Source: Nitrospirota bacterium
GTDB lineage: Bacteria > Nitrospirota > UBA9217
NCBI GenBank assembly: GCA_043731355.1
Contig: JAYTJE010000024.1
Span: 421-64,420 of the forward strand
DNA: 64,000 nucleotides
Reading direction: 5' to 3'
A model generated the notes under the pieces. That model ran no database searches. It was not told the DNA's origin and worked only from the letters and a program-made list of their open reading frames with translations. Shown here piece after piece: positions 1 through 64,000 of this stretch. Each line of letters opens with the position of its first letter. Positions within the stretch are counted from its first letter, which is position 1. The position numbers were made by a program, and so were the translations under genes.

Positions 1-114
1 AACCAGCTGACTAATATGCAAAACCAGGTATTAATCATCGGGAAATGAATACCAAATTCAAAGCGTATTATGCAACTTCCGAATATCTCAACTGTTAGCA
101 AGCTCAGGAAGAAG

Positions 115-1158
115 TCAACGATTCATACCCTGCCCCATAAAATGGTTATAGCCCTTCGGCTTGAGGATCGCCCGTTTGCCATTACTACTTAAAAACATCT
201 TATTCCCGACAATGATACTTCCTATTTGTGTGGATACTATTTTTAAGGAAAGGAACTTCTTGAGTTTTAACGGCGATACGGTAAAAAGCAGCTCATAGTC
301 CTCGCCTCCGGAAAGAGCGTAATGAAGAGGGCTGGTTTTCAGATGACCGGCTGCCTTGCGAACAGCTGTTGAATCGGGTATCTGGTCGGCGCTGATCTCC
401 GCGCCGACCCCGCTCTCCTCGCAGATATGCCCGAGATCGGACGACAATCCGTCGCTGATGTCTATCATCGCGGTAGCACAGCCGGAGAGAGCTATTTTTC
501 GGCCCCACTCAGTGCGCGGATCTGGTTGAAGATGCTTTCGGATCAGTTCGGAGTTCTGAGTTCGGAGTTCGGAGTTGCGCCCCTTACCCCTGGACCCTGG
601 CCCCTGTCCCCTGTACCCTGCCCTCAGCAGTTCCATCCCCGCCGCCGAATCCCCCAGCGTCCCGGTGACGAAGAGAAGGTCGCCCGGCCGCGCCCCTGCC
701 CTGGTGAGCATTTCCTTCTTTTCGACCTCGCCAAGCGCCGTAACGCTTATCACCAGACCCTGCTGAGAGCGGCACGTATCCCCACCTACGAGGTCGACGT
801 TGTACTTGCGGCAAAGGGTGTTAAAGCCTTTATAAAACTCTTTGATCTGTTCTACGGAGATGCTGGACGGGATGCCGAGCGCTGTGAGGCAAAAGCGGGG
901 AACGCCTCCCATGGCGGCAATATCGCTCAGGTTCACGGCAGCGGATTTCCAGCCAAGGGAATAAAAATCGGTATAGGACAGGTCGAAATGCACACCTTCG
1001 AGCAGCATGTCGGTTGTAGCAAGGATTTTTTTTGAAGGCGGGAGGGAAAGCGCGGCAGCATCGTCTCCTATGCCTATCAGCATTGAAGGTGATCTGCCTT
1101 TGGATTGTGCTTTGATCTTTTTTATCAGGCCGAATTCGCCGAGGTCCGATATTTTCAT
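115..1158 (-). CDS. thiL: Thiamine-monophosphate kinase (AIR synthase-related fold) with an in-frame low-complexity insertion (RAGYRGQGPGSRGKGRNSELRTQNSEL) between its two domains
   Basis: N-terminal GIGDDAA and DxxxEGVHF motifs; PurM-like C-terminal half; ATG start, stop included. Confidence 0.75.
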   Translation of the reverse strand: MKISDLGEFGLIKKIKAQSKGRSPSMLIGIGDDAAALSLPPSKKILATTDMLLEGVHFDLSYTDFYSLGWKSAAVNLSDIAAMGGVPRFCLTALGIPSSISVEQIKEFYKGFNTLCRKYNVDLVGGDTCRSQQGLVISVTALGEVEKKEMLTRAGARPGDLLFVTGTLGDSAAGMELLRAGYRGQGPGSRGKGRNSELRTQNSELIRKHLQPDPRTEWGRKIALSGCATAMIDISDGLSSDLGHICEESGVGAEISADQIPDSTAVRKAAGHLKTSPLHYALSGGEDYELLFTVSPLKLKKFLSLKIVSTQIGSIIVGNKMFLSSNGKRAILKPKGYNHFMGQGMNR

Positions 1159-1198
1159 CGTTTCATCACCAGGGATAAACCGTTTTGCATACCTAACA

Positions 1199-1225
1199 AA
1201 AACCCCGCACCGAAGTGCGGGGCAT
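1199..1225 (-). terminator. Rho-independent terminator downstream of lon (minus-strand stem CCCCGCAC-ttcg-GTGCGGGG followed by a T-run)
   Basis: Perfect 8-bp GC-rich inverted repeat plus TTTTT when read on the minus strand. Confidence 0.6.
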
Positions 1226-1241
1226 CGAATAGTGTGGTGTT

Positions 1242-3696
<2,455 letters not shown>

Positions 3697-3749
3697 ACCA
3701 ACCTCCTCACGTCAGATGTACTGACTCCCCTCGTGCTTCTCGCAGTGGG

Positions 3750-4619
3750 TTACAGCTTTAATTTCTGCAGATATTGCCTGAACTCCGGTCCTAAATCCTT
3801 GTTCTTCAGCGCGAACTCCACCGTTGCCTTCAAAAAACCGAGCTTGTCGCCGCAATCGTGCCGGATACCCTCGATCTCGTATGCGTAGATCGGTTGGTCC
3901 TCCATGAGCAGCCGGAGCCCGTCAGTCAGCTGAACTTCGCCGCCCTTGCCCGGCCTGGTCTCTTCAAGCGCTTTGAATATCCCCGGAGTAAGAATATAAC
4001 GTCCGATGATCGCCAGATTGGAAGGCGCCTTGTCGGGCGATGGTTTTTCAACCAGATCGTTGACGAGGTAGACGCCGTCCTCGATCTTTTTTGCATCAAT
4101 AATGCCGTAGTTCTGCGTCTGGGACCGGGGCACCTTCTGGATGGCGAGGATCGTCGACGGGTACCGTTTATAGACGCCCATCATCTGTTTGAGCGCGGGC
4201 ACTTCCGCATCGATGATGTCATCGCCGAGCAGCACGGCAAAAGGTTCATTGCCGACCACCCGCTTGGCCGTCAGCACGGCGTGTCCGAGGCCGAGCGCCT
4301 TTTTCTGACGGATGTAGCAGAAGGTCACCAGGTTTGCGATGCGCTGGATCTCTGAAAGCAGCTTGTGTTTGCCTTTTGCCTTGAGATCTTCCTCGAGCTC
4401 GAAGGCCACGTCGAAGTGGTCCTCGATGGCGCGCTTTCCCCTGCCCGTGACCAGCACGATCTCTTCGATGCCCGAGGCAACGGCCTCCTCCACGACATAC
4501 TGGATGAGCGGCTTGTCAACAAGCGCAAGCATTTCCTTGGGCGACGCCTTGGTCGCCGGCAGAAAACGGGTGCCCAATCCGGCAGCGGGAAAAACCGCTT
4601 TTACGATCCCCGTGGTCAT
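3750..4619 (-). CDS. galU: UTP--glucose-1-phosphate uridylyltransferase
   Basis: N-terminal AVFPAAGLGTRFLPATKA nucleotidyltransferase motif, length 289 aa. Confidence 0.9.
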   Translation of the reverse strand: MTTGIVKAVFPAAGLGTRFLPATKASPKEMLALVDKPLIQYVVEEAVASGIEEIVLVTGRGKRAIEDHFDVAFELEEDLKAKGKHKLLSEIQRIANLVTFCYIRQKKALGLGHAVLTAKRVVGNEPFAVLLGDDIIDAEVPALKQMMGVYKRYPSTILAIQKVPRSQTQNYGIIDAKKIEDGVYLVNDLVEKPSPDKAPSNLAIIGRYILTPGIFKALEETRPGKGGEVQLTDGLRLLMEDQPIYAYEIEGIRHDCGDKLGFLKATVEFALKNKDLGPEFRQYLQKLKL

Positions 4620-4678
4620 TCTTCACATCTCCCTGGAACAATGAATTCAAACACTTGAGGACATCGGAAACAGAGCCG

Positions 4679-4707
4679 CATTCTATGAGACAATACTCAA
4701 AAAGTCA
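4679..4707 (-). promoter_or_regulatory. Candidate sigma70-type promoter for galU (minus strand TTGACT-17 nt-TAGAAT)
   Basis: Hexamers and spacing read directly; no experimental support. Confidence 0.3.
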
Positions 4708-4733
4708 AGAACAGAACCGGAAAAGAGACGGGG

Positions 4734-6158
4734 CTACTTGGGGATCGGCACACTCCCGATCAGATATTTCAGGTCATCGTCATTGAACCGCAGCCCGATG
4801 CCGACAAAAGGCGCGGAGCGCTTGGAGTTCAGAGCGTTGTCCACACCGCCGTTCACGAACAGCGTATTGCCGAGCATATAGCTCACCGTTCCCTTCAGAT
4901 GCGTATTGGTGTTTTGCGGCTCCTTGCTGTTCATGTTCCAGGCATCAACACTCACTTTCATTGTATCGCCGAACAGGAAGTAATCGCCTCCGATGCCGCC
5001 GGTGGACTCGATCAACCCCACGCGAAGCGCGGCATCGCCCCAGCGCTTGGCGAACATGAGGCTGAATTTGAAGCGGTCTTCATAGGTCTCGGTCGTGAGC
5101 GAACTGCCCGGCGTGGCGGTCATGGTGGTGCGCGCATACTTTCCGTAAGGATCGTTCGTCATCTCGAAGATATAATATTTATCCGGTTTGGGCTTAAGCT
5201 CCAGCGTAAAATAACTTTTGGATTTCGGGAACATATATTCGGTGCGGAAACCGACCACGGTCCGCATGCGTTCGATCCTCGACGTATAGTCGCTGATCCC
5301 CTTGGCCGCGCTGTCGATGCTCGTATACATGCTGTCGTCGGTGATCAGCTTGCCCAGCGTTCCCTCGCCGCGGTCCACCCTCCGGGCCACGCTCTCGATC
5401 GAGGCCAGGGCAAGCTCGGCGTTCCGCGACGCTTCCCGGATGTTCTCCATGCTTACTTTCAGGTTGTCCCGGTTCTCGCCCACAACGGCATTGAGGCTGC
5501 CGGCAAGTTCGTTCAGCCGCCTGACCAGATCGCCCCCATCTCCCTGCAGGGTGGTGGAAAATTCCTTGATGTTCGCCATGGTGCTGCGCAGATCGTGCAG
5601 GATATCCTCCATGGACCGGGCCCCTGCCTCGGTCCCCAGTACCTGGCGCAGCGATCCGGTGACCTCCTTGATGTCGCCGGCGATGCCGCTCAGCTGGTTA
5701 ATGAGCTTGTCCACATCGCTGGGCGACACGGTCGCCTGGATCGTCTCTTCCGGCTGAAGATAGCCGGGCTTCCCTGCCGCTCCGGGCGCGCTGCCCTCGG
5801 AGAGGTCCGATCTCCGCTCCGGCGGGACAAGCTCCACGAATTTTTCTCCCAGAAGCCCCATGGTCTTGATCGTTGCCTCGGAGCCGCGCTTGATCTGGAT
5901 GTCCGGATTGAGCCGCATGATGACCTTGGCGCGGCTGTCCGAGAGTTCCACGCGCTCGACAACGCCGATCTTGACCCCTGCCATGCGCACAGCCGATTTT
6001 TCGTCAAGGCCTGCCACCGAATCAAAGAGCGCTGCGAGCGTATACCCTTTTGCCTCGCCGAACTGGTACTTTCCTACCATAAAGGTCATGATGAGGAGGG
6101 CGACCGATCCGACAATGACCAGCAGCCCCACCTTTGCTTCCGGACTCAGTTTAGCCAT
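4734..6158 (-). CDS. MlaD/MCE-family protein (N-terminal TM + MCE domain) with a ~300-aa helical and beta-rich C-terminal extension
   Basis: MCE domain signature after a single TM helix; long C-terminal region rich in alternating hydrophobic/aromatic residues. Confidence 0.7.
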   Translation of the reverse strand: MAKLSPEAKVGLLVIVGSVALLIMTFMVGKYQFGEAKGYTLAALFDSVAGLDEKSAVRMAGVKIGVVERVELSDSRAKVIMRLNPDIQIKRGSEATIKTMGLLGEKFVELVPPERRSDLSEGSAPGAAGKPGYLQPEETIQATVSPSDVDKLINQLSGIAGDIKEVTGSLRQVLGTEAGARSMEDILHDLRSTMANIKEFSTTLQGDGGDLVRRLNELAGSLNAVVGENRDNLKVSMENIREASRNAELALASIESVARRVDRGEGTLGKLITDDSMYTSIDSAAKGISDYTSRIERMRTVVGFRTEYMFPKSKSYFTLELKPKPDKYYIFEMTNDPYGKYARTTMTATPGSSLTTETYEDRFKFSLMFAKRWGDAALRVGLIESTGGIGGDYFLFGDTMKVSVDAWNMNSKEPQNTNTHLKGTVSYMLGNTLFVNGGVDNALNSKRSAPFVGIGLRFNDDDLKYLIGSVPIPK

Positions 6159-6175
6159 AAAGACTCCCTGTGCAA

Positions 6176-6922
6176 TTAATCCGCCGTTATCGGCCCCACC
6201 GCGCTCCCCGTAATAAACTGGTGCACGATGGGATGCGAGGTCTGCCGTATCTGGTCGGGAGTTCCGACCTCGAGGATCTCGCCTTTATAGAGCATGGCGA
6301 TGCGGTCCGATATTTTGTAGGCGCTGTGCATGTCGTGCGTGATGGAAACCGAGGTCACTCCGAGTTTTTTCCGCAGATCGATGATCAGGTCATTGATAGC
6401 GTCAGCGGAAATAGGGTCCAGTCCCGTGGTCGGTTCGTCGTAGAGGATAATGGACGGGTTGATGGCTATTGCACGGGCCAGCCCCACTCTTTTTTTCATG
6501 CCGCCCGACAGCTCCGCGGGCATCTTGTCCTCAATGCCTTTGAGCCCCACCAGCGCAAGCTTTTCAGTCGCCATGGCGCGAATCTCCTCGTCCGACTTCT
6601 TCGTGTGCTGCTTCAGGGCAAAACCTACATTCTCCCAGACGCTCAGTGAATCGAAAAGCGCCGCCATTTGAAAGAGCATGCCGAACTTCTTGCGCGCTTC
6701 GTTCAAGCCGTGCTGATCAAGATCGTTCAGCGCCTGTCCGTCGATGATCACGCGGCCCTGATCCGGAAACAGCAGCCCGATGATGTGCTTCAGCAGCACG
6801 CTTTTGCCGCTGCCGCTGCCGCCGATCACCGTCATGCTCTCGCCCTTCTCGACTTTGAGATTGACCCCGCGGAGAACGCGCTGCTCGCCGAAGCCCTTAT
6901 GCACGTTGATTATGTCGATCAT
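6176..6922 (-). CDS. mlaF: Phospholipid ABC transporter ATP-binding protein
   Basis: Walker A GGSGSGKS, ABC signature LSGGMKKRV, Walker B. Confidence 0.85.
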   Translation of the reverse strand: MIDIINVHKGFGEQRVLRGVNLKVEKGESMTVIGGSGSGKSVLLKHIIGLLFPDQGRVIIDGQALNDLDQHGLNEARKKFGMLFQMAALFDSLSVWENVGFALKQHTKKSDEEIRAMATEKLALVGLKGIEDKMPAELSGGMKKRVGLARAIAINPSIILYDEPTTGLDPISADAINDLIIDLRKKLGVTSVSITHDMHSAYKISDRIAMLYKGEILEVGTPDQIRQTSHPIVHQFITGSAVGPITAD

Positions 6923-6929
6923 GACGAAC

Positions 6930-7715
6930 TCACCACAACAGCGCGGACAGAAAATAATCCAGGATAAGAATGAGCATGCACGATACCACCACCGCCCCGG
7001 TCGTCGCCTTGCCCACTCCTTCCGCCCCGCCCTCGGTATTGAACCCCTTATAGCAGCCGATAAGTCCGACTACCGCGCCGAATACCAGCGCCTTGACGAG
7101 CCCGTACCAGATGTCCGTAACTTCGGCATTGTCGATGCTCTGGTTCACATAGGTGACAGGGTTCGTGCCGAGCACCTTGACCCCCACGAAATAACCGCCG
7201 GAAATGCCGATGATCATTCCGAGCACCGTGAGAAAAAACATCATCACCGTGCTCGCAATAAATCGCGGGACCACCAGATACTTCATGGGGCTCGTTGCCA
7301 GGGTCTCCATGGCGTCGATCTGTTCTGTCACTTTCATGGTCCCGAGCTCCGCCGCCATGGACGCGCCGGCCCTGCCCGCGACCATGAGCCCGGTCAGGAC
7401 CGGACCCAGCTCACGCGTCATGGAGAGCGAAACGACCGTGCCGATAAGCGATTCCGCGCCGAAGCGCTTGAACCCCGTGTAGCTCTGGAGCGCAAGCACC
7501 ATGCCGGTGGAAAGGGCCGTGGTCATGACGACCGGAACGGAATTCACGCCGATCCGCTCCATCTGCTTGAGCAGGTTCTTCACGTAAAAAGGACCGCTTA
7601 TGGTCGCACGAAGGGTCTGGCCCAGAAACATGAGGACCTTCCCGATCTCCGTCACCACCCCCGACGTTTTGCCGCCCAGCATTTCAAGCAAGCGGATCAT
7701 GAATAAGGTCACCAT
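6930..7715 (-). CDS. mlaE: Phospholipid ABC transporter permease
   Basis: MlaE family polytopic membrane protein, ~260 aa. Confidence 0.85.
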   Translation of the reverse strand: MVTLFMIRLLEMLGGKTSGVVTEIGKVLMFLGQTLRATISGPFYVKNLLKQMERIGVNSVPVVMTTALSTGMVLALQSYTGFKRFGAESLIGTVVSLSMTRELGPVLTGLMVAGRAGASMAAELGTMKVTEQIDAMETLATSPMKYLVVPRFIASTVMMFFLTVLGMIIGISGGYFVGVKVLGTNPVTYVNQSIDNAEVTDIWYGLVKALVFGAVVGLIGCYKGFNTEGGAEGVGKATTGAVVVSCMLILILDYFLSALLW

Positions 7716-7798
7716 TATATTTCATTCAAAATTCAAAACGGAATATTCAATATCTTGAATCTTGAGTCCGTCACAGACGGTTCCGTGTGCAGGCCGCG

Positions 7799-8968
7799 CT
7801 ATACGAAGACCCGCGGCACCCTGGCGCTGATCCCGCACAGCACCTCATAGGGTATCGTGCCGGTCTTTTCCGCAAGGTCCGCGGCAGTAATCCTCTCGCC
7901 GCCCGAGGAGCCGATCAGCACCACCTCATCGCCTTCACGGACGCCGGGGACATCGGTTACATCGAGCATGGTCATGTCCATGCAGACCCGTCCCGCCACG
8001 GGCACCCGGACTCCCCGGACGAGCGCCTCGCCGCGGTTCGAAAGAGCGCGGCTGAAGCCATCGGCATAACCGATGGGGATGGTGGCGATCAGGCTCTCGC
8101 GCCTGGTCACAAAGGTCCTGCCATAGCTGACGGGCGTGCCTGCGGGTACTTTTTTCAGCAGAAAGATCCTTGTCAGGAGCGAGAGGACCGGCTGCAGATC
8201 AACGCCGGAGGCATTTCCTTCCACCGGGTCGTATCCATACAGCATGAGCCCGGGCCTGACCATCGTAAGCAACGCACGCGGGTAATCAAGGACCGCCGCG
8301 CTGTTGGCCGCATGGCGGAGCGGAATATCTATTCCTTGATCAGCGAGGGTTTCCAGGAGTTTTTCGAATCGTTCCATCTGATGCGAGGCGAAGGCTTTGT
8401 CCCTGAGGTCGGCATCGGCGAAGTGCGTCATCAGGCCCTCGACCACGATGCCCTCAAACGCCATGAGTTCCCGGATCAGGGCCGGAGCGGCTTCCGGAGA
8501 AACGCCGGTCCTGTTCATGCCGGTATCCACCTTCACATGCACGGTAATGCGCTGGGAGCGCCTTTGCCCTGCATCTGAAAGTGCGCGGGCAACGGTGCTG
8601 CCCGACAGGGCTGGCGTCAAACGCCACGCCGCGACCGCGTCGGCCTGCCCGGGAAATACCGGACCCATGACCAGGATCGGAGCCTCGATCCCGGCCTCGC
8701 GCAACTGTCTTCCCTCTTCGACCAGGGCAACGCCGAGCATGTATGCGCCTTGCGCCAGCAGATGCCGCGCTACGGGAACCGGTCCGTGGCCGTATGCCTG
8801 GGCCTTCACCACGGCAAGCACCTTACGCCCCATGGCGCGGCGCAGCACTTCCGCGAAGTTATGCGAGAGCGCGCCAAGCGATACCCTGGCCACCGTCGGC
8901 CGGTCAGCGTCGGCGCCGGTCGGCAACCCCGGGACCGGCCGTGCCGCGTCAGTGGATGGTGCTCTCAT
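7799..8968 (-). CDS. alr: Alanine racemase (true start may be downstream of the annotated one)
   Basis: PLP-binding VVKAQAYGHG motif near the N-terminus; ~370-aa fold. Confidence 0.8.
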   Translation of the reverse strand: MRAPSTDAARPVPGLPTGADADRPTVARVSLGALSHNFAEVLRRAMGRKVLAVVKAQAYGHGPVPVARHLLAQGAYMLGVALVEEGRQLREAGIEAPILVMGPVFPGQADAVAAWRLTPALSGSTVARALSDAGQRRSQRITVHVKVDTGMNRTGVSPEAAPALIRELMAFEGIVVEGLMTHFADADLRDKAFASHQMERFEKLLETLADQGIDIPLRHAANSAAVLDYPRALLTMVRPGLMLYGYDPVEGNASGVDLQPVLSLLTRIFLLKKVPAGTPVSYGRTFVTRRESLIATIPIGYADGFSRALSNRGEALVRGVRVPVAGRVCMDMTMLDVTDVPGVREGDEVVLIGSSGGERITAADLAEKTGTIPYEVLCGISARVPRVFV

Positions 8969-9149
8969 GGTTCTCCTGGAATGCGCTGGATGCGGGCAGT
9001 ATCTCTATTTTATCGAAAGACTCGGAACAGTCGAGGCAGTCCCAGTGATGAATGGTCCAGTCTTCATAGTCCAGTTCGATGCCATAGTCGTCTTCCTGGA
9101 AGAGGTTCGTTCCGCCGCAATAGGGACACATGATCGGTTCCGCCATCAT
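8949..9149 (-). CDS. Small zinc-ribbon protein (CPYC...CLDC), 66 aa, 3' end overlapping the annotated alr start
   Basis: GGAGG SD upstream of ATGATG; two CxxC pairs; start of the longer track ORF is not supported. Confidence 0.4.
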   Translation of the reverse strand: MMAEPIMCPYCGGTNLFQEDDYGIELDYEDWTIHHWDCLDCSESFDKIEILPASSAFQENHESTIH

Positions 9150-9380
9150 TCCTCCGGCGCCGCTACGCAGGATGCCGCTCCGCGTGTTCCGCATCCAACT
9201 CCCCCGATTCGCCGGCCGCAGGCAGTGAAAACCGCCGCACCCGGAGCACATTTCTCATTGCCCCAGCTGAGCACCGGGCGACCGCAGGAGCATGAAAAAC
9301 AGACGCATTTTCAGCTTATTTACGCGCTAACTCTATCACAGCAAAGTTCATTTTGCAAAATAAATTTCGGCGGGAAACAG

Positions 9381-10448
9381 TCACGCAGGGAGGATCTCCC
9401 GGAGGGCCTTCAAGAGACGCCGGTTCTGCCACCACGTCCGCACGGCGATCCTGATATAGCGATTATCGAGGCCGGGGATGGAGGAACAATCCCGGACCAG
9501 CAGTCCCCGCCTGCCGAGCCTGTCCGTGAGTAATTGCGAATCGATCCCGGTGAGCTTGAGAAATATATAGTTCGCCGGACTCGGAAAGGGTTCGAGCCCG
9601 TGGATGAGGCGCAGGCCCGCGAGGAGACGGTCCCGCTCCCGGGCGATGTAACGGCGCGTCTTTTTGGCATAACCCCAGTCGGTCAAGGCCGCAATGGCCG
9701 CGCGCTCGGACGGGATGTCTATGGTCCAGGGCTCCTGGCCGCCGCGGAGCCGCCGGGCAGTGCCGGAATCCGCGATCGCATAGCCGACCCGCAATCCGGG
9801 CATGCCGTAGAACTTGGTAAACGCGCGGAGCACGATCAGGTTGGACGATTGCACCGCTTCCTTGACCATGGACCCGGCGTCCACAAAATCCATGAAAGCC
9901 TCATCGACCACAAGACGGACGGAGTTCTCGCATGCCATTCTCAGGAGCTCCTGCATTTCAGCCTTCGGAATGAACGCGCCCGTGGGGTTATTGGGGTTGC
10001 AAAGAAAAACCATGTCCACATCCTTGAGCGCGAACGAGAGGTCAAGAGGATCGGCGCGATATCCGTTCTCTTCCCGCAGCGGCAACGGCACGACCTCGCC
10101 GCCGGAATCTTCGACCGCAGCGGCATATTCGGAAAACGTCGGCATCGGGATCAGCGCCCTTTTCGGACGGAACACGCGCGGGATAAGATGGATCAGCGCA
10201 TTTGAACCGTTCCCGCACACCACCTGCTCCGGTTTAATGCCGTAATAGCGGGCGATCGCAACCCGGAGCTCCGACATGTCCGGATCGGGATAGCGGTCAA
10301 TAAGGTCGATTGCCTTCCGTGCAGCCCGCCTGGCCGCGGACGACGGCCCCAGCGGGTTGATGCTCGAGCTGAAATCGACGATGTTTTTTTCCGCTATGCC
10401 ATAGCGCAGCGCGGCCTCGCGGATGTTGCCTCCGTGGGTCCTCGGCAT
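9381..10448 (-). CDS. cobD: Threonine-phosphate decarboxylase / class I-II aminotransferase (CobD/CobC family)
   Basis: HGGN motif at the N-terminus and PLP-aminotransferase fold; start placed at MPRTHGG. Confidence 0.65.
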   Translation of the reverse strand: MPRTHGGNIREAALRYGIAEKNIVDFSSSINPLGPSSAARRAARKAIDLIDRYPDPDMSELRVAIARYYGIKPEQVVCGNGSNALIHLIPRVFRPKRALIPMPTFSEYAAAVEDSGGEVVPLPLREENGYRADPLDLSFALKDVDMVFLCNPNNPTGAFIPKAEMQELLRMACENSVRLVVDEAFMDFVDAGSMVKEAVQSSNLIVLRAFTKFYGMPGLRVGYAIADSGTARRLRGGQEPWTIDIPSERAAIAALTDWGYAKKTRRYIARERDRLLAGLRLIHGLEPFPSPANYIFLKLTGIDSQLLTDRLGRRGLLVRDCSSIPGLDNRYIRIAVRTWWQNRRLLKALREILPA

Positions 10449-10528
10449 TGATTGTTCCTGTGCTCCCTGTTTCGTTTCGATCACATCACATTCCGTATTC
10501 TGCAATGCCGGCTCCATTTCAACAAGTA

Positions 10529-12283
10529 TTACAGCTCCGCGGCAAGCTCCGGGAACCGCTCCTCCATGAACCGGACGGCGGTTTGCCGGGACCTTTCCGC
10601 TGTCGGCTGGGCGATCACGAGCGATGCCAGCTCAACGGCGTCCTGCATGCGCACCGATCTGATGATCTTTTTTACCCAGGGAATCGACGCCACGTTCATG
10701 CTCAATACGTTAAAGCCCATGCCGATCAGGATCGCGGCATACAGCGGGTCCCCCGCCATCTCCCCGCACATGGCCAGGGGGATGTTCGCCTCGCGGGCAG
10801 CCTGCGCTATCTTCTGGAGCAGGCGCAACACGGCCGGGTCAAGCGGCTCGTACATATAGGCCACATGCTCGTTCAGGCGGTCGATGGCCAGCGTATACTG
10901 GATCAGGTCGTTGGTGCCGACGCTGAAGAAGTCGACCTCTGCGGCGAGCAGATCGGCGATCAGCGCCGCCGACGGGATCTCGATCATCACGCCGACCTTC
11001 AGGTGCTCGTTAAAAGCCCTGCCCTCCGCCCGCAGCTCTTCCTTCATTTCAGCGAGAATGGCCTTGGTCGCATACAGTTCAGGAAGGCCCGAGATCATGG
11101 GGTACAGGATCTTTATATTCCCGTGGGCCGAGGCCCGGAGGAGGCCTCTGAGCTGGACCTTGAAAATATCCTGCTTCTTGAGGCTGAACCGGATCGCCCG
11201 CAGTCCCAGGGCTGGGTTCGCTTCTTTTTCAAAACCCGCTGAAAGCGCTATTTTGTCCCCGCCAAGATCAAACGTGCGCACCACGACCTCCTGGGGAGCG
11301 GCGCGCTCCGCGACCTGACGGTAGGCCGCATAATGCTCTTCTTCCGTAGGCAGGGTCGGCCGGTTCATGAACAGGAACTCGGTCCGGTACAGGCCGATGC
11401 CGGAGCCGCCGTGGTCCGCAACGGATGCGGCCTCTTCGGGCAGTTCAATATTCCCCTCAAGCATGATGGTCTCGCCGTCCAGGGTCTCCGCCGGCAGGTC
11501 CTTGATGTTCTCAAGCTCCTGCTCGAAATATTTATAACGGCGCTGTTTTTTGAGATAGTCGAGGAACGTCTCTTCGTCGGGATCAACGATGACCACGCCG
11601 TGGATGCCGTCAAGGATCACCACATCGCCGGTCTTGACCGCCGCGGTGATATTCTCGAGTCCCACGGCGGCGGGGATTCCCATGGACCGCGCAAGGATCG
11701 CCGTGTGCGAGGTCCGGCTCCCGGCATCGGTGGCAAACCCCAGGATCTTGTCCTTGCGCATCATGAACGTGTCCGAAGGGGCCAGATCATGCGCAATGAT
11801 CACTGCCTCGCCCTTGATATCAGCAAGGCTCTCCTGCTTGTGGCCCACGAGGTTCCGCAAAATGCGCTCGCCGACCTGCTCCACGTCGTGCTTCCGTTCC
11901 CGCAGATACTCATCCTCGATCATATCGAACTTAAGGCTGATCGCTTCGATCGTCTCTTTCAGCGCGCCTTCGGCATTCAGCTGGGATTCCTTGACACGCT
12001 TGACCGTGCCGTCAACGAGCATTTTGTCCTCGAGCAGCATGATATGGGTTTCGAGGATATAGAGATGGGACTTCCCGAGCCCTTTGGTAAAGCGCTTTTT
12101 CAGGTCTTCGAGCTGGCTTTTCGACAGTTCCACCGCCTGCTTAAAGCGCGCCACCTCGCCCTTGACGCTGACCTCCTCGATCCGCCGCCCTGCCACGACC
12201 ACTTTGCGCCGATCAAGAAGATATGCCCGCCCGATCACAATGCCCGGCGAGGCCATGATGCCTGTATACACTTTCTCGCGCAT
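10529..12283 (-). CDS. ptsI: Phosphoenolpyruvate-protein phosphotransferase, PTS enzyme I
   Basis: Phospho-His domain GGRTSHTAILARS and PEP-utilising domain; start set at MREKVYTG so it does not overlap ptsH. Confidence 0.9.
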   Translation of the reverse strand: MREKVYTGIMASPGIVIGRAYLLDRRKVVVAGRRIEEVSVKGEVARFKQAVELSKSQLEDLKKRFTKGLGKSHLYILETHIMLLEDKMLVDGTVKRVKESQLNAEGALKETIEAISLKFDMIEDEYLRERKHDVEQVGERILRNLVGHKQESLADIKGEAVIIAHDLAPSDTFMMRKDKILGFATDAGSRTSHTAILARSMGIPAAVGLENITAAVKTGDVVILDGIHGVVIVDPDEETFLDYLKKQRRYKYFEQELENIKDLPAETLDGETIMLEGNIELPEEAASVADHGGSGIGLYRTEFLFMNRPTLPTEEEHYAAYRQVAERAAPQEVVVRTFDLGGDKIALSAGFEKEANPALGLRAIRFSLKKQDIFKVQLRGLLRASAHGNIKILYPMISGLPELYATKAILAEMKEELRAEGRAFNEHLKVGVMIEIPSAALIADLLAAEVDFFSVGTNDLIQYTLAIDRLNEHVAYMYEPLDPAVLRLLQKIAQAAREANIPLAMCGEMAGDPLYAAILIGMGFNVLSMNVASIPWVKKIIRSVRMQDAVELASLVIAQPTAERSRQTAVRFMEERFPELAAEL

Positions 12284-12356
12284 TAACGCTCCCCTGTTTT
12301 CCCCGCGGCAGGTCCCGGTCGCCGCTCCGCGGTCCCCTTTTCCCGAGTCCCCGCCA

Positions 12357-12626
12357 TTATTCCTTTTCTCCGAACTTGTCCTTAAAGAGCTGTTCGAGCC
12401 CCAGGAGCGCCCGCTCTTCATCGTCACCGTGCGCTTCAACGAGGACGCTGCTTCCTTTTGCGGCGGCAAGCATCATGATGCCCATGATGCTTTTTCCGTC
12501 AACGTCAAGGCCATCCTTGGTCAGCGTTATTTTGGAAGCATAGGCGCTCGCTGATTTTACGATCTGGGCAGCGGCCCGGGCATGGAGCCCAAGCCTGTTC
12601 TCAATCATCAATTCCTTCTTTTTCAT
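12357..12626 (-). CDS. ptsH: Phosphocarrier protein HPr
   Basis: GLHARAA active-site His15 region, 89 aa. Confidence 0.9.
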   Translation of the reverse strand: MKKKELMIENRLGLHARAAAQIVKSASAYASKITLTKDGLDVDGKSIMGIMMLAAAKGSSVLVEAHGDDEERALLGLEQLFKDKFGEKE

Positions 12627-13441
12627 CAGACCACTCCCGCATATGCAAGGGCCAGACAGAACAGAGCCAAACCCAGCATGAGTTTTATTGGAGAACCGCC
12701 TCTCCGCAGAATAAAAACGAGGACCAGGGTGATTATCAGCGCGGCCATTGCCTGGACCGGGCCCGGCAGCGGCAGCGTGGGCGCGAACTCCGGGCGCCAG
12801 CCTGAGATCGTTGCAAGGATCCCTCCCAGGACCGACAGCGAGCTCGCTTTGAACAGCCGGGCGCTCTTCGTAAAACTATACCGTTCCATAAGCGCCATGG
12901 CGTCGCCCCTGCTGTGATAGCCCCAGAACACGATGCTCAGCCTGAGCCCCACGTGCCAGAGGTTATAGAGCGCCAGAAAAAGAAGCGGCGCCCACCAGAC
13001 CCCTGCCATGACCAGCGCCACGGCAATCACCGCGGCCAGCGGCTTCAGCGCGCCCCAGAAAAAACTGTCCCCCAGCGCTCCCAGCGGCGCCATCAATGCG
13101 GCCTTTAAGCCCGCGGCATCGGTCCCCGATGAGGCGCGCCCCGTTGCCCGGTCCTCTTCCAGCCCCACCACCGCGCCAAGAAGGAACGACGCCAGATAGG
13201 GCTGGGTGTTGAAATACTCCATGTGCAGCCGCAGCCGCGCCTCAAACTCGGCGCGGTCAGGGTAGAGCTTCTTCAGGACCGGCAGCAGGGCATAGGAAAA
13301 ACCGAGCGCCTGCATCGCGTCGTAGCTCCATGACGCCTGGAGCAGCAACGAGCGCCAGAATACCCTGAGCAGGTCGCCGGATCCTATGGGGCGCTTATGG
13401 CCGCTGTTCACGGTATCGTACTCCCAGCCAGCCGGTCGCAA
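12626..13441 (-). CDS. PTS mannose/fructose/sorbose family IID component
   Basis: FWRSLLLQASWSYDAMQALGFSYALLP hallmark; TTG/GTG start. Confidence 0.8.
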   Translation of the reverse strand: MRPAGWEYDTVNSGHKRPIGSGDLLRVFWRSLLLQASWSYDAMQALGFSYALLPVLKKLYPDRAEFEARLRLHMEYFNTQPYLASFLLGAVVGLEEDRATGRASSGTDAAGLKAALMAPLGALGDSFFWGALKPLAAVIAVALVMAGVWWAPLLFLALYNLWHVGLRLSIVFWGYHSRGDAMALMERYSFTKSARLFKASSLSVLGGILATISGWRPEFAPTLPLPGPVQAMAALIITLVLVFILRRGGSPIKLMLGLALFCLALAYAGVV

Positions 13442-14198
13442 CGGTCAGCAGCGTGGTCAGTGCGGCATAAGCATGAAACACCAGCGCCGCCAGGCCCGCC
13501 GCGATAAAACCCGTCAGCAAAAAAGGGTCCAGAGCACTGATCGACAAACGGCGCACGATGAGGGCGACGCCAAGCAGAGGGACCAGCTTCAGGAACAGTT
13601 CCATGGCGGCCTGGACCGTGGACGGTGACCGCATAAAGAACGCTGCCGCGACAAGTCCTGTTGGCAGGAGCAACGCATAGAGGACCACCGACTTTAAAAA
13701 GAATGCGCAGAGCCCCGTAAGATGCGCCCGGGACAGGCTGCGCTCCGCGTCGGCGCCGCCTCGCGCGGCGTCAACAAGCCGGGAATTCCAGGTGCGAACA
13801 TAGGTGTCGGCCATCATGGTGAGCGGCACGGTACCCACGCTCAGGAGAATACTGAATCCGAGGACCGATCGGGGCGCCCCGCCCGGGCACGAAAGGGCCG
13901 CGACTGCCGTCGCGGTGACGGCGCTGACCGTTGCGTTTGCCGGCACAAAGCCGCCGACCGGCATATCGAGCACCCAGATGAGCTCAAGCATGGCGCCGAT
14001 GATCAGCCCGGCGGTAGCATCGCCCAGGAGCCATCCGGCAAGCGGCGCGGCGACAATAGGCTGCGAGATCATGAACTGTCCCGCCGCGGTCCGGTCAAGG
14101 CCGACGAGGCCGCCCACAAGGGCAACACCGATTATGGCAAGCAGCAGATGAAGATCGATCATCGCCATCCTTCCTCTAAAAACCAATGCAACGCGCAC
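13395..14198 (-). CDS. PTS mannose/fructose/sorbose family IIC component
   Basis: Polytopic membrane protein of the IIC-Man family. Confidence 0.8.
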   Translation of the reverse strand: MRVALVFRGRMAMIDLHLLLAIIGVALVGGLVGLDRTAAGQFMISQPIVAAPLAGWLLGDATAGLIIGAMLELIWVLDMPVGGFVPANATVSAVTATAVAALSCPGGAPRSVLGFSILLSVGTVPLTMMADTYVRTWNSRLVDAARGGADAERSLSRAHLTGLCAFFLKSVVLYALLLPTGLVAAAFFMRSPSTVQAAMELFLKLVPLLGVALIVRRLSISALDPFLLTGFIAAGLAALVFHAYAALTTLLTVATGWLGVRYREQRP

Positions 14199-14215
14199 GT
14201 TGCATGCTCAAATCT

Positions 14216-14701
14216 TCAATTCAAGCCGCAGGACTCGAACACCTTACTGAGCTGCTGCGGTTTCTCGTTCGGCACGGACTGGATGCAGATCGTGACTCCC
14301 CGGGCCAGGATCTCCCGCAGAGACCCGATATCGGCATCGTCCACGGAAAGGACCTCCCTGAGCTTGCGTTTCCCGGGAACAACGTGCATCCCTCCCAGAT
14401 TGATCGTCCGGCACTGAAGGCCGGACTTGAGCGCCCGCAGAGCATCGGTCGGATTGGAGAACAGCAGGATCGCCCGCTCGTTCTCCCCCACCGTCCGCGC
14501 CTGTACACAGATGTCCATGACTCCGCCGATCGTGACCACGAGCCCCTGTGGCGCGGAGAGCTCCATGATGGACCGCTGAAGCGCATTGACGGCAACCCGG
14601 TCGTCGGCAACGAGGATCCGGGTGGCCTTCAGGTACTGGACCCAGCCCTCCACGACCTGCCCATGGATCAGACGGTCGTCTATGCGGACGAAAAGCGCCA
14701 T
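14216..14701 (-). CDS. PTS mannose-family IIB component
   Basis: N-terminal RIDDRLIHGQV phosphohistidine motif. Confidence 0.85.
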   Translation of the reverse strand: MALFVRIDDRLIHGQVVEGWVQYLKATRILVADDRVAVNALQRSIMELSAPQGLVVTIGGVMDICVQARTVGENERAILLFSNPTDALRALKSGLQCRTINLGGMHVVPGKRKLREVLSVDDADIGSLREILARGVTICIQSVPNEKPQQLSKVFESCGLN

Positions 14702-14707
14702 GAGCTG

Positions 14708-15109
14708 CTATTTCTTTCCCTTCAGCATCTGGCTCGCGATCACCACGCTTTTCTGCGCCGCCTCCTGAACGAGTTTGGCCAGTTCGGCCAGCGGTTTTTC
14801 TTCGCGGTGATTGGCGAACTTGATCATCATCGAGAGATTGACGCCGGTAACCACTTCCACGGTGTCGCCGAGAAAGGCCAGCGCGATATTGGAAGGGGTG
14901 CCGCCGAACATGTCGGTAAAGAGCATAACGCCTTTTTTCCCGTCAACCTTCCTGATCGCGGTTTCGATCTCCGTGCGGAGACTTTCGGGCGCGCTGTCCT
15001 GCTTCACGCTGACCGTTGCCACCGCCGCGATCTTTCCCACGATCATTTCAGCGGCCTTCACCAGCTCAACGCCCATGTCCTCATGACAAACCACCACCAG
15101 TCCAACCAT
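14708..15109 (-). CDS. PTS mannose-family IIA component
   Basis: GLVVVCHEDMG His-containing EIIA-Man N-terminus; start set at MVGLVVV. Confidence 0.75.
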   Translation of the reverse strand: MVGLVVVCHEDMGVELVKAAEMIVGKIAAVATVSVKQDSAPESLRTEIETAIRKVDGKKGVMLFTDMFGGTPSNIALAFLGDTVEVVTGVNLSMMIKFANHREEKPLAELAKLVQEAAQKSVVIASQMLKGKK

Positions 15110-15163
15110 GTCCACCCCTCCTTGCAATCGCGGTGTTGCACAACGGCCACCGGGATCGAACAA

Positions 15164-16027
15164 CTACGCGCCGATGTCGCGATGTTTCACGGTAACCTCG
15201 TATCCCTGCAGCCGGAGCTGTTCGGCAACCAGCAGCGAGAGGGCCACGGAACGGTGCCTGCCGCCGGTACAGCCGAACCCGATGGTAAGATAGCTTTTCC
15301 CTTCGCTTTTGTACCGCGGCAGAAGATACGTGAGGAACCCCAGGAGCCGGGTCAGGAACTCTCCGGAATCCGGCTTTGCCATGACATAGTCCCGCACCCT
15401 CGCGTCTTCGCCGGTATGCGGCCGCAGTTCGGGAACAAAATGGGGATTGGGAAGAAAGCGCAGGTCGAACATCAGGTCCAGATCAAAGGGAACTCCGAAT
15501 TTGTATCCGAAGGTGACGATCGTGATCACCATGGGCCGGCCGGCCGCGCCCCCGGCATACTTCCGTTCGACGGCCTGCCGCAGGTCGTGGACCGTATAGT
15601 CCGAGGTGTCGATGACCCGGTCAGCCAGTTTTTTGACCTCGTTCAGTTCCGACCGCTCTGCCCTGATGGCGTCAATGAGCGGCGTAGCGCCCCGGGCGAG
15701 GGGGTGGGGCCGCCGCGTTTCGCTGAAGCGCCGGACCAGGGTCTGGTCCGAGGCGTCAAGAAACAGCATTTCAACGGCGCGGCCGCCCGCGCGCAGCTCC
15801 CCGAACAACGCGGGAAACCTGCGGGGGAAATCTTTTTCCCTGATATCAATGCCGATGGCGGCCAGATAGGCAGCCTCCGTGCCCTGGGAAAAATCGACAA
15901 AGGCTTTCAGCAGGGACAGGGGAAGATTATCGACACAGTAATACCCCATGTCCTCGAACGCCTTTAATGCGGCGCTTCGCCCTGACCCGGAGAGTCCCGT
16001 CACCACGACCATGCGCATCCGCGTCAT
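15164..16027 (-). CDS. rapZ: RNase adapter protein RapZ (YhbJ, P-loop NTPase)
   Basis: Walker A GLSGSGRS; ATGA overlap with hprK stop; start set at MTRMRMVVV. Confidence 0.85.
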   Translation of the reverse strand: MTRMRMVVVTGLSGSGRSAALKAFEDMGYYCVDNLPLSLLKAFVDFSQGTEAAYLAAIGIDIREKDFPRRFPALFGELRAGGRAVEMLFLDASDQTLVRRFSETRRPHPLARGATPLIDAIRAERSELNEVKKLADRVIDTSDYTVHDLRQAVERKYAGGAAGRPMVITIVTFGYKFGVPFDLDLMFDLRFLPNPHFVPELRPHTGEDARVRDYVMAKPDSGEFLTRLLGFLTYLLPRYKSEGKSYLTIGFGCTGGRHRSVALSLLVAEQLRLQGYEVTVKHRDIGA

Positions 16028-16908
16028 CCCGCCAGCCTCTTTTTCAATGCCCTGCCGAGCTCCCGCGCCGTGAATACTCCGCGGTTTTTCAGCATCTGGT
16101 TCCGTGCCGCCACCTCTATGAGCGTCGCCATATTCCTGCCCGGTTTGACCGGCAGCTTCAGATAGGGCACATTCAAACCCAGGATCCGGTAGCGGCGTTC
16201 GCGCAGGCCGACCAGGCTGTACTGATGCCCCGGTTTCCACTCCTCCAGCTCCACCACCAGCCCGACCCGGCAGGAGGGCACGGTGGCCGATTCGCCGTAG
16301 AGCGCCCGGACATTGATGATGCCCAGGCCCCTGATCTGCAGCAACTCCATGCCCATTTCCGGCGCCCTGCCCTCGAGGATGTCGTCGACCCGCTCAAGAA
16401 GCACCAGGTCATCAGCCGCCAGCTTATGCCCGCGAAGAACAAGATCGAGGGCCGCTTCGCTCTTGCCGATGGCGCTTTCACCGATGAGCAGCGTACCGAG
16501 ACCGAAGATCTGGACCAGTACGCCGTGCAGGCTCACGCGCTGCATCAGTTTACGGGAAAGCAGGCCGGCCAGTTTCCGCAGGTCCCTGCTCATAAATACC
16601 GGGATCCCGGCATGCTCCGCGCCTGCCAGCAACTCCGGGCAGGGTGCGCCTCCGGTCAGCACGATGCCGGCCGGTTTCCGCCGCATCAGGGTCCGGACAA
16701 CACGCGTCCGTTCGGGCTTCGGCAATGAGCAGAGAAAAGCGGACTGACTCGGAGGAAGGTGAATGAGGCCCGACGCTATCCCCTTCACGTTCTCGAGAGA
16801 AGAGAGTTCAAGGCTAAGAATCCGCGCAGTCGTTATTTCCCGGTCGCACCCGCTGCCGCCGGCGAGCATCTTTGACCGTCCCACCAGGTTTTTAATGGTG
16901 ATCGTCAT
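16024..16908 (-). CDS. hprK: HPr kinase/phosphorylase
   Basis: P-loop GESAIGKSE and HprK C-terminal domain. Confidence 0.9.
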   Translation of the reverse strand: MTITIKNLVGRSKMLAGGSGCDREITTARILSLELSSLENVKGIASGLIHLPPSQSAFLCSLPKPERTRVVRTLMRRKPAGIVLTGGAPCPELLAGAEHAGIPVFMSRDLRKLAGLLSRKLMQRVSLHGVLVQIFGLGTLLIGESAIGKSEAALDLVLRGHKLAADDLVLLERVDDILEGRAPEMGMELLQIRGLGIINVRALYGESATVPSCRVGLVVELEEWKPGHQYSLVGLRERRYRILGLNVPYLKLPVKPGRNMATLIEVAARNQMLKNRGVFTARELGRALKKRLAG

Positions 16909-17378
16909 TTCCGCGGGTACTTGCTGTCCTCCTCGAGGATCATGCGCTGCAACTCCCGGCCATCGGGCACCGTGCGCAGCTGCTCACGCAAGGCCGGATT
17001 TTTGAGGATACGCGATATGCGGGCCAGCATTTTCAGGTGTTCTCCGGGGCTGTCCTCCGGCGTGACTAACAGAAAAAAAAGGTGCGCCGGCTTGTCATCC
17101 AGCGACTGATAGTCAACACCCTGAAGCGACCGCCCGAACGCAACGACCACCTCGCCCAGAGCGTGCAGTTTTCCATGCGGAATGGCCACGCCTTCGCCAA
17201 TTCCCGTGCTGCCCATCGCTTCGCGCTCCATGATCACGCGCAGCAGCTCATCGGCATCGCGGACCTTGCCAACAGCGTACACCTGCGCCGCCAATTCCCT
17301 GATCACCCCGACTTTGTCAACAGCCTGGAGGTCCGGGAGAATCAGGTCTCCCCGCAGGAGATCCGTCAGGGTGGGCAT
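16905..17378 (-). CDS. ptsN: PTS IIA-Ntr nitrogen regulatory protein
   Basis: EIIA-Fru/Ntr fold with GEGVAIPHGK active-site His. Confidence 0.85.
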   Translation of the reverse strand: MPTLTDLLRGDLILPDLQAVDKVGVIRELAAQVYAVGKVRDADELLRVIMEREAMGSTGIGEGVAIPHGKLHALGEVVVAFGRSLQGVDYQSLDDKPAHLFFLLVTPEDSPGEHLKMLARISRILKNPALREQLRTVPDGRELQRMILEEDSKYPRK

Positions 17379-17388
17379 CGTTTCCCTC

Positions 17389-17916
17389 TTAGTGGGCAGG
17401 TTCGATAAGCCCCACGTTGCCGTCCTTGCGGCGATAGATTACGGTAATATCTCCGCTTGTCGCGTTGGAGAACACATAGAACTCCTTGTCGAGCAGTTCC
17501 ATCTGCATCACCGCTTCTTCAGCGTGCATCGGTTTCAGGTCGAACCGTTTTGTTTTGATGATCTGGGGGATCCGGTCGTCGGGATGCGTGGACGCCATCG
17601 GTTCAGGCTCCGTCCGGTTGTGCTGCTTATGGTCGACCAGTCTTTCCTTGTATTTTCGTATCCGTTTCTCGATCTTTTCGACAAGCAGATCGATCGAGGA
17701 ATACATTTCCTCGGTTTCCTCATGGGCCTGTACCAGCAAGCCGTCGGTCTTGAGCATTGCTTCGGCGATGTGATGCACTTTTTTTACGACCGACAGCGTG
17801 ACCGTGACCTGAATGTTCTTCGGCAAATACTTCTCGAGCTTGCCGAATTTTTCGATTGCATACTGTTTGAGCGCATCCGTAACGTCCAGGTGTCTTCCAA
17901 TAACCGTAATCTGCAT
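17389..17916 (-). CDS. hpf: Ribosome hibernation promoting factor (long form)
   Basis: S30AE N-domain plus C-terminal dimerisation domain, 175 aa. Confidence 0.85.
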   Translation of the reverse strand: MQITVIGRHLDVTDALKQYAIEKFGKLEKYLPKNIQVTVTLSVVKKVHHIAEAMLKTDGLLVQAHEETEEMYSSIDLLVEKIEKRIRKYKERLVDHKQHNRTEPEPMASTHPDDRIPQIIKTKRFDLKPMHAEEAVMQMELLDKEFYVFSNATSGDITVIYRRKDGNVGLIEPAH

Positions 17917-17970
17917 AATGCTCCTCCTCGAAAAGGTGTGTGATCACACCGGTAGTATCTGGTTTTACCG

Positions 17971-19434
17971 TCAGTTGAGCCGCTTCCGTACGCTGGTGGG
18001 CGGTATCCGGAGCTCTTCACGATATTTCGCGACCGTTCGGCGCGCAATATCAATGCCGCGGGCTTTCAGGACGTCGACGATCTGCTGGTCCTTCAGCGGC
18101 GCCGCCGCGTCCTCCTCCTTGACCATCCGCTGGATGACATCCTTGACCGTCAGCGATGAGACCTCCGAACCGGCGCCGTCGGCGAAGCCGGTGGTGAAGA
18201 AGAATTTCATGGGAAAGATGCCCTGCGGCGTATGCATGTGTTTGCTCGTCGTAACCCGGCTGATCGTGGATTCATGCATGGAAATATCTTCCGCCACGTC
18301 CTTGAGCACCATGGGCTTCAACTGCGAGATCCCCTGGTCGAGGAACTCCCCCTGGAACTTCACGATGCTTTCGGCGACCTTGTAGATGGTCTTGTTCCGC
18401 TGCTCCATTCCCTTGATGAGCCACTGGGCCGACCGCATCCGGTCCTCGATATAGTCCTTGGTCGCTTTATCGACGCTGTCCTTGCGGCTCAAAAGCTTCC
18501 GGTAGTACGGATTGATCCTGACCCGCGGCAGCCCTTCATCGTTCAACTGGATAACATAGTGGTCCTCGACCTTGAACACATAGACATCGGGAACAACGTA
18601 ATGAGTATCGGCCACGATATAGGGCCGCCCCGGTTTCGGCTCCAGCTCGTGAATGATGATCTGGGCGGCATCCATGACCTCCTGGGTCGTGACGCTCAGC
18701 ACCTTCGCAATATTCTGATAGCGCCGCTTCTCAAGGTCTTCCAGGTGCCCCTGAACGATCTTTTCGACAAGCGTCCCCTGCAGGTCGAGTTGACCAACCT
18801 GGATCAACAGGCATTCCTGGAGCGTACGGGCCGCGATTCCCAGCGGATCGAAACTTTGGATGAGTTCCAGGGCATGCGTCATGTCGAACAGCGAGACCCC
18901 GGACTGCTGGGCCAGTTCTTCGAGCGGGGAGCGGAGATAACCGTCGTCGTCGAGATTGCCGATGATCCACTCACCACCCTTGAGCTGCCCCGGCTCTGAC
19001 GTCGAGAGCCGAAGCTGCCACATCAGGTGGTCACTGAGGGACGGGAGGCGGGTGAGCGTCTGGTCATAGGACGGCAGTTCCTTGTCATCGGCCTCGGCAT
19101 TGCCGTAGTCGCGGCCGTCGCTCATTTCATTCAGATACTCGTCCCACTGAGGGCCAAGTTCGAGCTCGCTCTTCAGTTCGCCCGTCACTTCAGGCTCGGG
19201 TGCGCTCTCCGGCGGCTTTTCCTGCGTACCCTCCGGTACAGCGTCGCCCTCGGCCTCGCTCCCCTCGTCGGCGGCCTCCGGCGGCAGCTCCTCGAGGACC
19301 GGATTCTCCAGGAGTTCCTGGGACACTGATTGCTGCAACTCAAGCCGGGACAACTGCAACAGCTTGATGGCCTGCTGCAGCTGCGGCGTCATGATGAGCT
19401 TTTGTGAAAGTTTTAGTTCAAGCCGTGCTTCCAT
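17971..19434 (-). CDS. rpoN: RNA polymerase sigma-54 factor
   Basis: Gln/acidic N-terminal region, C-terminal RpoN box ARRTVAKYRE. Confidence 0.95.
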   Translation of the reverse strand: MEARLELKLSQKLIMTPQLQQAIKLLQLSRLELQQSVSQELLENPVLEELPPEAADEGSEAEGDAVPEGTQEKPPESAPEPEVTGELKSELELGPQWDEYLNEMSDGRDYGNAEADDKELPSYDQTLTRLPSLSDHLMWQLRLSTSEPGQLKGGEWIIGNLDDDGYLRSPLEELAQQSGVSLFDMTHALELIQSFDPLGIAARTLQECLLIQVGQLDLQGTLVEKIVQGHLEDLEKRRYQNIAKVLSVTTQEVMDAAQIIIHELEPKPGRPYIVADTHYVVPDVYVFKVEDHYVIQLNDEGLPRVRINPYYRKLLSRKDSVDKATKDYIEDRMRSAQWLIKGMEQRNKTIYKVAESIVKFQGEFLDQGISQLKPMVLKDVAEDISMHESTISRVTTSKHMHTPQGIFPMKFFFTTGFADGAGSEVSSLTVKDVIQRMVKEEDAAAPLKDQQIVDVLKARGIDIARRTVAKYREELRIPPTSVRKRLN

Positions 19435-19482
19435 AGTTCAGATGCGGACGCCGCACACTCCCCCCTTTCAGCGTACCAGCTC

Positions 19483-20205
19483 CTACAGTTTGAACGTTTC
19501 ACCCAGGTAAAACTGGCGCACCCGCGGGCTTGCCATGATCTCCTCCGAGGTCCCCGCTTCAATGATCGTTCCTTCGCTGATGATATAAGCCCGATCGGTA
19601 ATGGCAAGCGTTTCACGGACATTATGATCAGTGATCAGAATGCCGATCCCTTTGCTTTTCAACAGCGAGATAATACCCTGAATATCCTGGACCGCCAGCG
19701 GATCGATGCCGGCAAAGGGCTCATCCAGGAGAATGAACTTCGGGTCAAGGGTGAGCGCCCGGGCTATTTCCACCCGCCGCCGCTCTCCTCCCGAGAGCGT
19801 GTAGGCCTTGCTTCCGGCCAGATGCGTAACACCCAGTTCATGCATCAGGCGGTCCCGGCGTTCATTCCGTTCCACCGCGGAAAGGTCCAGCGTCTCCAGT
19901 ACGGCGGTAAGGTTCTCGGCCACCGTCAGCTTCCTGAACACCGAGGGCTCCTGGGGCAGGTAGCCGATGCCCTTCCGCGCGCGCTGGTACATCGGCATCC
20001 TGGTAATGTCGGCCCCGTCCAGAATGACGCTGCCCTGGTCAGGCCTTACCAGGCCCACGACCATGTAAAAGGTCGTGGTTTTCCCCGCTCCATTCGGCCC
20101 GAGCAGACCGACAACCTCGCCGTATTGCACCTGAAGACTGACGCCCCTGACGATCTTCCGGCCCCGGTAGTCCTTCTCCAGTTTTTTTGCCTCAAGTGCC
20201 TGCAT
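19483..20205 (-). CDS. lptB: LPS export ABC transporter ATP-binding protein
   Basis: Walker [10 protein letters not shown] and ABC signature LSGGERRRV, 240 aa. Confidence 0.9.
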
Positions 20206-20220
20206 GATCAGATAAGCGGG

Positions 20221-20718
20221 CTATTGGCCCCGCCTTTTCTCCGTTTTTTTATCCTGGTAGAACAGAACGTTGCCGCCTTCTACAATGCTGCGGTCATCGC
20301 GCATGAACAAGGTTATCCGCTCCCCCCCCAGTTGGCTGTCATTTTCAATGATGCGCGCATCGCCGGTCAGCACGATCTTTTCCTCTTTGCTGTAGTACAG
20401 CGCCCGGTTGGCGAGCGCGATACGCCCTTCCTTGCGCACCACGACGTTGCCCAGCGCCTCGATCTCCCTGATGGCCCGGGTCCCGGCATCATAAAAAACA
20501 GTTATCGTGTCCGAGTTGAGCGTCATGGCCTCTTTTTTGAGGACCACCTCTCCGGAAAAAGTGACGCGCTCTCCCAGCTTATCCGCGTTCATGCTGGTCG
20601 AGGTGACCACGATCGGTTCCCGCTTGAGCTCCAGCTTGCGCGCCTCGTCAGGAGCCGCCGCCATCAGCATCAGCGCGGCAACGACAAGAAGACTACTCCT
20701 GAAGCACTGCTTTAACAT
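20221..20718 (-). CDS. lptA: LPS transport periplasmic protein LptA (OstA-like)
   Basis: Signal peptide plus OstA-like beta-jellyroll, 165 aa; synteny lptC-lptA-lptB-rpoN. Confidence 0.75.
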   Translation of the reverse strand: MLKQCFRSSLLVVAALMLMAAAPDEARKLELKREPIVVTSTSMNADKLGERVTFSGEVVLKKEAMTLNSDTITVFYDAGTRAIREIEALGNVVVRKEGRIALANRALYYSKEEKIVLTGDARIIENDSQLGGERITLFMRDDRSIVEGGNVLFYQDKKTEKRRGQ

Positions 20719-21265
20719 GCTTGTCCACCTCGATCGTAAGCATATCAGCGTTTCCCGAGAGCCCCTGTCCTTCGAGATAGAGCTCTCTGCCGAGCAATTT
20801 AAAAGGGTCCTTTGTCCGCACGATGCGCTCGCCCGCCTGCCAGAAGAGCGAATCGGTGGTCAGGAGGTAGCCCGTGCTGGTTATGAGCCTCACCTCTTTG
20901 GTCCCGCGGCGGATGGAAGCATCTCCCGTGTCCGTGTCGAGCGTTGCAACTTCGCCCAGGAGCCGCGCTTCGCCTTTGTCAGGTTCGACAAACGTGATCT
21001 CCACATTTTTTAAATGCGCTTCCTTGCTATCGTAGAGCTCGGCGCTGTCGGCGATCATGCGCCACGATGCCCTGCCGTCCTCCGTTTCCACAAACCTGAA
21101 GCCTTCCATGCTCATAAGCAGGCGCGCGCCGGATGCAGGCTGGAACAGCGTGGGCATGGCAAGGTCGGTGACCCGAAGCAGCGCGTAGGCTCCGTACAAA
21201 GACGCAATAAGGACGAGAAAGACCCCGAGCGCTATAATAATACCCTTGTCTACGTTTACATTCAT
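20693..21265 (-). CDS. lptC: LPS export protein LptC
   Basis: Single N-terminal TM anchor plus periplasmic domain; synteny. Confidence 0.7.
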   Translation of the reverse strand: MNVNVDKGIIIALGVFLVLIASLYGAYALLRVTDLAMPTLFQPASGARLLMSMEGFRFVETEDGRASWRMIADSAELYDSKEAHLKNVEITFVEPDKGEARLLGEVATLDTDTGDASIRRGTKEVRLITSTGYLLTTDSLFWQAGERIVRTKDPFKLLGRELYLEGQGLSGNADMLTIEVDKHVKAVLQE

Positions 21266-21387
21266 GATGGTTAAAAGGCATATGGCGGCCTTTCCAGCCG
21301 CCATATGCATAATTAATACCATAGGATGTCTTTGAAGTAAAGGCTAAAAATTACCGGCAGGAAGACCAATGCGCCGCAGTGTGCGTA

Positions 21388-22650
21388 TCAATCCTTGATT
21401 CGTGATCTGAGGGCCGTCAATTCCCTGTCCTGCTCCTCGACCTGCTTCTCGAGACGGGCAGCGGACGACCTGTCGCGCAGTACTGCCTGGACAAAGCGTT
21501 TTCCCATCAGGGTAAGTTCCACGACGCTCACTTCGACGGGGACAAGCGTTCCCCCGGTCTTTTTGAGCTCCCCTTGCAGGACCTTCTGACGCTGCGGTGC
21601 GACCTCGGCAAGTATCTGCCGCGCGGCGCCCGGCAGCACAAGGAGTTCGAACAGGTTTTTGTGAACAAGGTCATACTTCACCAGGCCGGTCAATTGCGCG
21701 GCCTGTTCGTTGGCAAAGAGGACATCGCCGTTCTCGGCAAGCACAAATATGGACTCGGAAGCATGCTCCACCAGGGTCCGGTAGCGCTCTTCAGACGAAC
21801 GGAGCTCTTCGCTCTTTTCCGCGACCCACTGTTCCAGTTCCCCATTCATTTTGCGAAGTTCCGTCTGCAGGTCCTCATTCTGGACCGTCGTCGAAAGGAT
21901 GCCCGCGAGGGTGGTGAAAAAGTTGATTTCTTCATCGTTGAAGTTCTTTGCCTTGCGGTACAGCACCTCGATCGCCCCGACCAGGGCGCCGTTCGAATAG
22001 ACGTAGAGCGGCAAACAGTACACCGACGTATATTCTGACAGCGTCAGTTCGGGGAGCTCCCGGAAACGCTGGTCTTTGGAAAAATCCTTCAGCATGACCG
22101 GCTCGAGCCGTCTGCCGACCCACCCTTCAAGCCCCTGGCCGAGCGGGATGCGGGTTTTTCCGGCCGCTTCGCTGCGATAGCCATTCGTTGCGGCCAACAC
22201 AAGTTCATCCGGTTTCTTCTCATACAGAAAAACCAGACAGACATCCGCATCCATGGCCCGGGCCGTAATATCGGCCACATCCTTCAGTCGGTCCGGGAAC
22301 AGGCGCGGCGAGTTGGCTGTATAATTTACGTCATAGATGCCAAGAAATTTAATAAACAGGTCGTCCTTCATATCGAGCAGTTCTTCCTGTTTAAGGTGCA
22401 GTTCGAGATTGGCGTCTTCGAGGCGCCGGAAGTAGGGAACGATGGTTCTCCGGTAAAACCCGTAGGCCAGGAGCACAATGAGCGGTATGCAGAACAGCGC
22501 AAGAAGCATCAGCCCCTGTTCACCGTGTGCGGAAAGCGTACCGGCGGCCACCCCCGCGCCGGCGGCGGCCAGCGCCACCATAATAAGAACGATAACGACC
22601 CCCTTCCGGTTGACGTCCATCGTGCCCTGTTCAAGATCGGTTTGCGGCAT
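21388..22650 (-). CDS. Membrane-anchored GAF-PAS sensor protein without a recognisable output domain
   Basis: Two TM helices, a GAF-like region, a PAS-like region (LVEHASESIFVL), and a C-terminal coiled coil. Confidence 0.6.
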   Translation of the reverse strand: MPQTDLEQGTMDVNRKGVVIVLIMVALAAAGAGVAAGTLSAHGEQGLMLLALFCIPLIVLLAYGFYRRTIVPYFRRLEDANLELHLKQEELLDMKDDLFIKFLGIYDVNYTANSPRLFPDRLKDVADITARAMDADVCLVFLYEKKPDELVLAATNGYRSEAAGKTRIPLGQGLEGWVGRRLEPVMLKDFSKDQRFRELPELTLSEYTSVYCLPLYVYSNGALVGAIEVLYRKAKNFNDEEINFFTTLAGILSTTVQNEDLQTELRKMNGELEQWVAEKSEELRSSEERYRTLVEHASESIFVLAENGDVLFANEQAAQLTGLVKYDLVHKNLFELLVLPGAARQILAEVAPQRQKVLQGELKKTGGTLVPVEVSVVELTLMGKRFVQAVLRDRSSAARLEKQVEEQDRELTALRSRIKD

Positions 22651-22694
22651 GGTTCGTTCCTCCTGTGTGCTGACTGCGTTATGTTCCCGACTGA

Positions 22695-23525
22695 TCAGCC
22701 CTTGATAAGCCGGACAAGATCGCGAACAGCATGGTCCATGGATTCGGGAATGACGACATCCAAACCCCTTTCCCGCAGCTTCATGAACAACTCGGTGAGC
22801 AGCGGGGGGTCGATATTGGAAGCCTTCAGCGCTTCGGCCTGCGAGAAGATCTCGGCGGGAGTGCCTGCCGTGAGCACACCCTTGCCGCGGGCCAGCACAT
22901 AGACCCGGTCGGCGAATGCCGCCACCAGGTTAAGGTCGTGCGTGGACATGATGATGGTCATCCCCGCGCGGCGCCGTTCATTCAAGAGCGTCACCAACTC
23001 GCCCCGGGAACGGGAATCCAGCCCCTCAAAGGGCTCATCGAGGACCAGCAGCTCCGGTTGCATGACCAGGGCGCCGGCGAGCGCCACTTTCCGCTTTTCG
23101 CCGCCTGACAAATAGTGGCAGATCTTGTCGCCGAGCCGGCTGATCCCCAGCTCGTCCATGACCCGCGTCACCATCCGGGCGGTCCGCTCCTTATCATAGC
23201 CGTAGTTGCGCGGCGTAAAAGCGATATCGTCCCATACCGTCGGAGACAGGATCTGATCATCGACGTTCTGGAGCAGCACCCCGATGCGCTCACGGATTGT
23301 ATTGTATTTAAGGGCCGGGTTGATGTTGAAAACCGACACGCTGCCTTCATTCGGCGCAAGCAGACCCAGGATATGGAACAGCAGCGTGGTTTTGCCGGAC
23401 CCGTTTCCACCCAGGATCACAACGCGCTCGCCCCGGTTCACAACAAAATCCAGGCCGCAGATATGGATCTCCGTGGTGTCGGGATAAATATGTTTCAGAC
23501 AGCTTACTTTTACAAGAGTTTCCAT
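22695..23525 (-). CDS. cbiO: Cobalt/ECF transporter ATP-binding protein
   Basis: Walker A GGNGSGKTT, ABC signature LSGGEKRKVALA. Confidence 0.85.
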   Translation of the reverse strand: METLVKVSCLKHIYPDTTEIHICGLDFVVNRGERVVILGGNGSGKTTLLFHILGLLAPNEGSVSVFNINPALKYNTIRERIGVLLQNVDDQILSPTVWDDIAFTPRNYGYDKERTARMVTRVMDELGISRLGDKICHYLSGGEKRKVALAGALVMQPELLVLDEPFEGLDSRSRGELVTLLNERRRAGMTIIMSTHDLNLVAAFADRVYVLARGKGVLTAGTPAEIFSQAEALKASNIDPPLLTELFMKLRERGLDVVIPESMDHAVRDLVRLIKG

Positions 23526-23552
23526 AGCATCCTTGAGGTATTCGTCATAAAT

Positions 23553-24257
23553 CTATCTCCAGACGAGTACGAGCGTCAAGATTATAAGACCGGCGCCGAG
23601 CGGCAGCCAGTCGTCACGACGGAACCCTCCGCCTCCGGCCCGGGCCATGCTGCCCTGATAGCCCCGCACTGCCATGACCGCATAAAGACGGGTCGCCCGC
23701 TCCACGGCCTTGACGAGCAGCATGGCAATGCCTTTTGAGATATTTGCGCCGTTCTGGTAAATACTGCCCGGCGAGAAACCGCCCCGGAGCCTGATGGACA
23801 CCGCAAAGTTGCTCATCATATCAAGCAGAATGAAAAGCGTCCGGTAGGTCATGAACAGTCCAGCGGACAGCAGCTCCGGCAGCACCGTGCTGAGCAGCCC
23901 GAAGATCTTCGGATAGGGCGTGCTCACGATAAGGGTGAGCATGGCAAGCGCAGGCGTGATGGCCTTCAGGATCAACAGCGCATAGGCCTGGCTCCCGCCC
24001 CGAAGGCTCAGACCATAGAGCAGCGCAAAAACCGCGGAATAGAGTGAAAGCGCCACGACCTTGAACCAGGGCAGGCGGGACGAGACCGCCAGAAGCAGCA
24101 ACACCGCATATCCTGCCGCAAGGGGATAGGGATTACGCGTTACGACCGAAGCCGTCACGACCAGCAGCACGAAGATCACTTTGGAAAGCGCCGAGGCCCG
24201 GTGAAGAGGACCGGAACCGCTGGCTGCCCAATAATCGATCAGCGCAACATCCATCAT
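23553..24257 (-). CDS. cbiQ: Cobalt ECF transporter transmembrane (T) component
   Basis: CbiQ-family polytopic membrane protein; operon context. Confidence 0.75.
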   Translation of the reverse strand: MMDVALIDYWAASGSGPLHRASALSKVIFVLLVVTASVVTRNPYPLAAGYAVLLLLAVSSRLPWFKVVALSLYSAVFALLYGLSLRGGSQAYALLILKAITPALAMLTLIVSTPYPKIFGLLSTVLPELLSAGLFMTYRTLFILLDMMSNFAVSIRLRGGFSPGSIYQNGANISKGIAMLLVKAVERATRLYAVMAVRGYQGSMARAGGGGFRRDDWLPLGAGLIILTLVLVWR

Positions 24258-24961
24258 GACGGCATCCTCATGGTCACGGCGGACCGCTGCTTGTCATGAA
24301 GCTTGTGTTTCAACAGATCCGGTTTCACCTGAGCGACAAACTTCACGACCGCTCCGGTTATCGCGGCTTCGATAAGCCATCCGATCGATCCGAGGGAAAG
24401 CACCACGATCGCGAACGTGGAAATAGTGGGTTCGGAGGCGGCCTGAGCGTGGGCGCCTTCTTCATGGCCATGCAGAACGGCATCCACGTTAACATGCGAC
24501 AGCGACACGATGCCGATCAGGAGCAGTGTCGTGGTGAGCAGCGTCAGCACCGTAACCACGGCGGCCCGCCAGAATACGGGTAGACGCTGTCCCAGAAGAG
24601 AGAATAACATGTGCCCCACCACTGCTTCCGAGCCGAGCAGCAGCGTGTTCAGCCCGACGACGGTGATCCCCCCGTGCCCCATGAGCGCCAGAATAAGGTT
24701 CGTAATGAATGCGGCGACAAAACCGAGCGCCGGGCCGAGGAGTATCCCCGCCACCACCGAGAGATTGATGTGATACGCAAGGGGGAGGATCTCCAGGCTC
24801 ATGGCAACAAGCATGACCGCCGAAACAGCCCCCAGCAGAGGGATCTTCTTCTTCGCGTCCATGGACCGGAGCCTGATCAGACTGATCGACAGGGCAAGCG
24901 CCATGAGGAATAAACCGGAGAGCCAGAGCCAGACCGGCAGGATGCCGTCCGGGATATGCAT
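24254..24961 (-). CDS. cbiM: Cobalt transport substrate-capture component CbiM
   Basis: N-terminal MHIPDG motif characteristic of CbiM/NikM. Confidence 0.85.
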   Translation of the reverse strand: MHIPDGILPVWLWLSGLFLMALALSISLIRLRSMDAKKKIPLLGAVSAVMLVAMSLEILPLAYHINLSVVAGILLGPALGFVAAFITNLILALMGHGGITVVGLNTLLLGSEAVVGHMLFSLLGQRLPVFWRAAVVTVLTLLTTTLLLIGIVSLSHVNVDAVLHGHEEGAHAQAASEPTISTFAIVVLSLGSIGWLIEAAITGAVVKFVAQVKPDLLKHKLHDKQRSAVTMRMPS

Positions 24962-25004
24962 GTGCGTCATAGGGTGCGGCCCTTCCCTGGTGCTTCGCCG
25001 GCGG

Positions 25005-25430
25005 TCACTGGTCCTGCCCGCCGTTCTTGTGCACTCCCTTAATGAAGACCACGCGGCCGTTTCCGCCGATAAAAATGTTCAGCGCCCAGCTGATGACGCT
25101 GATGAGGAGCGCGCCCAGGAACGCCGCCCAAAAAGACTCGATGATAAAGCCGGGAACAACATCCGAAACAAGCATCAAGAGCGCCGCATTGATAACGAGC
25201 GTGAACAAACCGAGTGTCAGCAGATTGATCGGCAGCGTCAGGAGGAGCACCACGGGCCGGATCACGGCATTGACAATGCCGAGAATGCCTGCGGCGAGAA
25301 TGCCCATTCCCAGGCTCTGTATCCTGATCCCGTCGATGATTTTCGTGGCAGTTACCAGCGCGAGAAGGTTAATGGACCAGCGTACTAAAAAACCGAGCAT
25401 ACGACCTCCGACCTTAAAAAATTTTAACAT
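25005..25430 (-). CDS. DUF360 / phage-holin-4-like small membrane protein
   Basis: Four predicted TM helices and Gly-rich loops of the YvlD/DUF360 family. Confidence 0.5.
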   Translation of the reverse strand: MLKFFKVGGRMLGFLVRWSINLLALVTATKIIDGIRIQSLGMGILAAGILGIVNAVIRPVVLLLTLPINLLTLGLFTLVINAALLMLVSDVVPGFIIESFWAAFLGALLISVISWALNIFIGGNGRVVFIKGVHKNGGQDQ

Positions 25431-25730
25431 ACTTATGCCGCATTTGCAACCACGGAGTCTTCGGAAACCAAACGAACACAACGCTCTGACAGCGCCTGGC
25501 TTTTAAAAAAAAGTCTGTTTTCATGCGAATGAGATAGAAGGCCGCGAAGCGGCATTGCTGGAAGAAACTGGTTATGCAGATTGGTGAAAGCGCTCAAGAT
25601 TACAAAAAAGGCGGGAGTATCAAGGAGTAAAACTAAATCCAGCGCCACTGGCTAAACCTGCCCCATAATCCCCTGTTTCGAGAAATAGAGTGCAAAAACC
25701 GACGGCGCATAAACAAGAGAACAATAGTAT

Positions 25731-26663
25731 TTAAGGAGCAGTGACCTCCACGCTCACGCTTCCCGTAACACGGGTTATCGGGTCAGTCGCAATAATGAAT
25801 GCCGGGCCTGCGCCTACCGCAGTGGCAAGACCTTTTGAACCGGTTTGATTGCTGACAAGCACTGTCCCGGTTGATGATGAAGTCCATTCTACCGACCCTG
25901 TCATAAGCAGCGTCGTGGTAGCCAACGTCGTAATATTTTCGAAAGTTCCCGTTGCCGTAAACTGCTGATCGGGGCCGCTTACCGTCATACTGGTAGAAAG
26001 GGGCGTCACCGCAAGGGACTTCAATATGCTATCCGTAACGGTAAGCGTCGTCGTGCCGGATACGCCGCCGAATATCGTATCGGTTGCGGAAATGCTGACG
26101 GCGCCGGTCCCCGTCCCCGTGGTATAGACGGCGCCCCGAGAAACCGTAGCGATCAAGGAATCAGATGAAGACCAGGTCAGCGTTGGAGAGGACATCAAAC
26201 TCTGCGTGACTGTTGCGCCGGACCATACATACGAGGCTATTGCCGCAAACGAATGCTGTGTGCGAATAGGCATGATCGCATTTTCCGGCGTTATCGTAAT
26301 GGCGCTGGGCGTAGCAATGGTAAGCAGGGAGGTACTAGTAAAATTATTGTACGGCTCGACCGCGGTAATGGTTGTCGTGCCGGCGGACAAAACGGTAACA
26401 TAACCGGTTGTACCCGCTGTCATACCTACCGTTGCAACGGCGGGATTTGATGAACTCCAGGTTACTTCTGACGTATAGTTCAGGACCTTCCCATCCGAAA
26501 AAGTACCGGTAGCCGTGAATTGAATCCCGCTCACCACGGCAGGATTGACCGGCGTTACGGCGATCGATACGAGTTTTGCGCTATTGGAAGAGCAGCTCAT
26601 GAAACCCAGCGCGGCTAGAACAAGCGCCGCCGCCATTACGATACCGGCCCTGAAGCTCTTCAT
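25731..26663 (-). CDS. Lipoprotein with three tandem bacterial Ig-like (Big_2) domains
   Basis: Signal peptide with lipobox LGFMSC; three ~90-aa Thr/Ser/Val-rich repeats with Big_2-like pattern. Confidence 0.7.
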   Translation of the reverse strand: MKSFRAGIVMAAALVLAALGFMSCSSNSAKLVSIAVTPVNPAVVSGIQFTATGTFSDGKVLNYTSEVTWSSSNPAVATVGMTAGTTGYVTVLSAGTTTITAVEPYNNFTSTSLLTIATPSAITITPENAIMPIRTQHSFAAIASYVWSGATVTQSLMSSPTLTWSSSDSLIATVSRGAVYTTGTGTGAVSISATDTIFGGVSGTTTLTVTDSILKSLAVTPLSTSMTVSGPDQQFTATGTFENITTLATTTLLMTGSVEWTSSSTGTVLVSNQTGSKGLATAVGAGPAFIIATDPITRVTGSVSVEVTAP

Positions 26664-26798
26664 GCGCTTCTCTCCTTACCAGTCATTGCTCTCATTTTCC
26701 TACCGCCGGCCACAGCTCGACAGGATCAAATCGGCGCTTATAATACAGCTGGAAACCTTCTTTTGTCAAACTTTAATATTGCGGCAAAATCGCCTCGG

Positions 26799-27317
26799 CT
26801 ATGGCTTCACCTGCTCAACAAATCTCCCCTGGTAGGTCGCATGACCGTCGCATTTTTCAAATATAAACTGGCAGATCCTGGTGCCCGGATACAAGGCCAG
26901 GGGACCATTTCCCAAATTCACGATCTCCAGGACCTGGTGGTTCGAGATACCCGGATGCATGAAACCGGCGGTCACGTGCACCGCAAGGCCAAAACGGGCA
27001 AACCTGCTTCGTCCTTCAAGCCTGCCGGAGATATTGTCGGCAAGCGTGATCTTTTCCTTCGTGATGCCCAGGACCATTTCGCCCGGCTTTATAACGATAT
27101 AGCCGCCGTCTTTTACATGAACGTCTCGGGTTATATCCTGAAAATGTGAATCGTTCTTTATATGATAGGTCTTGAACTTTTTCTTAAAGATCCTGAAATC
27201 ATTGCCAAGAGAGAGATCGACCGAACCAGGCCCGATCTGCGACCGGTCAAGGGGCTCGATCACGATCGACCCGTTTTCCATGGCTTTTTCAATTTCTTTC
27301 CCGATCAAGACACTCAT
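26799..27317 (-). CDS. dcd: dCTP deaminase
   Basis: dUTPase-like fold, 172 aa. Confidence 0.8.
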   Translation of the reverse strand: MSVLIGKEIEKAMENGSIVIEPLDRSQIGPGSVDLSLGNDFRIFKKKFKTYHIKNDSHFQDITRDVHVKDGGYIVIKPGEMVLGITKEKITLADNISGRLEGRSRFARFGLAVHVTAGFMHPGISNHQVLEIVNLGNGPLALYPGTRICQFIFEKCDGHATYQGRFVEQVKP

Positions 27318-27488
27318 CGTTCGTCATCCTCCCGATTCATTACAAGAATGGGGTAAGCCCACCCTGCCGGTCACACACCTTCGTTTTCTCGAACCAGGGA
27401 GCATTCATTGCGCGCACTGCCTAAAGGAAGCGTGAAGATGGCCGTGAAACGGCGTCAGGAGGGAAGAACAGCGCTTCTGATTGCGTGG

Positions 27489-28331
27489 CTACTCCGCGAA
27501 AAAATCGAGCATTTTGCCGACCGTGGCGCGCATTTCGCGGCGTGAAACGATCATGTCGATCATCCCGTGCTCCAGGAGAAATTCCGCCCGCTGAAACCCG
27601 GGAGGAAGCTGCTGCTTGATCGTCTGCTCGATCACGCGCGGCCCGGCAAAACCGACAAGGCTTTTGGGTTCCGCCAGGATGATATCCCCCAGCATGGCAA
27701 AGCTCGCGGTGACGCCGCCGAAGGTAGGGTCCGTCAGGATCGAGATGAAGGGAAGACCGGCCTGACCCAACCGCGCAACAGCAGCCGACGTCTTCGCCAT
27801 CTGCATGAGCGAGAGGATCCCCTCCTGCATACGGGCCCCGCCCGAAGAAGCGACCGAAACAAAAGGCGTTTTGTTCTCGATGGCCCGCTCTACCGCCCGC
27901 GCGATCTTTTCCCCCACGACCGAACCCATGCTGCCGCCCATAAAATTGAAATCCATGATCACGAGCGACACGGGCTTTCCGCCAATCCTCGCCTCGCCGG
28001 ATATGATAGCGTCCTTCAGTCCCGTTTTTTTGCGGCTTGCTTTCAGCTTGTCTTTGTAGTCCTTGAAACCGAGAAAATCCCTGGGCGACAACCCATCTTC
28101 CACCTCAAGGAAACTGCCCTCGTCCACGAGGTAGGGCAGACGCTCCGAAGCGGAGATGCGGAAATGGTAGTCGCACTTCGGGCAGACCTTGAAGTTCTTG
28201 TCCACTTCCTTGCGGTAGATGATCTCTTTGCAGTTGTCGCATTTGACCCAGAGCCCCTCGGGGATCTTTACTTTTTTCGCCGGCGCCTCTACTGCCGCGC
28301 TCTCGGGTCGTTCTTTTTTAAACCAAGCCAT
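27489..28331 (-). CDS. accD: Acetyl-CoA carboxylase carboxyltransferase beta subunit
   Basis: N-terminal zinc ribbon CDNC...CPKC followed by the crotonase-like CT domain. Confidence 0.9.
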   Translation of the reverse strand: MAWFKKERPESAAVEAPAKKVKIPEGLWVKCDNCKEIIYRKEVDKNFKVCPKCDYHFRISASERLPYLVDEGSFLEVEDGLSPRDFLGFKDYKDKLKASRKKTGLKDAIISGEARIGGKPVSLVIMDFNFMGGSMGSVVGEKIARAVERAIENKTPFVSVASSGGARMQEGILSLMQMAKTSAAVARLGQAGLPFISILTDPTFGGVTASFAMLGDIILAEPKSLVGFAGPRVIEQTIKQQLPPGFQRAEFLLEHGMIDMIVSRREMRATVGKMLDFFAE

Positions 28332-28340
28332 AAAACTCCT

Positions 28341-29108
28341 TTAAAACTGGTACGTCTTCCCTTCCTGCAATACTTTCACGTTCTTCCGGCCCAGCGCCCG
28401 GAGCTCACTGATAACTTTTTTCTTGTGCACGGGTTTGATATGGTAGATGTAGATCGGCACCGTGCTCTTCACCTTGGCTTTGGCGAGGTCGGCATGGAGC
28501 TGTGCCGGAGTAAAATGGCCGCTCAAACCGGCGACGACGTCCAGACTGTTCGGAAACGAGGTGTCCACGATGATCGCCTTGAGTTTTTTTGCTTTTGCCG
28601 CCACCCGCCAGAGACCTTCGTTGGGGCCGGTATCGGCGCTGTAGATTATCGTTGACCGGGCATCGCTCACCATGAATCCCACCGCGGGTACCGGATGGTT
28701 CATCGGGATGGCCTGCACCGTGAGCCCGGCCACGAATATAGGAATCCCCGCGGGAAAAGGCTTGTAGGCCAGCACCGGATTCTTCGCCGTCGGGATTTTG
28801 GTGAAATCCGGCCAGATCAGGTCGTTCATCAGGTGCTTTTTGATGGCGTCGATCACTTTGGGGATGGCCCGGACATTGACCGGCTGTTTAATGCGGCCGA
28901 TGATGTTGTCCGCAAGGAACAGCAGCGCTTTGATGTGATCAAGGTGGGTATGGCTGATAAATATATCGGTTATCCTGCTCTGCGCCTGGATGCTTAAGGC
29001 CGCGGTTATGGTTCCGGCATCCAGCATGACGGTATCGTTCACCAGAAATCCCGGCGGATTGTGGCCTATCGCTTCTGAACCGGAGCAGCCCAGTATTTTT
29101 ACCTTCAT
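28341..29108 (-). CDS. MBL-fold class-II 3',5'-cyclic-nucleotide phosphodiesterase-like protein
   Basis: HTHLDH metal-binding motif, 255 aa. Confidence 0.6.
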   Translation of the reverse strand: MKVKILGCSGSEAIGHNPPGFLVNDTVMLDAGTITAALSIQAQSRITDIFISHTHLDHIKALLFLADNIIGRIKQPVNVRAIPKVIDAIKKHLMNDLIWPDFTKIPTAKNPVLAYKPFPAGIPIFVAGLTVQAIPMNHPVPAVGFMVSDARSTIIYSADTGPNEGLWRVAAKAKKLKAIIVDTSFPNSLDVVAGLSGHFTPAQLHADLAKAKVKSTVPIYIYHIKPVHKKKVISELRALGRKNVKVLQEGKTYQF

Positions 29109-29173
29109 GCAACCCCCCTCGTTGAGCGCATCATAAATTTTAAGGCAGCCCTCTAAACCCTGCAGCCGTCCTC

Positions 29174-31069
29174 TTACTTCATGCCCACCAGATCATACAC
29201 CACCACCGGGAAATCTTTTCCCTTAACGGTCACACTGTCTAATTCATTCGCGACCACGAGCTCCTTCACCCGCTCATAGGTATATTCCGAGATGATGATA
29301 TGATTATTATACTTTCTTGTCAAGCCTTCCAGCCGCGCGCCGAGATTCACATTGTCGCCAATGACCGTGTAATCCATCTTTTTGCCCAGCGCGCCCATGT
29401 TCCCGACCACCATGTCCCCGGTGTTGATGCCGATGCCGATATCGATAACATACTTGCCCTCGGCCGCCCACTTTGCCTGCAACTTCTTTAATTTCTCGAT
29501 CATGGCAAGAGCGCACCGGCAGGCGCGCTCGGCATGGTCGGGCTGGCCGATGGGCGCCCCCCACAGGACCATGATGGCGTCGCCCACAAACTTATCGAGG
29601 GTCCCTTCGTGTTCGAAGACGATGTCGGTCATGGCCCCCAGATACTCATTCAGCAAAGAGACCACTTCTTCGGGCTGATGCTTCTCGGAAAAGGAGGTAA
29701 AACCGCGGATATCGGAAAAGAGCACCGTGATCTCTTTGCGGTCGCCGCCCAGCTTGGCCTTGCTCGGGTCCCGGATAAGCTCGTCCACAATGCGCTTCGA
29801 CACGTAACTGGAGAACATCTTGCGGATGTCCCGCGCGCGACGCTCTTCCGTGAAGAACCGGTAGGCGGTCTGGCTGGTGTACCCGAAGAACAGCGCCGAG
29901 GCGGGATAGACCAGGTTGAACCAGATCCCTTTGCCCGCAAAGAGGTAGTACACAACACCGCAATAGGACACGAAGAGCGCCAGGAACAGTGCGGCGCCGG
30001 CCTTGGCGCCAAGCCGCGGGATCGCGATGCCGAGGATGATGGCGAACAGAAGGACCAGCGGAACGTCCATGATCGCCGTGCGGTAGATAAAGTCCTCATG
30101 CAGGATATTGTCCACAACGCTCGCATGTTTTTCGATCCCCGCCATGTTGGGCGAGAAGGGCGTGACACGGAGATCGTAAATGCCGATGGCGGTAGCGCCG
30201 ATCAGGACGACCTTGCCCTTGAGCTTCTCCGCCGGCACCAGGCCGTCAAGGATGTCCGCAACAGGATACAGGGGGAACGTGTTGTTCGGGCCCCGGTAGT
30301 TGATGAGCATGCGGCCGAACTCATCGATGGGGATACGGGTATGGTCCAGCTGAACAGCGCCGCTGAAGTCCAGTGCCGCCTGCTCAGGGCTCAGCTCCCG
30401 ATACAACCGCGCGGCCTGCAAACCGATGGGCGGGTAGTAGTCCCCCTGGTACTCAATGGCCAGCGACTCCCACCGGAGGGTGCCGTCGCGATCGGGGACC
30501 ATGTTGATATGGGCAAGGTTTTTGGCGAACGCGGAGAACCGCAACAACGGCGGCAGGACCATCCTTGCCTGGAACGGGTGGAGCGGTTCTCCCGTGTTCC
30601 TGAGCACGGCGAAGGCCGACGGTGTCATGAAATCGAGCTTTTTGTCGGTGAATCCCGACTCCTTGTAGCCCGTTTCGGTAAAATCGAATACCACGGGCAG
30701 GACCACGCGGTTGCTGTGCATGATCGCCTGCTGGAACAGGTCGTCGGATGCGACATTCTCCGGCTCCGCAAAGAACACGTCGAACACGATGACCCGCGCG
30801 CCGAGTTCGGTCAGCCGGTCGACGACCCGGGCCCATACCGAGCGGGGCCAGGGGAACCGGCCGAGCTTATTGATGCTCTTCTCATCAATGGCCGCGATAA
30901 TCGTCTCCGGGCCCGGCGCGATGGCGCCCCGGATATTGAACCGGAAATCAAGCGTTTTTTCCTCCAGCATTTCCATGAAACCAACGTTCATGAGATGCAT
31001 GAGCGAAAGCGCCAGCGCCACAATGAGCGCTATCGTGAGCCCCGCTTTTTTCCCTGTCGTCTGCTTCAT
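29174..31069 (-). CDS. CHASE2 sensor-domain adenylate/guanylate cyclase (class III)
   Basis: CHASE2 hallmarks (FPWPR, VIVFDVFF), TM segments, C-terminal cyclase catalytic domain (FSDIRGFT...GDAIM); start set at MKQTTGKK. Confidence 0.85.
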   Translation of the reverse strand: MKQTTGKKAGLTIALIVALALSLMHLMNVGFMEMLEEKTLDFRFNIRGAIAPGPETIIAAIDEKSINKLGRFPWPRSVWARVVDRLTELGARVIVFDVFFAEPENVASDDLFQQAIMHSNRVVLPVVFDFTETGYKESGFTDKKLDFMTPSAFAVLRNTGEPLHPFQARMVLPPLLRFSAFAKNLAHINMVPDRDGTLRWESLAIEYQGDYYPPIGLQAARLYRELSPEQAALDFSGAVQLDHTRIPIDEFGRMLINYRGPNNTFPLYPVADILDGLVPAEKLKGKVVLIGATAIGIYDLRVTPFSPNMAGIEKHASVVDNILHEDFIYRTAIMDVPLVLLFAIILGIAIPRLGAKAGAALFLALFVSYCGVVYYLFAGKGIWFNLVYPASALFFGYTSQTAYRFFTEERRARDIRKMFSSYVSKRIVDELIRDPSKAKLGGDRKEITVLFSDIRGFTSFSEKHQPEEVVSLLNEYLGAMTDIVFEHEGTLDKFVGDAIMVLWGAPIGQPDHAERACRCALAMIEKLKKLQAKWAAEGKYVIDIGIGINTGDMVVGNMGALGKKMDYTVIGDNVNLGARLEGLTRKYNNHIIISEYTYERVKELVVANELDSVTVKGKDFPVVVYDLVGMK

Positions 31070-31113
31070 ATTCTCTCCTCCAACCCGGACAAACTGGAGC
31101 CAAACCTTTTTAC

Positions 31114-31211
31114 CACGAAGAGCACGAAGTTCACGAAGAGAAAAACTGAACCCCATTATTTAAAAACCAAAAACGAACTCCTTCGTGATTTTCGTGACCT
31201 TCGTGGTAGAT
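31114..31211. repeat. ~98-bp palindromic MITE/REP-like element, copy 1 (TIR TTTTACCACGAAG...CTTCGTGGTA; each arm carries three NNCACGAAG 9-mers)
   Basis: Read directly; a related copy at 57134-57232. Confidence 0.7.
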
Positions 31212-31273
31212 TTTCTGCTCATGTGTGAAGAATTCTATTTTTTAAGTTACTCTGTATCTCCCTTGCCATGACG

Positions 31274-31918
31274 CTACGCCATTTCCCCGAAGATTTCCCG
31301 CATTTCGAGATAGCGGACCAGCTTGTCAACCTGTTCCTGGTTCATGATATGGACCTTGTCCTCACTGAGGTTCACGATCCGGACGCTGGCGAGTTTTTCC
31401 AAAATAGTCCTGGCCTGGGCGGCCTCGATGCCGGCCACGCCGGCAAGGTCGTCGACGGTCATGGTAAACCCGCCGCCCTGTTTGTTGTCACGCACATGCT
31501 TCGCCAGGATGCTCACGAGCCGGCTCGTATTGTCCTTGATCATCAGCGATTCCATCTGGTCGTTGGTCTCGCGCAGCCGGTCGGCAAGCCGTTTGATGAA
31601 CCGGACCGCGATCTCTGCGTTGCCCCTGATCAACGCATCAAAGGTCTTGCGGTCGATCATGAGCATCTCGCATTCTTCGATGGTTTCCGCCGAGGCGGAG
31701 CGGGGCTTGTCGTTCAGTATGGCCATCTCGCCGAAGAACTCGCCCTTTTCAAGCGTTGCCAGCGTCTTTTCCACGCCGCGGATCCGCTTGCTGATCTTCA
31801 CCCTGCCGGACTGCAGGATGTACATTTCCTCGCCCCGGTCGCCTTCGTTAAAGAGCACCGTGCCTGGCGGGATTTTTCTGCCGAATTTTGAATACAGCTG
31901 GACCTGGACCTCGCTCAT
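31274..31918 (-). CDS. Crp/Fnr-family cNMP-binding transcriptional regulator
   Basis: cNMP-binding domain (FGEMAIL...RSASA) plus C-terminal HTH. Confidence 0.8.
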   Translation of the reverse strand: MSEVQVQLYSKFGRKIPPGTVLFNEGDRGEEMYILQSGRVKISKRIRGVEKTLATLEKGEFFGEMAILNDKPRSASAETIEECEMLMIDRKTFDALIRGNAEIAVRFIKRLADRLRETNDQMESLMIKDNTSRLVSILAKHVRDNKQGGGFTMTVDDLAGVAGIEAAQARTILEKLASVRIVNLSEDKVHIMNQEQVDKLVRYLEMREIFGEMA

Positions 31919-31977
31919 ACAAACCCCCTTGGTAGTTGGTCAACGGCCGGAATTACAGTATAGGATAACGGGTAGTA

Positions 31978-33726
31978 TCACCCGCCCACGATCGTAATAT
32001 CGCCCGCTTCACATGCCCGGAGAAAAGCATCCACGATCTCCGGATCATACCACGCGCCGGAGCAGCGCCGGATCTCCCCAGTTGCGGATTTCCAGTCCGC
32101 GGCCTTGCGATAGGGGCGGTCGGTCGTGATGGCATCAAAGGTATCGGCGATCGCAATGATCCGCGCATGGATTGGAATAGTTGCTCCTTTGAGGCCGTCG
32201 GGGTAGCCGCTGCCGTCCCATTTTTCGTGATGGGCGCGCAGGACCTTACTGACATCTTTCATCTGTTTAATATGAACGAGGATGTCCTCGCCCACCAGTG
32301 GATGCTCGCGCATGTGGCAGATTTCCTCGTGAGTGAGCCCGCCCTCTTTGAGCAGCACACTGTCCCTGATTCCGATCTTCCCAATATCGTGCAGCACCGC
32401 CGCCAGGCGGAGCGCCTCCACGTCGTTCAGCGACAGAGACATATGCCGCGCGATCGCCGCGCTGTACTCAACCACCCGCTTGATATGGCCGCCCGTATAC
32501 GGGTCCTTTTTCTCTACCGCGGCCGCGAGCGCCTCGGCCGTGTTAATGAACGTTTCCTTGAGTTCGGCATAGAGATGCGCGTTCTCGAGCGCAACCGCCA
32601 CCTGATTCGCCAGGGTCCAGCAGACTTCGAGGTCGTCTTCGGTAAAAAGCGCACCGTCCTTCTTATTCACGGCCTGGAGTACGCCGATCACGCCTCCCCG
32701 GGAGCGCACGGGCACACAGACCATGTTCCGGGTTATGAAATCCGTGATCGTCTGGGCGCGCCGGAAGTACCGGGGATCATTCTGCACATCATTGATCAGC
32801 GCGGGCTGGTCGTTCGCCGCTACCCAGCCGGCAATGCCCTCGCCCATTTTGAGCCGCATCTGTTTGACCTGCAGCTCCTTTTCACCGAGCGCCACTTCGA
32901 AATAGAGGTCCTTGGTCCGCTCGTCCACGAGCAAAAGCGAGCCCACTTCGGCGCCCAGCAGACTGGTCACCGCCTCGATGGCGCGCTGGCGCACCTCCCG
33001 CTGGTTCAGCGTGGAGTTCAGGACCATGGCAAGCTCCAGCTGCGTTGCCCGGCGCTGCGCCTCCAACCTGCTGCCGGACAGGAGGACCGTGTACGCTACG
33101 TCCAGAGCGAGCTGCCCGGCAAGCGTATCGAGCATTTCCTTGTCTTCCCTGCCAAAGGGCTTGCCGATCGTTTTGTTAATGAGCTCAACCACGCCGATCA
33201 CGCCGCCCGAGGTCGTAAGCGGCGACGCAAGGATATTGCGGGTGGGAAACCGCATCTCCGCGCTGATCTTGCTGCTCCACTTCGTGTCCCTGGCCACATC
33301 GGAGCTCAGATACGTTTTGCCAGTCTTGAACACCCATCCGGCGATGCCTTCGTCAAGCGCCATGCGCCTGCCGATGAGTTTCTGAGCGCCCGGGCCGGCG
33401 CTGGCCCGAAACACCAGGTCCTCGCCGTCATGCATAAGAATGGACCCGGCCGCGGTGTTGGTAAGTTTGAGAATCACGGTGAGATAATTGGAGAGCAGGG
33501 TGTCCAGTTCATCAGGACCGATGTTCTTGCTGGTGAGCAACTCCTGCTTGACCTTCTGAAGCAGGACCATCTTTTTGAGCGCGCTCAGTTCGGCGCGGAG
33601 AGCCGTCTGGTTTTTCCTGGAAACCGATTTTTTCACAACAACCGGTTTCCTTGCCGCCGGCACGATGCGGCGGGACAGGCTCCCCGCCCTCCGGACCTTG
33701 CTGACCGCCTTGCTTTTTTTAGTCGC
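31978..33726 (-). CDS. GAF-GAF-HD-GYP domain phosphodiesterase
   Basis: Two GAF-like regions; HD motif AAVLHDIGK and GYP motif WDGSGYPDGL. Confidence 0.8.
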   Translation of the reverse strand, partial: ATKKSKAVSKVRRAGSLSRRIVPAARKPVVVKKSVSRKNQTALRAELSALKKMVLLQKVKQELLTSKNIGPDELDTLLSNYLTVILKLTNTAAGSILMHDGEDLVFRASAGPGAQKLIGRRMALDEGIAGWVFKTGKTYLSSDVARDTKWSSKISAEMRFPTRNILASPLTTSGGVIGVVELINKTIGKPFGREDKEMLDTLAGQLALDVAYTVLLSGSRLEAQRRATQLELAMVLNSTLNQREVRQRAIEAVTSLLGAEVGSLLLVDERTKDLYFEVALGEKELQVKQMRLKMGEGIAGWVAANDQPALINDVQNDPRYFRRAQTITDFITRNMVCVPVRSRGGVIGVLQAVNKKDGALFTEDDLEVCWTLANQVAVALENAHLYAELKETFINTAEALAAAVEKKDPYTGGHIKRVVEYSAAIARHMSLSLNDVEALRLAAVLHDIGKIGIRDSVLLKEGGLTHEEICHMREHPLVGEDILVHIKQMKDVSKVLRAHHEKWDGSGYPDGLKGATIPIHARIIAIADTFDAITTDRPYRKAADWKSATGEIRRCSGAWYDPEIVDAFLRACEAGDITIVGG

Positions 33727-34549
33727 CATGTCCCGCCAGTACCCCCTGTTTAAGCGCCTTGACGAAGGCCGCGGACTTTTCGACAAGGTCTGGAAAACCG
33801 CCGTTCTCTTCGATCACCTTCACCAGAGCGCTGCCCACGATAACACCGTCGGCGCCCCACCGGGCAACCTGCGCTGCCTGGTCCGGCGTTGAAATGCCGA
33901 ACCCGACAGCCACGGGTTTGTCCGTCATGGATTTGATCCTCGTGAGTGACTCCTGGATCGACTGCTGAAGCCCGGTCCTCGCCCCGGTCACACCGGTCAG
34001 AGAGACATAGTAGACGAATCCCTGAGACAGCTTCGTCACTAATTTTATGCGTTCGTCCGTGCTCGTTGGCGCGAGCAGGAAGATCATATCCAGTCCGGCC
34101 TTCTTCGCCAGCGGGGCAAGGGTCCCTGCTTCTTCAGGCGGCAGATCGGGAAGAATGATCCCGTCCAGACCCGCGGCGACCGCGTCGAGAACAAAGCGTT
34201 CCTCGCCGTAATGAAAAATCAGGTTGTAGTAGGTCATGAGAATGAGCGGTATCCTGCTCACGGTACGCACATCCGTCACCAGCGACAGGACGTCGGCGAT
34301 GCTCGTACCATGCTTGAGCGACCTGATGGCCGCCTTCTGGATCGTCGGCCCGTCGGCCAGAGGGTCGGAAAAAGGAGCGCCGAGCTCGATGATGTCCGCG
34401 CCTGCCTTTTCGAGAGCAAGGACAAGCTGCTTTGTTGCGGCCATATCCGGGTCCCCTGCCATGAGGTAGGGAATGAGGGCAGTTTCGTTCTTTTTCGTGA
34501 GTCGGTTGAACGTGTTTTTTATTCTCGACATAATTTTCCTAAATGACAC
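33719..34549 (-). CDS. trpA: Tryptophan synthase alpha chain
   Basis: TrpA signature LIPYLMAGDP...ELGAPFSDPLADGP. Confidence 0.95.
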   Translation of the reverse strand: MSFRKIMSRIKNTFNRLTKKNETALIPYLMAGDPDMAATKQLVLALEKAGADIIELGAPFSDPLADGPTIQKAAIRSLKHGTSIADVLSLVTDVRTVSRIPLILMTYYNLIFHYGEERFVLDAVAAGLDGIILPDLPPEEAGTLAPLAKKAGLDMIFLLAPTSTDERIKLVTKLSQGFVYYVSLTGVTGARTGLQQSIQESLTRIKSMTDKPVAVGFGISTPDQAAQVARWGADGVIVGSALVKVIEENGGFPDLVEKSAAFVKALKQGVLAGHGD

Positions 34550-34646
34550 TTACCGTTTATAGATTTCTTTCCGATCCGTTCCTTGTTATCAGCATCAAGC
34601 TTCTGAATGTCTTTTACCGCTCTCCTCGTATAGACAAGCTCATACT

Positions 34647-34868
34647 TCATTTACCGAAGACCTCTTTATGGGTCTTCACTCGTCCTGCCTTGTAATCAGC
34701 TCTCGATTCCTTGATACCAACCAGATACTCGGGCGAGGTAGCGGCGAGCAGGTCTTCAAGAAAGACATCCCGCTCTTTCTTTTTCATATCTTTCACAGCT
34801 TTTATTATCTCTTCCTGGGAAACTGTTACTTTGACAGCGCTTAACATTTGGCGCCTCCCTGCGACCAC
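34647..34868 (-). CDS. Small antitoxin-like protein (C-terminus resembles Phd/antitoxin tails), orphan
   Basis: 73-aa ORF; weak family resemblance only. Confidence 0.3.
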   Translation of the reverse strand: MVAGRRQMLSAVKVTVSQEEIIKAVKDMKKKERDVFLEDLLAATSPEYLVGIKESRADYKAGRVKTHKEVFGK

Positions 34869-34876
34869 CGCGTAAC

Positions 34877-35722
34877 CTACCGTACTATCTTATACACTGC
34901 CGTTGCTTCTGTCCAGTCCGTAGGTTCAAGCTGGTTCAGTTTCTTGACCAGGTCGCTGATCATGCCTGTTGACTTCGCATCGTACACCTTGAACATCCCT
35001 TCCTGGAATCCCAGCGGCACGATCGCTTCTTCTTTCCTCGTTGCAATGACTTTTATTCGTTCCTCAGCCACCGTCCCCTTAAAGCTGGGAAGAAACATCG
35101 CCTGCAAACGCACCGGGCTGTTAGCTGGCGGAAATTCGTAGGCTTTCGAAAGCAGCAGCCGGTTGTCCCTGTTCGTCGAGTTCGGCAAGAGCAGCGTCAC
35201 CGAACCGTCAGCCGCGATGGAGAAAATATAAACATAACAGTCGCTGTTCGACTGATAGATGATCGTTGTTTCCTCGCCCTCTTTAAGCACGGATTTTGAG
35301 AGGGCAAGCTTCAGTGACAGGCCCTGGCCCTTCTCCGGGTACACCGGATCGATGAGCGCCCTTATCTTCACCCGGTAGAGATTGCGGTCCTTCTCATCCC
35401 AGCCCTCGGACAGGACGTCCATCTTCTCGATCTTCCCGCGCACCGCCGCATAGACGAGATCGTCGGCAACCTGGAAGTTCGAGACAAGGGTGTGCGACTT
35501 GATGAATGCGCCCACCGCCTGTTCGACCGCCCTGCTCTGGGCATCGCGCTTTGCCCGGTCTTTGACTTCTTTCAGCGTATCATTATCGCTCTGCGATGCC
35601 TCGCCCGTGGCCTCGACCCAAAGCGGCCTGTCCGCGCCGGAGGACAGCAGGGGGATGGCGAGAAATGCAAATATTAAGCAAGCTCTTTTCAAGAATCCCC
35701 CCCTAATCTTTTCCCGGCCCAA
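34877..35722 (-). CDS. Secreted LPP20-like/DUF4384-like protein (family usually paired with peptidase C14 domains)
   Basis: Signal peptide; N-terminal LPP20-like region; C-terminal DUF4384-like region; adjacent to caspase gene with 20-nt overlap. Confidence 0.5.
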   Translation of the reverse strand: MGREKIRGGFLKRACLIFAFLAIPLLSSGADRPLWVEATGEASQSDNDTLKEVKDRAKRDAQSRAVEQAVGAFIKSHTLVSNFQVADDLVYAAVRGKIEKMDVLSEGWDEKDRNLYRVKIRALIDPVYPEKGQGLSLKLALSKSVLKEGEETTIIYQSNSDCYVYIFSIAADGSVTLLLPNSTNRDNRLLLSKAYEFPPANSPVRLQAMFLPSFKGTVAEERIKVIATRKEEAIVPLGFQEGMFKVYDAKSTGMISDLVKKLNQLEPTDWTEATAVYKIVR

Positions 35723-37001
35723 TCAACTGCGGCGTCTGTTCATTGTTGTACTGTTTCCGCGCAATGCGCTCCACCTGGGGCTTCATGTAGCTGTAGATGT
35801 CCTTCACTTTGAGAGAGCCATCAGGCCGCACCACGTCCTCGTTCTTGATGCTCTTCAGGAAAAAGTACGTAAACAATCCATGCCCTTTTTCTTCATAGGT
35901 TGAGCTTATCTGGTCGCCTGATGCTGCGGAAAGGACTGCTATCTTTTGAGGTATTTGCAAACTCTCCATCTGCATTACCAAGGGTCTTGCACCCTTTGCA
36001 AGGACACTCCTGCCGCCCGCGCCTGAAAAGCAGGAATCAAGCGCAACGATGATTTCCTTTGCCTGAAGTTTTCCAAGATTTTCATAGAGCCGCTTTAAAG
36101 AATATCCTGTCTGGTCAATAAATGATGGGTCGCCGTCATAGGGAACAAGGTAGGCATCACCTGTTTTTGGATTCGGCGCGCCGTGTCCTGAATAGTAGAT
36201 AAAAACGGAACTATCTTTTTCGACATTATTCCAGAGCCACTTTTCAAAGTATTTTGCGAAATCTACATTAGTCGCATGCTCATTCAAAAGCGTAACTACA
36301 TTTTCCTCAGGATAGCCCATTACCTTTGTGAGATATTCTGTCATTGTCTGAGCGTCCTGTGTTGCATAATCGGCCTTTGGAAGTTTCTGGCGGTAGTTCT
36401 CTATGCCGATGACTATGGCGAAGGAGTTCTTATTGGGCTTTGCTTTGATTGAAGGGAGCTCATCAACGTCGGATTTGATAGCCGATTTTTCCTCAAAAAC
36501 AGAAGCAATCGGTTTTTTATCCTTTGCATAAAGGTTCTTATATTGCATTTCTTCCGCTTCTCTAAGTATGCGCACGATAACCGTTTGACCTTCTTTTTCT
36601 GCAAGTTGCAATGCCGTTCCCTTGGGGCTGCTTTGTGTGAGGTCAGCTCCCCGTTCAAGCAGGAGTTTCACGACATTTGCATTGCCATTACCAACCGCCA
36701 AATGTATAGGTTTCCAATTGTCCATACCCAAATTGGGATCAGCGCCTTTATCAAGCAAGAGGCGTACTATATCTAAAGAGGCGCAGCACTTATAGAGCAC
36801 CGCCTCATATAAAGGCGTTACACCAAACAGTCCTCGTTCATTCACATCAACGCCTTTATTTAATAGGGCTTCCACCTCTTTAATATCTCCTCCATGTGCT
36901 GCTGTTCCAAGTTGTGTTATTGTTGCACACCCTGTCATCGTCATGCTCAAAACCAGGATAAAGATTACACCGATTAAAAAAACTAAATTATGCCTTTTCA
37001 T
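35703..37001 (-). CDS. Lipoprotein with ankyrin repeats and a C-terminal caspase-like (peptidase C14) domain
   Basis: Lipobox MTGCAT; ~3 ankyrin repeats; catalytic dyad motifs YYSGHGA and DSCFSGAG. Confidence 0.8.
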   Translation of the reverse strand: MKRHNLVFLIGVIFILVLSMTMTGCATITQLGTAAHGGDIKEVEALLNKGVDVNERGLFGVTPLYEAVLYKCCASLDIVRLLLDKGADPNLGMDNWKPIHLAVGNGNANVVKLLLERGADLTQSSPKGTALQLAEKEGQTVIVRILREAEEMQYKNLYAKDKKPIASVFEEKSAIKSDVDELPSIKAKPNKNSFAIVIGIENYRQKLPKADYATQDAQTMTEYLTKVMGYPEENVVTLLNEHATNVDFAKYFEKWLWNNVEKDSSVFIYYSGHGAPNPKTGDAYLVPYDGDPSFIDQTGYSLKRLYENLGKLQAKEIIVALDSCFSGAGGRSVLAKGARPLVMQMESLQIPQKIAVLSAASGDQISSTYEEKGHGLFTYFFLKSIKNEDVVRPDGSLKVKDIYSYMKPQVERIARKQYNNEQTPQLIGPGKD

Positions 37002-37029
37002 CCCCCGCCTCCTACTCTCAAACTTAAAA

Positions 37030-37244
37030 TTATTTATATACGTTCCCTCTGAAATCCACTACATCAACGAAGATTGATTTGGACTCGATACGCGGCTTGA
37101 GGATAATTCTGATTTGCCTTTCCGGATGCGATAATAACCTGCCCAGTCGCCTTTTAATTTCTTAACGTCTATATTAATATTTGAGCCTGTTATCTTAAGA
37201 ATAAAATTTTTGATGGACCTCTCTGACTTTTTCTCTAACCCCAT
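37030..37244 (-). pseudogene. RelE/ParE-family toxin gene disrupted by a frameshift (KGDWAGYYRIRKGK then, in another frame, RIILKPRIESKSIFVDVVDFRGNVYK)
   Basis: Characteristic RelE C-terminal pattern recovered only by switching frame after codon ~46. Confidence 0.5.
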
Positions 37245-37292
37245 GTTCCTCTATAAAATCATCAGCTCTTTTTGAATATTCTACATTCCAGT

Positions 37293-37484
37293 TCATATGT
37301 TTATTGTTTCTGAATGAGCTGATCGTTTTTCCGGCTTTCCATAGTGGACTATAATCTCCCGCATTTCCTTATCAGAAACCTCCGGAAAAAACATAAGCCG
37401 CACTTTTGCTAATTCCTCTTCCAATGCCTCTTTCACCGATTCTTTTATAATAGTTTTTAGCTCCTCATGTCTTACAGTTTGCAT
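37293..37484 (-). CDS. Putative antitoxin (addiction-module component) upstream of the frameshifted RelE
   Basis: 63-aa acidic helical ORF immediately 5' of the toxin remnant. Confidence 0.35.
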   Translation of the reverse strand: MQTVRHEELKTIIKESVKEALEEELAKVRLMFFPEVSDKEMREIIVHYGKPEKRSAHSETINI

Positions 37485-37573
37485 ATCGAGAAACCTCCTT
37501 TCTGCTCCTTCCTATTTCTAAAAGAGCTAAGCCTATTTTATCACAACCAACTGCGGTCTATCTCTCAAATCAC

Positions 37574-39067
37574 CTATCTTTTCTTTCCCCCGAACAACTG
37601 CGGCGTCTGCTCGTTGTTGTACTGCTTCCTGGCAATGCGCTCCACTTGAGGCTTTACATAGCTGTACAGGTCATCGAGCTTGAGTGAGCCATCAGGCCTC
37701 GTTACATCCTCGTTCTTGATGCCCTTCAGCATGAAATACGTGAATAGCCCGTGCCCTTTTTCGTCATAGGTTGAACTGATCTGGTCGCCAGATGAAGCGG
37801 ACAGGACAGTCATATTGATGGGAAGGACAGCGCTGGCATTAAGATTCATTACGAGCGGCCGAGCACCCTTGGCAAGTACAGATCTGCCACCGGCGCCGGA
37901 AAAGCAGGAATCGAGCGCAACGATCACTTCCTTTGCAGGAAGCTTACTTAATGCAGAATACATTCTCTTCAAAGAGTACCCTGTTTCGTCAATAAAGGAC
38001 GGGTCGCCGTCATAAGGCACCAGATAGGCATCCGAGGTCTTGGGATTCGGCGCACCATGGCCGGAATAGTAGACAAAAACTGTACTGTCCTTCTCCACAT
38101 TGTTCGGAAGCCACTTTTCGAAATATTTTACCAAATCGACATTTGACGCATGATCATTCAAGAGTGTAATAACATTCTCTTCCGGATAACCAAGAGCCTT
38201 TGTGAGATAATCCGCTACCAGCTCCGCATCCTGCGTGGCAAAATCTGCTTTCGGAAGCTTCTGGCGGTATTGCTCAATGCCAATTACAATGGCGTAAGAG
38301 TTTTTGTTGTGCTTGACTTTTACCGCGGGGAGTTCGTCAACATCCGATTTGATGGCGGGAGATACTTCTGAAGCAAGGGTTTCAGGCTTGCCTTTAGCAG
38401 AAGCATAGGCGTGTATCTCACTGGAAGAAACCATAAGCTTGACACTCTCTTGTAAAGCAGAAACCATTGCTTTCGCCGCTGCATCCTCAACGCTTCCCTC
38501 GCTACCAGCCGATCCACCAGCCCAATTGAATGTTTTCCCGGCTATCTTAGGCGAACTTACAGTTTTTTCCCATAGCAGTATTCCTTGCTTATCGATAATA
38601 GTATATTTAAGCGAGACGCTCGCCAGTGCTTTAGCAGGCGCATTAAAAGGATTTAAAGAACGAGCTTTTACAAACTCGTAATAGAATTCTCCAATTTCCG
38701 GAGTAATAATAATATCAATGCCTTCTATATCCGGGTTCCCTTTCACTATTGTTACATTGTTAAAAGCATGCAAAAATATAGATGAAGCTCCTTTTTTAAA
38801 CAACTGCCCAAGAGGAAAAGTTCCTGTAAACCCCCAGCCCATCTGTGTTGCAGGCTTCCCGGTAAACGTGATATTTTCGATATTATCCGGCATTAGTAAT
38901 GCTGCATTCAGAGGAATCTTTTGCATAATCATAGGGGGCGGAACAGTAAAGTCAGATGGCACTTTGGCGATATAAGTTGCGCACCCTGTCATCGCCATGC
39001 CCACAAGCAGGATAAAGATTACGCTGATTAAAGAAATTACAGCCTTTGAACCACTCAATCTTTTCAT
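37574..39067 (-). CDS. Lipoprotein with unknown ~220-aa N-terminal domain and C-terminal caspase-like (peptidase C14) domain; paralog of 35703-37001
   Basis: Lipobox MTGCAT; caspase domain nearly identical to the ankyrin paralog (YYSGHGAPNPKT, ALDSCFSGAGGRSVLAKGARPLVM); ATG at 39067 preceded by GGAGG. Confidence 0.8.
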   Translation of the reverse strand: MKRLSGSKAVISLISVIFILLVGMAMTGCATYIAKVPSDFTVPPPMIMQKIPLNAALLMPDNIENITFTGKPATQMGWGFTGTFPLGQLFKKGASSIFLHAFNNVTIVKGNPDIEGIDIIITPEIGEFYYEFVKARSLNPFNAPAKALASVSLKYTIIDKQGILLWEKTVSSPKIAGKTFNWAGGSAGSEGSVEDAAAKAMVSALQESVKLMVSSSEIHAYASAKGKPETLASEVSPAIKSDVDELPAVKVKHNKNSYAIVIGIEQYRQKLPKADFATQDAELVADYLTKALGYPEENVITLLNDHASNVDLVKYFEKWLPNNVEKDSTVFVYYSGHGAPNPKTSDAYLVPYDGDPSFIDETGYSLKRMYSALSKLPAKEVIVALDSCFSGAGGRSVLAKGARPLVMNLNASAVLPINMTVLSASSGDQISSTYDEKGHGLFTYFMLKGIKNEDVTRPDGSLKLDDLYSYVKPQVERIARKQYNNEQTPQLFGGKKR

Positions 39068-39102
39068 AACCCACACCTCCTAATGTCGAAGCCTTTGAAC
39101 AT

Positions 39103-39245
39103 GCACCCTCAGGGTCAGGTCTTGAATCTTGACATTCCCTGGCGGGCGGTAATTTCACCGTTTAAAATGCGTAGACTTGCCGGTTCAAGCTTGCAGCTTG
39201 GACCACATCGTCACTATTTCGGTTCAATCTTCAAGATTGAACCAG
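39103..39245. repeat. ~140-bp island repeat, copy A (ends in perfect hairpin GGTTCAATCTT-c-AAGATTGAACC), upstream of caspase paralog 2
   Basis: ~85% identical to copy B at 40355-40495. Confidence 0.8.
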
Positions 39246-39258
39246 CGAAGCCGGCGGG

Positions 39259-39513
39259 CTATCTCGCTTTCGCCCGTCCACCAGTATGACTGGTAAGTCG
39301 TTGAGTCGAACGGGTTAAATCGAGCAACGACCTCAAGGCCTTGTTCACCGACTCTGAATTACCGAAGGCCTTGGCGACATCCGACTCCAAAACGACTACA
39401 TTCGCGCCTTTTTCAACTAACCGTTTATGATACTTTCCGCGAACGGCTTTCGAATAGTCGAAATCATATTCGGGACACAATTCATCTTTGAGCTTTTGAG
39501 TTTTAGCTTTCAT
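39259..39513 (-). CDS. BrnA-like (DUF4415) antitoxin-family protein
   Basis: EYDFDYSKAVRGKY and C-terminal ...ESVNKALRSLL pattern. Confidence 0.5.
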   Translation of the reverse strand: MKAKTQKLKDELCPEYDFDYSKAVRGKYHKRLVEKGANVVVLESDVAKAFGNSESVNKALRSLLDLTRSTQRLTSHTGGRAKAR

Positions 39514-39743
39514 GCGGCAAATACCTCTTCATGGGCCAGTCGTTTTGCGGCATACAGAAGCGAGGCCTTAATATCGTCGTTTGTAAGAAAAGGATAATCT
39601 TTTTTGAGTGATTCGGCAGTTGCGCCAAAGGCGATTTTTTCGACGATGAGCTCGACCGTCAACCTCGTCCCCTTGATGACAGGCTTGCCGAGCATAATTT
39701 TCGGATCTATAACAATCCGCCTGAGAAGGGTCTCTTCATTCAT
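39510..39743 (-). CDS. DUF433-family protein (antitoxin-like partner of DUF5615)
   Basis: LGKPVIKGTRLTV core motif. Confidence 0.6.
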   Translation of the reverse strand: MNEETLLRRIVIDPKIMLGKPVIKGTRLTVELIVEKIAFGATAESLKKDYPFLTNDDIKASLLYAAKRLAHEEVFAA

Positions 39744-40114
39744 TGCATATCCTCCATCATGGGCATTATTCTGAGTTTTTTTAGCGTTATCACGGTGAAA
39801 TGATTTTGCAGTTTGTCGTAATGCTTTTCAAGAACCTTCTCCATCAATTTAACTTTGTCATCGGAGTTTTGACCCTTCACCCGAAAAAGAATTATTCCGA
39901 CGGACAGCTTTTTTTGTAAGAACGTCAATTCGCCAAAATCCTTGTCATTGGTGATAAGAATTCGTTTTTCTTTCCGTGCAAGTGCCAAGAGATCTTTGTC
40001 GGGAATTTCGCAGTTATAATCGGGAATCCATTTTACATCATATCCACACCCGGCAAGAAAGTCCACGACCGGCTTTTCCATGTTCACGTCCGCCAGGAAT
40101 TTAATTCCGGTCAT
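39740..40114 (-). CDS. DUF5615 / Mut7-C PIN-like nuclease-family protein
   Basis: KFLADVN...GYDV and ILITNDKDFGEL motifs; ATGA overlap with the DUF433 gene. Confidence 0.55.
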   Translation of the reverse strand: MTGIKFLADVNMEKPVVDFLAGCGYDVKWIPDYNCEIPDKDLLALARKEKRILITNDKDFGELTFLQKKLSVGIILFRVKGQNSDDKVKLMEKVLEKHYDKLQNHFTVITLKKLRIMPMMEDMQ

Positions 40115-40283
40115 TGGGTTCCATCTCCCGAGGTTCTGCATCCATCATTTCGCAGAACGCTTTGCGCAAAAGGTTCCCCAGGTAAAGCCATTCAAGCCGC
40201 TTCTCCATCGGCATATCCTGATAGCGCTTTAGTTGCCCTTCAGTCAGCGAATAATCGTTGTAGCGTTTTACCGGTCTCATCAT
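40101..40283 (-). CDS. Hypothetical 60-aa protein, first gene of the DUF5615 module, starting 14 nt after the duplicated trpB 3' end
   Basis: ORF only. Confidence 0.25.
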   Translation of the reverse strand: MMRPVKRYNDYSLTEGQLKRYQDMPMEKRLEWLYLGNLLRKAFCEMMDAEPREMEPNDRN

Positions 40284-40289
40284 TCCGCG

Positions 40290-40354
40290 ATCCGCATTAG
40301 TTACAACTCCACACCCTTGATCTTAGCCACCTGCATCACGTCCTTGTCCCCGCG
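40290..40354 (-). repeat. 65-bp duplicate of the trpB 3' end including its stop codon (64/65 identical to 41027-41091)
   Basis: Direct comparison; would encode ...[17 protein letters not shown]. Confidence 0.85.
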
Positions 40355-40495
40355 AACCCCCTCAGGGTCAGGTCTTTAATATTGACATTCCCTGGAGGGT
40401 AACTTCACCTGTTAAAATGTGCAGTTTTGTTGGTTCACGCTTGCAGCTTGAACCACATCGTTAGTATTTCGGTTCAATCTACAAGATTGAACCAA
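40355..40495. repeat. ~140-bp island repeat, copy B (ends in hairpin GGTTCAATCT-aca-AGATTGAACC)
   Basis: Aligned to copy A. Confidence 0.8.
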
Positions 40496-40513
40496 CTAAG
40501 TGCCCAACATGGA

Positions 40514-40735
40514 CTATAACAACCTTACAAATTCTTCCACACTCATCCCCGCTTGTCTGATAATGGCGCGAAGCGTTCCCCTATCAAGCTCCTTGTGATC
40601 AGGAACAACAACCTGAGCAAAGGGATCATTTCTGCGCAGGATAACGTGACTACCCTCCTGACGTTTGAACTGAAAACCGGCCTTCTCCAGAGCTTTGATG
40701 CAGTCACGCCCTGAAAGTCTCGGCAGCTTGCTCAT
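40514..40735 (-). CDS. hicA: HicA-family toxin (mRNA interferase)
   Basis: 73 aa; LSGRDCIKALEKAGF...GSHVIL pattern. Confidence 0.75.
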   Translation of the reverse strand: MSKLPRLSGRDCIKALEKAGFQFKRQEGSHVILRRNDPFAQVVVPDHKELDRGTLRAIIRQAGMSVEEFVRLL

Positions 40736-40938
40736 ACAGCCACCAGAAGAGCATCAAAATGGTCTTCCGGCACAGGAATTTTATCATCCTCCAGTGCTGC
40801 CACATAGCCACTGATCGCTTCTTTAACATTAGCGATCGCTTCTTCTTTGGTCTTGCCTTGGCTGATGCAGCCAGGCAGACTGGGGCACTCAGCAACCCAA
40901 TAACCATCTTCGCCGGGATGTATAACCACCTGTCTCAT
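40732..40938 (-). CDS. hicB: HicB-family antitoxin (UPF0150)
   Basis: YWVAECPSLPGCISQGKTKEEAIANVKEAI pattern; GGAGGG SD before MRQVVIH. Confidence 0.75.
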   Translation of the reverse strand: MRQVVIHPGEDGYWVAECPSLPGCISQGKTKEEAIANVKEAISGYVAALEDDKIPVPEDHFDALLVAV

Positions 40939-40964
40939 ATTTGGCCCTCCACGTGTTATCAAAC

Positions 40965-41026
40965 GTTTTGCTGGTTTATGCTTGTTGCTTGAACTACATC
41001 GATGCTATTTTACTCCACAATCAAAA
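40965..41026. repeat. Partial, degenerate third copy of the 140-bp island repeat (middle section only) immediately downstream of the trpB stop
   Basis: ~70% identity to the central part of copies A and B. Confidence 0.5.
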
Positions 41027-41037
41027 ATCCGCATTAG

Positions 41038-42228
41038 TTACAACTCCACTCCCTTGATCTTAGCCACCTGCATCACGTCCTTGTCCCCGCGTCCCGAAAG
41101 ATTGCAGATGATCACTTTGTCTTTCCCGAGGGTCGGCGCAAGCTTCAGGCAATAAGCAACCGCATGGGCGCTCTCGAGCGCGGGGATAATGCCTTCGAGG
41201 CGCGACAGGAGGTCGAACGCCTCAAGGGCCTCTTCATCGACGGCATAGGTGTATTCCACGCGGCCGGTGTCGTGATACAGCGCATGCTCCGGTCCTACCG
41301 CGGCGTAGTCCAGCCCGGCGGACACGGAATGGGTCAGCTCGATCTGGCCGTGTTCGTCCTGCAGCACGAAGGTCTTGCAGCCCTGGAGCACCCCGAGGGA
41401 GCCGCCGGCGAAGCGCGCCGCGTGTTTGCCGCGCTCAATGCCGAGGCCGCCCGCCTCGACGCCGTACATCTTTACCCCGGCGTCTTCGAGGAACTCGGAG
41501 AACAGGCCGATAGCGTTCGAGCCGCCGCCCACACAGGCGACCAGCGCGTCAGGCAGCCGGCCTTCAAGTTTCAGGATCTGCTTCTTCGCCTCGCGGCCGA
41601 TCACGGACTGGAAGTCCCGCACCATCATGGGAAAGGGATGGGGCCCGAAGGCCGTGCCGAGCACGTAATGGGTGTTCGCCACGTTCGTGATCCAGTCGCG
41701 CATGGCCTCGTTGATGGCGTCCTTCAAGGTCTTGCTGCCGAGATCGACGGGCCGGACGATCGTGCCGAGGAGTTTCATACGAAAGACGTTCAAGGACTGG
41801 CGCGCCACATCATCGGTGCCCATGTATACTTCGCAATCAAGGCCGAACATGGCGGCTGCCGTGGCAGTCGCAACGCCGTGCTGCCCCGCGCCGGTCTCGG
41901 CGATCACCCGGGTCTTGCCCATGCGCTTCGCCAGCAGCACCTGGGCCAGGGAATTGTTGATCTTGTGCGCGCCGGTATGGGCGAGGTCTTCGCGCTTGAG
42001 GTAGATCTTCGCGCCGCCAAGATGGTCGCTCAGTCGTTTGGCATAATAGAGGGGCGTTGGACGTCCGACGAACTCCCGGAAGTAATAATCGAGCTCGGCC
42101 TGGAAAGCCTTGTCTTTCCTCGCCGCGAGATAGGCTGTTTCCAGTTCAGCTAAAGCCGGCATTAGCGTCTCGGGAGCGAACTTCCCGCCGTAGACGCCGA
42201 AATGTCCCTTTTTATCCGGGATACTCAT
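41038..42228 (-). CDS. trpB: Tryptophan synthase beta chain
   Basis: PLP-binding region HTGAHKINN, 396 aa. Confidence 0.95.
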
Positions 42229-42845
42229 GGTCGCGATACCCTCCGAACCTCGGTAATGAACTTCTTGAGCTTGGCATGGTCCTTAATGCCCTTTTCCCGC
42301 TCAACACCGCCGGCAACATCGACACCGTAAGGTTGAACGAGCTTCACTGCTTCGGCCACATTCTCCGGCGTGAGCCCCCCTGCCAGAATCACCCTGCCAA
42401 AGGTTTTTGCCACCACGGCCAAATGCCAGTCAAAAGTCGTGCCGGTGCCGCCGCGCACTCCGTCCTTATAGCTGTCCAGGAGGAAGGCGCCGACGTGAAA
42501 GTGCGCCATGTGCTTGATGCTCTCTTTGTCCTTGACCTGAAAGGCCTTAATCACGCGGGTTGCAAAGCGATCGCAAAACTCCGGGCGCTCATCGCCATGG
42601 AGTTGCAGCACCTTGATGCCGGTCGTGAACTGAATGTCCCGGATCTTTTCCTCGCGCTCGTTCACGAAAATGGCGACCGGCGTAATAAAAGGAGGCAGCT
42701 GGCGGATGATCTCGGCGGCCTTCCCGGGATCCACGTAGCGGAGGCTTTTCTTGTAGAAAATGAACCCCAGCGCATCGGCGCCGTTTTCGGCGGCCGCCAG
42801 CGCATCGTCCAGATTCGTGATACCGCAGATCTTGATCTTGATCAT
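42225..42845 (-). CDS. trpF: Phosphoribosylanthranilate isomerase
   Basis: [12 protein letters not shown]-terminus, TIM barrel; operon context. Confidence 0.85.
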
Positions 42846-42869
42846 AGATAACCCTTCTTTCGCCAAATC

Positions 42870-43646
42870 TTACGTTCCCAGCAACTCTTTCACCTTTTTC
42901 CCGATATCCTGTTCCCGCATCAGGCTCTCGCCGACCAGGATTGCGTCCACTCCGGCCTTTTCGAGCATCACCACATCGTCCCGCGTCCTGATCCCGCTTT
43001 CGCTCACCACCACGCGGTCATCGGGAATGTCCTTCAACAGGTCCAGAGTCGTCTGCAAGGTCACCTCGAAGGTCATGAGGTTCCGATTGTTGATGCCCAC
43101 GAGCACAGCGCCTGCCTGCAATGACTTATCCAGTTCCTTGTACGTATGCGACTCCACCAGCGCGTCAAGTCCCAGTCCGGCTGCGATGCCGAGGTAGTCC
43201 TGCATCTGGCCCCGCTCCAGGCAGGCCGCGATCAGCAGAATGGCGTCCGCCCCGAACGCTCGCGCTTCGTGGATCTGGTACTCTTCAATGATAAAGTCCT
43301 TCCTGAGCAGCGGAATATCCACGTGCTGTCTGATCCGGTCGAGGTAAGCCAGGTCTCCCTGAAAGAATTGTTTTTCCGTGAGGACCGAGAGGCAGGCGGC
43401 GCCGGACTCCTGATAAACGTCAGCGATTTTATCCGGGTCGAAGTCCTCGCGGATCACACCCTTGGACGGCGAAGCTTTCTTCACCTCGGCAATGAGCCGG
43501 ATGCCCGTACCCTGAGCAAGCGCCCTGCCGAATCCCCGCGTGGGAGCTGAATCAGCCGTCCGCTGTTTTATCTCGCTGAGCGGCGTTCTGCGCTTCGTTT
43601 CAGCCAGCTCTTCTTTTTTATATGTGATGATATCGTCTAAGATCAT
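42870..43646 (-). CDS. trpC: Indole-3-glycerol phosphate synthase
   Basis: IAEVKKASPSKG and LRKDFII motifs. Confidence 0.9.
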   Translation of the reverse strand: MILDDIITYKKEELAETKRRTPLSEIKQRTADSAPTRGFGRALAQGTGIRLIAEVKKASPSKGVIREDFDPDKIADVYQESGAACLSVLTEKQFFQGDLAYLDRIRQHVDIPLLRKDFIIEEYQIHEARAFGADAILLIAACLERGQMQDYLGIAAGLGLDALVESHTYKELDKSLQAGAVLVGINNRNLMTFEVTLQTTLDLLKDIPDDRVVVSESGIRTRDDVVMLEKAGVDAILVGESLMREQDIGKKVKELLGT

Positions 43647-43711
43647 AATAGGGTCCGGGGTCCGGGCTGCAGAAAGTTACCTGGATCCTGACGCCTGAAC
43701 CCTGTCCACTT

Positions 43712-44722
43712 TTATTTATTCGTGAACGTCTTCAACTCTTCCAGTTTTTTCATCGCCGCGCCGGAGTCGATGGATTCGGCTGCAATGGCGACCCCGGATT
43801 TGATGTCCGCGGCTTTGCCCGAGGCGGCCAGTCCCGCGGCCGCATTCAGGACCACGATATCCCGCCGCGGCCCCTTCTGTCCCTTCAGGATATCCACGGT
43901 GATCGCCGCATTCTCCTTCGCGTCGCCGCCCTTCAGGTCTTCTTTCCTCCCCGTGGCAAAGCCGAAATCCGTCGGATGGATGAAGTAGTCCTTCACCGCG
44001 TTGTTTTGAAACTCCGAGACCTTGGTGCGGTCCGTGATCGTGACCTCGTCCAGACCGTCCAGGCCGTGCACCACAAAGGCATGCTGTGCGCCGAGCTTGC
44101 CGAGCACCTGGGCCAGCGGCCCGGTCAAAGCTGCGTCGTATACTCCCATGATCTGAGCGGTCACCTTTGCCGGATTGGTGAGCGGCCCGAGGATGTTGAA
44201 GATGGTCCGGATACCAATCTCGCGACGCGGCCCGATGGCGTACTTCATGGCGAGGTGCATCATGGGCGCGAACAGGAAGCCGATCCCGACATCCTGTATA
44301 CACGCCTCGGCACGATGAGCGGGGATCTCGATGTTCACTCCCAGCGCCTGCAACACGTCGGCGCTGCCGCTCTTGCTCGACACCGAACGGTTGCCGTGCT
44401 TCGCCACGGTCACACCCGCGCCGGCCACGACGAAAGCAACGGTCGTAGAGATGTTGAACGTGTGGGCCATGTCGCCGCCGGTGCCGCAGGTGTCAACCTG
44501 ATACCGCGCGTCGAGCTTGATCGGAACCGCCTTTTCGCGCATGACCCGGGCGGAACCCGTGATCTCCTCGACGGTTTCGCCCTTCATCCGGAGCGCGGTG
44601 ATATAGGCGGCGATCTGGGCGTCCGTGGCCTCACCCTGCATGATCTCGCGCATCACCGCCTCCGCCTCGGCCTCGGTGAGATTTGTTCTTGTCACGACTT
44701 TTGCAATGGCTTCTTTGATCAT
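43712..44722 (-). CDS. trpD: Anthranilate phosphoribosyltransferase
   Basis: GTGGD and [15 protein letters not shown] motifs. Confidence 0.9.
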
Positions 44723-44736
44723 AAGGACCTCTTTGC

Positions 44737-44838
44737 CGCAGATTTTCGCAGATGAACGCAGATCACGACAGAATCATTAGTCTTAAACCGTCTTTATCCG
44801 CGTGTGCGGCAAAGCCGCACCTGCGTTCATCTGCGGCC
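44737..44838. repeat. Structured trpG-trpD intergenic element: 3x CGCAGAT at 10-bp phasing, perfect 15-bp inverted repeat CGCAGATGAACGCAG/CTGCGTTCATCTGCG, and hairpin GTGCGGC-aaa-GCCGCAC
   Basis: Read directly from sequence. Confidence 0.7.
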
Positions 44839-44843
44839 AATGA

Positions 44844-45407
<564 letters not shown>

Positions 45408-45512
45408 AACTAAACCTCTAAATCAGTTCAACGTTCAAGGTAAACATTTACGCGAACTACGTTTTATTGCTGCCTGAACATTGAACCTCGAACTCTGAAC
45501 ATTGAACTATCT

Positions 45513-47042
45513 TCAATCCAAACCCTTTTCCGCCATTTCCACAGCGCGCATCATGGCCTTGGCCTTGTTCACGGTCTCCTGGTACTCTGCCGCAGGATCG
45601 CTGTCCGCCACCACACCGCCGCCTGCCTGGATGTAGGCCGTATTGTCCTTGATCACGAGCGTCCTGATCGTGATGCAGGTGTCCATATTGCCTGAGAAGC
45701 CGAAGTAGCCGACCGCGCCCGCATAGGGGCCGCGCTTCGTCGGTTCCAGTTCGTCGATGATCTGCATGGCGCGGATCTTGGGCGCCCCGGAAACGGTGCC
45801 CGCGGGAAAGCAGGCGCGGATCACGTCATAGGAGTCCTTGCCCGGTGACAGTTTCCCGCGCACATTCGAGACGATATGCATCACGTGGGAATACCGTTCG
45901 ACCACCATCAGTTCGGAAACGGAAACGCTGCCCGGCTCGCTCACGCGGCCCACGTCGTTCCTGCCGAGGTCCACCAGCATGATATGCTCGGCCCGCTCCT
46001 TGGGGTCGGCAAGCAGCTCCCCGGCAAGCGCCTGGTCCTCTTCCTCGGTCGCTCCGCGTTTGCGTGTGCCTGCAATGGGCCTGAGGTCGATCCTGCCCTC
46101 CTCGAGCCTGACCATGACCTCGGGCGATGCGCCCACGACCGTCGCATTGCCGCAGCGCAGAAAATACATGTAGGGCGAGGGATTGATGAGCCGCAGCGCG
46201 CGATAGATCTCATAGGGCTCGACGCTTATCTTTGTCTGGAACCGCTGGGACGGCACAACTTGAAAGATGTCGCCCGCCTTGATATATTCCTTCGCCTTCA
46301 GCACCGCCTGCTCGTACTGCGGCTGGGTGAAGTTAGAGGTAAGAAGATGTGTCTTTGTTTTGTCTTTCCCCTTGCCCCTGGACCCAGGACCCTGGACCCC
46401 GGCCTTGATTTTTTTAACCAGCCGGTGGATCTTCGCAACCGCCTCTTTGTACGCAGCCTCGGCTGAACGGCCTTTTACATGCGCGTTAGACACGACCTTC
46501 AGCTTGTGCGTCACATTGTCAAAGATCACGAGCGTATCGGTGATCATGAAGAAGATATCGGGAAGGTCCAGCCCTTCTTTCGGTCTGGCCGGCAGGTCCT
46601 CGAAATAATTGACCACATCGTATCCCATGAACCCCACGGCTCCGCCGAAAAAACGCGGCAGCGACGGGTCGGGCACAGGCTGGTATTCGGCAAGCAGCGT
46701 CTTGACCGCTTCAAGCGGGTCGCGGTCAAACTGCGTCTTATGCTTTTTGCCGGCACGGGTGATTTCCACGACCCGGCCGGAGCTTTTGACAATGACCGAG
46801 GGCCGGCTGCCGAGAAAGGAATAGCGTGCCCACTTCTCTCCCCCTTCCATACTTTCGAGAAGAAAGGAATGACGGCCGTCGTCGATCTTCAGGAAGGCCG
46901 ACACCGGGGTCTCCATGTCAGCGAGGATCTCGCGATAGACCGGGATCAGGTTGCCTTTTTTCGCCCGTTGCTTAAATTGTTCAAGAGAAGGCTGTATCAT
47001 AAAATGCCGCATAACTCCTTGCAAAATGAAAGGTTTAAGCAC
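45513..47042 (-). CDS. trpE: Anthranilate synthase component I (exact start uncertain), with in-frame low-complexity insert GVQGPGSRGKGKDKTKT
   Basis: Chorismate-binding C-terminal domain; LLESxxxG N-terminal region. Confidence 0.85.
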   Translation of the reverse strand: MLKPFILQGVMRHFMIQPSLEQFKQRAKKGNLIPVYREILADMETPVSAFLKIDDGRHSFLLESMEGGEKWARYSFLGSRPSVIVKSSGRVVEITRAGKKHKTQFDRDPLEAVKTLLAEYQPVPDPSLPRFFGGAVGFMGYDVVNYFEDLPARPKEGLDLPDIFFMITDTLVIFDNVTHKLKVVSNAHVKGRSAEAAYKEAVAKIHRLVKKIKAGVQGPGSRGKGKDKTKTHLLTSNFTQPQYEQAVLKAKEYIKAGDIFQVVPSQRFQTKISVEPYEIYRALRLINPSPYMYFLRCGNATVVGASPEVMVRLEEGRIDLRPIAGTRKRGATEEEDQALAGELLADPKERAEHIMLVDLGRNDVGRVSEPGSVSVSELMVVERYSHVMHIVSNVRGKLSPGKDSYDVIRACFPAGTVSGAPKIRAMQIIDELEPTKRGPYAGAVGYFGFSGNMDTCITIRTLVIKDNTAYIQAGGGVVADSDPAAEYQETVNKAKAMMRAVEMAEKGLD

Positions 47043-47289
47043 TATATCAGATAATGAAAAGAGGTGTCAATCAGAAAGACGGGACAGGAAGCAGGCAGAC
47101 GGAAATCAAGATTCGACCCGGTTCAATATTCCGGTCTGCATTTTGATGAAGCAGTAAAAAAATTACGATCAACCGCGAAGCTGAGTCGCTGAGAAAAAAC
47201 TTGTCCATCAACAGGTTTTCTCGGCGACCTCCGCGGCTCTGCGGTTAAAGTTGATTGAGAGCTCGCTCCTCATGCAAAACCGGCGTCAG

Positions 47290-49185
47290 CTATATATCCA
47301 GCTCCGCATAGGACGCCCGCTCCTGAATGAACGTGAACCGCGCCTTCGGGTCCTTGCCCATGAGCCGCTCGAACACATCACCGGTTGCTTTATGGTCCAG
47401 CACCTGCACCCGCATGAGGGTCCGGGTCTTGGGATTCATGGTCGTCGCCTTCAGGGTCTCCGGGTTCATTTCGCCCAGACCTTTAAAGCGGCCCACATCA
47501 TATTTCCTGTTGTTCAGCTTCGTAATGATCTTGTCCTTTTCCATTTCATCCATGGCATAGAAGACGTCCTTGCCCGCCTCGATCTTGAAAAGCGGCGGCA
47601 TGGCAAGATACACATGTCCATGGGCGATCAGTTCCGGCATGTACCGGTAGAGCAGGGTCAGGAGCAGCACACTGATGTGCGCGCCGTCCACGTCGGCGTC
47701 GGTCATGATGATCACCCGGTTGTACCGGAGCTTATTGAGTTCAAAATGTTCTCCCACGCCGCAGCCGAGCGTGGAGATCAGGTTCTTGATCTCGTTGTTC
47801 TGCTGGATCCGTTCGAGCGACGCCACCTGTTCCACATTCAGGATCTTGCCGCGGAGCGACAGCACGGCCTGGGTCTTCCGGTCCCGTGCCATTTTGGCGG
47901 AGCCGCCGGCCGATTCCCCTTCCACGATGAAGACCTCGGTCTCGTCAACTTTATTGGAGGAGCAATCGGCAAGTTTGCCCGGCAGGTTCAGTTTGAGCGA
48001 AGACAGTTTCCGGGTGACATTGTCCTTGGCCGCGCGCGACGCCATGCGGGCTTCGGCGGCCAGCAGCACGCGCTTTACCACTGCGTCCGCCATGGTGGGG
48101 TTCCCCAGCAGCCAGGCCTCGCAGGCGTTCTTGACCGAGGCCTCGATGGGCGACAGGATCTCGGGGTTGTTCAACTTCTCCTTGGTCTGGCCCTGGAACT
48201 GCGGGTTCATCACGAGTACGCTCACAATGCCGTAAAGTCCTTCGTACACATCCTCCGATGCGATGGTCTTAATGGTCTTCGGGATAAGGCTTTTGCGTTC
48301 GGCATAGGCGCGCACCGCCTTGGTGAGCCCGGCCCTGACCCCCATTTCGTGCGTCCCGCCGTCGGACGTGTTGATCGAGTTCGCATAGGAATGTATCTCC
48401 GTGTCCGTGGCCGTGGTCCAATGGACGGCGCATTCGATCTTGAAGTCATCCTCTTTCTCGAAATAAAACGGCTCCAGGTTCACGAGCAGCGTCCCGGAGA
48501 CGATCCGCTTGATATAGTCCTGAATGCCGTTGTCGTATTGAAAGGTGACCGGCTTCTCCCCGTCCCGCGCGTTTTCAATGGTGATCTTGAGGCCCTTGTT
48601 CAAAAAAGCCTTGCTTTCGGAGACATCGAGGATGTTCTTGTAGTTAAAACTTGTTTTGGGAAAAATCTCCTGATCGGGCCGGAAATAGATGGACGTGCCG
48701 TGCGCCTTGGTGGGCCTGCCCTTTTTGAGGTTCCCCCTGGGCTTGCCGCGCGAGAACTCCTGGGTCCACTCGAAGCCGTCGCGCTCCACCGTGGCGATAA
48801 AAATCTCCGACAGCGCATTCACCACCGAAGCGCCCACGCCATGGAGCCCGCCCGAGGATTTGTAGGCCGTGTGGTCGAATTTTCCGCCGGCATGGAGCGT
48901 ACAGAGAATCGTTTCAATGGCAGGACGCTTCGTCTTGGGATGCATGTCCACGGGGATGCCCCGGCCGTTGTCCGTAACGGTCACGCCTCCGTCCTTCTCG
49001 AGCCGGAGCGTGATCGCGGTACAGTAGCCGTTCAGCGCTTCGTCCACGGAGTTATCCAGCATTTCCCAGACGAGATGGTGCAGTCCGCGCGCGTCCGTCG
49101 AACCGATATACATGGCCGGCCGCTTGCGGACGGGTTCAAGCCCTTCAAGGACCGTGATATCCTTCGCCGTATAGGTTGTTGCCAA
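47290..49185 (-). CDS. gyrB: Type IIA topoisomerase ATPase subunit B (GyrB/ParE family, short 631-aa form)
   Basis: GHKL ATPase N-terminus, Toprim region (EGDSAGGS); lacks the long proteobacterial GyrB insertion. Confidence 0.8.
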   Translation of the reverse strand: MATTYTAKDITVLEGLEPVRKRPAMYIGSTDARGLHHLVWEMLDNSVDEALNGYCTAITLRLEKDGGVTVTDNGRGIPVDMHPKTKRPAIETILCTLHAGGKFDHTAYKSSGGLHGVGASVVNALSEIFIATVERDGFEWTQEFSRGKPRGNLKKGRPTKAHGTSIYFRPDQEIFPKTSFNYKNILDVSESKAFLNKGLKITIENARDGEKPVTFQYDNGIQDYIKRIVSGTLLVNLEPFYFEKEDDFKIECAVHWTTATDTEIHSYANSINTSDGGTHEMGVRAGLTKAVRAYAERKSLIPKTIKTIASEDVYEGLYGIVSVLVMNPQFQGQTKEKLNNPEILSPIEASVKNACEAWLLGNPTMADAVVKRVLLAAEARMASRAAKDNVTRKLSSLKLNLPGKLADCSSNKVDETEVFIVEGESAGGSAKMARDRKTQAVLSLRGKILNVEQVASLERIQQNNEIKNLISTLGCGVGEHFELNKLRYNRVIIMTDADVDGAHISVLLLTLLYRYMPELIAHGHVYLAMPPLFKIEAGKDVFYAMDEMEKDKIITKLNNRKYDVGRFKGLGEMNPETLKATTMNPKTRTLMRVQVLDHKATGDVFERLMGKDPKARFTFIQERASYAELDI

Positions 49186-49394
49186 AATAAACCCTCCTAA
49201 GCAGATGACAGATATCAGACTGAGAGAAGACAGACAGGTCTGAGTGTTGTTGACTTCTGTCTGTCGTCTGTCTTCTTACTTCTGTCTTCTGACTTTTGCG
49301 GCAGATTATAAATCATGAAGGTGGATAAAGCAATACGAAGTTTTCAGGCAGAGGCCGGTTTCGGGCAGACAAGGCCCTCACTCTGCGCGAGCTC

Positions 49395-49426
49395 AAAAAA
49401 AAGGCCCTTCGGTTGATCGAAGGGCC
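49395..49426 (-). terminator. Rho-independent terminator (minus strand GGCCCTTCG-atcaac-CGAAGGGCC followed by T8)
   Basis: 9-bp perfect stem plus poly-T. Confidence 0.7.
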
Positions 49427-49449
49427 ATGTACTTTGGTTCGCCTGCAAA

Positions 49450-49593
49450 CTAGTGCGCTGCCGGTGCTGCCGTCGTGGTCGCCGTGGAAGTAACCGCGGA
49501 CTCTACTGCGGGCTTCTGGGCCTCCTGCTTCGTGCATCCTGCAAAAGCAAAAGCAAGTACGAGAACAACGATGATTGCCGAGATCTTCTTCAT
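49450..49593 (-). CDS. Unannotated 47-aa lipoprotein (MKKISAIIVVLVLAFAFAGCTKQ...)
   Basis: AGGAGG SD, signal peptide with LAGC lipobox, terminator directly downstream; the longer overlapping track ORF (49313-49621) is in another frame and looks spurious. Confidence 0.45.
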   Translation of the reverse strand: MKKISAIIVVLVLAFAFAGCTKQEAQKPAVESAVTSTATTTAAPAAH

Positions 49594-49871
49594 ATTCATT
49601 CACCCCCCTCCTGTTAAGCAATAATCAAAGCGGTGCGATTATAGTACTTTTCAGCTGTAAATCAAGGGAATTTTGAAATGAACCAAGAAAAAACAGAGAG
49701 GAGGCTGATAATATTCTATCCGGCATAGTTCTCGGCATAAATCAGATATTGACTTATCTGCATAATCATGCGATTATAAACAGAAATATGAATAGAAGGT
49801 CAGGGTCGCGGCAAGAAACGAGCTGGCGGTCCTTCATCATTCATTGTTGCACGATACCAGGGAAAGGCGCC

Positions 49872-50264
49872 ATGAACAGCAGACAAAACCATCTGGAAAA
49901 GCAGGAACTGCTTAAGAAAAACAAGCTTGCGGCCGGCCTGGTGTCTGAACGCTTTCCCGGGGTTTCAGAAATTGTCTTTCGCATGACCTACTACCAGAAG
50001 AGCTCCCAGCCGGTCCTGATGGTGCGTACGCTGAATTTTATTGCCACGGATTTCGCTTATTTTCGCATGGAATGCATGCGGGACGAATGCACCAACGGGG
50101 GCTTTGACCTGACCTCGGTGGTCGCCTCCCTGGTCAGAAGCAAAAAGAAAACAATAAAGGGCAAAATATCCTGCTCCGGCAAGAACGAAACCCTTGCCCC
50201 CAACCATGCGAGCATTGCTTACGAGATAACCATCCAGAGCGATAACGGGAAAAAAGCAAAATAA
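49872..50264 (+). CDS. Hypothetical protein (one of the few plus-strand genes)
   Basis: ORF followed by a strong terminator; start uncertain (MNSRQ or upstream). Confidence 0.35.
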   Translation: MNSRQNHLEKQELLKKNKLAAGLVSERFPGVSEIVFRMTYYQKSSQPVLMVRTLNFIATDFAYFRMECMRDECTNGGFDLTSVVASLVRSKKKTIKGKISCSGKNETLAPNHASIAYEITIQSDNGKKAK

Positions 50265-50284
50265 ACCCATTACCCGAGGCACAC

Positions 50285-50323
50285 AAAAAAGGCTGTCAGA
50301 AACCAACCCTGACAGCCTTTTTC
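50285..50323. terminator. Bidirectional hairpin terminator (A-run GGCTGTCAG-aaaccaacc-CTGACAGCC T-run) between convergent genes
   Basis: 9-bp stem flanked by poly-A and poly-T. Confidence 0.65.
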
Positions 50324-50354
50324 CGTCCTGATCACCATACCTGCACAGAAAGGC

Positions 50355-50969
50355 TTAATTTGCCGCTCCAGGATTCCATTGCCCTCCGCCCTGCTGGTCC
50401 AATGTCACCGATTGCACGATCGACTCGAAGGCTTGGAGGTTCGTGTCGAAATAATGCCGCTTCGGCGCGGAATACAGAATGCTGTAGAACATTCCGTCTT
50501 TCTGAAATCCATACAGCACCTCCTGGTACTCAAGCAGGCCATTGCTGCGGTATGAGTAGACCAGTCTGAACCCGGGGGTCCCGGCAATAGTCGCCGGTTT
50601 GTTTTCAATGACCTTGAGGTTCTTCATCGACTGGTTCAGCTCGAAGTCGCCCAGCACGACCTCGGCCATTTCCTGGGGCATCATGCCGGGAGACAATTTC
50701 TTTTTAGTATGATCGAATTCCGCGGTAATGAGACGTTTTTTGAATACGACCTTGTTCAGGGGAATGCCATCCCGGGTCATCAGCACTATTTTTTCTTTAT
50801 TCTTTCTTCGGCCCCTGAGTTGCTCTTCTTTCGGCACGCTCCATTTGTCCGGGAGTACAAAGGAAAAACCTTCGAGGCTGACTGTTGTTTCTCCGTCAGC
50901 CGCGAAAACGGCGCCATGGGCGGCGATGATACCAGCGAAAACCAGAACAGCGATGACCTTTTTTTTCAT
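50355..50969 (-). CDS. Secreted hypothetical protein
   Basis: Signal peptide MKKKVIAVLVFAGIIAAHGAVFA. Confidence 0.4.
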   Translation of the reverse strand: MKKKVIAVLVFAGIIAAHGAVFAADGETTVSLEGFSFVLPDKWSVPKEEQLRGRRKNKEKIVLMTRDGIPLNKVVFKKRLITAEFDHTKKKLSPGMMPQEMAEVVLGDFELNQSMKNLKVIENKPATIAGTPGFRLVYSYRSNGLLEYQEVLYGFQKDGMFYSILYSAPKRHYFDTNLQAFESIVQSVTLDQQGGGQWNPGAAN

Positions 50970-51003
50970 GGCAATGTCCTCATGCAACTGTTAAAAAATG
51001 AAT

Positions 51004-52137
51004 TTACCGGCACTCGTTTATATATTGCTGGATGTAGTCCCTGTCTTCGGCAGCAGGGCGAAGAGACAGATAAACCTCGAAATTCTTTTTTGCTTCCTCT
51101 TTTGATCCTTTTTTCAATGCCATCAGTCCCAGGGACCGATACGGTTCGGGATAGTTTCGGCGGAGAGAAATCGCTTTTTGATAGCTCGTCGCGGCCTCAC
51201 GCTCCGCATCCGGCTGTCCGTTTTCACGGATGCTCTCGCCAAGCAGGAAGTATGCCCGCGCATCGTCCGGGTTCCATCTCATATATTTTTTAACACTGCG
51301 TTCTGCAACCTCAGAGCGCCCCAACTTCAAGTCAAGCACGGCATTGTCGAGCAGCAAAGGCGTTATCCGGCGCTGAAACTCCTCACTGTTCGTGATGCCG
51401 TGCTTGCCCTGGTATTCTCCGGCAATAAGCTCCTCATAGATCTTGATCCGGTCATCTATCCTGGGGTGTGTACTTGGCCGCTTCTTTTTTTCCCTGTCGA
51501 TAGCCTCTTTCAGGAACTCATGCGATTTTGCAGCTTCGCGCGGATCATACCCGGCCCGGACGGCCCGGGCGAGGCCTTCCCGGTCCGCGTCCATCTCGAA
51601 CTCCCGTGAATATCCATTCACCGAGACTTCTATAGCGATCTGTCCCAGAGACTCGCCGAAGCTTCCGAGCCAGGAATTTAACGTGACCTTGGATTCGCTG
51701 CGTATTTTCTGTTTTGTAAATTTTTGGGCGACATGGCGCTTGTATACATGGGCCATCTCATGCCCCAGCACTGCTGCAAGTTGCGCTTCGTTCTCCAAGG
51801 CGGCCAGCATCGCGGTATGGACATAGATCCTTCCGGTTGGATAGGCAAAAGCGTTTACGATCGGGTTTTTGATCACTTTCACGGTAATCGTTGGCCCTGT
51901 CTTCGAATTCCCATCGATTTTCCGCGCAACAGCATTCACGTAGTTCTCAAGCTCCTTATCCTCGTAGAGAAAACCGCTCCGGTCGAGCTTATTGATCTCC
52001 TCCTCTGACCGGTTCCAGAGCCTCCGTTCAATGTTCTCGTCAAGTCCCTCGGACCGCGTAACCGGCTGCGGTGGGTGTGCGCATGCGCCAATCAGTGCAA
52101 CGCCCATCAGCACCAGAAGCATTATTTCCCGTTTCAT
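51004..52137 (-). CDS. M48-family zinc metalloprotease with C-terminal TPR repeats (BepA/LoiP-like), lipoprotein
   Basis: HEMAH zinc motif; lipobox LIGACA; start set at MKREIM, giving an ATGA overlap with the upstream gene. Confidence 0.75.
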   Translation of the reverse strand: MKREIMLLVLMGVALIGACAHPPQPVTRSEGLDENIERRLWNRSEEEINKLDRSGFLYEDKELENYVNAVARKIDGNSKTGPTITVKVIKNPIVNAFAYPTGRIYVHTAMLAALENEAQLAAVLGHEMAHVYKRHVAQKFTKQKIRSESKVTLNSWLGSFGESLGQIAIEVSVNGYSREFEMDADREGLARAVRAGYDPREAAKSHEFLKEAIDREKKKRPSTHPRIDDRIKIYEELIAGEYQGKHGITNSEEFQRRITPLLLDNAVLDLKLGRSEVAERSVKKYMRWNPDDARAYFLLGESIRENGQPDAEREAATSYQKAISLRRNYPEPYRSLGLMALKKGSKEEAKKNFEVYLSLRPAAEDRDYIQQYINECR

Positions 52138-52880
52138 TTCTGCTCCGCGAGCCACATATGCCCCAGCATTCTCTTCGTGACCTCGCTGACCTTTACCTCG
52201 TCCCGCAAATCGTAGGCCCGGTTGCTCGATGCTCCAGTATACCAGAGCACGCTGCCGTTCCGGTCGACCAAAGCCATGCTCACATACGTTCCCGGCCCGC
52301 CAAGCGAAGAGATGCTGACCCGGGTCGCTACCCGTACAAAAGCAGTAAGGGCCTTGCTGCGCTTGCGCGCTTTTGTGCGCGCTGCCGTTTCCATCTCGTT
52401 TACGCCGAACACCACGAGCAGCGCATCGATTTTGTGCTTGTTGAAAATAGGATCCAGGGGACCCAGGGAAAAATCCTTGCAAATCCGCACATCTTCGCAT
52501 ATCGAAAGGTTTCGGTAGGTTTTGTTCCACTTCATGCTTTCGGTAATCGCCCTGAACAGGTAGGAGATCTCTTCATCATCGGATGACGCTTCGAGCGCAA
52601 TGGGTTTTACCTTTAATCCTTTGCCTTGTAGTTCCTTTTTCAACACCGCAGAAAAGTTCTGAGTGGCGGCTTCCACCCATTCGTCCATAAGTTCACGCAC
52701 GCCGCCGGCGGATAATTCATAGATCATCATATCCGGATCAAGCATACCGATTGTTTTGATCGATCTTATCTGATTGTCGAAATCCATGCGTGACTGCTCC
52801 CGAAGGGAAGGCCCGCAGGCACTAATGCCCAACACAATGCAGATTATCCCGAGGACAGCTGCGGCTTTTGTCATGTTCAT
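52134..52880 (-). CDS. Hypothetical lipoprotein co-transcribed with the M48 protease
   Basis: Lipobox LGISACG. Confidence 0.45.
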   Translation of the reverse strand: MNMTKAAAVLGIICIVLGISACGPSLREQSRMDFDNQIRSIKTIGMLDPDMMIYELSAGGVRELMDEWVEAATQNFSAVLKKELQGKGLKVKPIALEASSDDEEISYLFRAITESMKWNKTYRNLSICEDVRICKDFSLGPLDPIFNKHKIDALLVVFGVNEMETAARTKARKRSKALTAFVRVATRVSISSLGGPGTYVSMALVDRNGSVLWYTGASSNRAYDLRDEVKVSEVTKRMLGHMWLAEQK

Positions 52881-53086
52881 GGATTAACCTCTCCTGAATG
52901 CGATTTGCTGCTGGCGGCAATCGTCAACAAGGCTGTCAATAACCGGGGATTGTTTAGCACCACGACCCACGCATCGCTGTCATGGTATAAAAATACTATA
53001 CCCCGGCGGAAAAGGCAAGGCGATTTCCTTCCAGAACAGCTGCCAGGGCCGACCCCGGTCATGTTATACTGTCAGCAGGTGCGCCT

Positions 53087-53536
53087 ATGCTCGAAGGTTC
53101 TTTACTCATACGCTGCAGGTCCTGCAGAACGCTCAATCGCGTACCCCTCGACAAACTCGGAAGCCGTCCCGTCTGCGGACAGTGCAAAACGCCGCTCGAA
53201 GTTCCGCATAGTCCCCTGAACGTCACCGCGGCCGCCTATGACCGCGAAGTGAACGACTGGCCCGAATTCGTCCTGGTGGAGTTCTGGGCCAAATGGTGCG
53301 GGTATTGCCGCATGGTTGAACCGGTGGTGAACGACCTGGCCGCAGGCCGGGCCGGACAACTGAAGGTCCTGAAAGCGGATGTGGATGCCGAACCAAACCT
53401 TGCGCAGCGCTTTACGGTCAAAGCAACGCCGACGTTCATGCTCTACCGGAACGGAAGGCTGCTGGGACGGATGGACGGCGCGCCAAAGGAAAAGATCGAG
53501 CTTGTGCTGTGGCTCGAGCGATTCATGAAGACCTGA
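53087..53536 (+). CDS. Thioredoxin with N-terminal zinc-finger extension (Trx2-like); active site WCGYC
   Basis: CxxC...CxxC N-terminal pairs plus thioredoxin fold with a CGYC redox motif. Confidence 0.8.
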   Translation: MLEGSLLIRCRSCRTLNRVPLDKLGSRPVCGQCKTPLEVPHSPLNVTAAAYDREVNDWPEFVLVEFWAKWCGYCRMVEPVVNDLAAGRAGQLKVLKADVDAEPNLAQRFTVKATPTFMLYRNGRLLGRMDGAPKEKIELVLWLERFMKT

Positions 53537-53605
53537 TTTCCCGCAACCTGTTTTTTAATCCGCGTCCATCCGCGAAATCCGCGGACAAGAAGGTTTTTCT
53601 CCGGT

Positions 53606-54286
53606 TCACCCCGCCATGGACATCCTGAGCATCCCCAGCGGATTCGGTGCGGCTCGCGTGTAACCCTTTTCCTGCACCACCAGATCGAGCGGCAGGCTCA
53701 TGAGGTCGGCAACGTCCGGGGTTGCGTTCCGAAGCAGTGCGGCATCAATGGTCTTGACGTAGGAACGGCAATGGTCGCAGGTCGTGATCGTAAACCCTTC
53801 TTCACCGTCGAAGGTGAGGCGCTTATGCTTGCGGTCATCGTTGTTGAGGCAGACCGGGCATCCTGCCGAGACTGGCGTCCCCGTTGTTTCACAGTAAGAA
53901 CAATGAGGCAGCGGGAAACCTTCTTTGCCACTCGACAGGAGCGCCGGTCGGCCGCTGCAAACCGGGCATCTTCCCTGTTCCCATACCTGCCCTTCCCTGG
54001 GGAGCGCTTCACGGAGCAGCGAGAAATAAGGCCTGCTCAGAAGAAACAGCAGCATGGCAAGATCGTCCTCGTCATAGGGCAGCGAAAAAGCGGGCACTTC
54101 GCGGAACGGGAGACGGGTAAGGTCGATATCTCCCACCTCCATGGCCCGTTTGAGCGGCGCCAGCATGTCCAGCGGCGCCTCCGTGAGGACGGAAAAATGC
54201 TGGAACACCGAATCGATGACCGAACGCGGGTACGCTCTCACCTCACCGGGAGAAAACGCCTGTTCCGTTGAAAGCAGTTCCCGCAC
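53606..54286 (-). CDS. FdhE-like protein (formate dehydrogenase accessory family; four CxxC pairs)
   Basis: CPVC, CSYC, CPVC, CDHC motifs in FdhE-like spacing. Confidence 0.55.
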   Translation of the reverse strand: MRELLSTEQAFSPGEVRAYPRSVIDSVFQHFSVLTEAPLDMLAPLKRAMEVGDIDLTRLPFREVPAFSLPYDEDDLAMLLFLLSRPYFSLLREALPREGQVWEQGRCPVCSGRPALLSSGKEGFPLPHCSYCETTGTPVSAGCPVCLNNDDRKHKRLTFDGEEGFTITTCDHCRSYVKTIDAALLRNATPDVADLMSLPLDLVVQEKGYTRAAPNPLGMLRMSMAG

Positions 54287-54385
54287 CGCCCTGTTGAACG
54301 TCGCAGTCCGTTCATAGAACCGGAACAGGTCCGTGAGATGGGGTTTTGTTGCGATGAATTCATCGGTATTCGTAGCTTTTCCCTG

Positions 54386-55471
54386 CTACGGCAGTTTCGG
54401 ATATTGCAGAACGATATCCTCGCCTGACAGCGCTTCAACTAAGAACGTTTTAAGAGAAGCCTTTTCCGCCGCGCTCAGACCGAGCGGCTTGAGCGCCTCG
54501 TTCCCCTTGCCGCCTCCCTTATCGAAAAATTCGATCACTTCCTCAAGCGTCATAAAGATGCCGTTGTGCATGTAAGGTCCGGTCTTCGCTATCTCCCGGA
54601 GCGTCGGCGTCTTAAAGGCTTTCCAGTCTTTTTTATCTTTCGTGATGAGGTATCTGCCGAGGTCCTCGTTCAAGGTGCGATAGTCGTCGAAGTGGTTCAG
54701 CTTTGCCACGAAACGCCGGGTTGCCGTGATCCGGGCGTCGGTCAGGTGTTCGGGATTTTCGGGAACGTTCAACGCGTGGAACCGATCATCGGAAAGCATG
54801 ACCCCGCCGTGGCACTCGCCGCACTTTCCCTTTACCATGAAGACCACGAGCCCCTTTTTTGCATCATCGGACAACACTCCTGTATTGCCCTGGAGATGCC
54901 GGTCAAGAGGAGCGTTCTTCGATATCAGCGTCCGCTCGAACGCGGATAGCGCCATCCCGATGCGCTCCCGGGTGACCTCGCCGCCAAAGACCGTTTGGAA
55001 GGATAGAGAATATTCGGGGACCGCCCTGATCACCTCCTCAAGGTAATCGAGGTTCCGGTTCATCTCGAAAGCAGACATCATGGGGAAAAGCGCCTGGTCC
55101 TCCAGCGTCTGGGACCGGCCGTCATGGAACAGGAACTTCTGAAAGCCGACGTTGATGAGCGTCGGCGCATTGCGCCAGTTCCGCGTTGTGGGGTAGTTCA
55201 ACGAGATTTCAAGACCATCGGAAAATCCTTTATCCGGCTCATGGCAGGTGGCGCAGTTCATGGTGCCGTCCCCCGAAAGCCTCCGGTCGAAGAACAGTTT
55301 TTTCCCGAGCTCGATCTTTTCCGCTGTCTGGGGGTTCTGCTCCGGCACGGGAACGGAGGTGATGGGGAGAAGGTTGCCGGCAATTGCCGTACCTGTCAGG
55401 AGCAGCGCCAATGCGATCAATACAAACGTGCGTATAAACATGATTGACCTCCGCTTATATTGGGGAGACAA
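54386..55471 (-). CDS. Di-haem cytochrome c peroxidase (CCP/MauG family)
   Basis: Two CxxCH haem motifs (CATCH, CGECH), signal peptide. Confidence 0.85.
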   Translation of the reverse strand: MSPQYKRRSIMFIRTFVLIALALLLTGTAIAGNLLPITSVPVPEQNPQTAEKIELGKKLFFDRRLSGDGTMNCATCHEPDKGFSDGLEISLNYPTTRNWRNAPTLINVGFQKFLFHDGRSQTLEDQALFPMMSAFEMNRNLDYLEEVIRAVPEYSLSFQTVFGGEVTRERIGMALSAFERTLISKNAPLDRHLQGNTGVLSDDAKKGLVVFMVKGKCGECHGGVMLSDDRFHALNVPENPEHLTDARITATRRFVAKLNHFDDYRTLNEDLGRYLITKDKKDWKAFKTPTLREIAKTGPYMHNGIFMTLEEVIEFFDKGGGKGNEALKPLGLSAAEKASLKTFLVEALSGEDIVLQYPKLP

Positions 55472-55568
55472 TTAATTCGTCTTGAACTTCCTGGGCCCCG
55501 TACACTCCACAAGCTTGTCCAGGTTCTGAAGCGTAAGACACTTAGTGACGTTGTTTCTATATATGCTT

Positions 55569-55577
55569 CCCCCCCCC
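55569..55577. repeat. Homopolymeric C9 (G9 on the minus strand) tract ~100 bp upstream of the peroxidase start
   Basis: Counted directly. Confidence 0.8.
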
Positions 55578-55580
55578 GGA

Positions 55581-55991
55581 CTACCCGATCCACACCACGT
55601 TCACCAGGTGTTCCACCTTCCTAAACTCGGGGTCCCCGGTCACAATACTTGCCTTCTGTTCCATTGCCGCCGCGAGCGCGAAACAATCCGCGTAAGAGAT
55701 GCTGTGCTCGGCCTTGTATTCCGCTGCCTGGAATACGAGGCTGTTCGGCACGGGAAGCACGGTGAAACCCAGGCGCTCGATATGAGCAAGGATCTCAACC
55801 TTCTTCCGGTCGCCGAAGACCCGCCTGGTGATGTAGATGATCTCGCCGAGGTTAATGGCGCAGATGAGCTTTTTCGCCCGAGTGCGGTGCGCGTGCTCAA
55901 GCAGGCGCGCGACCTGCTCGTGTCCTGGTTCCTTTTGGAAAAACTTCAGGAGCGCGTGGCTGTCGAACAGCAGCGGGCCCCTCGGGGTCAC
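55581..55991 (-). CDS. vapC: PIN-domain toxin
   Basis: PIN fold acidic residues; 4-nt overlap with the upstream AbrB-type antitoxin. Confidence 0.75.
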   Translation of the reverse strand: MTPRGPLLFDSHALLKFFQKEPGHEQVARLLEHAHRTRAKKLICAINLGEIIYITRRVFGDRKKVEILAHIERLGFTVLPVPNSLVFQAAEYKAEHSISYADCFALAAAMEQKASIVTGDPEFRKVEHLVNVVWIG

Positions 55992-56215
55992 TTGTAGTCG
56001 CTCCTGCGCTCCCGGAGCAGCTGCCCGGCAAGTGATGGGCGCGACGGCAGAGACCCCTGGGCCGCCTTGATGGGGTCCTCTACCGGCGGAACCAGGTAGA
56101 TGATCCCGCTATACTCCATGATCTGAAGTTCCGTGCCGGGCTCGATGTGGTACTTTTTTCGCAGTCCGGCGGGAATCACAATCTGGCCCTTGGCAAGCGT
56201 TTTGACGAAAGACAT
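55988..56215 (-). CDS. vapB: AbrB/SpoVT-family antitoxin
   Basis: IPAGLRKKYHIEPG swapped-hairpin motif. Confidence 0.7.
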   Translation of the reverse strand: MSFVKTLAKGQIVIPAGLRKKYHIEPGTELQIMEYSGIIYLVPPVEDPIKAAQGSLPSRPSLAGQLLRERRSDYK

Positions 56216-56343
56216 GGCAGGTTGACCTCATTTTAGAGTATGTATGTTTAACAAATTTCCAATATTGTATAACCAGTTCCCGCTATTGTCAACAGAGTTT
56301 CACGAAGTCCCGAAGGGGAAGTTGAATCAGCACGTGCTGGCCG

Positions 56344-56371
56344 ATTATAGTACATGGTCTGTAATTGTCAA
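56344..56371 (-). promoter_or_regulatory. Consensus sigma70-type promoter (minus strand TTGACA-16 nt-TATAAT) upstream of vapBC
   Basis: Both hexamers perfect, 16-nt spacer. Confidence 0.4.
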
Positions 56372-56451
56372 GGTTTTCGACGGGTTTTGCACGGGTTTTG
56401 GGGTTATCGACAGGACTTTCTTCGATGGATCAGCGAATGCGCACTCAGAAA

Positions 56452-57039
56452 TCAGCGCGAAGTGCGCAGTTCTTCATCGATAATCTTCTTGAAATATTCA
56501 AACGGCCGCTCGCCCACGACCCTGCGGCCGTTGATGAAAAACGTCGGGGTATTGTAGAGGTCCATGTCCAAGGCGAGCTTTTTGTCCCGTTCGATCTCCG
56601 CCGCATGTTTCTTTTCGTCAAGGGATGTTGTGAATTTTTTCAGGTCGAGCCCCAGTTCCTGCGCATACCTGATGAGGCCGGCCCGGTCGAGCACCGGGGA
56701 GCGTTTAAACAAGAGGTCATGCATTTCCCAGTATTTTCCCTGGTCCCTGGCGGCAAGCGAGGCTTCGGCGGCGATATGGGAATAATCGCGGTAGATATAG
56801 GGATAGTTTTTGATAACGAGCCTGATCTTTCCCTGATAGGTCTCCATGATCTTTTTGACGGTCGGACCGGCCGCCTTGCAGTGCGGTCATTGGAAATCGA
56901 TGAATTCGACGATCGTCACCAACGCGTTCATGGGACCGGTTGAGGGAGAATCGCCGAGCGGTACGGAAAAGCGTTTCTCCTCGGCAACGGCGGATATTGC
57001 AATAAGGACACCGACGATGATAAGAGCAAGCTTTTTCAT
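56452..57039 (-). CDS. DsbA-family thiol-disulfide oxidoreductase with an in-frame TGA at the first active-site position (FQ-U-PHC): candidate selenoprotein, alternatively a pseudogene
   Basis: Track ORFs 56887-57123 and 56452-56847 are in the same frame and separated by a single TGA exactly where the DsbA CPHC cysteine belongs; signal peptide MKKLALIIVGVLIAISAVA. Confidence 0.55.
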
Positions 57040-57133
57040 GGAATAAGTCTCCTTTCCATTGACCTTAAAAAACGGCGGTAGGACGCGGATGTACGCTGAT
57101 TTTCGCGGATAAGACCAAACCATTCACGTGAAA

Positions 57134-57232
57134 AGGACTTTTACCACGAAGTGCGCGAAGTTAAAATCAATACTTTGATTTTGTCTTTTTCATTTTTTCG
57201 TGAGCTTCGCGCTCTTCGCGGTGAAAAGGCTT
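57134..57232. repeat. ~98-bp palindromic MITE/REP-like element, copy 2 (TTTTACCACGAAGTGCGCGAAG...CTTCGCGCTCTTCGCGGTGAAAAG)
   Basis: Shares TIR and CRCGAAG 9-mer arms with the copy at 31114-31211. Confidence 0.65.
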
Positions 57233-57245
57233 TGCGGTGGCTCAA

Positions 57246-57482
57246 CTACTCATCGATCCGGTACCCGAGCTTCTCGATGCTGTCTTTGGTGATCTTCGTC
57301 AGTTCTTTTTCATCCAGCGCGGTCTCGTCGAACCGGACCGCTATCTTCCCCTGCTCTACGTCGACGGACTCCACTCCATCCATACCGCCGACAAATCGCC
57401 GCAGCGCCAGAGAGCACTCTTCGCAGAGATTATTCCTTACGCTAAACAGCGCAACTTTCATGGATTTCGTCTCCTCCTTCAC
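57246..57482 (-). CDS. Heavy-metal-associated (HMA) domain protein, CopZ-like, with atypical LCEEC motif
   Basis: Beta-alpha-beta-beta-alpha-beta-sized ORF with a CxxC at the canonical position. Confidence 0.55.
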   Translation of the reverse strand: MKEETKSMKVALFSVRNNLCEECSLALRRFVGGMDGVESVDVEQGKIAVRFDETALDEKELTKITKDSIEKLGYRIDE

Positions 57483-57512
57483 CGGTCATATCAGGCAACA
57501 ATTGCCTGCGCG

Positions 57513-58721
57513 TCATTTATTGTCCTCGTCCACGGCTTTTTTCAGCATGTCGAGGATTCCCGGGATGGCCGAGGTCACCCGGTTCCAGTTCGGGATAAGC
57601 GGGGCGACCATGAGATTTTCCATGAACGCTTTCGATGCCTGGCTGATGGCCCGGGTAAAGGCTTCAACCGCCTTCGCCTCTTCGTGCCGGTCGAACTCCA
57701 GACCGTTGATCGCGGCATCGGCCTCGTACTTCATGATCGTGTCCTCGGCCTGCCTCAGGTAGGCGACGGACAGGGACTTGAAAAATCCGTCTGAGAACAC
57801 GACCCCCTCGGAGGCGAGCGTCCTGAAAATGGACTTGCAGATGTCCACGGTCATCTTCATCAGGCCTTTTTCCGCGTCATCGGGCGAAAGCGCCTGATGC
57901 TTATGTTCGTACGTCTCGGCGATGTCCACCTGACACACCCGCCGCGGCGAGTAGTTGCGGTATACTTCGGCCAGCGAACCGACCTCCAGGCCCCAGTCCC
58001 AAGGTATGCGGTTGACCCTCGCGAGGTCGATGTTCATGGCAAACTCGCCGGCCAGCGGATAGCGAAAACTGTCGATGAATCTGAGGAACCGGTGCTCCCC
58101 TCCCAGGTTCTGGAGAGACCGCACGAGCGGGGTCACAAGAAGACGCGTGACGCGGCCGTACATCTTGTTCGTGACCCTGCTGTAATAGCCCTTGCAAAAA
58201 ACATAGTCCAGGTTCGGATTGGCCACGGGATAGCACAACCGCGCAAGAAGCGCCCTGCTGTAGTTCACGATATCACAGTCATGGAGCGCGATGACGTCGC
58301 AGGCCCCGCTCGCGAGCACATACCCGTAGGCCAGCCAGGCGGACCGCCCTTTGCCCCGCTCACCGACATCGAGTCCGTTCCGTTTGAGCGTATCGTAGAT
58401 TTCCATGATGCGCTTGCCGTCATTATGGATGATCCTGACGTTGCCCGGGATCGGGGCCATAAACTCCCTGGCACGCTGAAACTCCTTGTCCGAGGCCTTG
58501 TCCAGCACCAGCACGAGCTCGCGCAGGTATCTCACCTTCGACAGTTCCTGCACGATCCCCGGCATGGCCGGTCCCTCGAACTCGGAGTAGAGCGCGGGAA
58601 GGACGAGCGCGACCGGACGGGTCTTGGAGAACTGGAGCAGCTCCCCTTCGAGCCGCTCGAGCGAAGGCTTGCCGAGCTGGTGGAGCGTCGTAATGATCCC
58701 GGTCTGATAAAAATCGGACAT
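57513..58721 (-). CDS. Glycosyltransferase of the mannosyl-/glucosyl-3-phosphoglycerate synthase type (GT55-like)
   Basis: ~400 aa; DCD motif; clustered with MPG phosphatase and glycerate kinase. Confidence 0.5.
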   Translation of the reverse strand: MSDFYQTGIITTLHQLGKPSLERLEGELLQFSKTRPVALVLPALYSEFEGPAMPGIVQELSKVRYLRELVLVLDKASDKEFQRAREFMAPIPGNVRIIHNDGKRIMEIYDTLKRNGLDVGERGKGRSAWLAYGYVLASGACDVIALHDCDIVNYSRALLARLCYPVANPNLDYVFCKGYYSRVTNKMYGRVTRLLVTPLVRSLQNLGGEHRFLRFIDSFRYPLAGEFAMNIDLARVNRIPWDWGLEVGSLAEVYRNYSPRRVCQVDIAETYEHKHQALSPDDAEKGLMKMTVDICKSIFRTLASEGVVFSDGFFKSLSVAYLRQAEDTIMKYEADAAINGLEFDRHEEAKAVEAFTRAISQASKAFMENLMVAPLIPNWNRVTSAIPGILDMLKKAVDEDNK

Positions 58722-58735
58722 GGGCCTTCCTCCCG

Positions 58736-59440
58736 TCAGATGTGTTCGATATCGTCCTTCGCCCCCTTCGCGCTTTTTTCCACGCTTTCCCGTTCTATCA
58801 TCCGCCTCGCCGCGTCAATACCGCCCACGCCGAACGCTATGGCGAGGGCCGCGACGATGCCGCCGAAGATGATCGAGAAGGCGGCGAGCACGATGCCGGG
58901 CGCGACCTGGAGCTGTTCCAGGACCATGGCAAGCACCAGGACGGTCAGGAGGAGGCGTATGGCCTCCGCAAGCATCCTGGCATAGTGAAATCCGTTGTTC
59001 ACGGCCGCGATCAGCGCGGCCCGGCTGACAAATCCGGCGAGAACATAACCGATGACCAGGATCAGGACCGCGGAAAAGGCCCGGGGAAGATACTGGAAGA
59101 ACTGGGCAACGAGCTGATCGACGACCGTGATCTTGAGCGCGTTCAGGCCGCCCATCAGCACGACAATGATCAACAGCCAGAAAACGATAGCGCCAAGCGC
59201 GAGCGAAGGCCTCGCCCAGAGATCCCCCTTGCGAAGCAGCGCGGTCACCCCCATTCTGTCGGACCAGCTGTCAAACTTGACCGCCGCCAGGAACCTCACA
59301 AAAACGAGCCTGACGACCCTGGCCAGCAGTATCCCGAGGAGCAGAATGACCAGCATGGCCAGCAGGTTGGGCAGGAAGCTCTTTATCATGAGAAACACTT
59401 CCTGCAATGGTTCGAGTATCAGATTAAAGAAATCCGTCAT
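58736..59440 (-). CDS. Polytopic membrane protein with tandem conserved-TM-helix repeats (MscS N-terminal-like)
   Basis: Repeated TM/amphipathic units; no catalytic motifs. Confidence 0.4.
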   Translation of the reverse strand: MTDFFNLILEPLQEVFLMIKSFLPNLLAMLVILLLGILLARVVRLVFVRFLAAVKFDSWSDRMGVTALLRKGDLWARPSLALGAIVFWLLIIVVLMGGLNALKITVVDQLVAQFFQYLPRAFSAVLILVIGYVLAGFVSRAALIAAVNNGFHYARMLAEAIRLLLTVLVLAMVLEQLQVAPGIVLAAFSIIFGGIVAALAIAFGVGGIDAARRMIERESVEKSAKGAKDDIEHI

Positions 59441-59457
59441 GGCGCGCCTCCCGAAAG

Positions 59458-60717
59458 TTATTTCCAGTTTGTTGCCAGATATTCCTTGTTGCGCTCAAAG
59501 AACTGGCAGAGTTTTTCGATCTCCGCCTCCGCCTCTTGCTGACCCAGCTGCTCCACCTCCAAGATGAACGACGCGGTCTTCCCGAGATACAGCGGCGTCA
59601 GGGACTTTATGAGATGTTCGGCCGGCAGTTTCTTTTTGTGATAGGCCAGGGCATAATCATAGATGATGCGCGTCCAGAGCGCGAGCGGGAAACGAAACTC
59701 CCGGTCACCCAGTGTGCCGAGCCTTTCCACTTCCTTGAAATCGCCCGCCCCGAGAATATCGGTCCAGAGGGCGCCGAGGTTTTTAAGGCCTTCCCGGAAC
59801 AGATGCAGCATTCTCGGAGTATTCACGTTAATCGGCTCCAGTCCGACCGAGTACTCAAAACCAAAGGCGCCCACCGGTTCTGACCCGCGGACCGGCTTCC
59901 AGGCAGCGCTGTAGGTTTCCATGAGCCCGAACGTGGCGCCGACCACCTGGTAGAGCATGGAGCTCAGATCTGAACCGGGGTCCTTGGCATCATGGATCTT
60001 GGCGCCGAGAAAAGACTGGGTCACCTTGAACTGGTTCGCCAGGGCGGTCGTGGTCATCCAGATGTCGATGCCGAAGCGGGCCACGTCGGTCTGCCAGACG
60101 TCCTTGGTGAGATAGAATTCGGCAAGCCTGCCCGAGAAGCCGAAATCGCCGCCGATGGGCTGGCGCACACGCTTGCCGTACAGCGCCCGGGTCAGCGGAT
60201 ACACGATGCTGTTCGTGATGGTGCCGTCGTACTTATGCCGGTGGTACAGCGGCGCCACATAATCGAACCCGCCCGCAAGCACCGGCTTCACTAAAAGCTC
60301 CACCCATTCAGGGGTGATGCTCCTGAGGTCCGAGTCCACCACAACGCAGGCCTTTGCGTCGAGCGCCCCGGCCACTTCAAAGATCGTGCGGAAGGCGCTT
60401 CCCTTTCCCGGGATGCCGGAATAGGGGGTCGCTATCTTGAACAGAGGCTCCACGCGATGGTGAAGGAGGAGGGAGGCATAGTTTTCGATGGAGGTGCTCC
60501 GGACCACCTCGAGCGTATTGTCCGTTGAACCGCCGTCGGAATTGACGAGCACACTCTTACGGTCAGGGAAATACTTCGCCAGGCCTGCCTGCACGGCCCT
60601 GACCACGTGGCCGATCGTACGGGCGTTGTTGAAGCTCGGTATGCCGACAACGATGTCGGCGGACCCGACCTGCTTGACAAACTCCCGGACCTCCTGACGT
60701 TGAACGAGCTCAGCCAT
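59458..60717 (-). CDS. Mannosylglycerate synthase-like glycosyltransferase (GT78-like, one-step MG/GG synthase family)
   Basis: N-terminal GT-A fold (IVVGIPSFNN...DGGSTD) and resemblance to Rhodothermus MGS central region (FGIDIWM). Confidence 0.5.
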   Translation of the reverse strand: MAELVQRQEVREFVKQVGSADIVVGIPSFNNARTIGHVVRAVQAGLAKYFPDRKSVLVNSDGGSTDNTLEVVRSTSIENYASLLLHHRVEPLFKIATPYSGIPGKGSAFRTIFEVAGALDAKACVVVDSDLRSITPEWVELLVKPVLAGGFDYVAPLYHRHKYDGTITNSIVYPLTRALYGKRVRQPIGGDFGFSGRLAEFYLTKDVWQTDVARFGIDIWMTTTALANQFKVTQSFLGAKIHDAKDPGSDLSSMLYQVVGATFGLMETYSAAWKPVRGSEPVGAFGFEYSVGLEPINVNTPRMLHLFREGLKNLGALWTDILGAGDFKEVERLGTLGDREFRFPLALWTRIIYDYALAYHKKKLPAEHLIKSLTPLYLGKTASFILEVEQLGQQEAEAEIEKLCQFFERNKEYLATNWK

Positions 60718-60776
60718 AGGCGCCTATCCCTGTTTTTAGTATAGCCCAATGAAAGGTCCCTGTAAATCCTACCCTG

Positions 60777-62045
60777 CTATCGCTGGATCAGAATAATCTG
60801 GATATCCATCACGTTCGTACCGGTCGGTCCGGTCATAAGGTGGCGCTTTTCCTTGTCCAGAGCATCAAGTTTGCTGAAAAAATAATAGGAATCGTTGTTT
60901 CTTAGATACGGTTCGGGATGGACGCCGTATTCCCGGGCCTTTTGGGCTGTTGACCCGTCCACGAAGGCGCCGGCGGCGTCTGTGGGGCCGTCCGTGCCAT
61001 CCGTGCCTGCCGAGAGCAGGGTGACGCCGGGCGTACCCGCGATCTCGATCGCAAAGGCCAGGGCAAGCTCCTGGTTCCGTCCGCCTTTGCCGTTCCCGCG
61101 AACGGTGACCGTTGTCTCGCCGCCGTACAAGAGGCAGCGCCGCTCGCCCGGACCCAGCTCATCCCGTGTCTGCAAGGCCTTCCGCGCCATCAGACGGGCC
61201 GCATCCCGCGCTTCGCCCTGAAGCTCCGCCGTGACCACTTCCGCCCGCCATCCCAGGGACGCAGCCTTCTCCCGGGCGGCGGCAAGGGCTTGAGCAAGGC
61301 TTCCGACGATAACGTTCCTTGTGTTCAGGAAACAAACGTCGCCGCTTTTCACGGTTTCCGGCTCCTGCCCAGCCTTTCCTCGTTCGAGGAATAAGACCAC
61401 CTGCGATGGCGCCGCGGCTTTTAATCCATACTTTTCGATAACCGTTGCGGCATCGGCAAAGGTCGAGGTATCGGACGCCGTAGGCCCTGAGGCGATCACC
61501 TCGAGCCGGTCGCCGATGACGTCGGAGAGGATCAGCGTCACCACCGTTGCCGGGTGGGCGATCTGCGCGAGCCTGCCCCCCTTTACCGCCGAAAGGTGCT
61601 TCCGCACCGCGTTCAGATCATCGATGGTCGCACCGGCCCTGAGGAGTAATTCTGTCGTTCTCTGCTTATCCTCCAGCGTGACCCGGGGGAGCGGCGCTAC
61701 CAGCAGCGATGAACCGCCTCCCGAGAGGAGACAAATTACCAGGGTCTTCGCATCAGCGCGCCGGACCAGCTCAAGGATCCTCCGGGTGCCCTGAACTCCC
61801 GCTTCATCGGGAAGCGGGTGGCCGGCCTCGATCTGTTCGACAATCCGGAGCCCCGCAGTATGACCTTTTTTCACGATGATGAGCCCCTCGCTGATCCGTT
61901 CGCCCAGCGCGTCCTCCATCGCCAAAGCCATGCGTGCCGTTGCCTTCCCTGCCCCTACGAGGAGGATACGGGTGTAGGCGCCCAGTTCATACCTGGCTCC
62001 CGCCGCATAAAAATAGCCATTCTCAATGTGTGCCGCCCTGGTCAC
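60777..62045 (-). CDS. Glycerate 2-kinase (MOFRL family)
   Basis: MOFRL N- and C-domains, 422 aa. Confidence 0.75.
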   Translation of the reverse strand: MTRAAHIENGYFYAAGARYELGAYTRILLVGAGKATARMALAMEDALGERISEGLIIVKKGHTAGLRIVEQIEAGHPLPDEAGVQGTRRILELVRRADAKTLVICLLSGGGSSLLVAPLPRVTLEDKQRTTELLLRAGATIDDLNAVRKHLSAVKGGRLAQIAHPATVVTLILSDVIGDRLEVIASGPTASDTSTFADAATVIEKYGLKAAAPSQVVLFLERGKAGQEPETVKSGDVCFLNTRNVIVGSLAQALAAAREKAASLGWRAEVVTAELQGEARDAARLMARKALQTRDELGPGERRCLLYGGETTVTVRGNGKGGRNQELALAFAIEIAGTPGVTLLSAGTDGTDGPTDAAGAFVDGSTAQKAREYGVHPEPYLRNNDSYYFFSKLDALDKEKRHLMTGPTGTNVMDIQIILIQR

Positions 62046-62253
62046 CGCAGTGTAGGGGTCAACGGCAGTGAGCGCGGCAGTATAAATTTCCCTACAATGG
62101 TCCCGCAGAATAGTACTCCTGGCATGTCAAGATGATCACAGCGAGCTGCAATTGCTTCCCGGGGGGGCAAGGACGGAACTGACCTCACGCAACGACGATC
62201 AAAGAGAACATGTCCCCTCCCCCGGCCGGACCGGTGTGTGCATCAAAGGTCTT

Positions 62254-62604
62254 CTATTTTGCTTTCTTTGTTCTGGCCGAACGGGGTTCTTTTTCGAGAT
62301 CGGCGATCTGCGCATCGAGTTTTTTTATCTGCGCTACGAGGTCCTTCACCTGGGGATCGAGCGCAGGGTTCTTGACCCGGGACCCCATGAGCGCATAGAC
62401 ACGGGCGCCCAGGTCGGTCACCCCTTCATGCACCTTCGCCTTGAGCGTCAATATCTTATACTGACGCTTTCCCTCATCGGTCAGTTCCCCTGCCGTCTTT
62501 TGAGCGACGATGGCCCCTTTTTTCATGGCCGCCATGCCCTTCTCCATGCCCTTTTGCAGGTCTTTCTTGATACCTTCCCAGTCGATACTTTCAAAATAAC
62601 CCAT
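62254..62604 (-). CDS. Hypothetical coiled-coil protein
   Basis: ORF only. Confidence 0.3.
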   Translation of the reverse strand: MGYFESIDWEGIKKDLQKGMEKGMAAMKKGAIVAQKTAGELTDEGKRQYKILTLKAKVHEGVTDLGARVYALMGSRVKNPALDPQVKDLVAQIKKLDAQIADLEKEPRSARTKKAK

Positions 62605-62679
62605 GGCAATGCCTCCTCTTGCAGAGATAGGATAATTTGACCTGGTGATGCCGTTCTTTATGAGTATACCATGCCGAGA

Positions 62680-63501
62680 CTACGGCAGCTCGTTGATCAA
62701 TTTTATCACCGCTTCGTTCCACCCGGCGGGACCGATGCCTTCCGTCCGCACCAGACACGGGATGTCGATCCGGGCATCGTGCCTGTTGTTTTCTTTTTTA
62801 ACCAGGACCGGCACGTCGACGCTCAGGAGGAGAGGCAGGTCATTCAGACTGTCGCCGATGCCGATGGTCGTAACGGGTCCGTCTCTCTGTTCATAGAGCC
62901 TTCTCAGGATATTCATTGCCCTGCCCTTATGGTGGTCCCCCATGAAATGGAAGAACCTCCCCTGCGTCCAGCGGAGCCCCGCGCCCTCGATCTCCCCCAG
63001 GAACCGGTCATCAGGCTTGTCAGGAAAAATAAAAGGCTCCTCAAAATCTCTTTGTTTGGCAAGACGGGCTTCTTCAAAGGTCAGTCCGGTCAATGCGGCA
63101 ACTTCTCCGGCGCTCATATCGCCAAAACCGCGGACCGCGATCCCGAGGCGATCACGCATTGCGACGAACCGTTTTCGTATTTCCCCATAAGGCGAACCCA
63201 GGGAGATCACTTCATATCCGTCTTGTTGCTCGCCCGACTCGTGTGCGGGGAAATACCCCTTAGGAAGATAAATTCCCCCGCCGTTTTCGGAAATAAACGG
63301 ATGGATATTGTCCAGGCGCTTCCGGTACACCTCGAGCTCCGCACACGTTTTGCTGGAGCAAAGGACCAGCGGAATTTTCCTCTGCCGTACCAGTTCGAGC
63401 GCCGGCCCCGCTTCTTTAAAGGAGTAGGTCCGGGGATGCAGCAAAGTGCCATCCAGATCGGTGACAATTAGCAGGCGTTGGGAAAAAGTTCGCTCACTCA
63501 T
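62680..63501 (-). CDS. Mannosyl-3-phosphoglycerate phosphatase (HAD-IIB, YedP/MpgP family)
   Basis: HAD motif I DLDGTLL near the N-terminus, 273 aa. Confidence 0.7.
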   Translation of the reverse strand: MSERTFSQRLLIVTDLDGTLLHPRTYSFKEAGPALELVRQRKIPLVLCSSKTCAELEVYRKRLDNIHPFISENGGGIYLPKGYFPAHESGEQQDGYEVISLGSPYGEIRKRFVAMRDRLGIAVRGFGDMSAGEVAALTGLTFEEARLAKQRDFEEPFIFPDKPDDRFLGEIEGAGLRWTQGRFFHFMGDHHKGRAMNILRRLYEQRDGPVTTIGIGDSLNDLPLLLSVDVPVLVKKENNRHDARIDIPCLVRTEGIGPAGWNEAVIKLINELP

Positions 63502-63527
63502 GAAAGTCTTTCTTCTTCGCGATTTTT

Positions 63528-64000
63528 TTAATACTTTTCCTCAAAGCCTCGGCCAGGCTTTTCGGATGAGGCTGGTATTCGACAGCGCCGATATTCCTCA
63601 TTTCCTTCCCATGAGCAACCACGAGTGACGACGACAGTGAGGATGACCAGAATGAAACCTCCCAGAAGCCCCTTGAGAGGCGGCCATATTTTCAACCGGT
63701 GGCTCGTACGCTCGAAAAGACGAAGAAGCTCGATCAGCAGAAGAGAACAGAGTCCGAAAAAGATTCCCGCGGCGCAGACCTTGAGGAAGAAAAGGCTGCT
63801 GAACAGGGGAACAAACCGGATCGGTTCATGAAAATAGGTGATCCCCAGGGCGGAGGAAACCTGAAACGACACGATGCCCGCCACAAACGAGGGAAGCAGT
63901 ACTTCGTAAAGCATGCCGCCGACGAACAGGACCTCGACGCCAAAGATCGCGCCCGCGATCGGCGTACCGAACACCGCGGCAAAACCGGCGCTGATGCCGC
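63528..64000 (-). CDS. ClC-family chloride channel, C-terminal part (gene continues beyond the window end)
   Basis: GTPIAGAIFGVEVL selectivity-filter-like motif. Confidence 0.6.
   Translation of the reverse strand, partial: GISAGFAAVFGTPIAGAIFGVEVLFVGGMLYEVLLPSFVAGIVSFQVSSALGITYFHEPIRFVPLFSSLFFLKVCAAGIFFGLCSLLLIELLRLFERTSHRLKIWPPLKGLLGGFILVILTVVVTRGCSWEGNEEYRRCRIPASSEKPGRGFEEKY

Follow-up and report, generated by a model that had tools for sequence, protein, structure and literature searches.

Accessory genes and trpB-end copies between trpB and trpA in a Nitrospirota clade

Genes between trpB and trpA

In the 64-kb stretch of Nitrospirota DNA analyzed here (the window), trpE-G-D-C-F-B and trpA are all encoded on the minus strand, with trpF, trpC, and trpD lying gapless after trpB and with trpA 6.5 kb away (Table 1). 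This arrangement agrees with the original prediction, and the identity of the flanking genes as TrpB and TrpA was confirmed by matches to NCBIfam TIGR00263 and Pfam Trp_syntA; the window TrpA is 91-92% identical to those of the closest relatives. The predicted size of the intervening segment, ∼6.5 kb, also stood, but its left limit did not, as position 34549 corresponds to an upstream GTG and not to the trpA start. Because trpA in the relatives starts at the ATG at 34531 (MSRIKNTF), the gap comprises positions 34532-41037, or 6,506 bp.

Table 1. Features of the trpB-trpA junction, listed from trpB to trpA
Feature	Coordinates	Strand	Evidence and remarks
trpB	41038..42228	-	Intact, 396 aa; TIGR00263, 632.6 bits (cut-off 392); Pfam PALP
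Functional trpB 3' end + 11 nt of spacer	41027..41091	-	Promoter-proximal copy of 65-nt direct repeat
Native-type trpB-trpA spacer remnant	41002-41037		Compared with empty sites
140-nt repeat fragment (hairpin-2 part)	40965..41001	-	blastn, 84% over 37 nt, E 1e-4
hicB antitoxin	40732..40938	-	Pfam HicB_lk_antitox, E 5.9e-10
hicA toxin	40514..40735	-	Intact, 73 aa; Pfam HicA_toxin, E 7.8e-23
140-nt repeat copy B	40355..40500	-	Begins 20 nt past hicA stop
trpB 3'-end duplicate	40290..40354	-	Abuts repeat copy B
ORF60	40101..40283	-	Small helical protein
DUF5615/Mut7-C PIN-like putative toxin	39740..40141	-	Likely start 40114; Pfam DUF5615, E 6.4e-21
DUF433 putative antitoxin	39510..39743	-	Pfam DUF433, E 4e-20
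Orphan BrnA-like antitoxin	39259..39513	-	84 aa; BrnT partner missing
140-nt repeat copy A	39106..39250	-	Begins 15 nt past brnA stop; fold z = -3.5
Caspase-like lipoprotein	37574..39076	-	500 aa; Peptidase_C14, 57.4 bits (cut-off 21.4)
Antitoxin-like gene, partner of RelE-like pseudogene	37293..37484	-	63 aa
RelE/ParE-like toxin pseudogene	37030..37296	-	At least 2 frameshifts relative to intact L111 ORF
Ankyrin-repeat caspase-like lipoprotein	35703..37001	-	Pfam Ank + Peptidase_C14
Secreted protein, FlgT_N/LPP20-like + DUF4384 domains	34877..35722	-	Constant partner of caspase genes
Antitoxin of ParE pair adjoining trpA	34647..34868	-	73 aa
ParE toxin remnant	34519..34650	-	Aligned with L124, L083, L006, L085; Pfam ParE_toxin on L124
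trpA	33719..34531	-	Intact, 270 aa; Pfam Trp_syntA, E 1.8e-95

Adjacency of trpB and trpA is indeed the normal state, as more distant relatives keep an overlapping TAATG/TGATG junction. A comparison with the flanking DNA, proposed in the original prediction, showed a low GC content of the gap (0.463 vs 0.587 in trpE-B and 0.596 in trpA plus the GAF-HD gene; 0.46 vs 0.57-0.60 outside overall), and the gap DNA is compositionally foreign. The GC3 values are 0.34-0.59 for the caspase and toxin-antitoxin genes and a host-like 0.71 for the DUF4384 gene. The available data support the view of this segment as an accessory insertion that breaks the usual trpB-trpA adjacency. Every gene in the gap is co-oriented with the trp operon, and trpA retains an AGGA ribosome-binding site, which is contributed by the 3' end of the ParE remnant in the adjoining antitoxin-ParE cassette. 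An effect of the insertion on trpA expression, which the original prediction presented as a necessity, is plausible.

Both predicted caspase-like lipoproteins were recognized by the Pfam Peptidase_C14 profile. The 500-aa protein combines an N-terminal domain of unknown type with the C14 domain (lipobox Cys32, His340, Cys391), and its ankyrin-repeat paralogue, 74% identical in the C14 domain, has the corresponding residues Cys25, His273, and Cys324; the MTGC lipobox and the SGHG/DSCFSG dyad are intact in both. In the predicted DUF4384/LPP20 protein, Pfam identified DUF4384, a beta-sandwich domain, along with FlgT_N, whereas LPP20 itself gave no match. This module, consisting of 1 to 6 caspase lipoproteins and a DUF4384 protein, is found in hundreds of genomes, mostly away from trp, where its caspase and DUF4384 genes have no conserved neighbors but each other. 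The secreted DUF4384 partner is far more conserved than the caspases, whose N-terminal domains are variable. Like other prokaryotic caspase homologues (orthocaspases/Peptidase_C14), these proteins carry a C14 domain with the His-Cys dyad. Unlike the orthocaspases with an accessory DUF4384 domain, they are lipoproteins whose N-terminal domain is either ankyrin or of an unknown type, come as several paralogues in some arrays, and have DUF4384 on a separate protein that is encoded last. PADLOC returned only generic caspase and ankyrin models, consistent with the earlier failure to match a named defense system, and literature searches found no study of this caspase-lipoprotein/DUF4384 arrangement. 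The module may act in envelope proteolysis.

Two of the five toxin-antitoxin pairs in the window, hicBA and DUF5615/DUF433, are intact, and their predicted identities were confirmed by Pfam. Translation of hicB from the ATG at 40938 yields 68 aa, matching the gene call in the related locus L168 (L numbers designate loci of relatives), and hicA homologues with 88-90% identity occur in both trp and non-trp contexts. The remaining three pairs are decayed: brnA is an orphan, frameshifts disrupt the relE-like gene, and parE has an internal deletion. The BrnA-like protein itself had no match in a Pfam search; the predicted assignment holds through its homologues, as it is 94-96% identical to the partners of Pfam-confirmed BrnT proteins in L082 and L009. 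The predicted frameshifts in the relE-like gene were borne out by comparison with an intact 88-aa toxin-like ORF in L111, which is preceded by a gene 77% identical to the 63-aa antitoxin-like gene; that ORF has no Pfam match, so the RelE-like family assignment is a putative one, based on a motif only. The 73-aa antitoxin is 78-84% identical to the genes that precede Pfam ParE_toxin members in L124, L083, and L006. The ParE remnant has lost ∼165 nt internally, and the resulting frameshift carries its ORF 13 nt into trpA. A predicted sigma-70-like site (34915-34887) lies just upstream of the 73-aa antitoxin gene. The first reading of the sequence had overlooked this antitoxin with its deleted ParE partner, ORF60, and the 65-nt duplicate of the trpB end.

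Repeats within the junction

The duplicate of the trpB end comprises 54 coding nt and the stop codon of trpB, followed by another 8 nt from the spacer. In a repeat search, it was identical to the functional trpB end in 64 of 65 positions (98%), including the window-specific GCT codon, and the two copies bracket the hicBA cassette. Searches with nhmmer revealed additional co-oriented copies in L009 (four), in L154, L162, and L164 (two each), and in L011, L150, L166, L093, and L151, as well as a weak one in L082 (E 3.5e-4); none were found on the opposite strand in the relatives. In at least 11 assemblies of relatives, such previously unnoticed repeats lie between cassettes, and most of the copies are intergenic. 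The copies include the last 42-70 nt of trpB within repeats of 42-125 nt, some of which take in neighboring gene ends; in L162, they sit inside a 125-nt repeat that also holds the DUF433 3' end. Owing to these varying extents, homology-driven events fit better than a fixed crossover point. No event that created the first trpB-end duplication was observed or reconstructed.

The three 140-bp repeat copies of the original prediction proved to be two full copies, aligned over 39106-39250 and 40359-40500 (86% identical, E 7e-37), and a 37-nt fragment, located after the remnant of the native-type spacer and before the hicB leader. Copy B contains two tandem 23-nt palindromes (GGTTCAATCT-TGT-AGATTGAACC and GGTTCAAGCTGCAAGCGTGAACC) and a third stem, with a predicted fold of -52.1 kcal/mol (z = -6.4). 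The repeat is not private to this genome: full or partial copies are present in L162, L168-170, L082, and L009, and its first hairpin also occurs in a viral contig.

As predicted, Pfam searches of all island ORFs in the window detected no recombinase or integrase. Overall, none was found in any of ∼25 islands (relatives' ORFs were scanned or had precomputed Pfam assignments), and none could be recognized by eye among the large ORFs of the window, the part of this genome covered by the search. Signatures of attC sites, tRNAs, plasmids, and phages were also absent. These results bear on a different explanation, serial site-specific integration, which we regard as possible but rather doubtful. 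Under this scenario, a tyrosine or serine recombinase, specified by another part of the genome or by a helper element, would use the final 55-70 nt of trpB as its attB, and small circular cassettes with a matching site, perhaps including the 140-nt hairpin, would integrate, regenerate trpB, and accrete in tandem, similarly to cis-mobilizable elements or to an integron with a gene end as attI. The strict co-orientation of the trpB-end copies between cassettes would fit an enzyme acting in trans, and many of these copies have nearly coincident 5' limits (about -54 to -65). In L150 and L154, even a cassette consisting of ORF60 alone has copies on both sides, and a weak copy directly upstream of trpA in L009 is what would be expected of the oldest attR. 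The hairpin element follows four unrelated genes and, in both the window and L162, immediately precedes a trpB-end copy, like a cassette-associated site. A precedent is provided by the tandem ssrA islands of Dehalococcoides, which are delimited by ssrA 3'-end repeats and in some cases lack integration modules (PMC3146451). However, besides the missing recombinase and the variable repeat extents, most islands have no trpB-end copy at the trpA side, and the hairpin element, present in only some of them, shows neither an Rfam match nor the attC-like R''/R' (R''-L''/L'-R') architecture.

Variation of the junction among relatives

An unbiased genome scan showed trpB and trpA to be 28-77 nt apart in 12 of the 17 scorable relatives; in the other five, sequences of 0.5-7.7 kb that differ in content occupy the junction. 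Because island proteins served as queries in the search for metagenome loci, the count of occupied sites among these loci is biased upward. In the TrpA tree, presence and absence of the island are interleaved, and a 4.8-kb version is present in L162, which, with a TrpB identity of 95%, is the closest of the relatives for which data exist. The notion of a single island peculiar to this genome does not hold, as numerous members of the clade carry overlapping but different gene sets at this junction, which also include ParE, BrnT, TumE, and MNT/HEPN. A fixed arrangement of the same content without repeats, the other possibility named at the outset, describes these loci only in that some of the content is shared; they do contain repeats, and their gene order varies, with hicBA following ORF60 in L168 and preceding it in the window.

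The trpB-ORF60 edge is shared by L082, L162, L164, L166, and L168, and the DUF4384-antitoxin-ParE-trpA edge by L006, L083, L124, and L168, with ParE missing or eroded in L085 and L162. These shared edges indicate that much of the island is of old, inherited origin, overlaid by cassette turnover and erosion. The caspase genes have been deleted in L085, L110, L166, and L168; 3' remnants of them persist in L110 and L085, and a ParE remnant is seen in L166. A sliding-window analysis detected no mosaic signal of recent import via the trp flanks, although its power was low, with four close relatives that are only 80-93% identical.

It is highly improbable that the segment is an assembly artefact, a chimeric contig joined via the 65-nt repeat or population variants. 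The source is a metagenome-type contig (a 67.6-kb NCBI record), and a 65-nt repeat with 98% identity could mislead a short-k-mer assembler. However, each of the two outer junction types was recovered repeatedly, in assemblies made independently from different samples; hicBA, together with the hairpin element, occupies the same site in L168-170; and the trpB-end repeats are likewise found in multiple assemblies.

Another explanation would be a functional extension of the trp operon, in which the caspase/DUF4384 genes and ORF60 were recruited for useful co-expression and kept by selection rather than mobility. Such an extension could account for the uniform gene orientation, for the host-like codon composition of the DUF4384 gene, for the persistence of the arrangement across the clade, and for the confinement of ORF60, a clade-restricted protein always found beside a trpB-end copy, to the trpB-trpA junction. 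Nevertheless, it appears improbable, having already been weakened by the presence/absence pattern: the insertion is wholly absent from 12 relatives, nearly every genome has different content, and the caspase genes can be lost. In most genomes, the caspase/DUF4384 module resides in unrelated neighborhoods, and much of the remaining content represents selfish toxin-antitoxin genes, several of them decayed.

A possible origin and similarity to known systems

The segment is not a single mobile element. On balance, it appears to be part of an old, eroding, and fluid accessory-gene store, situated between trpB and trpA in one Nitrospirota clade and reshuffled via trpB-end homology. Its content would be of two kinds, a resident envelope module of caspase-like lipoproteins with a secreted DUF4384 partner and small cassettes of a selfish nature, most of which are type II toxin-antitoxin pairs. 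New cassettes are likely to enter beside the trpB stop codon, so that the newest would be found next to trpB. At each entry, the terminal 42-70 nt of trpB would be duplicated in the same orientation, and trpB would thereby stay intact. These copies and the longer repeats around them could serve as portable homology, at which unequal or Campbell-type recombination would duplicate, shuffle, and delete cassettes, while the flanking trp genes would permit exchange between relatives. A homology-driven route without an island-encoded recombinase thus appears to be the most likely mechanism. Translation of trpA is no longer coupled to that of trpB, and trpA expression probably relies on read-through and/or on a promoter that belongs to the antitoxin-ParE pair preceding it.

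This gene store resembles tandem islands located at the 3' ends of single-copy genes and delimited by direct repeats of those ends, such as the ssrA islands, and cis-mobilizable accretion elements, as far as the latter are outlined in PMC5704250, in that a conserved gene remains intact and co-oriented copies of its 3' end separate accessory blocks (PMC3146451). The strain-variable content and the existence of blocks without integration genes are common to both as well. In tandem 3'-end islands, the blocks are about 10-30 kb long, and the repeats have a fixed 20-bp core. In contrast, the target here is a protein-coding gene of a biosynthetic operon, block lengths range over 0.25-5 kb, the repeat limits vary, the distal boundary usually lacks a repeat, and none of the ∼25 examples contains an integrase.

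The co-oriented array of small, mostly promoter-less cassettes with many toxin-antitoxin pairs, a similar structured repeat after unrelated cassettes, and a position downstream of a promoter-bearing platform are reminiscent of sedentary chromosomal integrons and CALINs, to the extent that these are covered in PMC4889954 and PMC13108822. Unlike those, the array has no IntI beside it, is bounded by upstream gene-end copies rather than attC sites, and lies inside an operon, followed by an essential pathway gene.

As in other type II toxin-antitoxin modules (HicAB, ParDE/RelBE, BrnTA, and PIN-like/DUF433), the pairs consist of overlapping or abutting ORFs, with HicA, HicB, DUF5615, and DUF433 being members of the respective Pfam families. 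They differ from such modules in the extent of decay and in being embedded in an operon, where trpA depends on the adjoining pair for its ribosome-binding site.

Genes of the gap and its trp flanks

The gap between trpB and trpA that the original prediction had described is real. Both flanking genes score above the cut-offs of curated models for the tryptophan synthase subunits (TIGR00263 for the beta and PF00290 for the alpha subunit), and the PF00290 match to TrpA spans positions 1 to 255 of 259. One limit has moved: trpA had been taken to start at an upstream GTG (34549), but in relatives translation starts at the ATG that corresponds to 34531, which makes the gap 34532-41037 (6,506 bp). 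The suggested comparison of base composition gave a GC content of 0.463 for the gap versus 0.587 for trpE-B and 0.596 for trpA and the next gene. Every ORF of note in the gap follows the operon direction, with trpB, trpF, and trpC upstream of the cassette array.

The gene inventory proposed earlier proved right in substance according to Pfam matches, although the ParE pair, ORF60, and a duplicate of the trpB 3' end had been overlooked. The trpB stop codon is followed first by a short spacer of the native type and then by a hairpin-repeat fragment of 37 nt. The hicB and hicA genes, both above the gathering score, overlap by 4 nt, as in type II toxin-antitoxin pairs. The shifted frame of the deleted ParE gene overlaps the start of trpA. 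The GC content at third codon positions is host-like in the DUF4384 gene (0.71) and ranges from 0.34 to 0.59 in the caspase and toxin-antitoxin genes. The remaining genes of the 64-kb window (Lon, RpoN, cobalt transport, AccD, and others) look like core-genome genes from a reading of ORF starts only.

Features of the trp operon, the gap, and the adjacent cluster, in operon order (L numbers designate contigs of relatives or other organisms)
Feature	Coordinates	Strand	Evidence or remarks
trpD	43712-44722	-	Strong family match
trpC	42870-43646	-	Strong family match
trpF	42225-42866	-	Strong family match
trpB	41038-42228	-	NCBIfam TIGR00263, 632.6 bits versus cut-off 392.45
hicB	40732-40938	-	HicB_lk_antitox, 39.8 bits versus Pfam gathering score 27
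hicA	40514-40735	-	HicA, 80.8 bits versus Pfam gathering score 27
140-nt repeat, copy B	40355-40500	-	Folds at -52 kcal/mol, z = -6.4
trpB 3'-end duplicate, 65 nt	40290-40354	-	64/65 identical to 41027-41091
ORF60	40101-40283	-	
DUF5615, PIN-like protein	39740-40141	-	Pfam
DUF433	39510-39743	-	Pfam
Orphan BrnA-like antitoxin, 84 aa	39259-39513	-	94-96% identical to the partner of Pfam-confirmed BrnT in relatives
140-nt repeat, copy A	39106-39250	-	
Caspase-like lipoprotein, 500 aa	37574-39076	-	Peptidase_C14
Antitoxin-like gene, 63 aa	37293-37484	-	
Frameshifted RelE-like toxin gene	about 37030-37296	-	Intact 88-aa homologue in L111
Ankyrin caspase-like lipoprotein, 432 aa	35703-37001	-	Peptidase_C14
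Secreted FlgT_N/DUF4384 protein	34877-35722	-	
Antitoxin of ParE pair, 73 aa	34647-34868	-	
ParE toxin gene remnant	34519-34650	-	Internal deletion of ~165 nt
trpA	33719-34531	-	Pfam Trp_syntA PF00290, E 1.8e-95, 319.2 bits versus 27
GAF-GAF-HD gene	31978-33786	-	
cNMP-binding protein gene	31274-31918	-	
CHASE2 + nucleotide cyclase protein gene	29174-31156	-	
Metallo-beta-lactamase-fold phosphodiesterase gene	28341-29108	-	

The cyclic-nucleotide gene cluster directly downstream of trpA (27489-33786, minus strand) is conserved, with synteny kept across the clade, and is followed by accD; phosphodiesterase orthologues in the relatives L162, L166, and L175 have the Pfam match Anti-Pycsar_Apyc1/PDEase_II. 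A relative of the window's hicBA pair (HicA 90% identical at the protein level; pair 78% identical in nucleotides) is found in another organism (L171, 4798-5222; also L172-L174) inside a cluster of heterodisulfide-reductase-like, FlpD, and MTHFR genes. This is a second example of this hicBA lodged within an operon; direct repeats flanking the L171 pair were looked for and not found.

Occupancy of the trpB-trpA junction

A TrpA-based scan with one genome per species placed the window organism within a clade of uncultured Nitrospirota, in which 17 close relatives could be scored. The trpB-trpA spacing, whose comparison had been called for, varies among them: the two genes lie 28 to 77 nt apart in 12 genomes, and the junction is occupied in 5, by a 0.73-kb cassette in one (L015) and by caspase and/or DUF4384 genes in four (L006, L009, L011, and L012). 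More distant Nitrospirota retain the classical overlapping TAATG/TGATG junction, in line with the premise that trpB-trpA adjacency is the normal state.

Scans and look-ups seeded with island proteins revealed many further occupied versions, each with different content. Thus, L082 carries 6.6 kb with ORF60, a DUF5615 fragment, DUF433, DUF2971, a DegP-like protease, a caspase, TumA/TumE, DUF4384, and BrnT/BrnA, and the 4.8 kb of L162 hold ORF60, DUF433, two ankyrin caspases, DUF4384, and an antitoxin. The island of L164 consists of ORF60, a DUF2283 pair, a caspase, and DUF4384, and that of L168 consists of ORF60, hicBA, DUF4384, an antitoxin, and ParE; L166 has only ORF60 and a ParE remnant, and L175 has a single 217-aa secreted protein. 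Set beside this collection, the idea that the interrupted operon is an assembly artefact is very improbable, and its interpretation as a functional extension of the trp operon is unlikely as well.

Occupied and empty genomes are interleaved on a neighbor-joining tree built from TrpA alone, which may itself be affected by recombination; the window, for example, is sister to the empty L001. The nearest relatives, equally distant at about 91 to 95% protein identity, include both occupied (L162 and L082) and empty (L001 and L018) genomes. A mosaic test of the trp flanks against these four genomes, which has low power, gave no signal. Different lineages share two edges (left, trpB-ORF60; right, DUF4384-antitoxin-ParE-trpA), and erosion intermediates are common, such as the caspase 3' stumps of L085 and L110, the ParE stump of L166, and the window's own decayed toxins. 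From this distribution, we infer an old insertion in the ancestor of the clade, followed by cassette turnover and deletions. Some lineages have probably lost the island completely, and repeated gain at the junction is possible.

For ORF60 (60 aa), a search of 1.84 billion proteins yielded 19 close homologues and 37 cluster representatives, and in every context examined the gene lies directly after trpB or beside a trpB-end copy. In one cassette (L009, L011, L015, and L110), a DUF6036-like nucleotidyltransferase gene precedes a divergent version. The ORF60 protein is predicted to form three helices (pLDDT 79.5), and a fold search with this model returned no match. Its start codon is fused to the heptamer motif GCGGATTGCGGAAT, which in occupied genomes thus abuts ORF60 and in others fills the "empty" spacers. 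These 28- to 77-nt spacers are AT-rich tandem heptamers, e.g., GATTGCG GATCTCG GATAGCG GATTGCG or four copies of ATTCAAT, seen in L001 (1186-1247), L003, L007, L008, and L013; the corresponding stretches of the window are 41002-41037 and 40284-40300. The tract may be a scar or a recombination-prone sequence. The intergenic stretch immediately preceding trpA contains short GC-rich palindromes, GGATTCCCGC...GCGGGAATGAC or GGATTCCGGGTCAAGCCCGGAATGAC, in several relatives (L093, 10040-10140; L092, 1470-1510; L086, 960-1040; L082, 11385-11410; L164, 11420-11500), and another palindrome, TTGGGTTTCACTTCGTTCAACCCAA, follows the trpB stop codon in L009 and L085. All these palindromes are REP-like and may take part in rearrangements.

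Copies of the trpB end and proposed routes of array growth

With a profile built on the terminal 63 nt of trpB, additional copies of this sequence were detected inside the islands of at least 11 assemblies: two full-length copies in L162; two each in L154 and L164; one each in the window, L011, L150, L166, L093, and L151; one weak copy in L082 (E 3.5e-4); and, in L009, three clear copies plus a weak one just before trpA. Weak matches in L128 (1758-1783), L131 (3336-3360), and L139 (2238-2259) were rejected as polA, in which the DNA encoding the 5'-3' exonuclease motif SGDKDMMQL is similar to that for the TrpB C terminus. A trpB-end pattern had no match in IMG/VR. All copies are on the trpB strand, with none on the opposite strand; most are intergenic, and the units that they delimit can be as small as a lone ORF60 (L150 and L154). 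Their extents vary. The window copy, a direct repeat of 65 nt with 98% identity to the 3' end of its target gene, spans positions -54 to +11 relative to the stop codon; those of L162 span about -65 to +5 and are embedded in a 125-nt repeat with the DUF433 3' end; and one L009 copy retains just the last 42 nt of trpB. There is no trpB-end copy at the trpA boundary of the window island. Because the window copy and the functional trpB end have in common a window-specific GCT codon, this copy arose recently within its own lineage; the other internal copies are too short to be assigned to an own or a foreign origin. Cassette order is not fixed, either: ORF60 precedes hicBA in L168 but follows it in the window, and the two hicBA regions are 89% identical over 550 nt, including two hairpins.

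These hairpins belong to the 140-nt repeat, of which three copies had been reported; two are full copies, and the third is a fragment. The element consists of two tandem 23-nt palindromes with common outer arms, GGTTCAA...TTGAACC, that differ by a compensated inner pair, followed by a third stem. In different genomes it starts 15 to 38 nt 3' of the stop codons of four unrelated genes, namely, hicA (window and L168), brnA (window and L009), a caspase gene (L162), and DUF433 (L082), and in the window and L162 it is located just upstream of a trpB-end copy. As regards a REP or BIME type, whose palindromes are scattered in many intergenic copies over a genome, within the 64-kb window the element is confined to the island, and among 161 loci the hairpin pattern was found only in L009 and L161, a 28-kb viral contig (IMG/VR 3300037225_001478). 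There, hairpin 1, GGTTCAATCTTGCAGATTGAACCGAAAT, occurs once (2649-2680; 31/32 identical) in intergenic DNA, 10 nt after a stop codon and among other palindromic repeats; the contig shows no other similarity to the window. An Rfam scan of 33000-43000 (E up to 1) left the repeat unmatched and returned only a sub-threshold COG2908 match within trpF. The element could be a cassette-borne terminator or RNA-stabilizing structure, or a recombination site.

As had been noted for the gap, none of the window island ORFs has a recombinase Pfam match; the same holds for the relatives' island ORFs that were scanned or had precomputed Pfam assignments (L009, L082, L162, L164, L166, L168, and L175) and for about 25 islands altogether. 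The 30- to 48-kb region contains no tRNA or tmRNA and is therefore not a tRNA-type integration site. In blastn searches, the island DNA had no match among INPHARED phages and only a 67% match to hicBA of a cyanobacterial plasmid in PLSDB. The locus shares with site-specific integrative islands (IMEs and CIMEs) the direct repeats of a target-gene 3' end at element boundaries. An IME requires its own integrase or recombinase, a CIME by definition lacks one, and a CALIN lacks IntI. The absence of an element-encoded integrase from the window island and seven relatives' islands argues against an IME. An integron or CALIN was rejected, too: a crude two-strand scan for RYYYAAC...GTTRRRY in which the inner box is complementary gave 0 attC candidates (R''-L'' ... 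L'-R', 50 to 160 nt, at the cassette 3' end), and IntI is absent beside the array, judging by Pfam matches of the island ORFs and the trp genes upstream. In the 140-nt repeat, a GTTCAAT-like box precedes an ATTGAAC-like box on either strand.

The nearest analogues, alike in outline, are the tandem islands of the Dehalococcoides ssrA type, bounded by repeats of a gene 3' end, and chromosomal integron arrays or CALINs rich in toxin-antitoxin cassettes. Some of the Dehalococcoides blocks lack integration modules and have been interpreted as cis-mobilizable elements (PMC3146451). Unlike integrons, CALINs, and integrative islands, the trp locus has no attC, IntI, or integrase; it differs from both analogues in cassette size and repeat architecture and in its target, a protein-coding gene end located within an operon.

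On balance, the locus is best viewed as an accessory depot without mobility genes of its own, in which cassettes turn over through homology between trpB-end copies, an interpretation that we somewhat favor. Each cassette entering beside the trpB stop codon would leave behind a trpB-end copy. Such copies could provide movable homology for recombination of the unequal or Campbell type, by which cassettes are duplicated, reordered, or deleted, and the conserved trp genes on both flanks would permit exchange among relatives. The operon position would supply transcription to promoter-less cassettes and make imprecise deletion costly. Toxin-antitoxin pairs might further stabilize the array; such stabilization is established for integron arrays (PMC13108822).

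The main rival, a site-specific recombinase acting in trans, has a distinctly lower probability. It would better explain the strict co-orientation and the similar 5' limits of the copies but fits less well with their variable extents and with the lack of a recombinase in about 25 islands. A bolder and rather doubtful variant is that the trpB stop-codon region serves as the docking site of an undescribed cassette-capture system using the last ~60 nt of trpB. A recombinase encoded elsewhere would then insert and excise cassettes with a minimum size of about 0.25 kb, perhaps also using the 140-nt double-hairpin element located at cassette 3' ends. If so, the end of an essential operon gene would be the "attI" of an integron-like platform, with cassette transcription guaranteed and imprecise deletion penalized. 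Cassettes delimited by copies of an upstream-gene end, when none of about 25 islands has an integrase, pose the question of a trans-acting recombinase versus purely homology-driven capture.

According to the sequence, translation of trpA has become uncoupled from that of trpB. The 3' end of the ParE cassette, a decayed toxin gene in the window, provides trpA with an AGGA ribosome-binding site, which is conserved in L124, L085, and L162. Upstream of the antitoxin gene, 34915-34887 resembles a sigma-70 site; the match is to the consensus alone, and this phylum may use other promoter types. Should transcription end at the double hairpins, internal promoters of this kind would be needed for trpA. 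The junction between two subunit genes of one enzyme, normally translationally coupled, can thus serve selfish and accessory genes as a lasting landing site, with the pathway kept.

The caspase/DUF4384 module

Both caspases of the window possess an MTGC lipobox and intact SGHG and DSCFSG motifs, with catalytic dyads predicted from sequence at His273/Cys324 and His340/Cys391, and score 59.8 and 57.4 bits with Peptidase_C14 (gathering score, 21.4). The EACC1-associated caspases of NTP-dependent conflict systems were considered and rejected: the window proteins scored only 86.5 and 89.5 bits with NF047832 (cut-off, 140), and their N termini consist of lipoprotein signals plus ankyrin repeats or an unknown domain. 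PADLOC-DB v2 matched only the generic "caspase" and "Ankyrin" models and PDC-M72A (ankyrin region), with no match for the other eight proteins. The absence of system-specific matches in several neighboring genes speaks against a named antiphage defense system, in agreement with the initial impression. Sequence searches of PDB with the DUF4384 protein and the 500-aa caspase returned nothing useful beyond weak metacaspase matches, and a literature search turned up no work on this arrangement.

The DUF4384 protein as a query retrieved 80 metagenome loci, in which its gene is almost always the last in a co-oriented run of 0 to 6 genes for caspase-like lipoproteins; no other neighbor is conserved, and most of these modules are located away from trp. 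The DUF4384 family, with 801 matches, is unusually conserved (65 to 92% identity among the best 120 of the 801), and the caspases differ in number and in N-terminal domains. Such a module might tentatively be viewed as an envelope proteolytic system of diversifying lipoprotein proteases and a constant secreted partner that serves as scaffold, regulator, or substrate. Caspase genes are interspersed with toxin-antitoxin cassettes at non-trp loci as well (L096, L094, and L111), so their association is a property of the module and not of the trp site. Arrays of caspase-like lipoproteins with variable N termini and a single, very conserved DUF4384 partner thus stand out as a widespread and unstudied envelope module.

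In metagenome Ga0265292, one contig (L096, 7197-10840) carries a caspase/NTase-like/ankyrin-caspase/DUF4384 module in a non-trp context, with the ankyrin caspase 75% identical to that of the window, and in another (L176, 10001-12965) a gene for a 217-aa secreted protein lies between trpB and trpA. Should the two contigs come from the same organism, then the module has changed sites within the clade.

What the first reader, a model, noticed from the sequence alone, without database searches (positions are those of the whole stretch)
35703..39067. Two paralogous periplasmic caspase-domain lipoproteins with swapped N-terminal modules
Both proteins have a lipobox (MTGCAT) and near-identical C14 domains with intact His/Cys dyad motifs (YYSGHG, DSCFSG). 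The N-terminal ~220 aa differ: ankyrin repeats in one, an unknown domain in the other. They flank a decayed RelE TA pair and sit beside a DUF4384 secreted protein, a family that recurrently accompanies C14 peptidases. Lipoprotein (extracytoplasmic) caspases are poorly characterised, and a role other than intracellular cell death is implied.
Basis: partly seen in the sequence, partly recalled or inferred. Interest (0 to 1): 0.6.

Follow-up and report, generated by a model that had tools for sequence, protein, structure and literature searches.

The report
Mobile cassette of envelope-anchored caspase proteases
Two caspase-like protease genes carrying lipoprotein export signals, plus a conserved secreted partner protein, form a horizontally moving cassette wedged inside the tryptophan operon; it points to an uncharacterised protease system that works outside the cytoplasm rather than in cell suicide.

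Summary
On the minus strand lie CaspB (37574-39067) and CaspA (35703-37001). Each has a signal peptide ending in a lipobox Cys, a variable N-terminal module and a C14 domain with intact His/Cys. CaspA's module is ankyrin repeats. CaspB's is a Pfam-less domain whose AF2 model matches outer-membrane lipoprotein folds (DUF330, CsgG, LptE). A secreted 271-aa DUF4384 protein gene follows 10 nt downstream.

Two details are off. The C14 domains are about 74-80% identical (depending on the aligned span) with saturated dS, not near-identical. The 'RelE' remnant has no HMM support.

The pair belongs to a large uncharacterised family in uncultured Nitrospirota, Desulfobacterota and Nitrospinota. In 37 of 47 informative loci, 1-6 lipoprotein C14 genes sit next to one DUF4384 gene. 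His, Cys and both metacaspase-type S1 Asp residues are invariant in 176-177 members. The C14 and DUF4384 parts are highly conserved, while N-modules (Ank, the OM-lipoprotein fold, TPR+PDZ, others) are shuffled.

The block is low-GC and sits between trpB and trpA. In three related genomes the cassette junctions carry reiterated copies of the trpB 3' end.

Best reading: an accessory, envelope-anchored, Arg/Lys-directed protease cassette. The swappable modules choose targets, and the DUF4384 partner engages the constant catalytic domain. Whether it is inhibitor or substrate is unresolved. New variant of a known kind.

The parts
37574..39067 (-). CaspB gene (497 aa from ATG 39067; ORF opens at GTG 39076)
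   Evidence: identical protein P0001 called on a public contig
38981..39067 (-). CaspB signal peptide and lipobox (MKRLSGSK-AVISLISVIFILLVGMAMTG-C29; Cys codon 38981-38983; +2 Ala)
   Evidence: G-C invariant in 35/35 homologues
38357..38980 (-). CaspB N-terminal module: no Pfam family. AF2 pLDDT 90.6; fold of OM lipoproteins (DUF330/XCC0632, CsgG, HpaA, LptE, PelC)
38327..38347 (-). Conserved SDVDELP segment preceding the C14 domain (S and first D near-invariant in the family; pLDDT about 78)
37595..38296 (-). CaspB C14 domain: His337 (38057-38059), Cys388 (37904-37906), S1 Asp280 and Asp386, disordered basic loop GGRSVLAKGARP (37856-37891), p10-like SGDQISS (37772-37792). In the 500-aa numbering from the GTG start these are H340, C391, D283 and D389
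35703..37001 (-). CaspA gene (432 aa)
36927..37001 (-). CaspA signal peptide and lipobox (Cys25 at 36927-36929). DNA of this segment is 86% identical to CaspB's (dS 0.21 against 1.97 in the C14 part)
36591..36920 (-). CaspA ankyrin repeats (residues 28-137)
   Evidence: Ank E 9e-19, Ank_2 E 4e-18
35724..36422 (-). CaspA C14 domain: His273 (36183-36185), Cys324 (36030-36032), S1 Asp216 and Asp322; SDVDELP at 36453-36473
34877..35692 (-). Secreted DUF4384 partner gene (271 aa from TTG 35692). It has an SPI-type signal peptide, a weak FlgT_N-like N-domain (35357-35620) and a DUF4384 domain (35033-35287). It starts 10 nt after the CaspA stop, behind a G-rich SD
37059..37484 (-). Small antitoxin-like ORF (37293-37484) plus a frameshifted RelE-looking remnant (about 37059-37290) between the two caspase genes
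   Evidence: no HMM support
34550..34868 (-). Second small antitoxin-like ORF (34647-34868) and a truncated toxin-like start (MKYELVYTRRAVKDIQKL...) abutting trpA
39106..39250 (-). About 145-nt structured repeat, copy 1, immediately upstream of CaspB
40359..40500 (-). About 145-nt structured repeat, copy 2 (partial third copy at 40980-41001)
40290..40354 (-). Duplicate (98%) of the trpB 3' end and stop (the original is at 41027-41091); a cassette junction
39259..40283 (-). TA-type cassette: 60-aa ORF, DUF5615 (PIN-like), DUF433, 84-aa ORF
40514..40962 (-). hicB-hicA TA cassette
41038..42228 (-). trpB (upstream flank of the inserted block)
33719..34549 (-). trpA (downstream flank of the inserted block)

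Best explanation
The two genes and the DUF4384 gene form an accessory, horizontally mobile envelope-protease cassette. Each caspase-like protein is exported by Sec and lipid-modified at the lipobox Cys. It is most likely tethered to the outer membrane, because the +2 residue is Ala rather than Asp. Its constant C-terminal domain is an active C14B (metacaspase/orthocaspase-type) cysteine peptidase with an acidic S1 pocket, so it should cut after Arg or Lys. It probably needs processing in the conserved, disordered basic loop after the catalytic Cys. The interchangeable N-terminal module decides which extracytoplasmic protein or envelope structure the protease is brought to: ankyrin repeats in CaspA; an LptE/CsgG/DUF330-like OM-lipoprotein fold in CaspB; TPR+PDZ and others elsewhere. 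The translationally coupled, Sec-secreted DUF4384 protein is the common partner of all paralogues. It acts on the constant catalytic domain, most likely holding it in check as an inhibitor or immunity-type protein. Shown: gene anatomy, conservation, fold, operon linkage, module shuffling and mobility. Inferred: lipidation, OM location, Arg/Lys specificity, and the role of the partner and of the modules.
For: Export and lipobox are conserved across unrelated N-modules. The caspase fold and dyad are confirmed. His, Cys and both Asp residues equivalent to TbMC2 Asp95/Asp211 are invariant in 176-177 sequences (pocket residues from PMC6426788). Purifying selection is strong: dN 0.14 against dS about 2. 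The basic loop GGRSVLAKGARP is near-invariant and has pLDDT <50. One DUF4384 gene accompanies 1-6 caspase genes in 37/47 loci and usually comes last. Its start overlaps the preceding stop by 4 nt in nine loci; in the window the gap is 10 nt. The DUF4384 protein is 65-92% identical among the best 120 homologues, which carry Nitrospirota and Desulfobacterota labels where named; this is as conserved as the C14 domain, whereas N-modules are 15-60% identical or unrelated. DUF4384 is known as a protease-associated domain and as the C-terminal domain of some Csx30 proteins, the substrate of the caspase-like Csx29. The N-module fold matches OM lipoproteins. The accessory, mobile character is shown by low GC, by copy number 0-4 at the same trpB-trpA locus in relatives and by junction repeats.
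Against: No experiment exists on any member. Every locus recovered comes from a MAG or metagenome assembly. An inhibitor role is not distinguished from a substrate or scaffold role. One partner for up to six proteases, and for two C14 subtypes (about 75-89% and about 50-55% identity), is unusual for toxin-immunity pairs. Both partners are strongly conserved rather than diversifying. Ten of 47 loci have the DUF4384 gene without an adjacent caspase, and those orphans are not diverged, so the partner may have a function of its own. The E. coli +2 sorting rule may not apply in these phyla. Ankyrin repeats are uncommon in the periplasm.
Confidence: 0.45

Rival explanations
1. Protease-activated effector. 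The DUF4384 protein is the shared substrate rather than the inhibitor. Several sensor-proteases, each with a different N-terminal sensing module, converge on it. Cleavage in its conserved interdomain linker (YPEKGQG) would release an active fragment in the envelope. This resembles Csx29-Csx30 or the protease-gasdermin operons, but outside the cytoplasm.
For: DUF4384 forms the C-terminal domain of one group of Csx30, the Csx29 substrate. One small conserved gene sits next to 1-6 proteases with repeat or sensor-like modules. A near-invariant Lys-Gly lies in the linker between the FlgT_N-like and DUF4384 domains. The predicted specificity is for Arg/Lys.
Against: No effector-like domain is recognisable in the partner. 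Orphan DUF4384 genes without adjacent proteases keep all conserved columns. The linker motif could be purely structural.
Confidence: 0.2
2. Housekeeping-type envelope proteolysis. These would be OM-lipoprotein adaptor-proteases for turnover of the cell's own periplasmic or OM proteins, working like NlpI-Prc or LbcA-CtpA but with adaptor and protease fused. DUF4384 would be a scaffold or cofactor.
For: TPR, PDZ and ankyrin modules fused to a lipid-anchored protease. The N-module shares a fold with LptE/CsgG/PelC-type OM lipoproteins. The partner has a weak FlgT_N-like, possibly ring-forming, N-domain. Catalytic and partner sequences are very strongly conserved.
Against: Distribution is patchy, composition is foreign, and copy number varies from 0 to 6 even between close relatives at one locus. 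The genes sit among TA cassettes and N-modules shuffle rapidly. That is not the behaviour of core envelope machinery.
Confidence: 0.2
3. Surface or vesicle-borne nutritional or extracellular protease, degrading environmental proteins like the Arg/Lys-specific gingipains.
For: Lipid anchor and export signal. Clan CD fold with predicted Arg/Lys specificity.
Against: The modules are specific protein-binding ones rather than carbohydrate- or adhesin-type domains. There is a dedicated conserved partner. The hosts are mostly syntrophic or chemolithotrophic anaerobes. No surface-export motif or T9SS-type C-terminal domain is seen.
Confidence: 0.07
4. Ordinary cytoplasmic cell-death or defence caspases whose hydrophobic N-termini are not functional export signals.
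For: The C14 domain gives sub-threshold hits to generic defence-associated caspase models: PADLOC 'caspase' at E 1e-16 to 1e-18, and NCBIfam caspase_w_EACC1 at 87-90 bits against a cutoff of 140.
Against: The lipobox Cys is invariant. A signal peptide of SPII or SPI type appears in essentially all complete family members. The partner is also secreted. There are no NTPase, TIR or EACC-type partners.
Confidence: 0.03

Closest known systems
Metacaspases and orthocaspases (MEROPS C14B: TbMC2, Yca1, Microcystis MaOC1)
   Same: Caspase-hemoglobinase fold. His-Cys dyad in SGHG / D-x-C-x-SG motifs. Two S1 Asp residues. An SG-DQ-SS motif that, from my recollection of the metacaspase p10 motif (not aligned here), resembles it. 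A flexible basic loop after the Cys that could be an autoprocessing site.
   Different: Lipoprotein signal peptide and extracytoplasmic topology. Sequence similarity to solved metacaspases is marginal (E about 3e-3). There is a conserved SDVDELP N-terminal segment. The N-modules are Ank, an OM-lipoprotein fold or TPR-PDZ rather than Pro-rich/zinc-finger prodomains. There is a dedicated DUF4384 operon partner.
MALT1 paracaspase and GSU0716 of Geobacter (3bij), the nearest solved structures
   Same: Best Foldseek matches of the C14 part (E 6e-12 to 3e-11; TM normalised to target 0.6-0.7).
   Different: 15-20% identity. MALT1 is a cytoplasmic signalling protease with death and Ig domains. GSU0716 is an uncharacterised structural-genomics target.
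OM-lipoprotein adaptor plus periplasmic protease pairs (NlpI-Prc of E. coli, LbcA-CtpA of Pseudomonas); comparison from general knowledge
   Same: A lipid-anchored TPR-type adaptor brings a periplasmic protease to chosen envelope substrates. This is the closest analogue for how the cassette would work.
   Different: Adaptor and protease are one polypeptide here. The catalytic type is a C14 cysteine peptidase, not an S41 serine peptidase. There are multi-paralogue arrays and a DUF4384 partner.
Craspase (Csx29-Csx30) and protease-gasdermin operons
   Same: A caspase-like protease is encoded next to a small dedicated partner. DUF4384 is the C-terminal domain of one Csx30 group.
   Different: Those systems are cytoplasmic and RNA- or sensor-triggered. 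No CRISPR, NTPase or gasdermin gene is present here. Both components here carry export signals.
Colicin/pyocin-type bacteriocins and polymorphic toxins with Tox-Caspase domains (PMC3482391)
   Same: A C-terminal enzymatic domain with a small gene immediately downstream. N-terminal modules are exchanged by recombination. Delivery is Sec-dependent, with Ank/TPR repeats listed among accessory repeats. There are orphan copies of the downstream gene.
   Different: In polymorphic toxins the C-terminal toxin varies and the N-terminus is constant; here it is the reverse. Immunity function of DUF4384 is untested. The proteins are lipid-anchored.
Gingipains (C25, clan CD)
   Same: Exported clan-CD cysteine proteases specific for Arg or Lys.
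   Different: Different family. Gingipains use T9SS secretion with a C-terminal domain, carry haemagglutinin/adhesin domains, have no lipobox and have no DUF4384 partner.

Membership tests
Peptidase C14 (clan CD, caspase-hemoglobinase fold) | Sequence match to the family profile above the curated threshold | tested here: met
   PF00656: 59.8 and 57.4 bits against a cutoff of 21.4
Peptidase C14 (clan CD, caspase-hemoglobinase fold) | Caspase fold of the catalytic domain | tested here: met
   AF2 model, with most of the C14 core at pLDDT 83-95. Foldseek hits MALT1, GSU0716, metacaspases, CED-3 and caspase-9 at E 6e-12 to 4e-8
Peptidase C14 (clan CD, caspase-hemoglobinase fold) | Catalytic His and Cys in the conserved motifs | tested here: met
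   YSGHG and DSCFSG. His in 177/177 and Cys in 176/176 aligned members. The His aligns with the metacaspase SGHG
C14B metacaspase/orthocaspase type | Acidic S1 pocket (equivalents of TbMC2 Asp95 and Asp211) | tested here: met
   Asp in ATQDA aligns with the metacaspase C-x-x-D Asp. Asp two residues before the catalytic Cys. Both are invariant. Pocket definition from PMC6426788
C14B metacaspase/orthocaspase type | Cleavage after Arg/Lys; calcium or autoprocessing dependence | not testable with these tools
   Needs enzyme assays
C14B metacaspase/orthocaspase type | Presence (metacaspase) or absence (orthocaspase) of a p10 domain | tested here: inconclusive
   The Pfam C14 match runs to residue 494 of 500 and there is an SGDQISS motif, but no p10-specific model was available
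Bacterial lipoproteins (SPII substrates) | Positively charged n-region, hydrophobic h-region, and a lipobox with invariant Cys at +1 | tested here: met
   MKRLSGSK/AVISLISVIFILLVGMA/MTG-C and MKRHN/LVFLIGVIFILVLSMT/MTG-C. G-C is invariant in 35/35. 148/175 pass a strict filter
Bacterial lipoproteins (SPII substrates) | Lgt/LspA-dependent lipidation and cleavage; OM or IM destination | not testable with these tools
   The +2 residue is Ala in 91/148 and Asp in none. The sorting rule is an extrapolation from E. coli
DUF4384 (PF14326) | Profile match above the gathering score | tested here: met
   61.1 bits against 27, residues 146-230 of the 281-aa ORF
Ankyrin repeat proteins | Tandem Ank repeats above threshold | tested here: met
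   Ank 66.9 bits, Ank_2 66.2 bits, residues 28-137 of CaspA
DUF330 / LptE / CsgG-type OM lipoprotein fold (CaspB N-module) | Structural similarity | tested here: met
   Foldseek: 2iqi E 2e-7, TM 0.51/0.59; CsgG E 1e-5 to 1e-3; HpaA, LptE, PelC. The model has pLDDT 90.6
DUF330 / LptE / CsgG-type OM lipoprotein fold (CaspB N-module) | Sequence membership in any of those families | tested here: not met
   No Pfam hit at E<=10 in 21 members. No PDB profile hit. Only 67 representative clusters in 1.8 billion proteins
RelE/ParE toxin-antitoxin pair | Toxin and antitoxin profile matches | tested here: not met
   The frameshift-repaired toxin gives no Pfam hit at E<=1. The antitoxin gives only RelB_like at E 0.074
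Known anti-phage defence systems (PADLOC) | Match to a system-specific model set | tested here: not met
   Only PADLOC's generic 'caspase' and 'Ankyrin' models, plus one candidate-system model (PDC-M72A) over the ankyrin region. Nothing for the DUF4384 partner
Polymorphic toxin / immunity modules | Constant N-terminal trafficking part with a variable C-terminal toxin | tested here: not met
   The polarity is reversed: variable N-module, constant C14
Polymorphic toxin / immunity modules | The downstream gene neutralises the toxin | not testable with these tools
   Needs co-expression or binding assays
Integron gene cassettes (for the junction repeats) | attC with 5'-RYYYAAC...GTTRRRY-3' cores | tested here: not met
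   The 145-nt element reads 5'-GTTGGTTCA...TGAACCAAC-3', so the core order and sequence do not fit. An IntI gene was not searched for

The most novel reading that the evidence does not exclude
This would be an extracytoplasmic conflict cassette of a kind not yet described. Lipid-anchored caspase-type proteases with bacteriocin-like swappable targeting modules would act on non-self or invading proteins in the envelope. A single periplasmic DUF4384 protein would serve as universal inhibitor/immunity, or as cleavable effector. The genes would spread as promoterless cassettes by an undescribed site-specific insertion process that reiterates the 3' end of trpB at each junction.
Probability: 0.25. 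Interest if true: 0.85.

Novelty: new variant of a known kind. Interest (0 to 1): 0.6.

Why it matters
Bacterial caspase homologues are discussed almost only as cytoplasmic death or immunity proteases. Surveys have noted that some carry possible signal peptides (PMC3501461) but left them uncharacterised.

Here is a large, sharply conserved subfamily that is consistently exported and lipid-anchored. It has a plug-in targeting module and a dedicated secreted partner, which would place caspase-type proteolysis in the cell envelope.

DUF4384 is widespread and fused to proteases and kinases. This cassette gives it a simple, testable two-protein context. The family also illustrates module shuffling across conserved signal-peptide and linker junctions. 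Finally, the locus shows a cassette-accretion hotspot inside an essential biosynthetic operon.

Tried and rejected
- RelE/ParE identity of the inter-caspase remnant: no Pfam hit even after frameshift repair.
- Homology between CaspB's N-module and the DUF4384 protein: hhalign probability 0.3%.
- Sequence links of either protein to solved structures: none for the N-module or the DUF4384 profile.
- Known defence system: only PADLOC's generic caspase and ankyrin models, plus a candidate-system model (PDC-M72A) matching the ankyrin region. NCBIfam caspase_w_EACC1 is below its cutoff.
- Integron attC reading of the 145-nt repeat: the core motifs do not fit. Rfam finds nothing in 33.5-42.5 kb.
- Phage or plasmid carriage: no viral contig encodes the partner. 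There is no plasmid match to the partner, and plasmid C14 matches are 37% identical at best.
- Own promoters or terminators in the block: counts do not exceed shuffles.
- Genes on the plus strand under the cassette: six ORFs, none with a Pfam hit.
- Recent tandem duplication of the two caspase genes: rejected by saturated dS and by nearest-neighbour analysis.
- A diverged 'orphan' DUF4384 subfamily: rejected, since no discriminating column exists.

Full report
**1. What is in the sequence**

The region holds three co-oriented minus-strand genes.
- CaspB runs from 37574 to 39067 (497 aa from the ATG; the ORF opens at a GTG at 39076).
- CaspA runs from 35703 to 37001 (432 aa).
- A DUF4384 gene runs from 34877 to 35692 (271 aa from a TTG). 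It starts 10 nt after the CaspA stop, behind a G-rich Shine-Dalgarno.

Both caspase-like proteins match Peptidase_C14 (E 4e-16 and 2e-15). CaspA also has ankyrin repeats at residues 28-137. The third protein matches DUF4384 (E 1e-16) and has a sub-threshold FlgT_N-like N-terminal domain (E 2e-5). No plus-strand ORF under the cassette hits any family.

The two proteins share a similar signal peptide ending in MTGC|AT, and a C-terminal 288 aa that is 74% identical. The roughly 150-210 aa in between are unrelated.

**2.

The C14 domains are not near-identical. They are 80% identical at the amino-acid level and 74% at the nucleotide level, with dS about 2 (saturated) and dN 0.14. Neither is the other's closest relative. 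CaspA's C14 is closest (85%) to C14 domains attached elsewhere to the CaspB-type module. CaspB's is closest (88-89%) to ankyrin-attached ones.

The signal-peptide codons behave differently. Their dS is only 0.21 (22 codons) and the DNA is 86% identical. That suggests recent recombination or gene conversion at the 5' junction.

The 'RelE pair' between the genes is a 63-aa ORF plus a twice-frameshifted ORF that looks RelE-like by eye. It gives no Pfam hit even after repair.

**3. Catalytic domain**

The AF2 model of CaspB has mean pLDDT 79.5, and most of the C14 core is at 83-95. It matches MALT1 paracaspase, Geobacter GSU0716, fungal, plant and trypanosome metacaspases, CED-3 and caspase-9 (Foldseek E 6e-12 to 4e-8). 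By sequence, only yeast metacaspases are detected in the PDB (E about 3e-3). That alignment places the SGHG His, and the Asp of ATQDA against the metacaspase C-x-x-D Asp.

I aligned 177 family C14 domains.
- His is present in 177/177 and Cys in 176/176.
- The two Asp residues equivalent to TbMC2 Asp95 and Asp211 are invariant. These are the residues that accommodate basic P1 side chains (PMC6426788).

I therefore infer an active C14B-type enzyme that cuts after Arg or Lys. Directly after the catalytic Cys lies a near-invariant basic loop (GGRSVLAKGARP) with pLDDT below 50. It is a candidate autoprocessing site. That step is inference.

**4. Export**

In 35 full-length homologues the lipobox G-C is invariant, while the rest of the N-terminal half is only 15-60% identical. 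Of 175 family members, 148 pass a strict lipobox filter. Most of the rest are 5'-truncated gene calls or lipoboxes my filter missed, and at least five carry an SPI-type signal peptide. The +2 residue is Ala in 91 and Asp in none. The DUF4384 partner has an SPI-type signal peptide in all 30 aligned homologues.

Both components are therefore extracytoplasmic by every sequence criterion. Outer-membrane tethering is an extrapolation from the E. coli sorting rule.

**5. The unknown N-module**

It has no Pfam or PDB sequence relative. An exhaustive scan of 1.8 billion representatives finds only 67 clusters. They are stand-alone lipoproteins of about 210 aa, or fusions to C14 or to TPR/PDZ.

Modelled alone, it reaches pLDDT 90.6 and pTM 0.86. 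Its best structural matches are:
- XCC0632 (DUF330), E 2e-7, TM 0.5-0.6;
- the curli lipoprotein CsgG;
- HpaA, LptE and PelC;
- a chain of the flagellar LPHT ring.

This is the alpha/beta fold of periplasm-facing outer-membrane lipoproteins, several of which form rings or dock to OM machines. Profile comparison shows no detectable homology to the DUF4384 protein.

**6. The family and its cassette**

CaspB has more than 4000 homologues. The DUF4384 protein has about 800, and the best 120 are 65-92% identical and about 271 aa long.

Contigs show a recurring operon of one to six lipoprotein C14 genes followed by one DUF4384 gene.
- L004 has six caspases: five Ank-type and one CaspB-type.
- L003 has four.
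- L002 has three.

Of 54 genome loci, 47 have at least 1.5 kb of upstream sequence. Among these, 37 have 1-6 adjacent C14 genes. The start of the DUF4384 gene overlaps the preceding stop by 4 nt in nine loci.

All hosts are uncultured: Nitrospirota/Thermodesulfovibrionales, Desulfobacterota (Syntrophales, Smithellaceae, Desulfobacteraceae) and Nitrospinota.

N-modules in the sample are ankyrin (83), the CaspB type (65) and 29 others. The others include TPR+PDZ, a DUF2846-like module, several further lipoprotein-like modules, and versions with only a short linker. A nearest-neighbour test on the C14 domain finds the same N-module type in only 117 of 177 cases. Modules are therefore exchanged repeatedly across the conserved signal-peptide and SDVDELP junctions.

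Two C14 subtypes often co-occur in one cassette: about 75-89% and about 50-55% identity to CaspB.

Ten loci have the DUF4384 gene alone. Four of these (L034, L038, L039, L049; the three with organism labels are Syntrophales/Syntrophaceae) share a hemB-to-polA context. These orphans keep every conserved column.

**7. Genomic setting**

The block from 34.6 to 41.0 kb has 43-45% GC against 55-61% in the flanks. It separates trpB (41038-42228) from trpA (33719-34549).

The same position is occupied in four relatives.
- L066: two Ank-C14 genes plus a DUF4384 protein 91% identical to the window's.
- L003: four C14 genes.
- L012: one.
- L020: the DUF4384 gene only.

The locus is thus fixed in the lineage while its caspase content turns over. 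The window's DUF4384 protein is closer to one from a Desulfobacterota MAG (L008, 84% by BLASTP) than to those of the syntenic relatives L003, L012 and L020 (69-80%). Cassette GC stays in a narrower range than host GC. It is up to 9 points below the flanks in GC-rich hosts and up to 5 points above in AT-rich hosts. Both points indicate horizontal replacement.

The cassette junctions carry reiterated copies of the last 45-75 nt of trpB.
- Window: two copies, 98% identical.
- L066: three copies.
- L003: three copies.

A structured repeat of about 145 nt is also present (fold z-score -5.3), with two full copies and one partial copy in the window and one copy in L066. The TA cassettes (hicAB; DUF5615/DUF433) and, in L066, a single caspase gene are bracketed by these repeats. 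The array therefore seems built by successive insertions just downstream of trpB. The element is not a canonical attC, and Rfam has no match.

In L064 and L065 the cassette, with an MNT/HEPN pair, lies between a xerC-like gene and hslVU. No viral contig carries the partner, and no plasmid carries a close relative of either protein.

**8. How it most likely works**

Shown:
- exported, lipobox-bearing, catalytically intact C14B-type proteases;
- a constant catalytic domain under strong purifying selection;
- interchangeable N-terminal modules of protein-binding or OM-lipoprotein type;
- a co-translated, secreted, equally conserved DUF4384 partner;
- an accessory, mobile cassette.

Inferred: the proteases are tethered in the envelope. 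The N-module brings each to a particular extracytoplasmic target. The single partner serves up to six paralogues whose only common part is the C14 domain, so it most likely acts on that domain.

I favour an inhibitor or immunity-type role for the partner (confidence 0.45 for the whole statement), for three reasons:
- the gene order, with the partner usually last;
- the tight translational coupling;
- the orphan partner genes.

The main rival is that the partner is the shared substrate or effector (0.2). [quoted passage not shown] A housekeeping NlpI-Prc-like role (0.2) fits the TPR/PDZ/Ank adaptors but not the turnover and mobility. A nutritional role (0.07) and a cytoplasmic role (0.03) are unlikely.

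**9. Comparison with the known, and novelty**

The proteins meet the tested defining features of Peptidase C14 and of the C14B acidic-pocket type. They also meet the sequence definition of bacterial lipoproteins. They are not members of any PADLOC defence system or of NCBIfam's EACC1-associated caspases.

A 2012 survey noted N-terminal helices that might be signal peptides in some prokaryotic metacaspases, and speculated on extracellular roles (PMC3501461). Polymorphic-toxin work lists Sec-exported caspase-like toxin domains (PMC3482391).

My full-text searches found no description of this lipoprotein subfamily, its module shuffling or its DUF4384 operon partner.

I rate it a new variant of a known kind. 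Interest is 0.6: it is not a new fold or chemistry, but it is a coherent, testable, unexpectedly well-conserved envelope caspase system in uncultured anaerobes, with an unusual cassette-accretion locus attached.

Noticed in passing
window 40290-40354 and 41027-41091; L066 6218-6287, 6775-6844, 8522-8591; L003 7595-7639, 8353-8397, 12812-12856: The last 45-75 nt of trpB (with its stop codon) are reiterated at the junctions between inserted cassettes in three related genomes. The window pair is 98% identical and older copies are 78-89%. This looks like successive site-specific insertions just downstream of trpB. No recombinase was identified.
   Followed up: partly
window 39106-39250, 40359-40500, partial 40980-41001; L066 8319-8473: A repeat of about 145 nt follows the TA cassettes. 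It has a long imperfect hairpin of about 70 nt plus a second hairpin (RNA fold z = -5.3). It is conserved in the sister genome, has no Rfam match and is not attC-like. It occurs nowhere else in the window or in 61 other loci.
   Followed up: partly
window 36922-36985 vs 38976-39039: The signal-peptide codons of the two caspase genes are far less diverged at synonymous sites (dS 0.21, 22 codons) than the C14 domains (dS about 2). This hints at recent gene conversion or recombination at the 5' module junction.
   Followed up: partly
window 34550-34868: There is a second small antitoxin-like ORF (34647-34868). A truncated toxin-like start (MKYELVYTRRAVKDIQKL...) runs into the trpA start. So TA debris lies on both sides of the caspase/DUF4384 genes.
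   Followed up: partly
L034, L038, L039, L049 (DUF4384 gene at about 10 kb in each; 3743-4687 in L034): Four MAGs (three labelled Syntrophales/Syntrophaceae) carry an orphan DUF4384 homologue (58-66% identical) in a conserved hemB ... polA context with no adjacent caspase. The orphans retain all conserved columns of the caspase-linked proteins.
   Followed up: partly
L064 7495-9816 and L065 7496-9816: Here the caspase (with a PF28270 LBF_2127-type N-module) plus the DUF4384 gene, preceded by an MNT/HEPN pair, sit between a xerC-like recombinase gene and hslVU. This is another case of the cassette lying between genes I recall as commonly adjacent (xerC and hslVU; this was not checked here). No junction repeats were found there.
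   Followed up: partly
L057 9767-10522: A single ORF joins a short caspase fragment (MTEYLTKVMGYPEENVVTLLNEHATNVDFAKYF) to the C-terminal two thirds of a DUF4384 protein. It is probably a deletion scar of a former cassette.
   Followed up: no
L004 7293-16332; L014, L024, L029, L031, L043, L052, L054, L056: Two C14 subtypes (about 75-89% and about 50-55% identical to CaspB) often co-occur in one cassette. The window has two of the first subtype only.
   Followed up: no
window about 28341-33786 (by synteny with L003 and L066): Directly downstream of trpA lies a conserved cyclic-nucleotide signalling cluster. It comprises GAF-GAF-HD(-GYP), a cNMP-binding protein, a CHASE2 adenylate/guanylate cyclase, and a metallo-beta-lactamase-fold phosphodiesterase with PDEase_II / Apyc1-like Pfam hits.
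   Followed up: no
window 40101-40283: A 60-aa ORF with no family match opens the DUF5615/DUF433 cassette, right after the duplicated trpB end. L066 has a 57-aa gene in the equivalent position.
   Followed up: no

Follow-up and report, generated by a model that had tools for sequence, protein, structure and literature searches.

In the Nitrospirota lineage studied here, an island of small gene modules separates trpB from trpA, and directly behind trpB a short direct repeat containing the trpB 3' end brackets a hicB-hicA pair. This arrangement raises the question of how such an island grows, and whether the duplicated gene end is the footprint of an integrase, as an earlier note on this DNA had proposed by analogy with tRNA-targeting islands. 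Islands that grow without mobility genes are common, and the process is poorly documented. The trpB locus offers an unusually clean and datable record of it, comprising an intact anchor gene, graded relics, empty alleles and a strain-level polymorphism. Furthermore, trpA is the last gene of an essential operon, and probably must be expressed across the insert. We analysed a 64-kb stretch of DNA containing the locus (the window) together with related loci, designated here by L numbers.

The hicBA unit and its flanking repeat

The genes trpF, trpC, trpD, trpG and trpE lie upstream of trpB on the same strand, and the TrpB of the window is 89-97% identical to >120 TrpB clusters of Nitrospirota. 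The modules between trpB and trpA are all co-oriented (Table 1), and the island base has a GC content of 38-50% vs 56-67% in the trp genes. The likely start codon of trpA is the ATG at 34531. The hicA and hicB genes are adjacent with a 4-nt overlap, the arrangement of a HicAB type II toxin-antitoxin system as predicted from sequence. Translation of hicB likely begins at the ATG at 40938, which follows a GGAGGG Shine-Dalgarno motif and gives a protein of 68 aa; locus L131 encodes a HicB of the same length beside a HicA that is 90% identical to that of the window. This was the nearest HicA in a search for the donor of hicBA, which traced no origin: L131 is an unrelated hdrA-flpD/metF operon with no REP element and no duplication, and its homology to the window is confined to the coding region.

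Table 1. Features of the trpB-trpA island and trpB-tail relics of related loci
Feature	Position	Strand	Remarks
trpB, 396 aa	41038..42228	-	ORF list; last gene before the island
Proximal 65-mer	41027..41091	-	Functional trpB tail, 54 nt including stop codon 41038-41040, plus 11 nt spacer
Degenerate REP half	40964..41012	-	Just upstream of hicB; alignment and nhmmer E = 9e-6; left end of inserted DNA
hicB antitoxin	40732..40962 (longest ORF)	-	Pfam PF15919, 5.9e-10
hicA toxin, 73 aa	40514..40735	-	Pfam PF07927, 7.8e-23
REP doublet B	40355..40516	-	23-nt palindromes 40432-40454 and 40471-40493, plus ~60-nt hairpin tail
Distal 65-mer	40290..40354	-	Orphaned trpB tail, 64/65 to proximal copy; then spacer and o60 as in relatives lacking hicBA
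Older module	39259..40283	-	o60, DUF5615, DUF433, o84; Pfam; homologues next to trpB in L082, L085, L001
o60	40101-40283	-	Small ORF, always adjoining a trpB tail
DUF5615 PIN-like	39740-40141	-	Pfam
DUF433	39510-39743	-	Pfam
o84	39259-39513	-	Older module
REP doublet A and tail	39102..39261	-	Palindromes 39182-39204 and 39221-39243; upstream of first caspase gene
Island base	34647..39076	-	Partly common to L001 and L085
Caspase-like lipoprotein	37574-39076	-	Island base
Small ORFs	37059-37484	-	Island base
Ank-caspase paralogue	35703-37001	-	Island base
DUF4384	34877-35722	-	Island base
o73	34647-34868	-	Island base
trpA	33719..34549	-	6.49 kb from trpB
Extra trpB-tail relic	L083 3291-3353		nhmmer profile
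Extra trpB-tail relics	L085 11692-11756 and 13439-13505		nhmmer profile
Extra trpB-tail relic	L001 11596-11665		nhmmer profile

Scans of the region with Rfam (E up to 1) and for tRNAs returned one chance-level match and no tRNA or tmRNA target. Terminator-like matches in the island were at chance level, the three on the gene strand all falling within coding sequences, and the trpB tail yielded no call of a standard sigma-70 promoter. The modules are presumably transcribed together with the trp operon.

The earlier note had described the repeat as the last 65 bp of trpB, stop codon included, duplicated with one mismatch. The duplication is present exactly (64/65 identity; blastn within the window, E = 1.2e-28) and does include the stop codon; given the position of that codon, however, only 54 nt of each copy belong to trpB, as its final segment, and the other 11 nt are 3' spacer. 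The single mismatch (40313/41050) is a synonymous GGT/GGA change in a glycine codon, and trpB itself is intact. Other repeats of the same island aside, this is the sole high-identity direct repeat of >=35 nt in the 64 kb. The 65-mer is unstructured as single-stranded DNA on both strands (z = +1.4 and +1.0).

Between the copies lie 672 bp of DNA containing hicB, hicA and one full copy of what the note called a 140-bp repeat, all as the note had it, as well as a degenerate half copy of that repeat next to trpB, which it missed. Removal of the 737-bp unit (the insert plus one copy) restores the order trpB-spacer-o60 that is natural to L082 and L085. The two copies are each other's nearest relatives, agreeing at 53/54 coding positions vs <=52/54 to nine other lineages, which places the hicBA insertion event within this lineage. 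A single coding position is unique to the two. These data support the reading of the 65-bp repeat as the insertion scar of the newest addition to the island.

Filled and empty loci in relatives

Our survey of relatives covered 9 TrpB lineages out of the >120 TrpB clusters of the clade. The clade consists of uncultivated Nitrospirota from groundwater and sediment. An empty site, with trpB next to trpA, was found in five related lineages of 90-95% TrpB identity (L084, L086, L123-128, L139-142 and L143-147), where the gap between the genes measures 40-87 nt by tblastn and 43-102 nt between called genes. The other four lineages (the window, L081-83, L085 and L001/L116-120) carry a variable island, and the filled and empty classes are interspersed on the trpB tree. 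In L082 and L085 the trpB-o60 arrangement occurs without hicBA and represents the unoccupied site for the hicBA unit.

The earlier note had suggested a search for the 65-mer in relatives. With a trpB-tail profile, nhmmer detected extra tails in L083, L085 and L001, only in filled loci and always at the borders between modules. The identities of the relics are graded (100%, 98%, ~88% and 75%), a gradient that we read as an age series of insertions. In the old relics the invariant GDKD motif is broken, which marks them as decaying sequence rather than functional trpB. Import of the relics from a foreign trpB allele, which should appear as coding-like divergence, was rejected on account of this broken motif and because no member of the clade has such a C-terminus. 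TrpB homologues of atypical length revealed no further junctions.

The strain-level polymorphism is provided by L081 and L083, which are 99.6% identical. They differ in that L083 carries an additional 341-bp DUF2442 cassette, on either side of which lies one copy of an exactly duplicated 209-bp segment. This segment comprises trpB tail, spacer and REP, and is mostly spacer and REP, not trpB. The difference fits the excision of a circle with a precise junction, and also a RecA-mediated pop-out. In L085 the same geometry is built on the tail of DUF433 instead of trpB. Tandem duplications are also visible within the islands, namely the pair 11640-11803/13387-13549 and the Ank-caspase pair of L085, and the caspase paralogues of the window.

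These loci show that the same spot gains small gene modules repeatedly in relatives, with no dedicated integration enzyme in view. The earlier proposal of serial insertion at the trpB terminus consequently holds for the modules added to the island, on the evidence of the relatives and the border relics. It does not extend to the base of the island: no trpB relic adjoins trpA, so entry of the base by the same route is not demonstrable.

The REP doublets

The 140-bp repeat is a REP doublet of a RAYT-associated family and not part of an att site. Each copy contains two perfect or near-perfect 23-nt palindromes, GGTTCAA-N9-TTGAACC, placed 16 nt apart; the window holds four such palindromes vs 0 expected. 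The doublets fold strongly as single-stranded DNA (z = -3.6 to -6.9), and three copies carry an extra hairpin tail of ~60 nt. Doublet B (z = -5.9) ends within 2-3 nt of the distal trpB tail, and its minimum free energy structure is one long REPIN-type hairpin. Doublet A has a positional counterpart in L081, where a REP doublet lies upstream of the gene after trpB.

The exact palindrome was found at 29 metagenome loci, often several times per contig and at none together with trp genes, and a viral collection contained neither the REP palindrome nor the trpB-tail pattern. Palindromes flank RAYT ORFs in L102 (217-801) and L112 (310-813), which score 85.1 and 85.7 bits against the NCBIfam equivalog NF047646 (cutoff 80) and have 4er8, TnpA-REP, as their best PDB match. 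The window contains no RAYT gene. As in described REP/REPIN and RAYT systems (Bertels and Rainey 2011, PMC3116915; Nunvar et al.), the paired palindromes can fold as two hairpins or one long hairpin, are dispersed at many unrelated extragenic sites and flank a RAYT gene. The copies of the trpB clade differ from that pattern in their hairpin tail and in being confined to the trpB-trpA island, rather than spread genome-wide, within the window and about 150 kb of related sequence. REP doublets can pass for att or attC repeats.

Possible routes of entry behind trpB

The geometry of the hicBA unit resembles that of an integrative element, in that the 3' end of the target is repeated (64/65) and the gene regenerated intact. 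A tRNA-island-like, integrase-driven mechanism, as put forward in the earlier note, is nevertheless not supported. Neither Pfam searches nor a motif screen revealed a tyrosine or serine recombinase or a transposase, or a remnant of one, among the 10 island ORFs and 40 other ORFs of the 64-kb window, and the gene calls for the islands of L085 and L116-120 include none either; the note had advised looking elsewhere for an enzyme that could act in trans. Searches of Pfam, NCBIfam, PHROG and PDB folds gave no match for the small ORF o60, and so no sign that it is Xis- or recombinase-like. The repeat can also hold non-trpB DNA, and its borders, numbered here from the trpB stop codon, differ by event (-53..+11, -50..+161 and -67..~+22/36). 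The right borders lie at +11, +22/36 and +161. The left borders of four junctions lie within 20 nt (-50, -53, about -56 and -67/-69), the two recent ones 3 nt apart. The stretch from -50 to the stop codon is common to all copies and may include an att core. The inserts, of 0.25-0.7 kb, have no backbone in common, and the junction sequences share no motif.

We hypothesize that modules entered the hotspot splitting trpB from trpA by integrase-free displacement, in which the general recombination machinery uses trpB as a homologous anchor and a single illegitimate join completes the event; in our judgement this account stands an even chance of being correct. DNA of a related cell, carrying trpB followed by a different module, would pair with the resident trpB. 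Homology-facilitated illegitimate recombination (HFIR) or unequal exchange would then attach the non-homologous far end of the incoming DNA to the resident gene, at a point 50-70 nt ahead of the stop codon. Such a join would regenerate an intact trpB and leave the old tail as a relic. In the window, the 737-bp unit would have entered right behind trpB, bringing 672 bp of new DNA (the degenerate REP, hicB-hicA and the REP doublet with its tail) and a second copy of the trpB tail, and the o60-DUF5615-DUF433 module would have been displaced downstream together with the orphaned trpB end (54 nt) and its spacer (11 nt). With direct repeats in place, a RecA-type pop-out of a circle containing the module and one repeat would later be possible, as would Campbell-type re-entry of circles, so that modules could spread or vanish in the population. 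We infer both the enzymology (RecA and an illegitimate join) and the direction of each event.

HFIR has already been invoked to explain integrase-free arrays made up of orphaned 3' ends (PMC5361080). In the Rhs, CDI and T6SS orphan arrays (Jackson et al. 2009; Kirchberger et al. 2017, PMC5361080), as at trpB, a conserved upstream gene acts as the homologous anchor, new modules adjoin it, older material is pushed downstream among strings of orphaned 3' fragments, no integrase is involved and HFIR is the proposed mechanism. The trpB locus has the anchor gene, the orphaned fragments and the older modules of such arrays, with no recombinase in the scanned ORFs. It differs in that the incoming DNA of those arrays brings a different 3' end, encoding a new toxin domain, with selection on immunity genes, whereas here the same housekeeping tail is regenerated (64/65 or 209/209). 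The anchor here is, moreover, an operon gene with a biosynthetic role, and the cargo consists of unrelated small modules (TA pairs, DUF2442 and caspase-like genes). If general recombination is responsible, evolution by displacement array extends from polymorphic-toxin loci to a housekeeping operon.

The clustering of four junctions within 20 nt speaks against integrase-free displacement. It is not accounted for by nearness to the anchor's end, because the join in L083 lies 211 nt from the end of homology. The clustering hints at a preferred site, or at selection that keeps a functional element in the tail. In addition, wherever experiments have measured HFIR, it proved to be rare (PMC5361080).

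Those same left borders, spanning -50 to -69, would be expected if a site-specific recombinase acting in trans used the trpB tail and the GGA-heptamer spacer as an att site to insert integrase-less mini-cassettes, comparable to integron cassettes or CIME/IME accretion. This explanation, essentially that of the earlier note, we regard as possible but doubtful. In its favour, the block AAGGAYGTGATGCAG is kept in every relic and is followed by tandem heptamers, which are candidate binding sites, and the modules all share one orientation. The geometry is also that of tandem accretion: as in CIMEs, IMEs and ICEs at fda or tRNA genes and in tycheposons (PMC5704250; 10.1101/2020.12.28.424599), a direct repeat with the target 3' end flanks each element, partial target copies lie between insertions, the newest element adjoins the intact target and relatives have empty sites. 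Those elements, however, carry a tyrosine or serine recombinase or its visible remains, share an unvarying att core and span kilobases. Here the inserts are short and the borders inconstant, and no recombinase turned up in the scanned window ORFs or the relatives' islands; the repeat of L083 runs 161 nt past trpB through the REP and is mostly non-target DNA. The cassette ends lack a common motif and the tail lacks an inverted-repeat core or fold, and the DUF433-based case of L085 and the lack of a relic beside trpA are further points against it.

A true integron or CALIN was rejected, as the window, with trpF-trpB upstream and trpA downstream of the island, contains no IntI, the 65-mer has no attC fold and the four junctions show no GTTRRRY core. 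The resemblance lies in small, co-oriented, apparently promoterless cassettes, TA modules included, which are separated by a recurring short element and enter at the promoter-proximal end. The trpB tail, by contrast, is unstructured and lacks the R''/L''-L'/R' organization, and the hairpin-forming element is the RAYT-family REP doublet, not an attC. It is tempting to speculate, although we think it rather unlikely, that the last ~50-70 nt of trpB and the GGA-heptamer spacer form an integron-like cassette dock in an essential operon, served by an unrecognized recombinase in trans or by RAYT/REP activity. Promoterless modules such as TA pairs and caspase-like genes would be taken up at the promoter-proximal end and share transcripts with the trp genes, and the relics would retain a Shine-Dalgarno motif, start codon and mini-ORF or a promoter, keeping the displaced genes and trpA expressed. 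Such a dock would explain four independent junctions within 20 nt. If the clustering reflects a true site, it points to an undescribed integrase-less cassette system. Either way, a duplicated gene end need not be an integrase att site.

The REP doublets themselves might provoke breakage or template switching, with hairpins stalling replication or a RAYT nicking the DNA and the nascent strand re-entering behind its point of departure, which would leave an insertion flanked by duplicated target. In 3/3 events that include a REP, a junction falls at the end of the doublet: the REP tail adjoins trpB -53 in the window and DUF433 -36 in L085, and the L083 cassette departs at the REP end. The very strong folding of the doublets and the link of the family to bona fide RAYT proteins are in keeping with this, as is an orphan gene tail next to a REP at the unrelated locus L088. 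However, L088 is equally explained by tandem duplication followed by deletion, two events lack a REP (o78 in L001 and o57-DUF433 in L085), the REPs may have entered intergenic gaps later, and the window has no RAYT; we consider REP-linked breakage unlikely.

More improbable still is a tandem duplication with its start at trpB -53 whose second copy later had its content replaced or deleted. The duplications within the islands described above show that such events are frequent, but at least two precise steps would be needed, and the distal 65-mer is followed by the o60 module, which lies directly behind trpB in relatives, and not by a second hicBA. Finally, an assembly artefact, a refuting condition named in the earlier note, is very improbable; it would require two strain variants to have been mis-joined via the shared 65-mer. 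The source contig is probably metagenome-assembled (a protein on a 67.6-kb NCBI contig is 100% identical to HicA), and assemblers do break here (L001 has a 100-N gap with duplicated 55-nt flanks). However, the junction of the REP tail with trpB -53 shares no k-mer with anything else and is not something that a k-mer mis-join can create. At any k above 41 the mismatch keeps each copy linked to the flanks on its own side, and L083, L085 and the five independent assemblies L116-L120 all show this geometry.

A duplicated trpB tail and a REP doublet around hicBA

In the window, the DNA between trpB and trpA has a GC content of 38–50 %, compared with 56–67 % in the trp genes. Positions 40290–40354 and 41027–41091 form a direct repeat identical at 64 of 65 positions (blastn E = 1.2e-28), the single mismatch (40313/41050) being synonymous in a Gly codon. 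The earlier note had reported such a repeat around hicBA, with one mismatch and stop codon included, and this was borne out. It had assigned all 65 bp to trpB; only 54 nt, including the stop codon, belong to the gene, and 11 nt are spacer. The bracketed content, hicB-hicA and one full 140-bp repeat, was correctly described except for an additional degenerate half copy of the repeat. The full copy ends ≤2–3 nt from the distal trpB tail. No further orphaned trpB tails (relics) were found in the window. The hicB start is probably ATG 40938 (68 aa, behind GGAGGG), not TTG 40962, and that of trpA ATG 34531 (MSRIKN..., as in relatives), not GTG 34549.

Coordinates of features at trpB–trpA in the window and in compared loci (L numbers)
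Feature	Locus	Position	Remark
trpE	window	45513–47042 (minus)	followed by trpG, trpD, trpC, trpF, trpB
trpB	window	41038–42228 (minus)	
trpA	window	33719–34549	6.49 kb past trpB
Degenerate half of 140-bp repeat	window	41012–40964	first between repeat copies
hicB (PF15919), then hicA (PF07927)	window		second between repeat copies
Full 140-bp repeat	window	40516–40355	third between repeat copies
Second full 140-bp repeat	window	39102–39261	
trpB-tail relic	L083		after DUF2442 gene
trpB-tail relics	L085	11692–11756; 13439–13505	one after o57-DUF433, one before second Ank-caspase gene
trpB-tail relic	L001	11602–11654	after o78; also in five independent assemblies of same population (L116–120)
Heptamers	window	41012–41037; 40281–40300	
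Heptamers	L084	11192–11252	
Heptamers	L086	11192–11240	
Heptamers	L139	10192–10253	
o60/o78	window	40101–40283	
o60/o78	L001	11359–11595	
o60/o78	L085	11221–11394	
o60/o78	L082	4270–4290	
Caspase-like genes	window	35703–37001; 37574–39076	
Caspase-like genes	L085	11775–13193; 13613–14896	

In each copy of the 140-bp repeat, two 23-nt palindromes (GGTTCAA-N9-TTGAACC) are separated by 16 nt; an extra hairpin tail of ~60 nt is present in three copies, and as single strands the copies fold much more stably than shuffled controls (z = -3.6 to -6.9). Exact matches to the palindrome were found at 29 metagenome loci (39–55 % GC, often several copies per contig), all of them without trp genes or island proteins. 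An ORF flanked by the palindromes (L102 217–801 and L112 310–813, both minus strand) scores 85 bits against the NCBIfam equivalog model of REP-associated tyrosine transposase (RAYT; cutoff 80) and has TnpA-REP (4er8) as its best PDB match. These RAYT genes define a REP family that includes the window's repeat, so the repeat is a REP doublet rather than a piece of a trpB att site. No REP doublet lies outside the island in the window or in any of the clade loci retrieved; this and the low GC content suggest an origin of the REP-bearing modules in other organisms of lower GC. At L087 24–108, three 23-nt palindromes with 31-nt spacing form a tight tandem REP cluster.

Empty sites, filled sites and trpB relics in relatives

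Close TrpB homologues comprised >120 clusters (89–97 % identity) from Nitrospirota MAGs and groundwater and sediment metagenomes; in more distant Nitrospirota (L002–L005, L032) trpB and trpA are adjacent. Nine lineages were sampled inside the close clade, and the search of relatives suggested previously recovered both alleles. Five lineages have an empty site with a trpB–trpA gap of 43–102 nt (L084, L086, L123–128, L139–142, L143–147), and four a variable island (window, L081–83, L085, L001/L116–120). Filled and empty lineages are interspersed on the trpB tree; for example, filled L085 is sister to empty L084. Caspase-like lipoproteins, DUF4384, DUF5615/DUF433 and o60 (a small ORF) are common to the islands, in differing order and copy number.

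In empty sites the spacer is a tandem run of three or four T[GT]CGGA[AT] heptamers, and ~25 nt further on comes the start codon of trpA; in filled sites the island starts directly after the last heptamer. The heptamers (one GGA in every 7 nt) come after the trpB stop clade-wide as well as after every trpB-tail relic; candidate roles are RNA binding of the CsrA-like type, a part in the translation of trpA, or use as a recombination site. Within one population the spacer is polymorphic: a 38-nt indel, with a GC-rich hairpin (CCCCGGC...GCCGGGG) inside it, separates L116 (10189–10230) from L118 (10189–10268), two assemblies that share their TrpB protein.

In a trpB-tail profile search, every extra tail copy fell in a filled locus and at a border between modules; none was found beside trpA. 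Relic identity to the resident tail is 100 % in L083 (209 nt), 98 % in the window, about 88 % in L085 and 75 % in L001. The GDKD motif, otherwise invariant in TrpB, is broken in the oldest relics, which are therefore decaying. All relics keep AAGGAYGTGATGCAG and an in-frame stop codon with the heptamers next, and even the 75 %-identical one retains the SD-like AAGGA, GTGATG and stop (a mini-ORF). It should be noted that L001 has a 100-N scaffold gap (11173–11272) with identical 55-nt flanks exactly at the trpB tail, and that its TrpB is annotated as partial; at this repeat-prone point the public assembly therefore came apart and was joined again.

Removal of the 737-bp unit from the window restores the trpB-heptamer-o60 order natural to L082 and L085, and the hicBA insertion is thus the latest of a series. 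L081 and L083, which share one TrpB and are 99.6 % identical, differ in that L083 carries an extra 341-bp DUF2442 cassette between the copies of an exact 209-bp duplication made up of ~50 nt of trpB tail, spacer and REP doublet. Serial insertion at the trpB terminus, as first proposed, accordingly holds for the trpB-proximal part of the island, on the evidence of the relics and the restored arrangement; no relic lies beside trpA that would show how the base island entered.

Models for growth of the array

The locus is a displacement or accretion array, of known kinds but in a new form and in an unusual place, a housekeeping operon of uncultivated Nitrospirota. We give an even chance to integrase-free displacement, the enzymology of which we infer. 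Here, trpB would act as a homologous anchor for incoming DNA, and a single illegitimate join, a few dozen nt ahead of the resident stop, would regenerate trpB and orphan the old tail. The direct repeats so formed would allow pop-out of the RecA type and re-entry of the Campbell type; the polymorphism between L081 and L083 would then be explained, as would the patchy distribution. The pattern fits this mechanism, which has been proposed for the arrays of orphaned 3' ends at Rhs, CDI and T6SS loci (PMC5361080). The L083 join lies 211 nt from the end of homology. Simple illegitimate recombination does not account for the clustering of junctions or the kept tail features (AAGGA, GTGATG, in-frame stop).

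That clustering could equally reflect selection to keep an expression element in the tail or a preferred site. That recombination favours one site, through an enzyme whose gene lies elsewhere, is a somewhat doubtful reading, consistent with four junctions ≤20 nt apart (-50 to -69 from the trpB stop, minus being inside trpB), the two recent ones 3 nt apart, and with a geometry like the tandem accretion of tycheposons (10.1101/2020.12.28.424599) and CIME/IME elements (PMC5704250). However, the duplicated segments differ in their borders (window, -53..+11; L083, -50..+161; L085, -67..about +22/36; L001, about -56), and the recombinase search advised in the earlier note found no recombinase or transposase among 10 island ORFs and 40 other window ORFs, with none called in the relatives' islands. 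An integrase-type element, as implied by the likeness first drawn to tRNA-targeting islands, is not supported and is mostly contradicted: besides these points, the inserts are small (0.25–0.7 kb) with no common backbone, the 65-mer neither folds nor holds an inverted-repeat core, the L083 repeat is mostly non-trpB DNA, and the second L085 relic belongs to a diverged tandem duplication joined at the tail of DUF433. Were the clustering to mark a real integrase-less cassette dock, the importance of the locus would rise substantially.

A REP-stimulated break or template switch is a further, improbable rival to displacement, raised by the position of REP ends right at the junctions of all three events that contain a REP and by an orphan gene tail beside a REP at an unrelated locus; two events, however, have no REP. 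At that metagenome locus (L088 7165–7262 and 8594–8691; also L098), a 98-nt direct repeat (99 %) takes in the final 38 nt and the terminator of the gene for a 397-aa lipoprotein; along the gene strand, the orphan tail comes first, then the REP palindrome and the full gene with the same tail. This geometry resembles the window, but tandem duplication then deletion would also explain it. For the trpB array, tandem duplication followed by replacement is very unlikely and an assembly artefact scarcely credible, both less likely than the other readings.

Other genes of the islands

The small conserved ORF o60, or o78 in L001 (core ...LT.EQLKRYQ.MP.EKRLEWLYLGN.LRKAF), always adjoins a trpB end or relic. 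It had no match in Pfam, NCBIfam, PHROG or PDB, and is modelled as three helices (pLDDT 82). Only a 5' stub of o60 remains in L081 and L083, and in L085 the neighbouring DUF5615 gene is cut down to its last ~14 codons.

The caspase-like (Peptidase_C14) lipoprotein paralogues, some with ankyrin repeats, travel with DUF4384 and possibly have a role in defence or programmed cell death. They arose via tandem duplication inside the island, those of the window sharing 76–81 % nucleotide identity. Between the window's paralogues (37059–37484) lie two small ORFs, one with a faint RelE-like PHROG match (E = 0.0099), possibly a decayed toxin–antitoxin (TA) pair. In an unrelated organism (L131 3798–4485), hicBA and a 78-aa ORF are inserted in an hdrA-flpD / DUF5981-metF operon; its HicA is 90 % identical to that of the window, making this another TA module within a metabolic operon.
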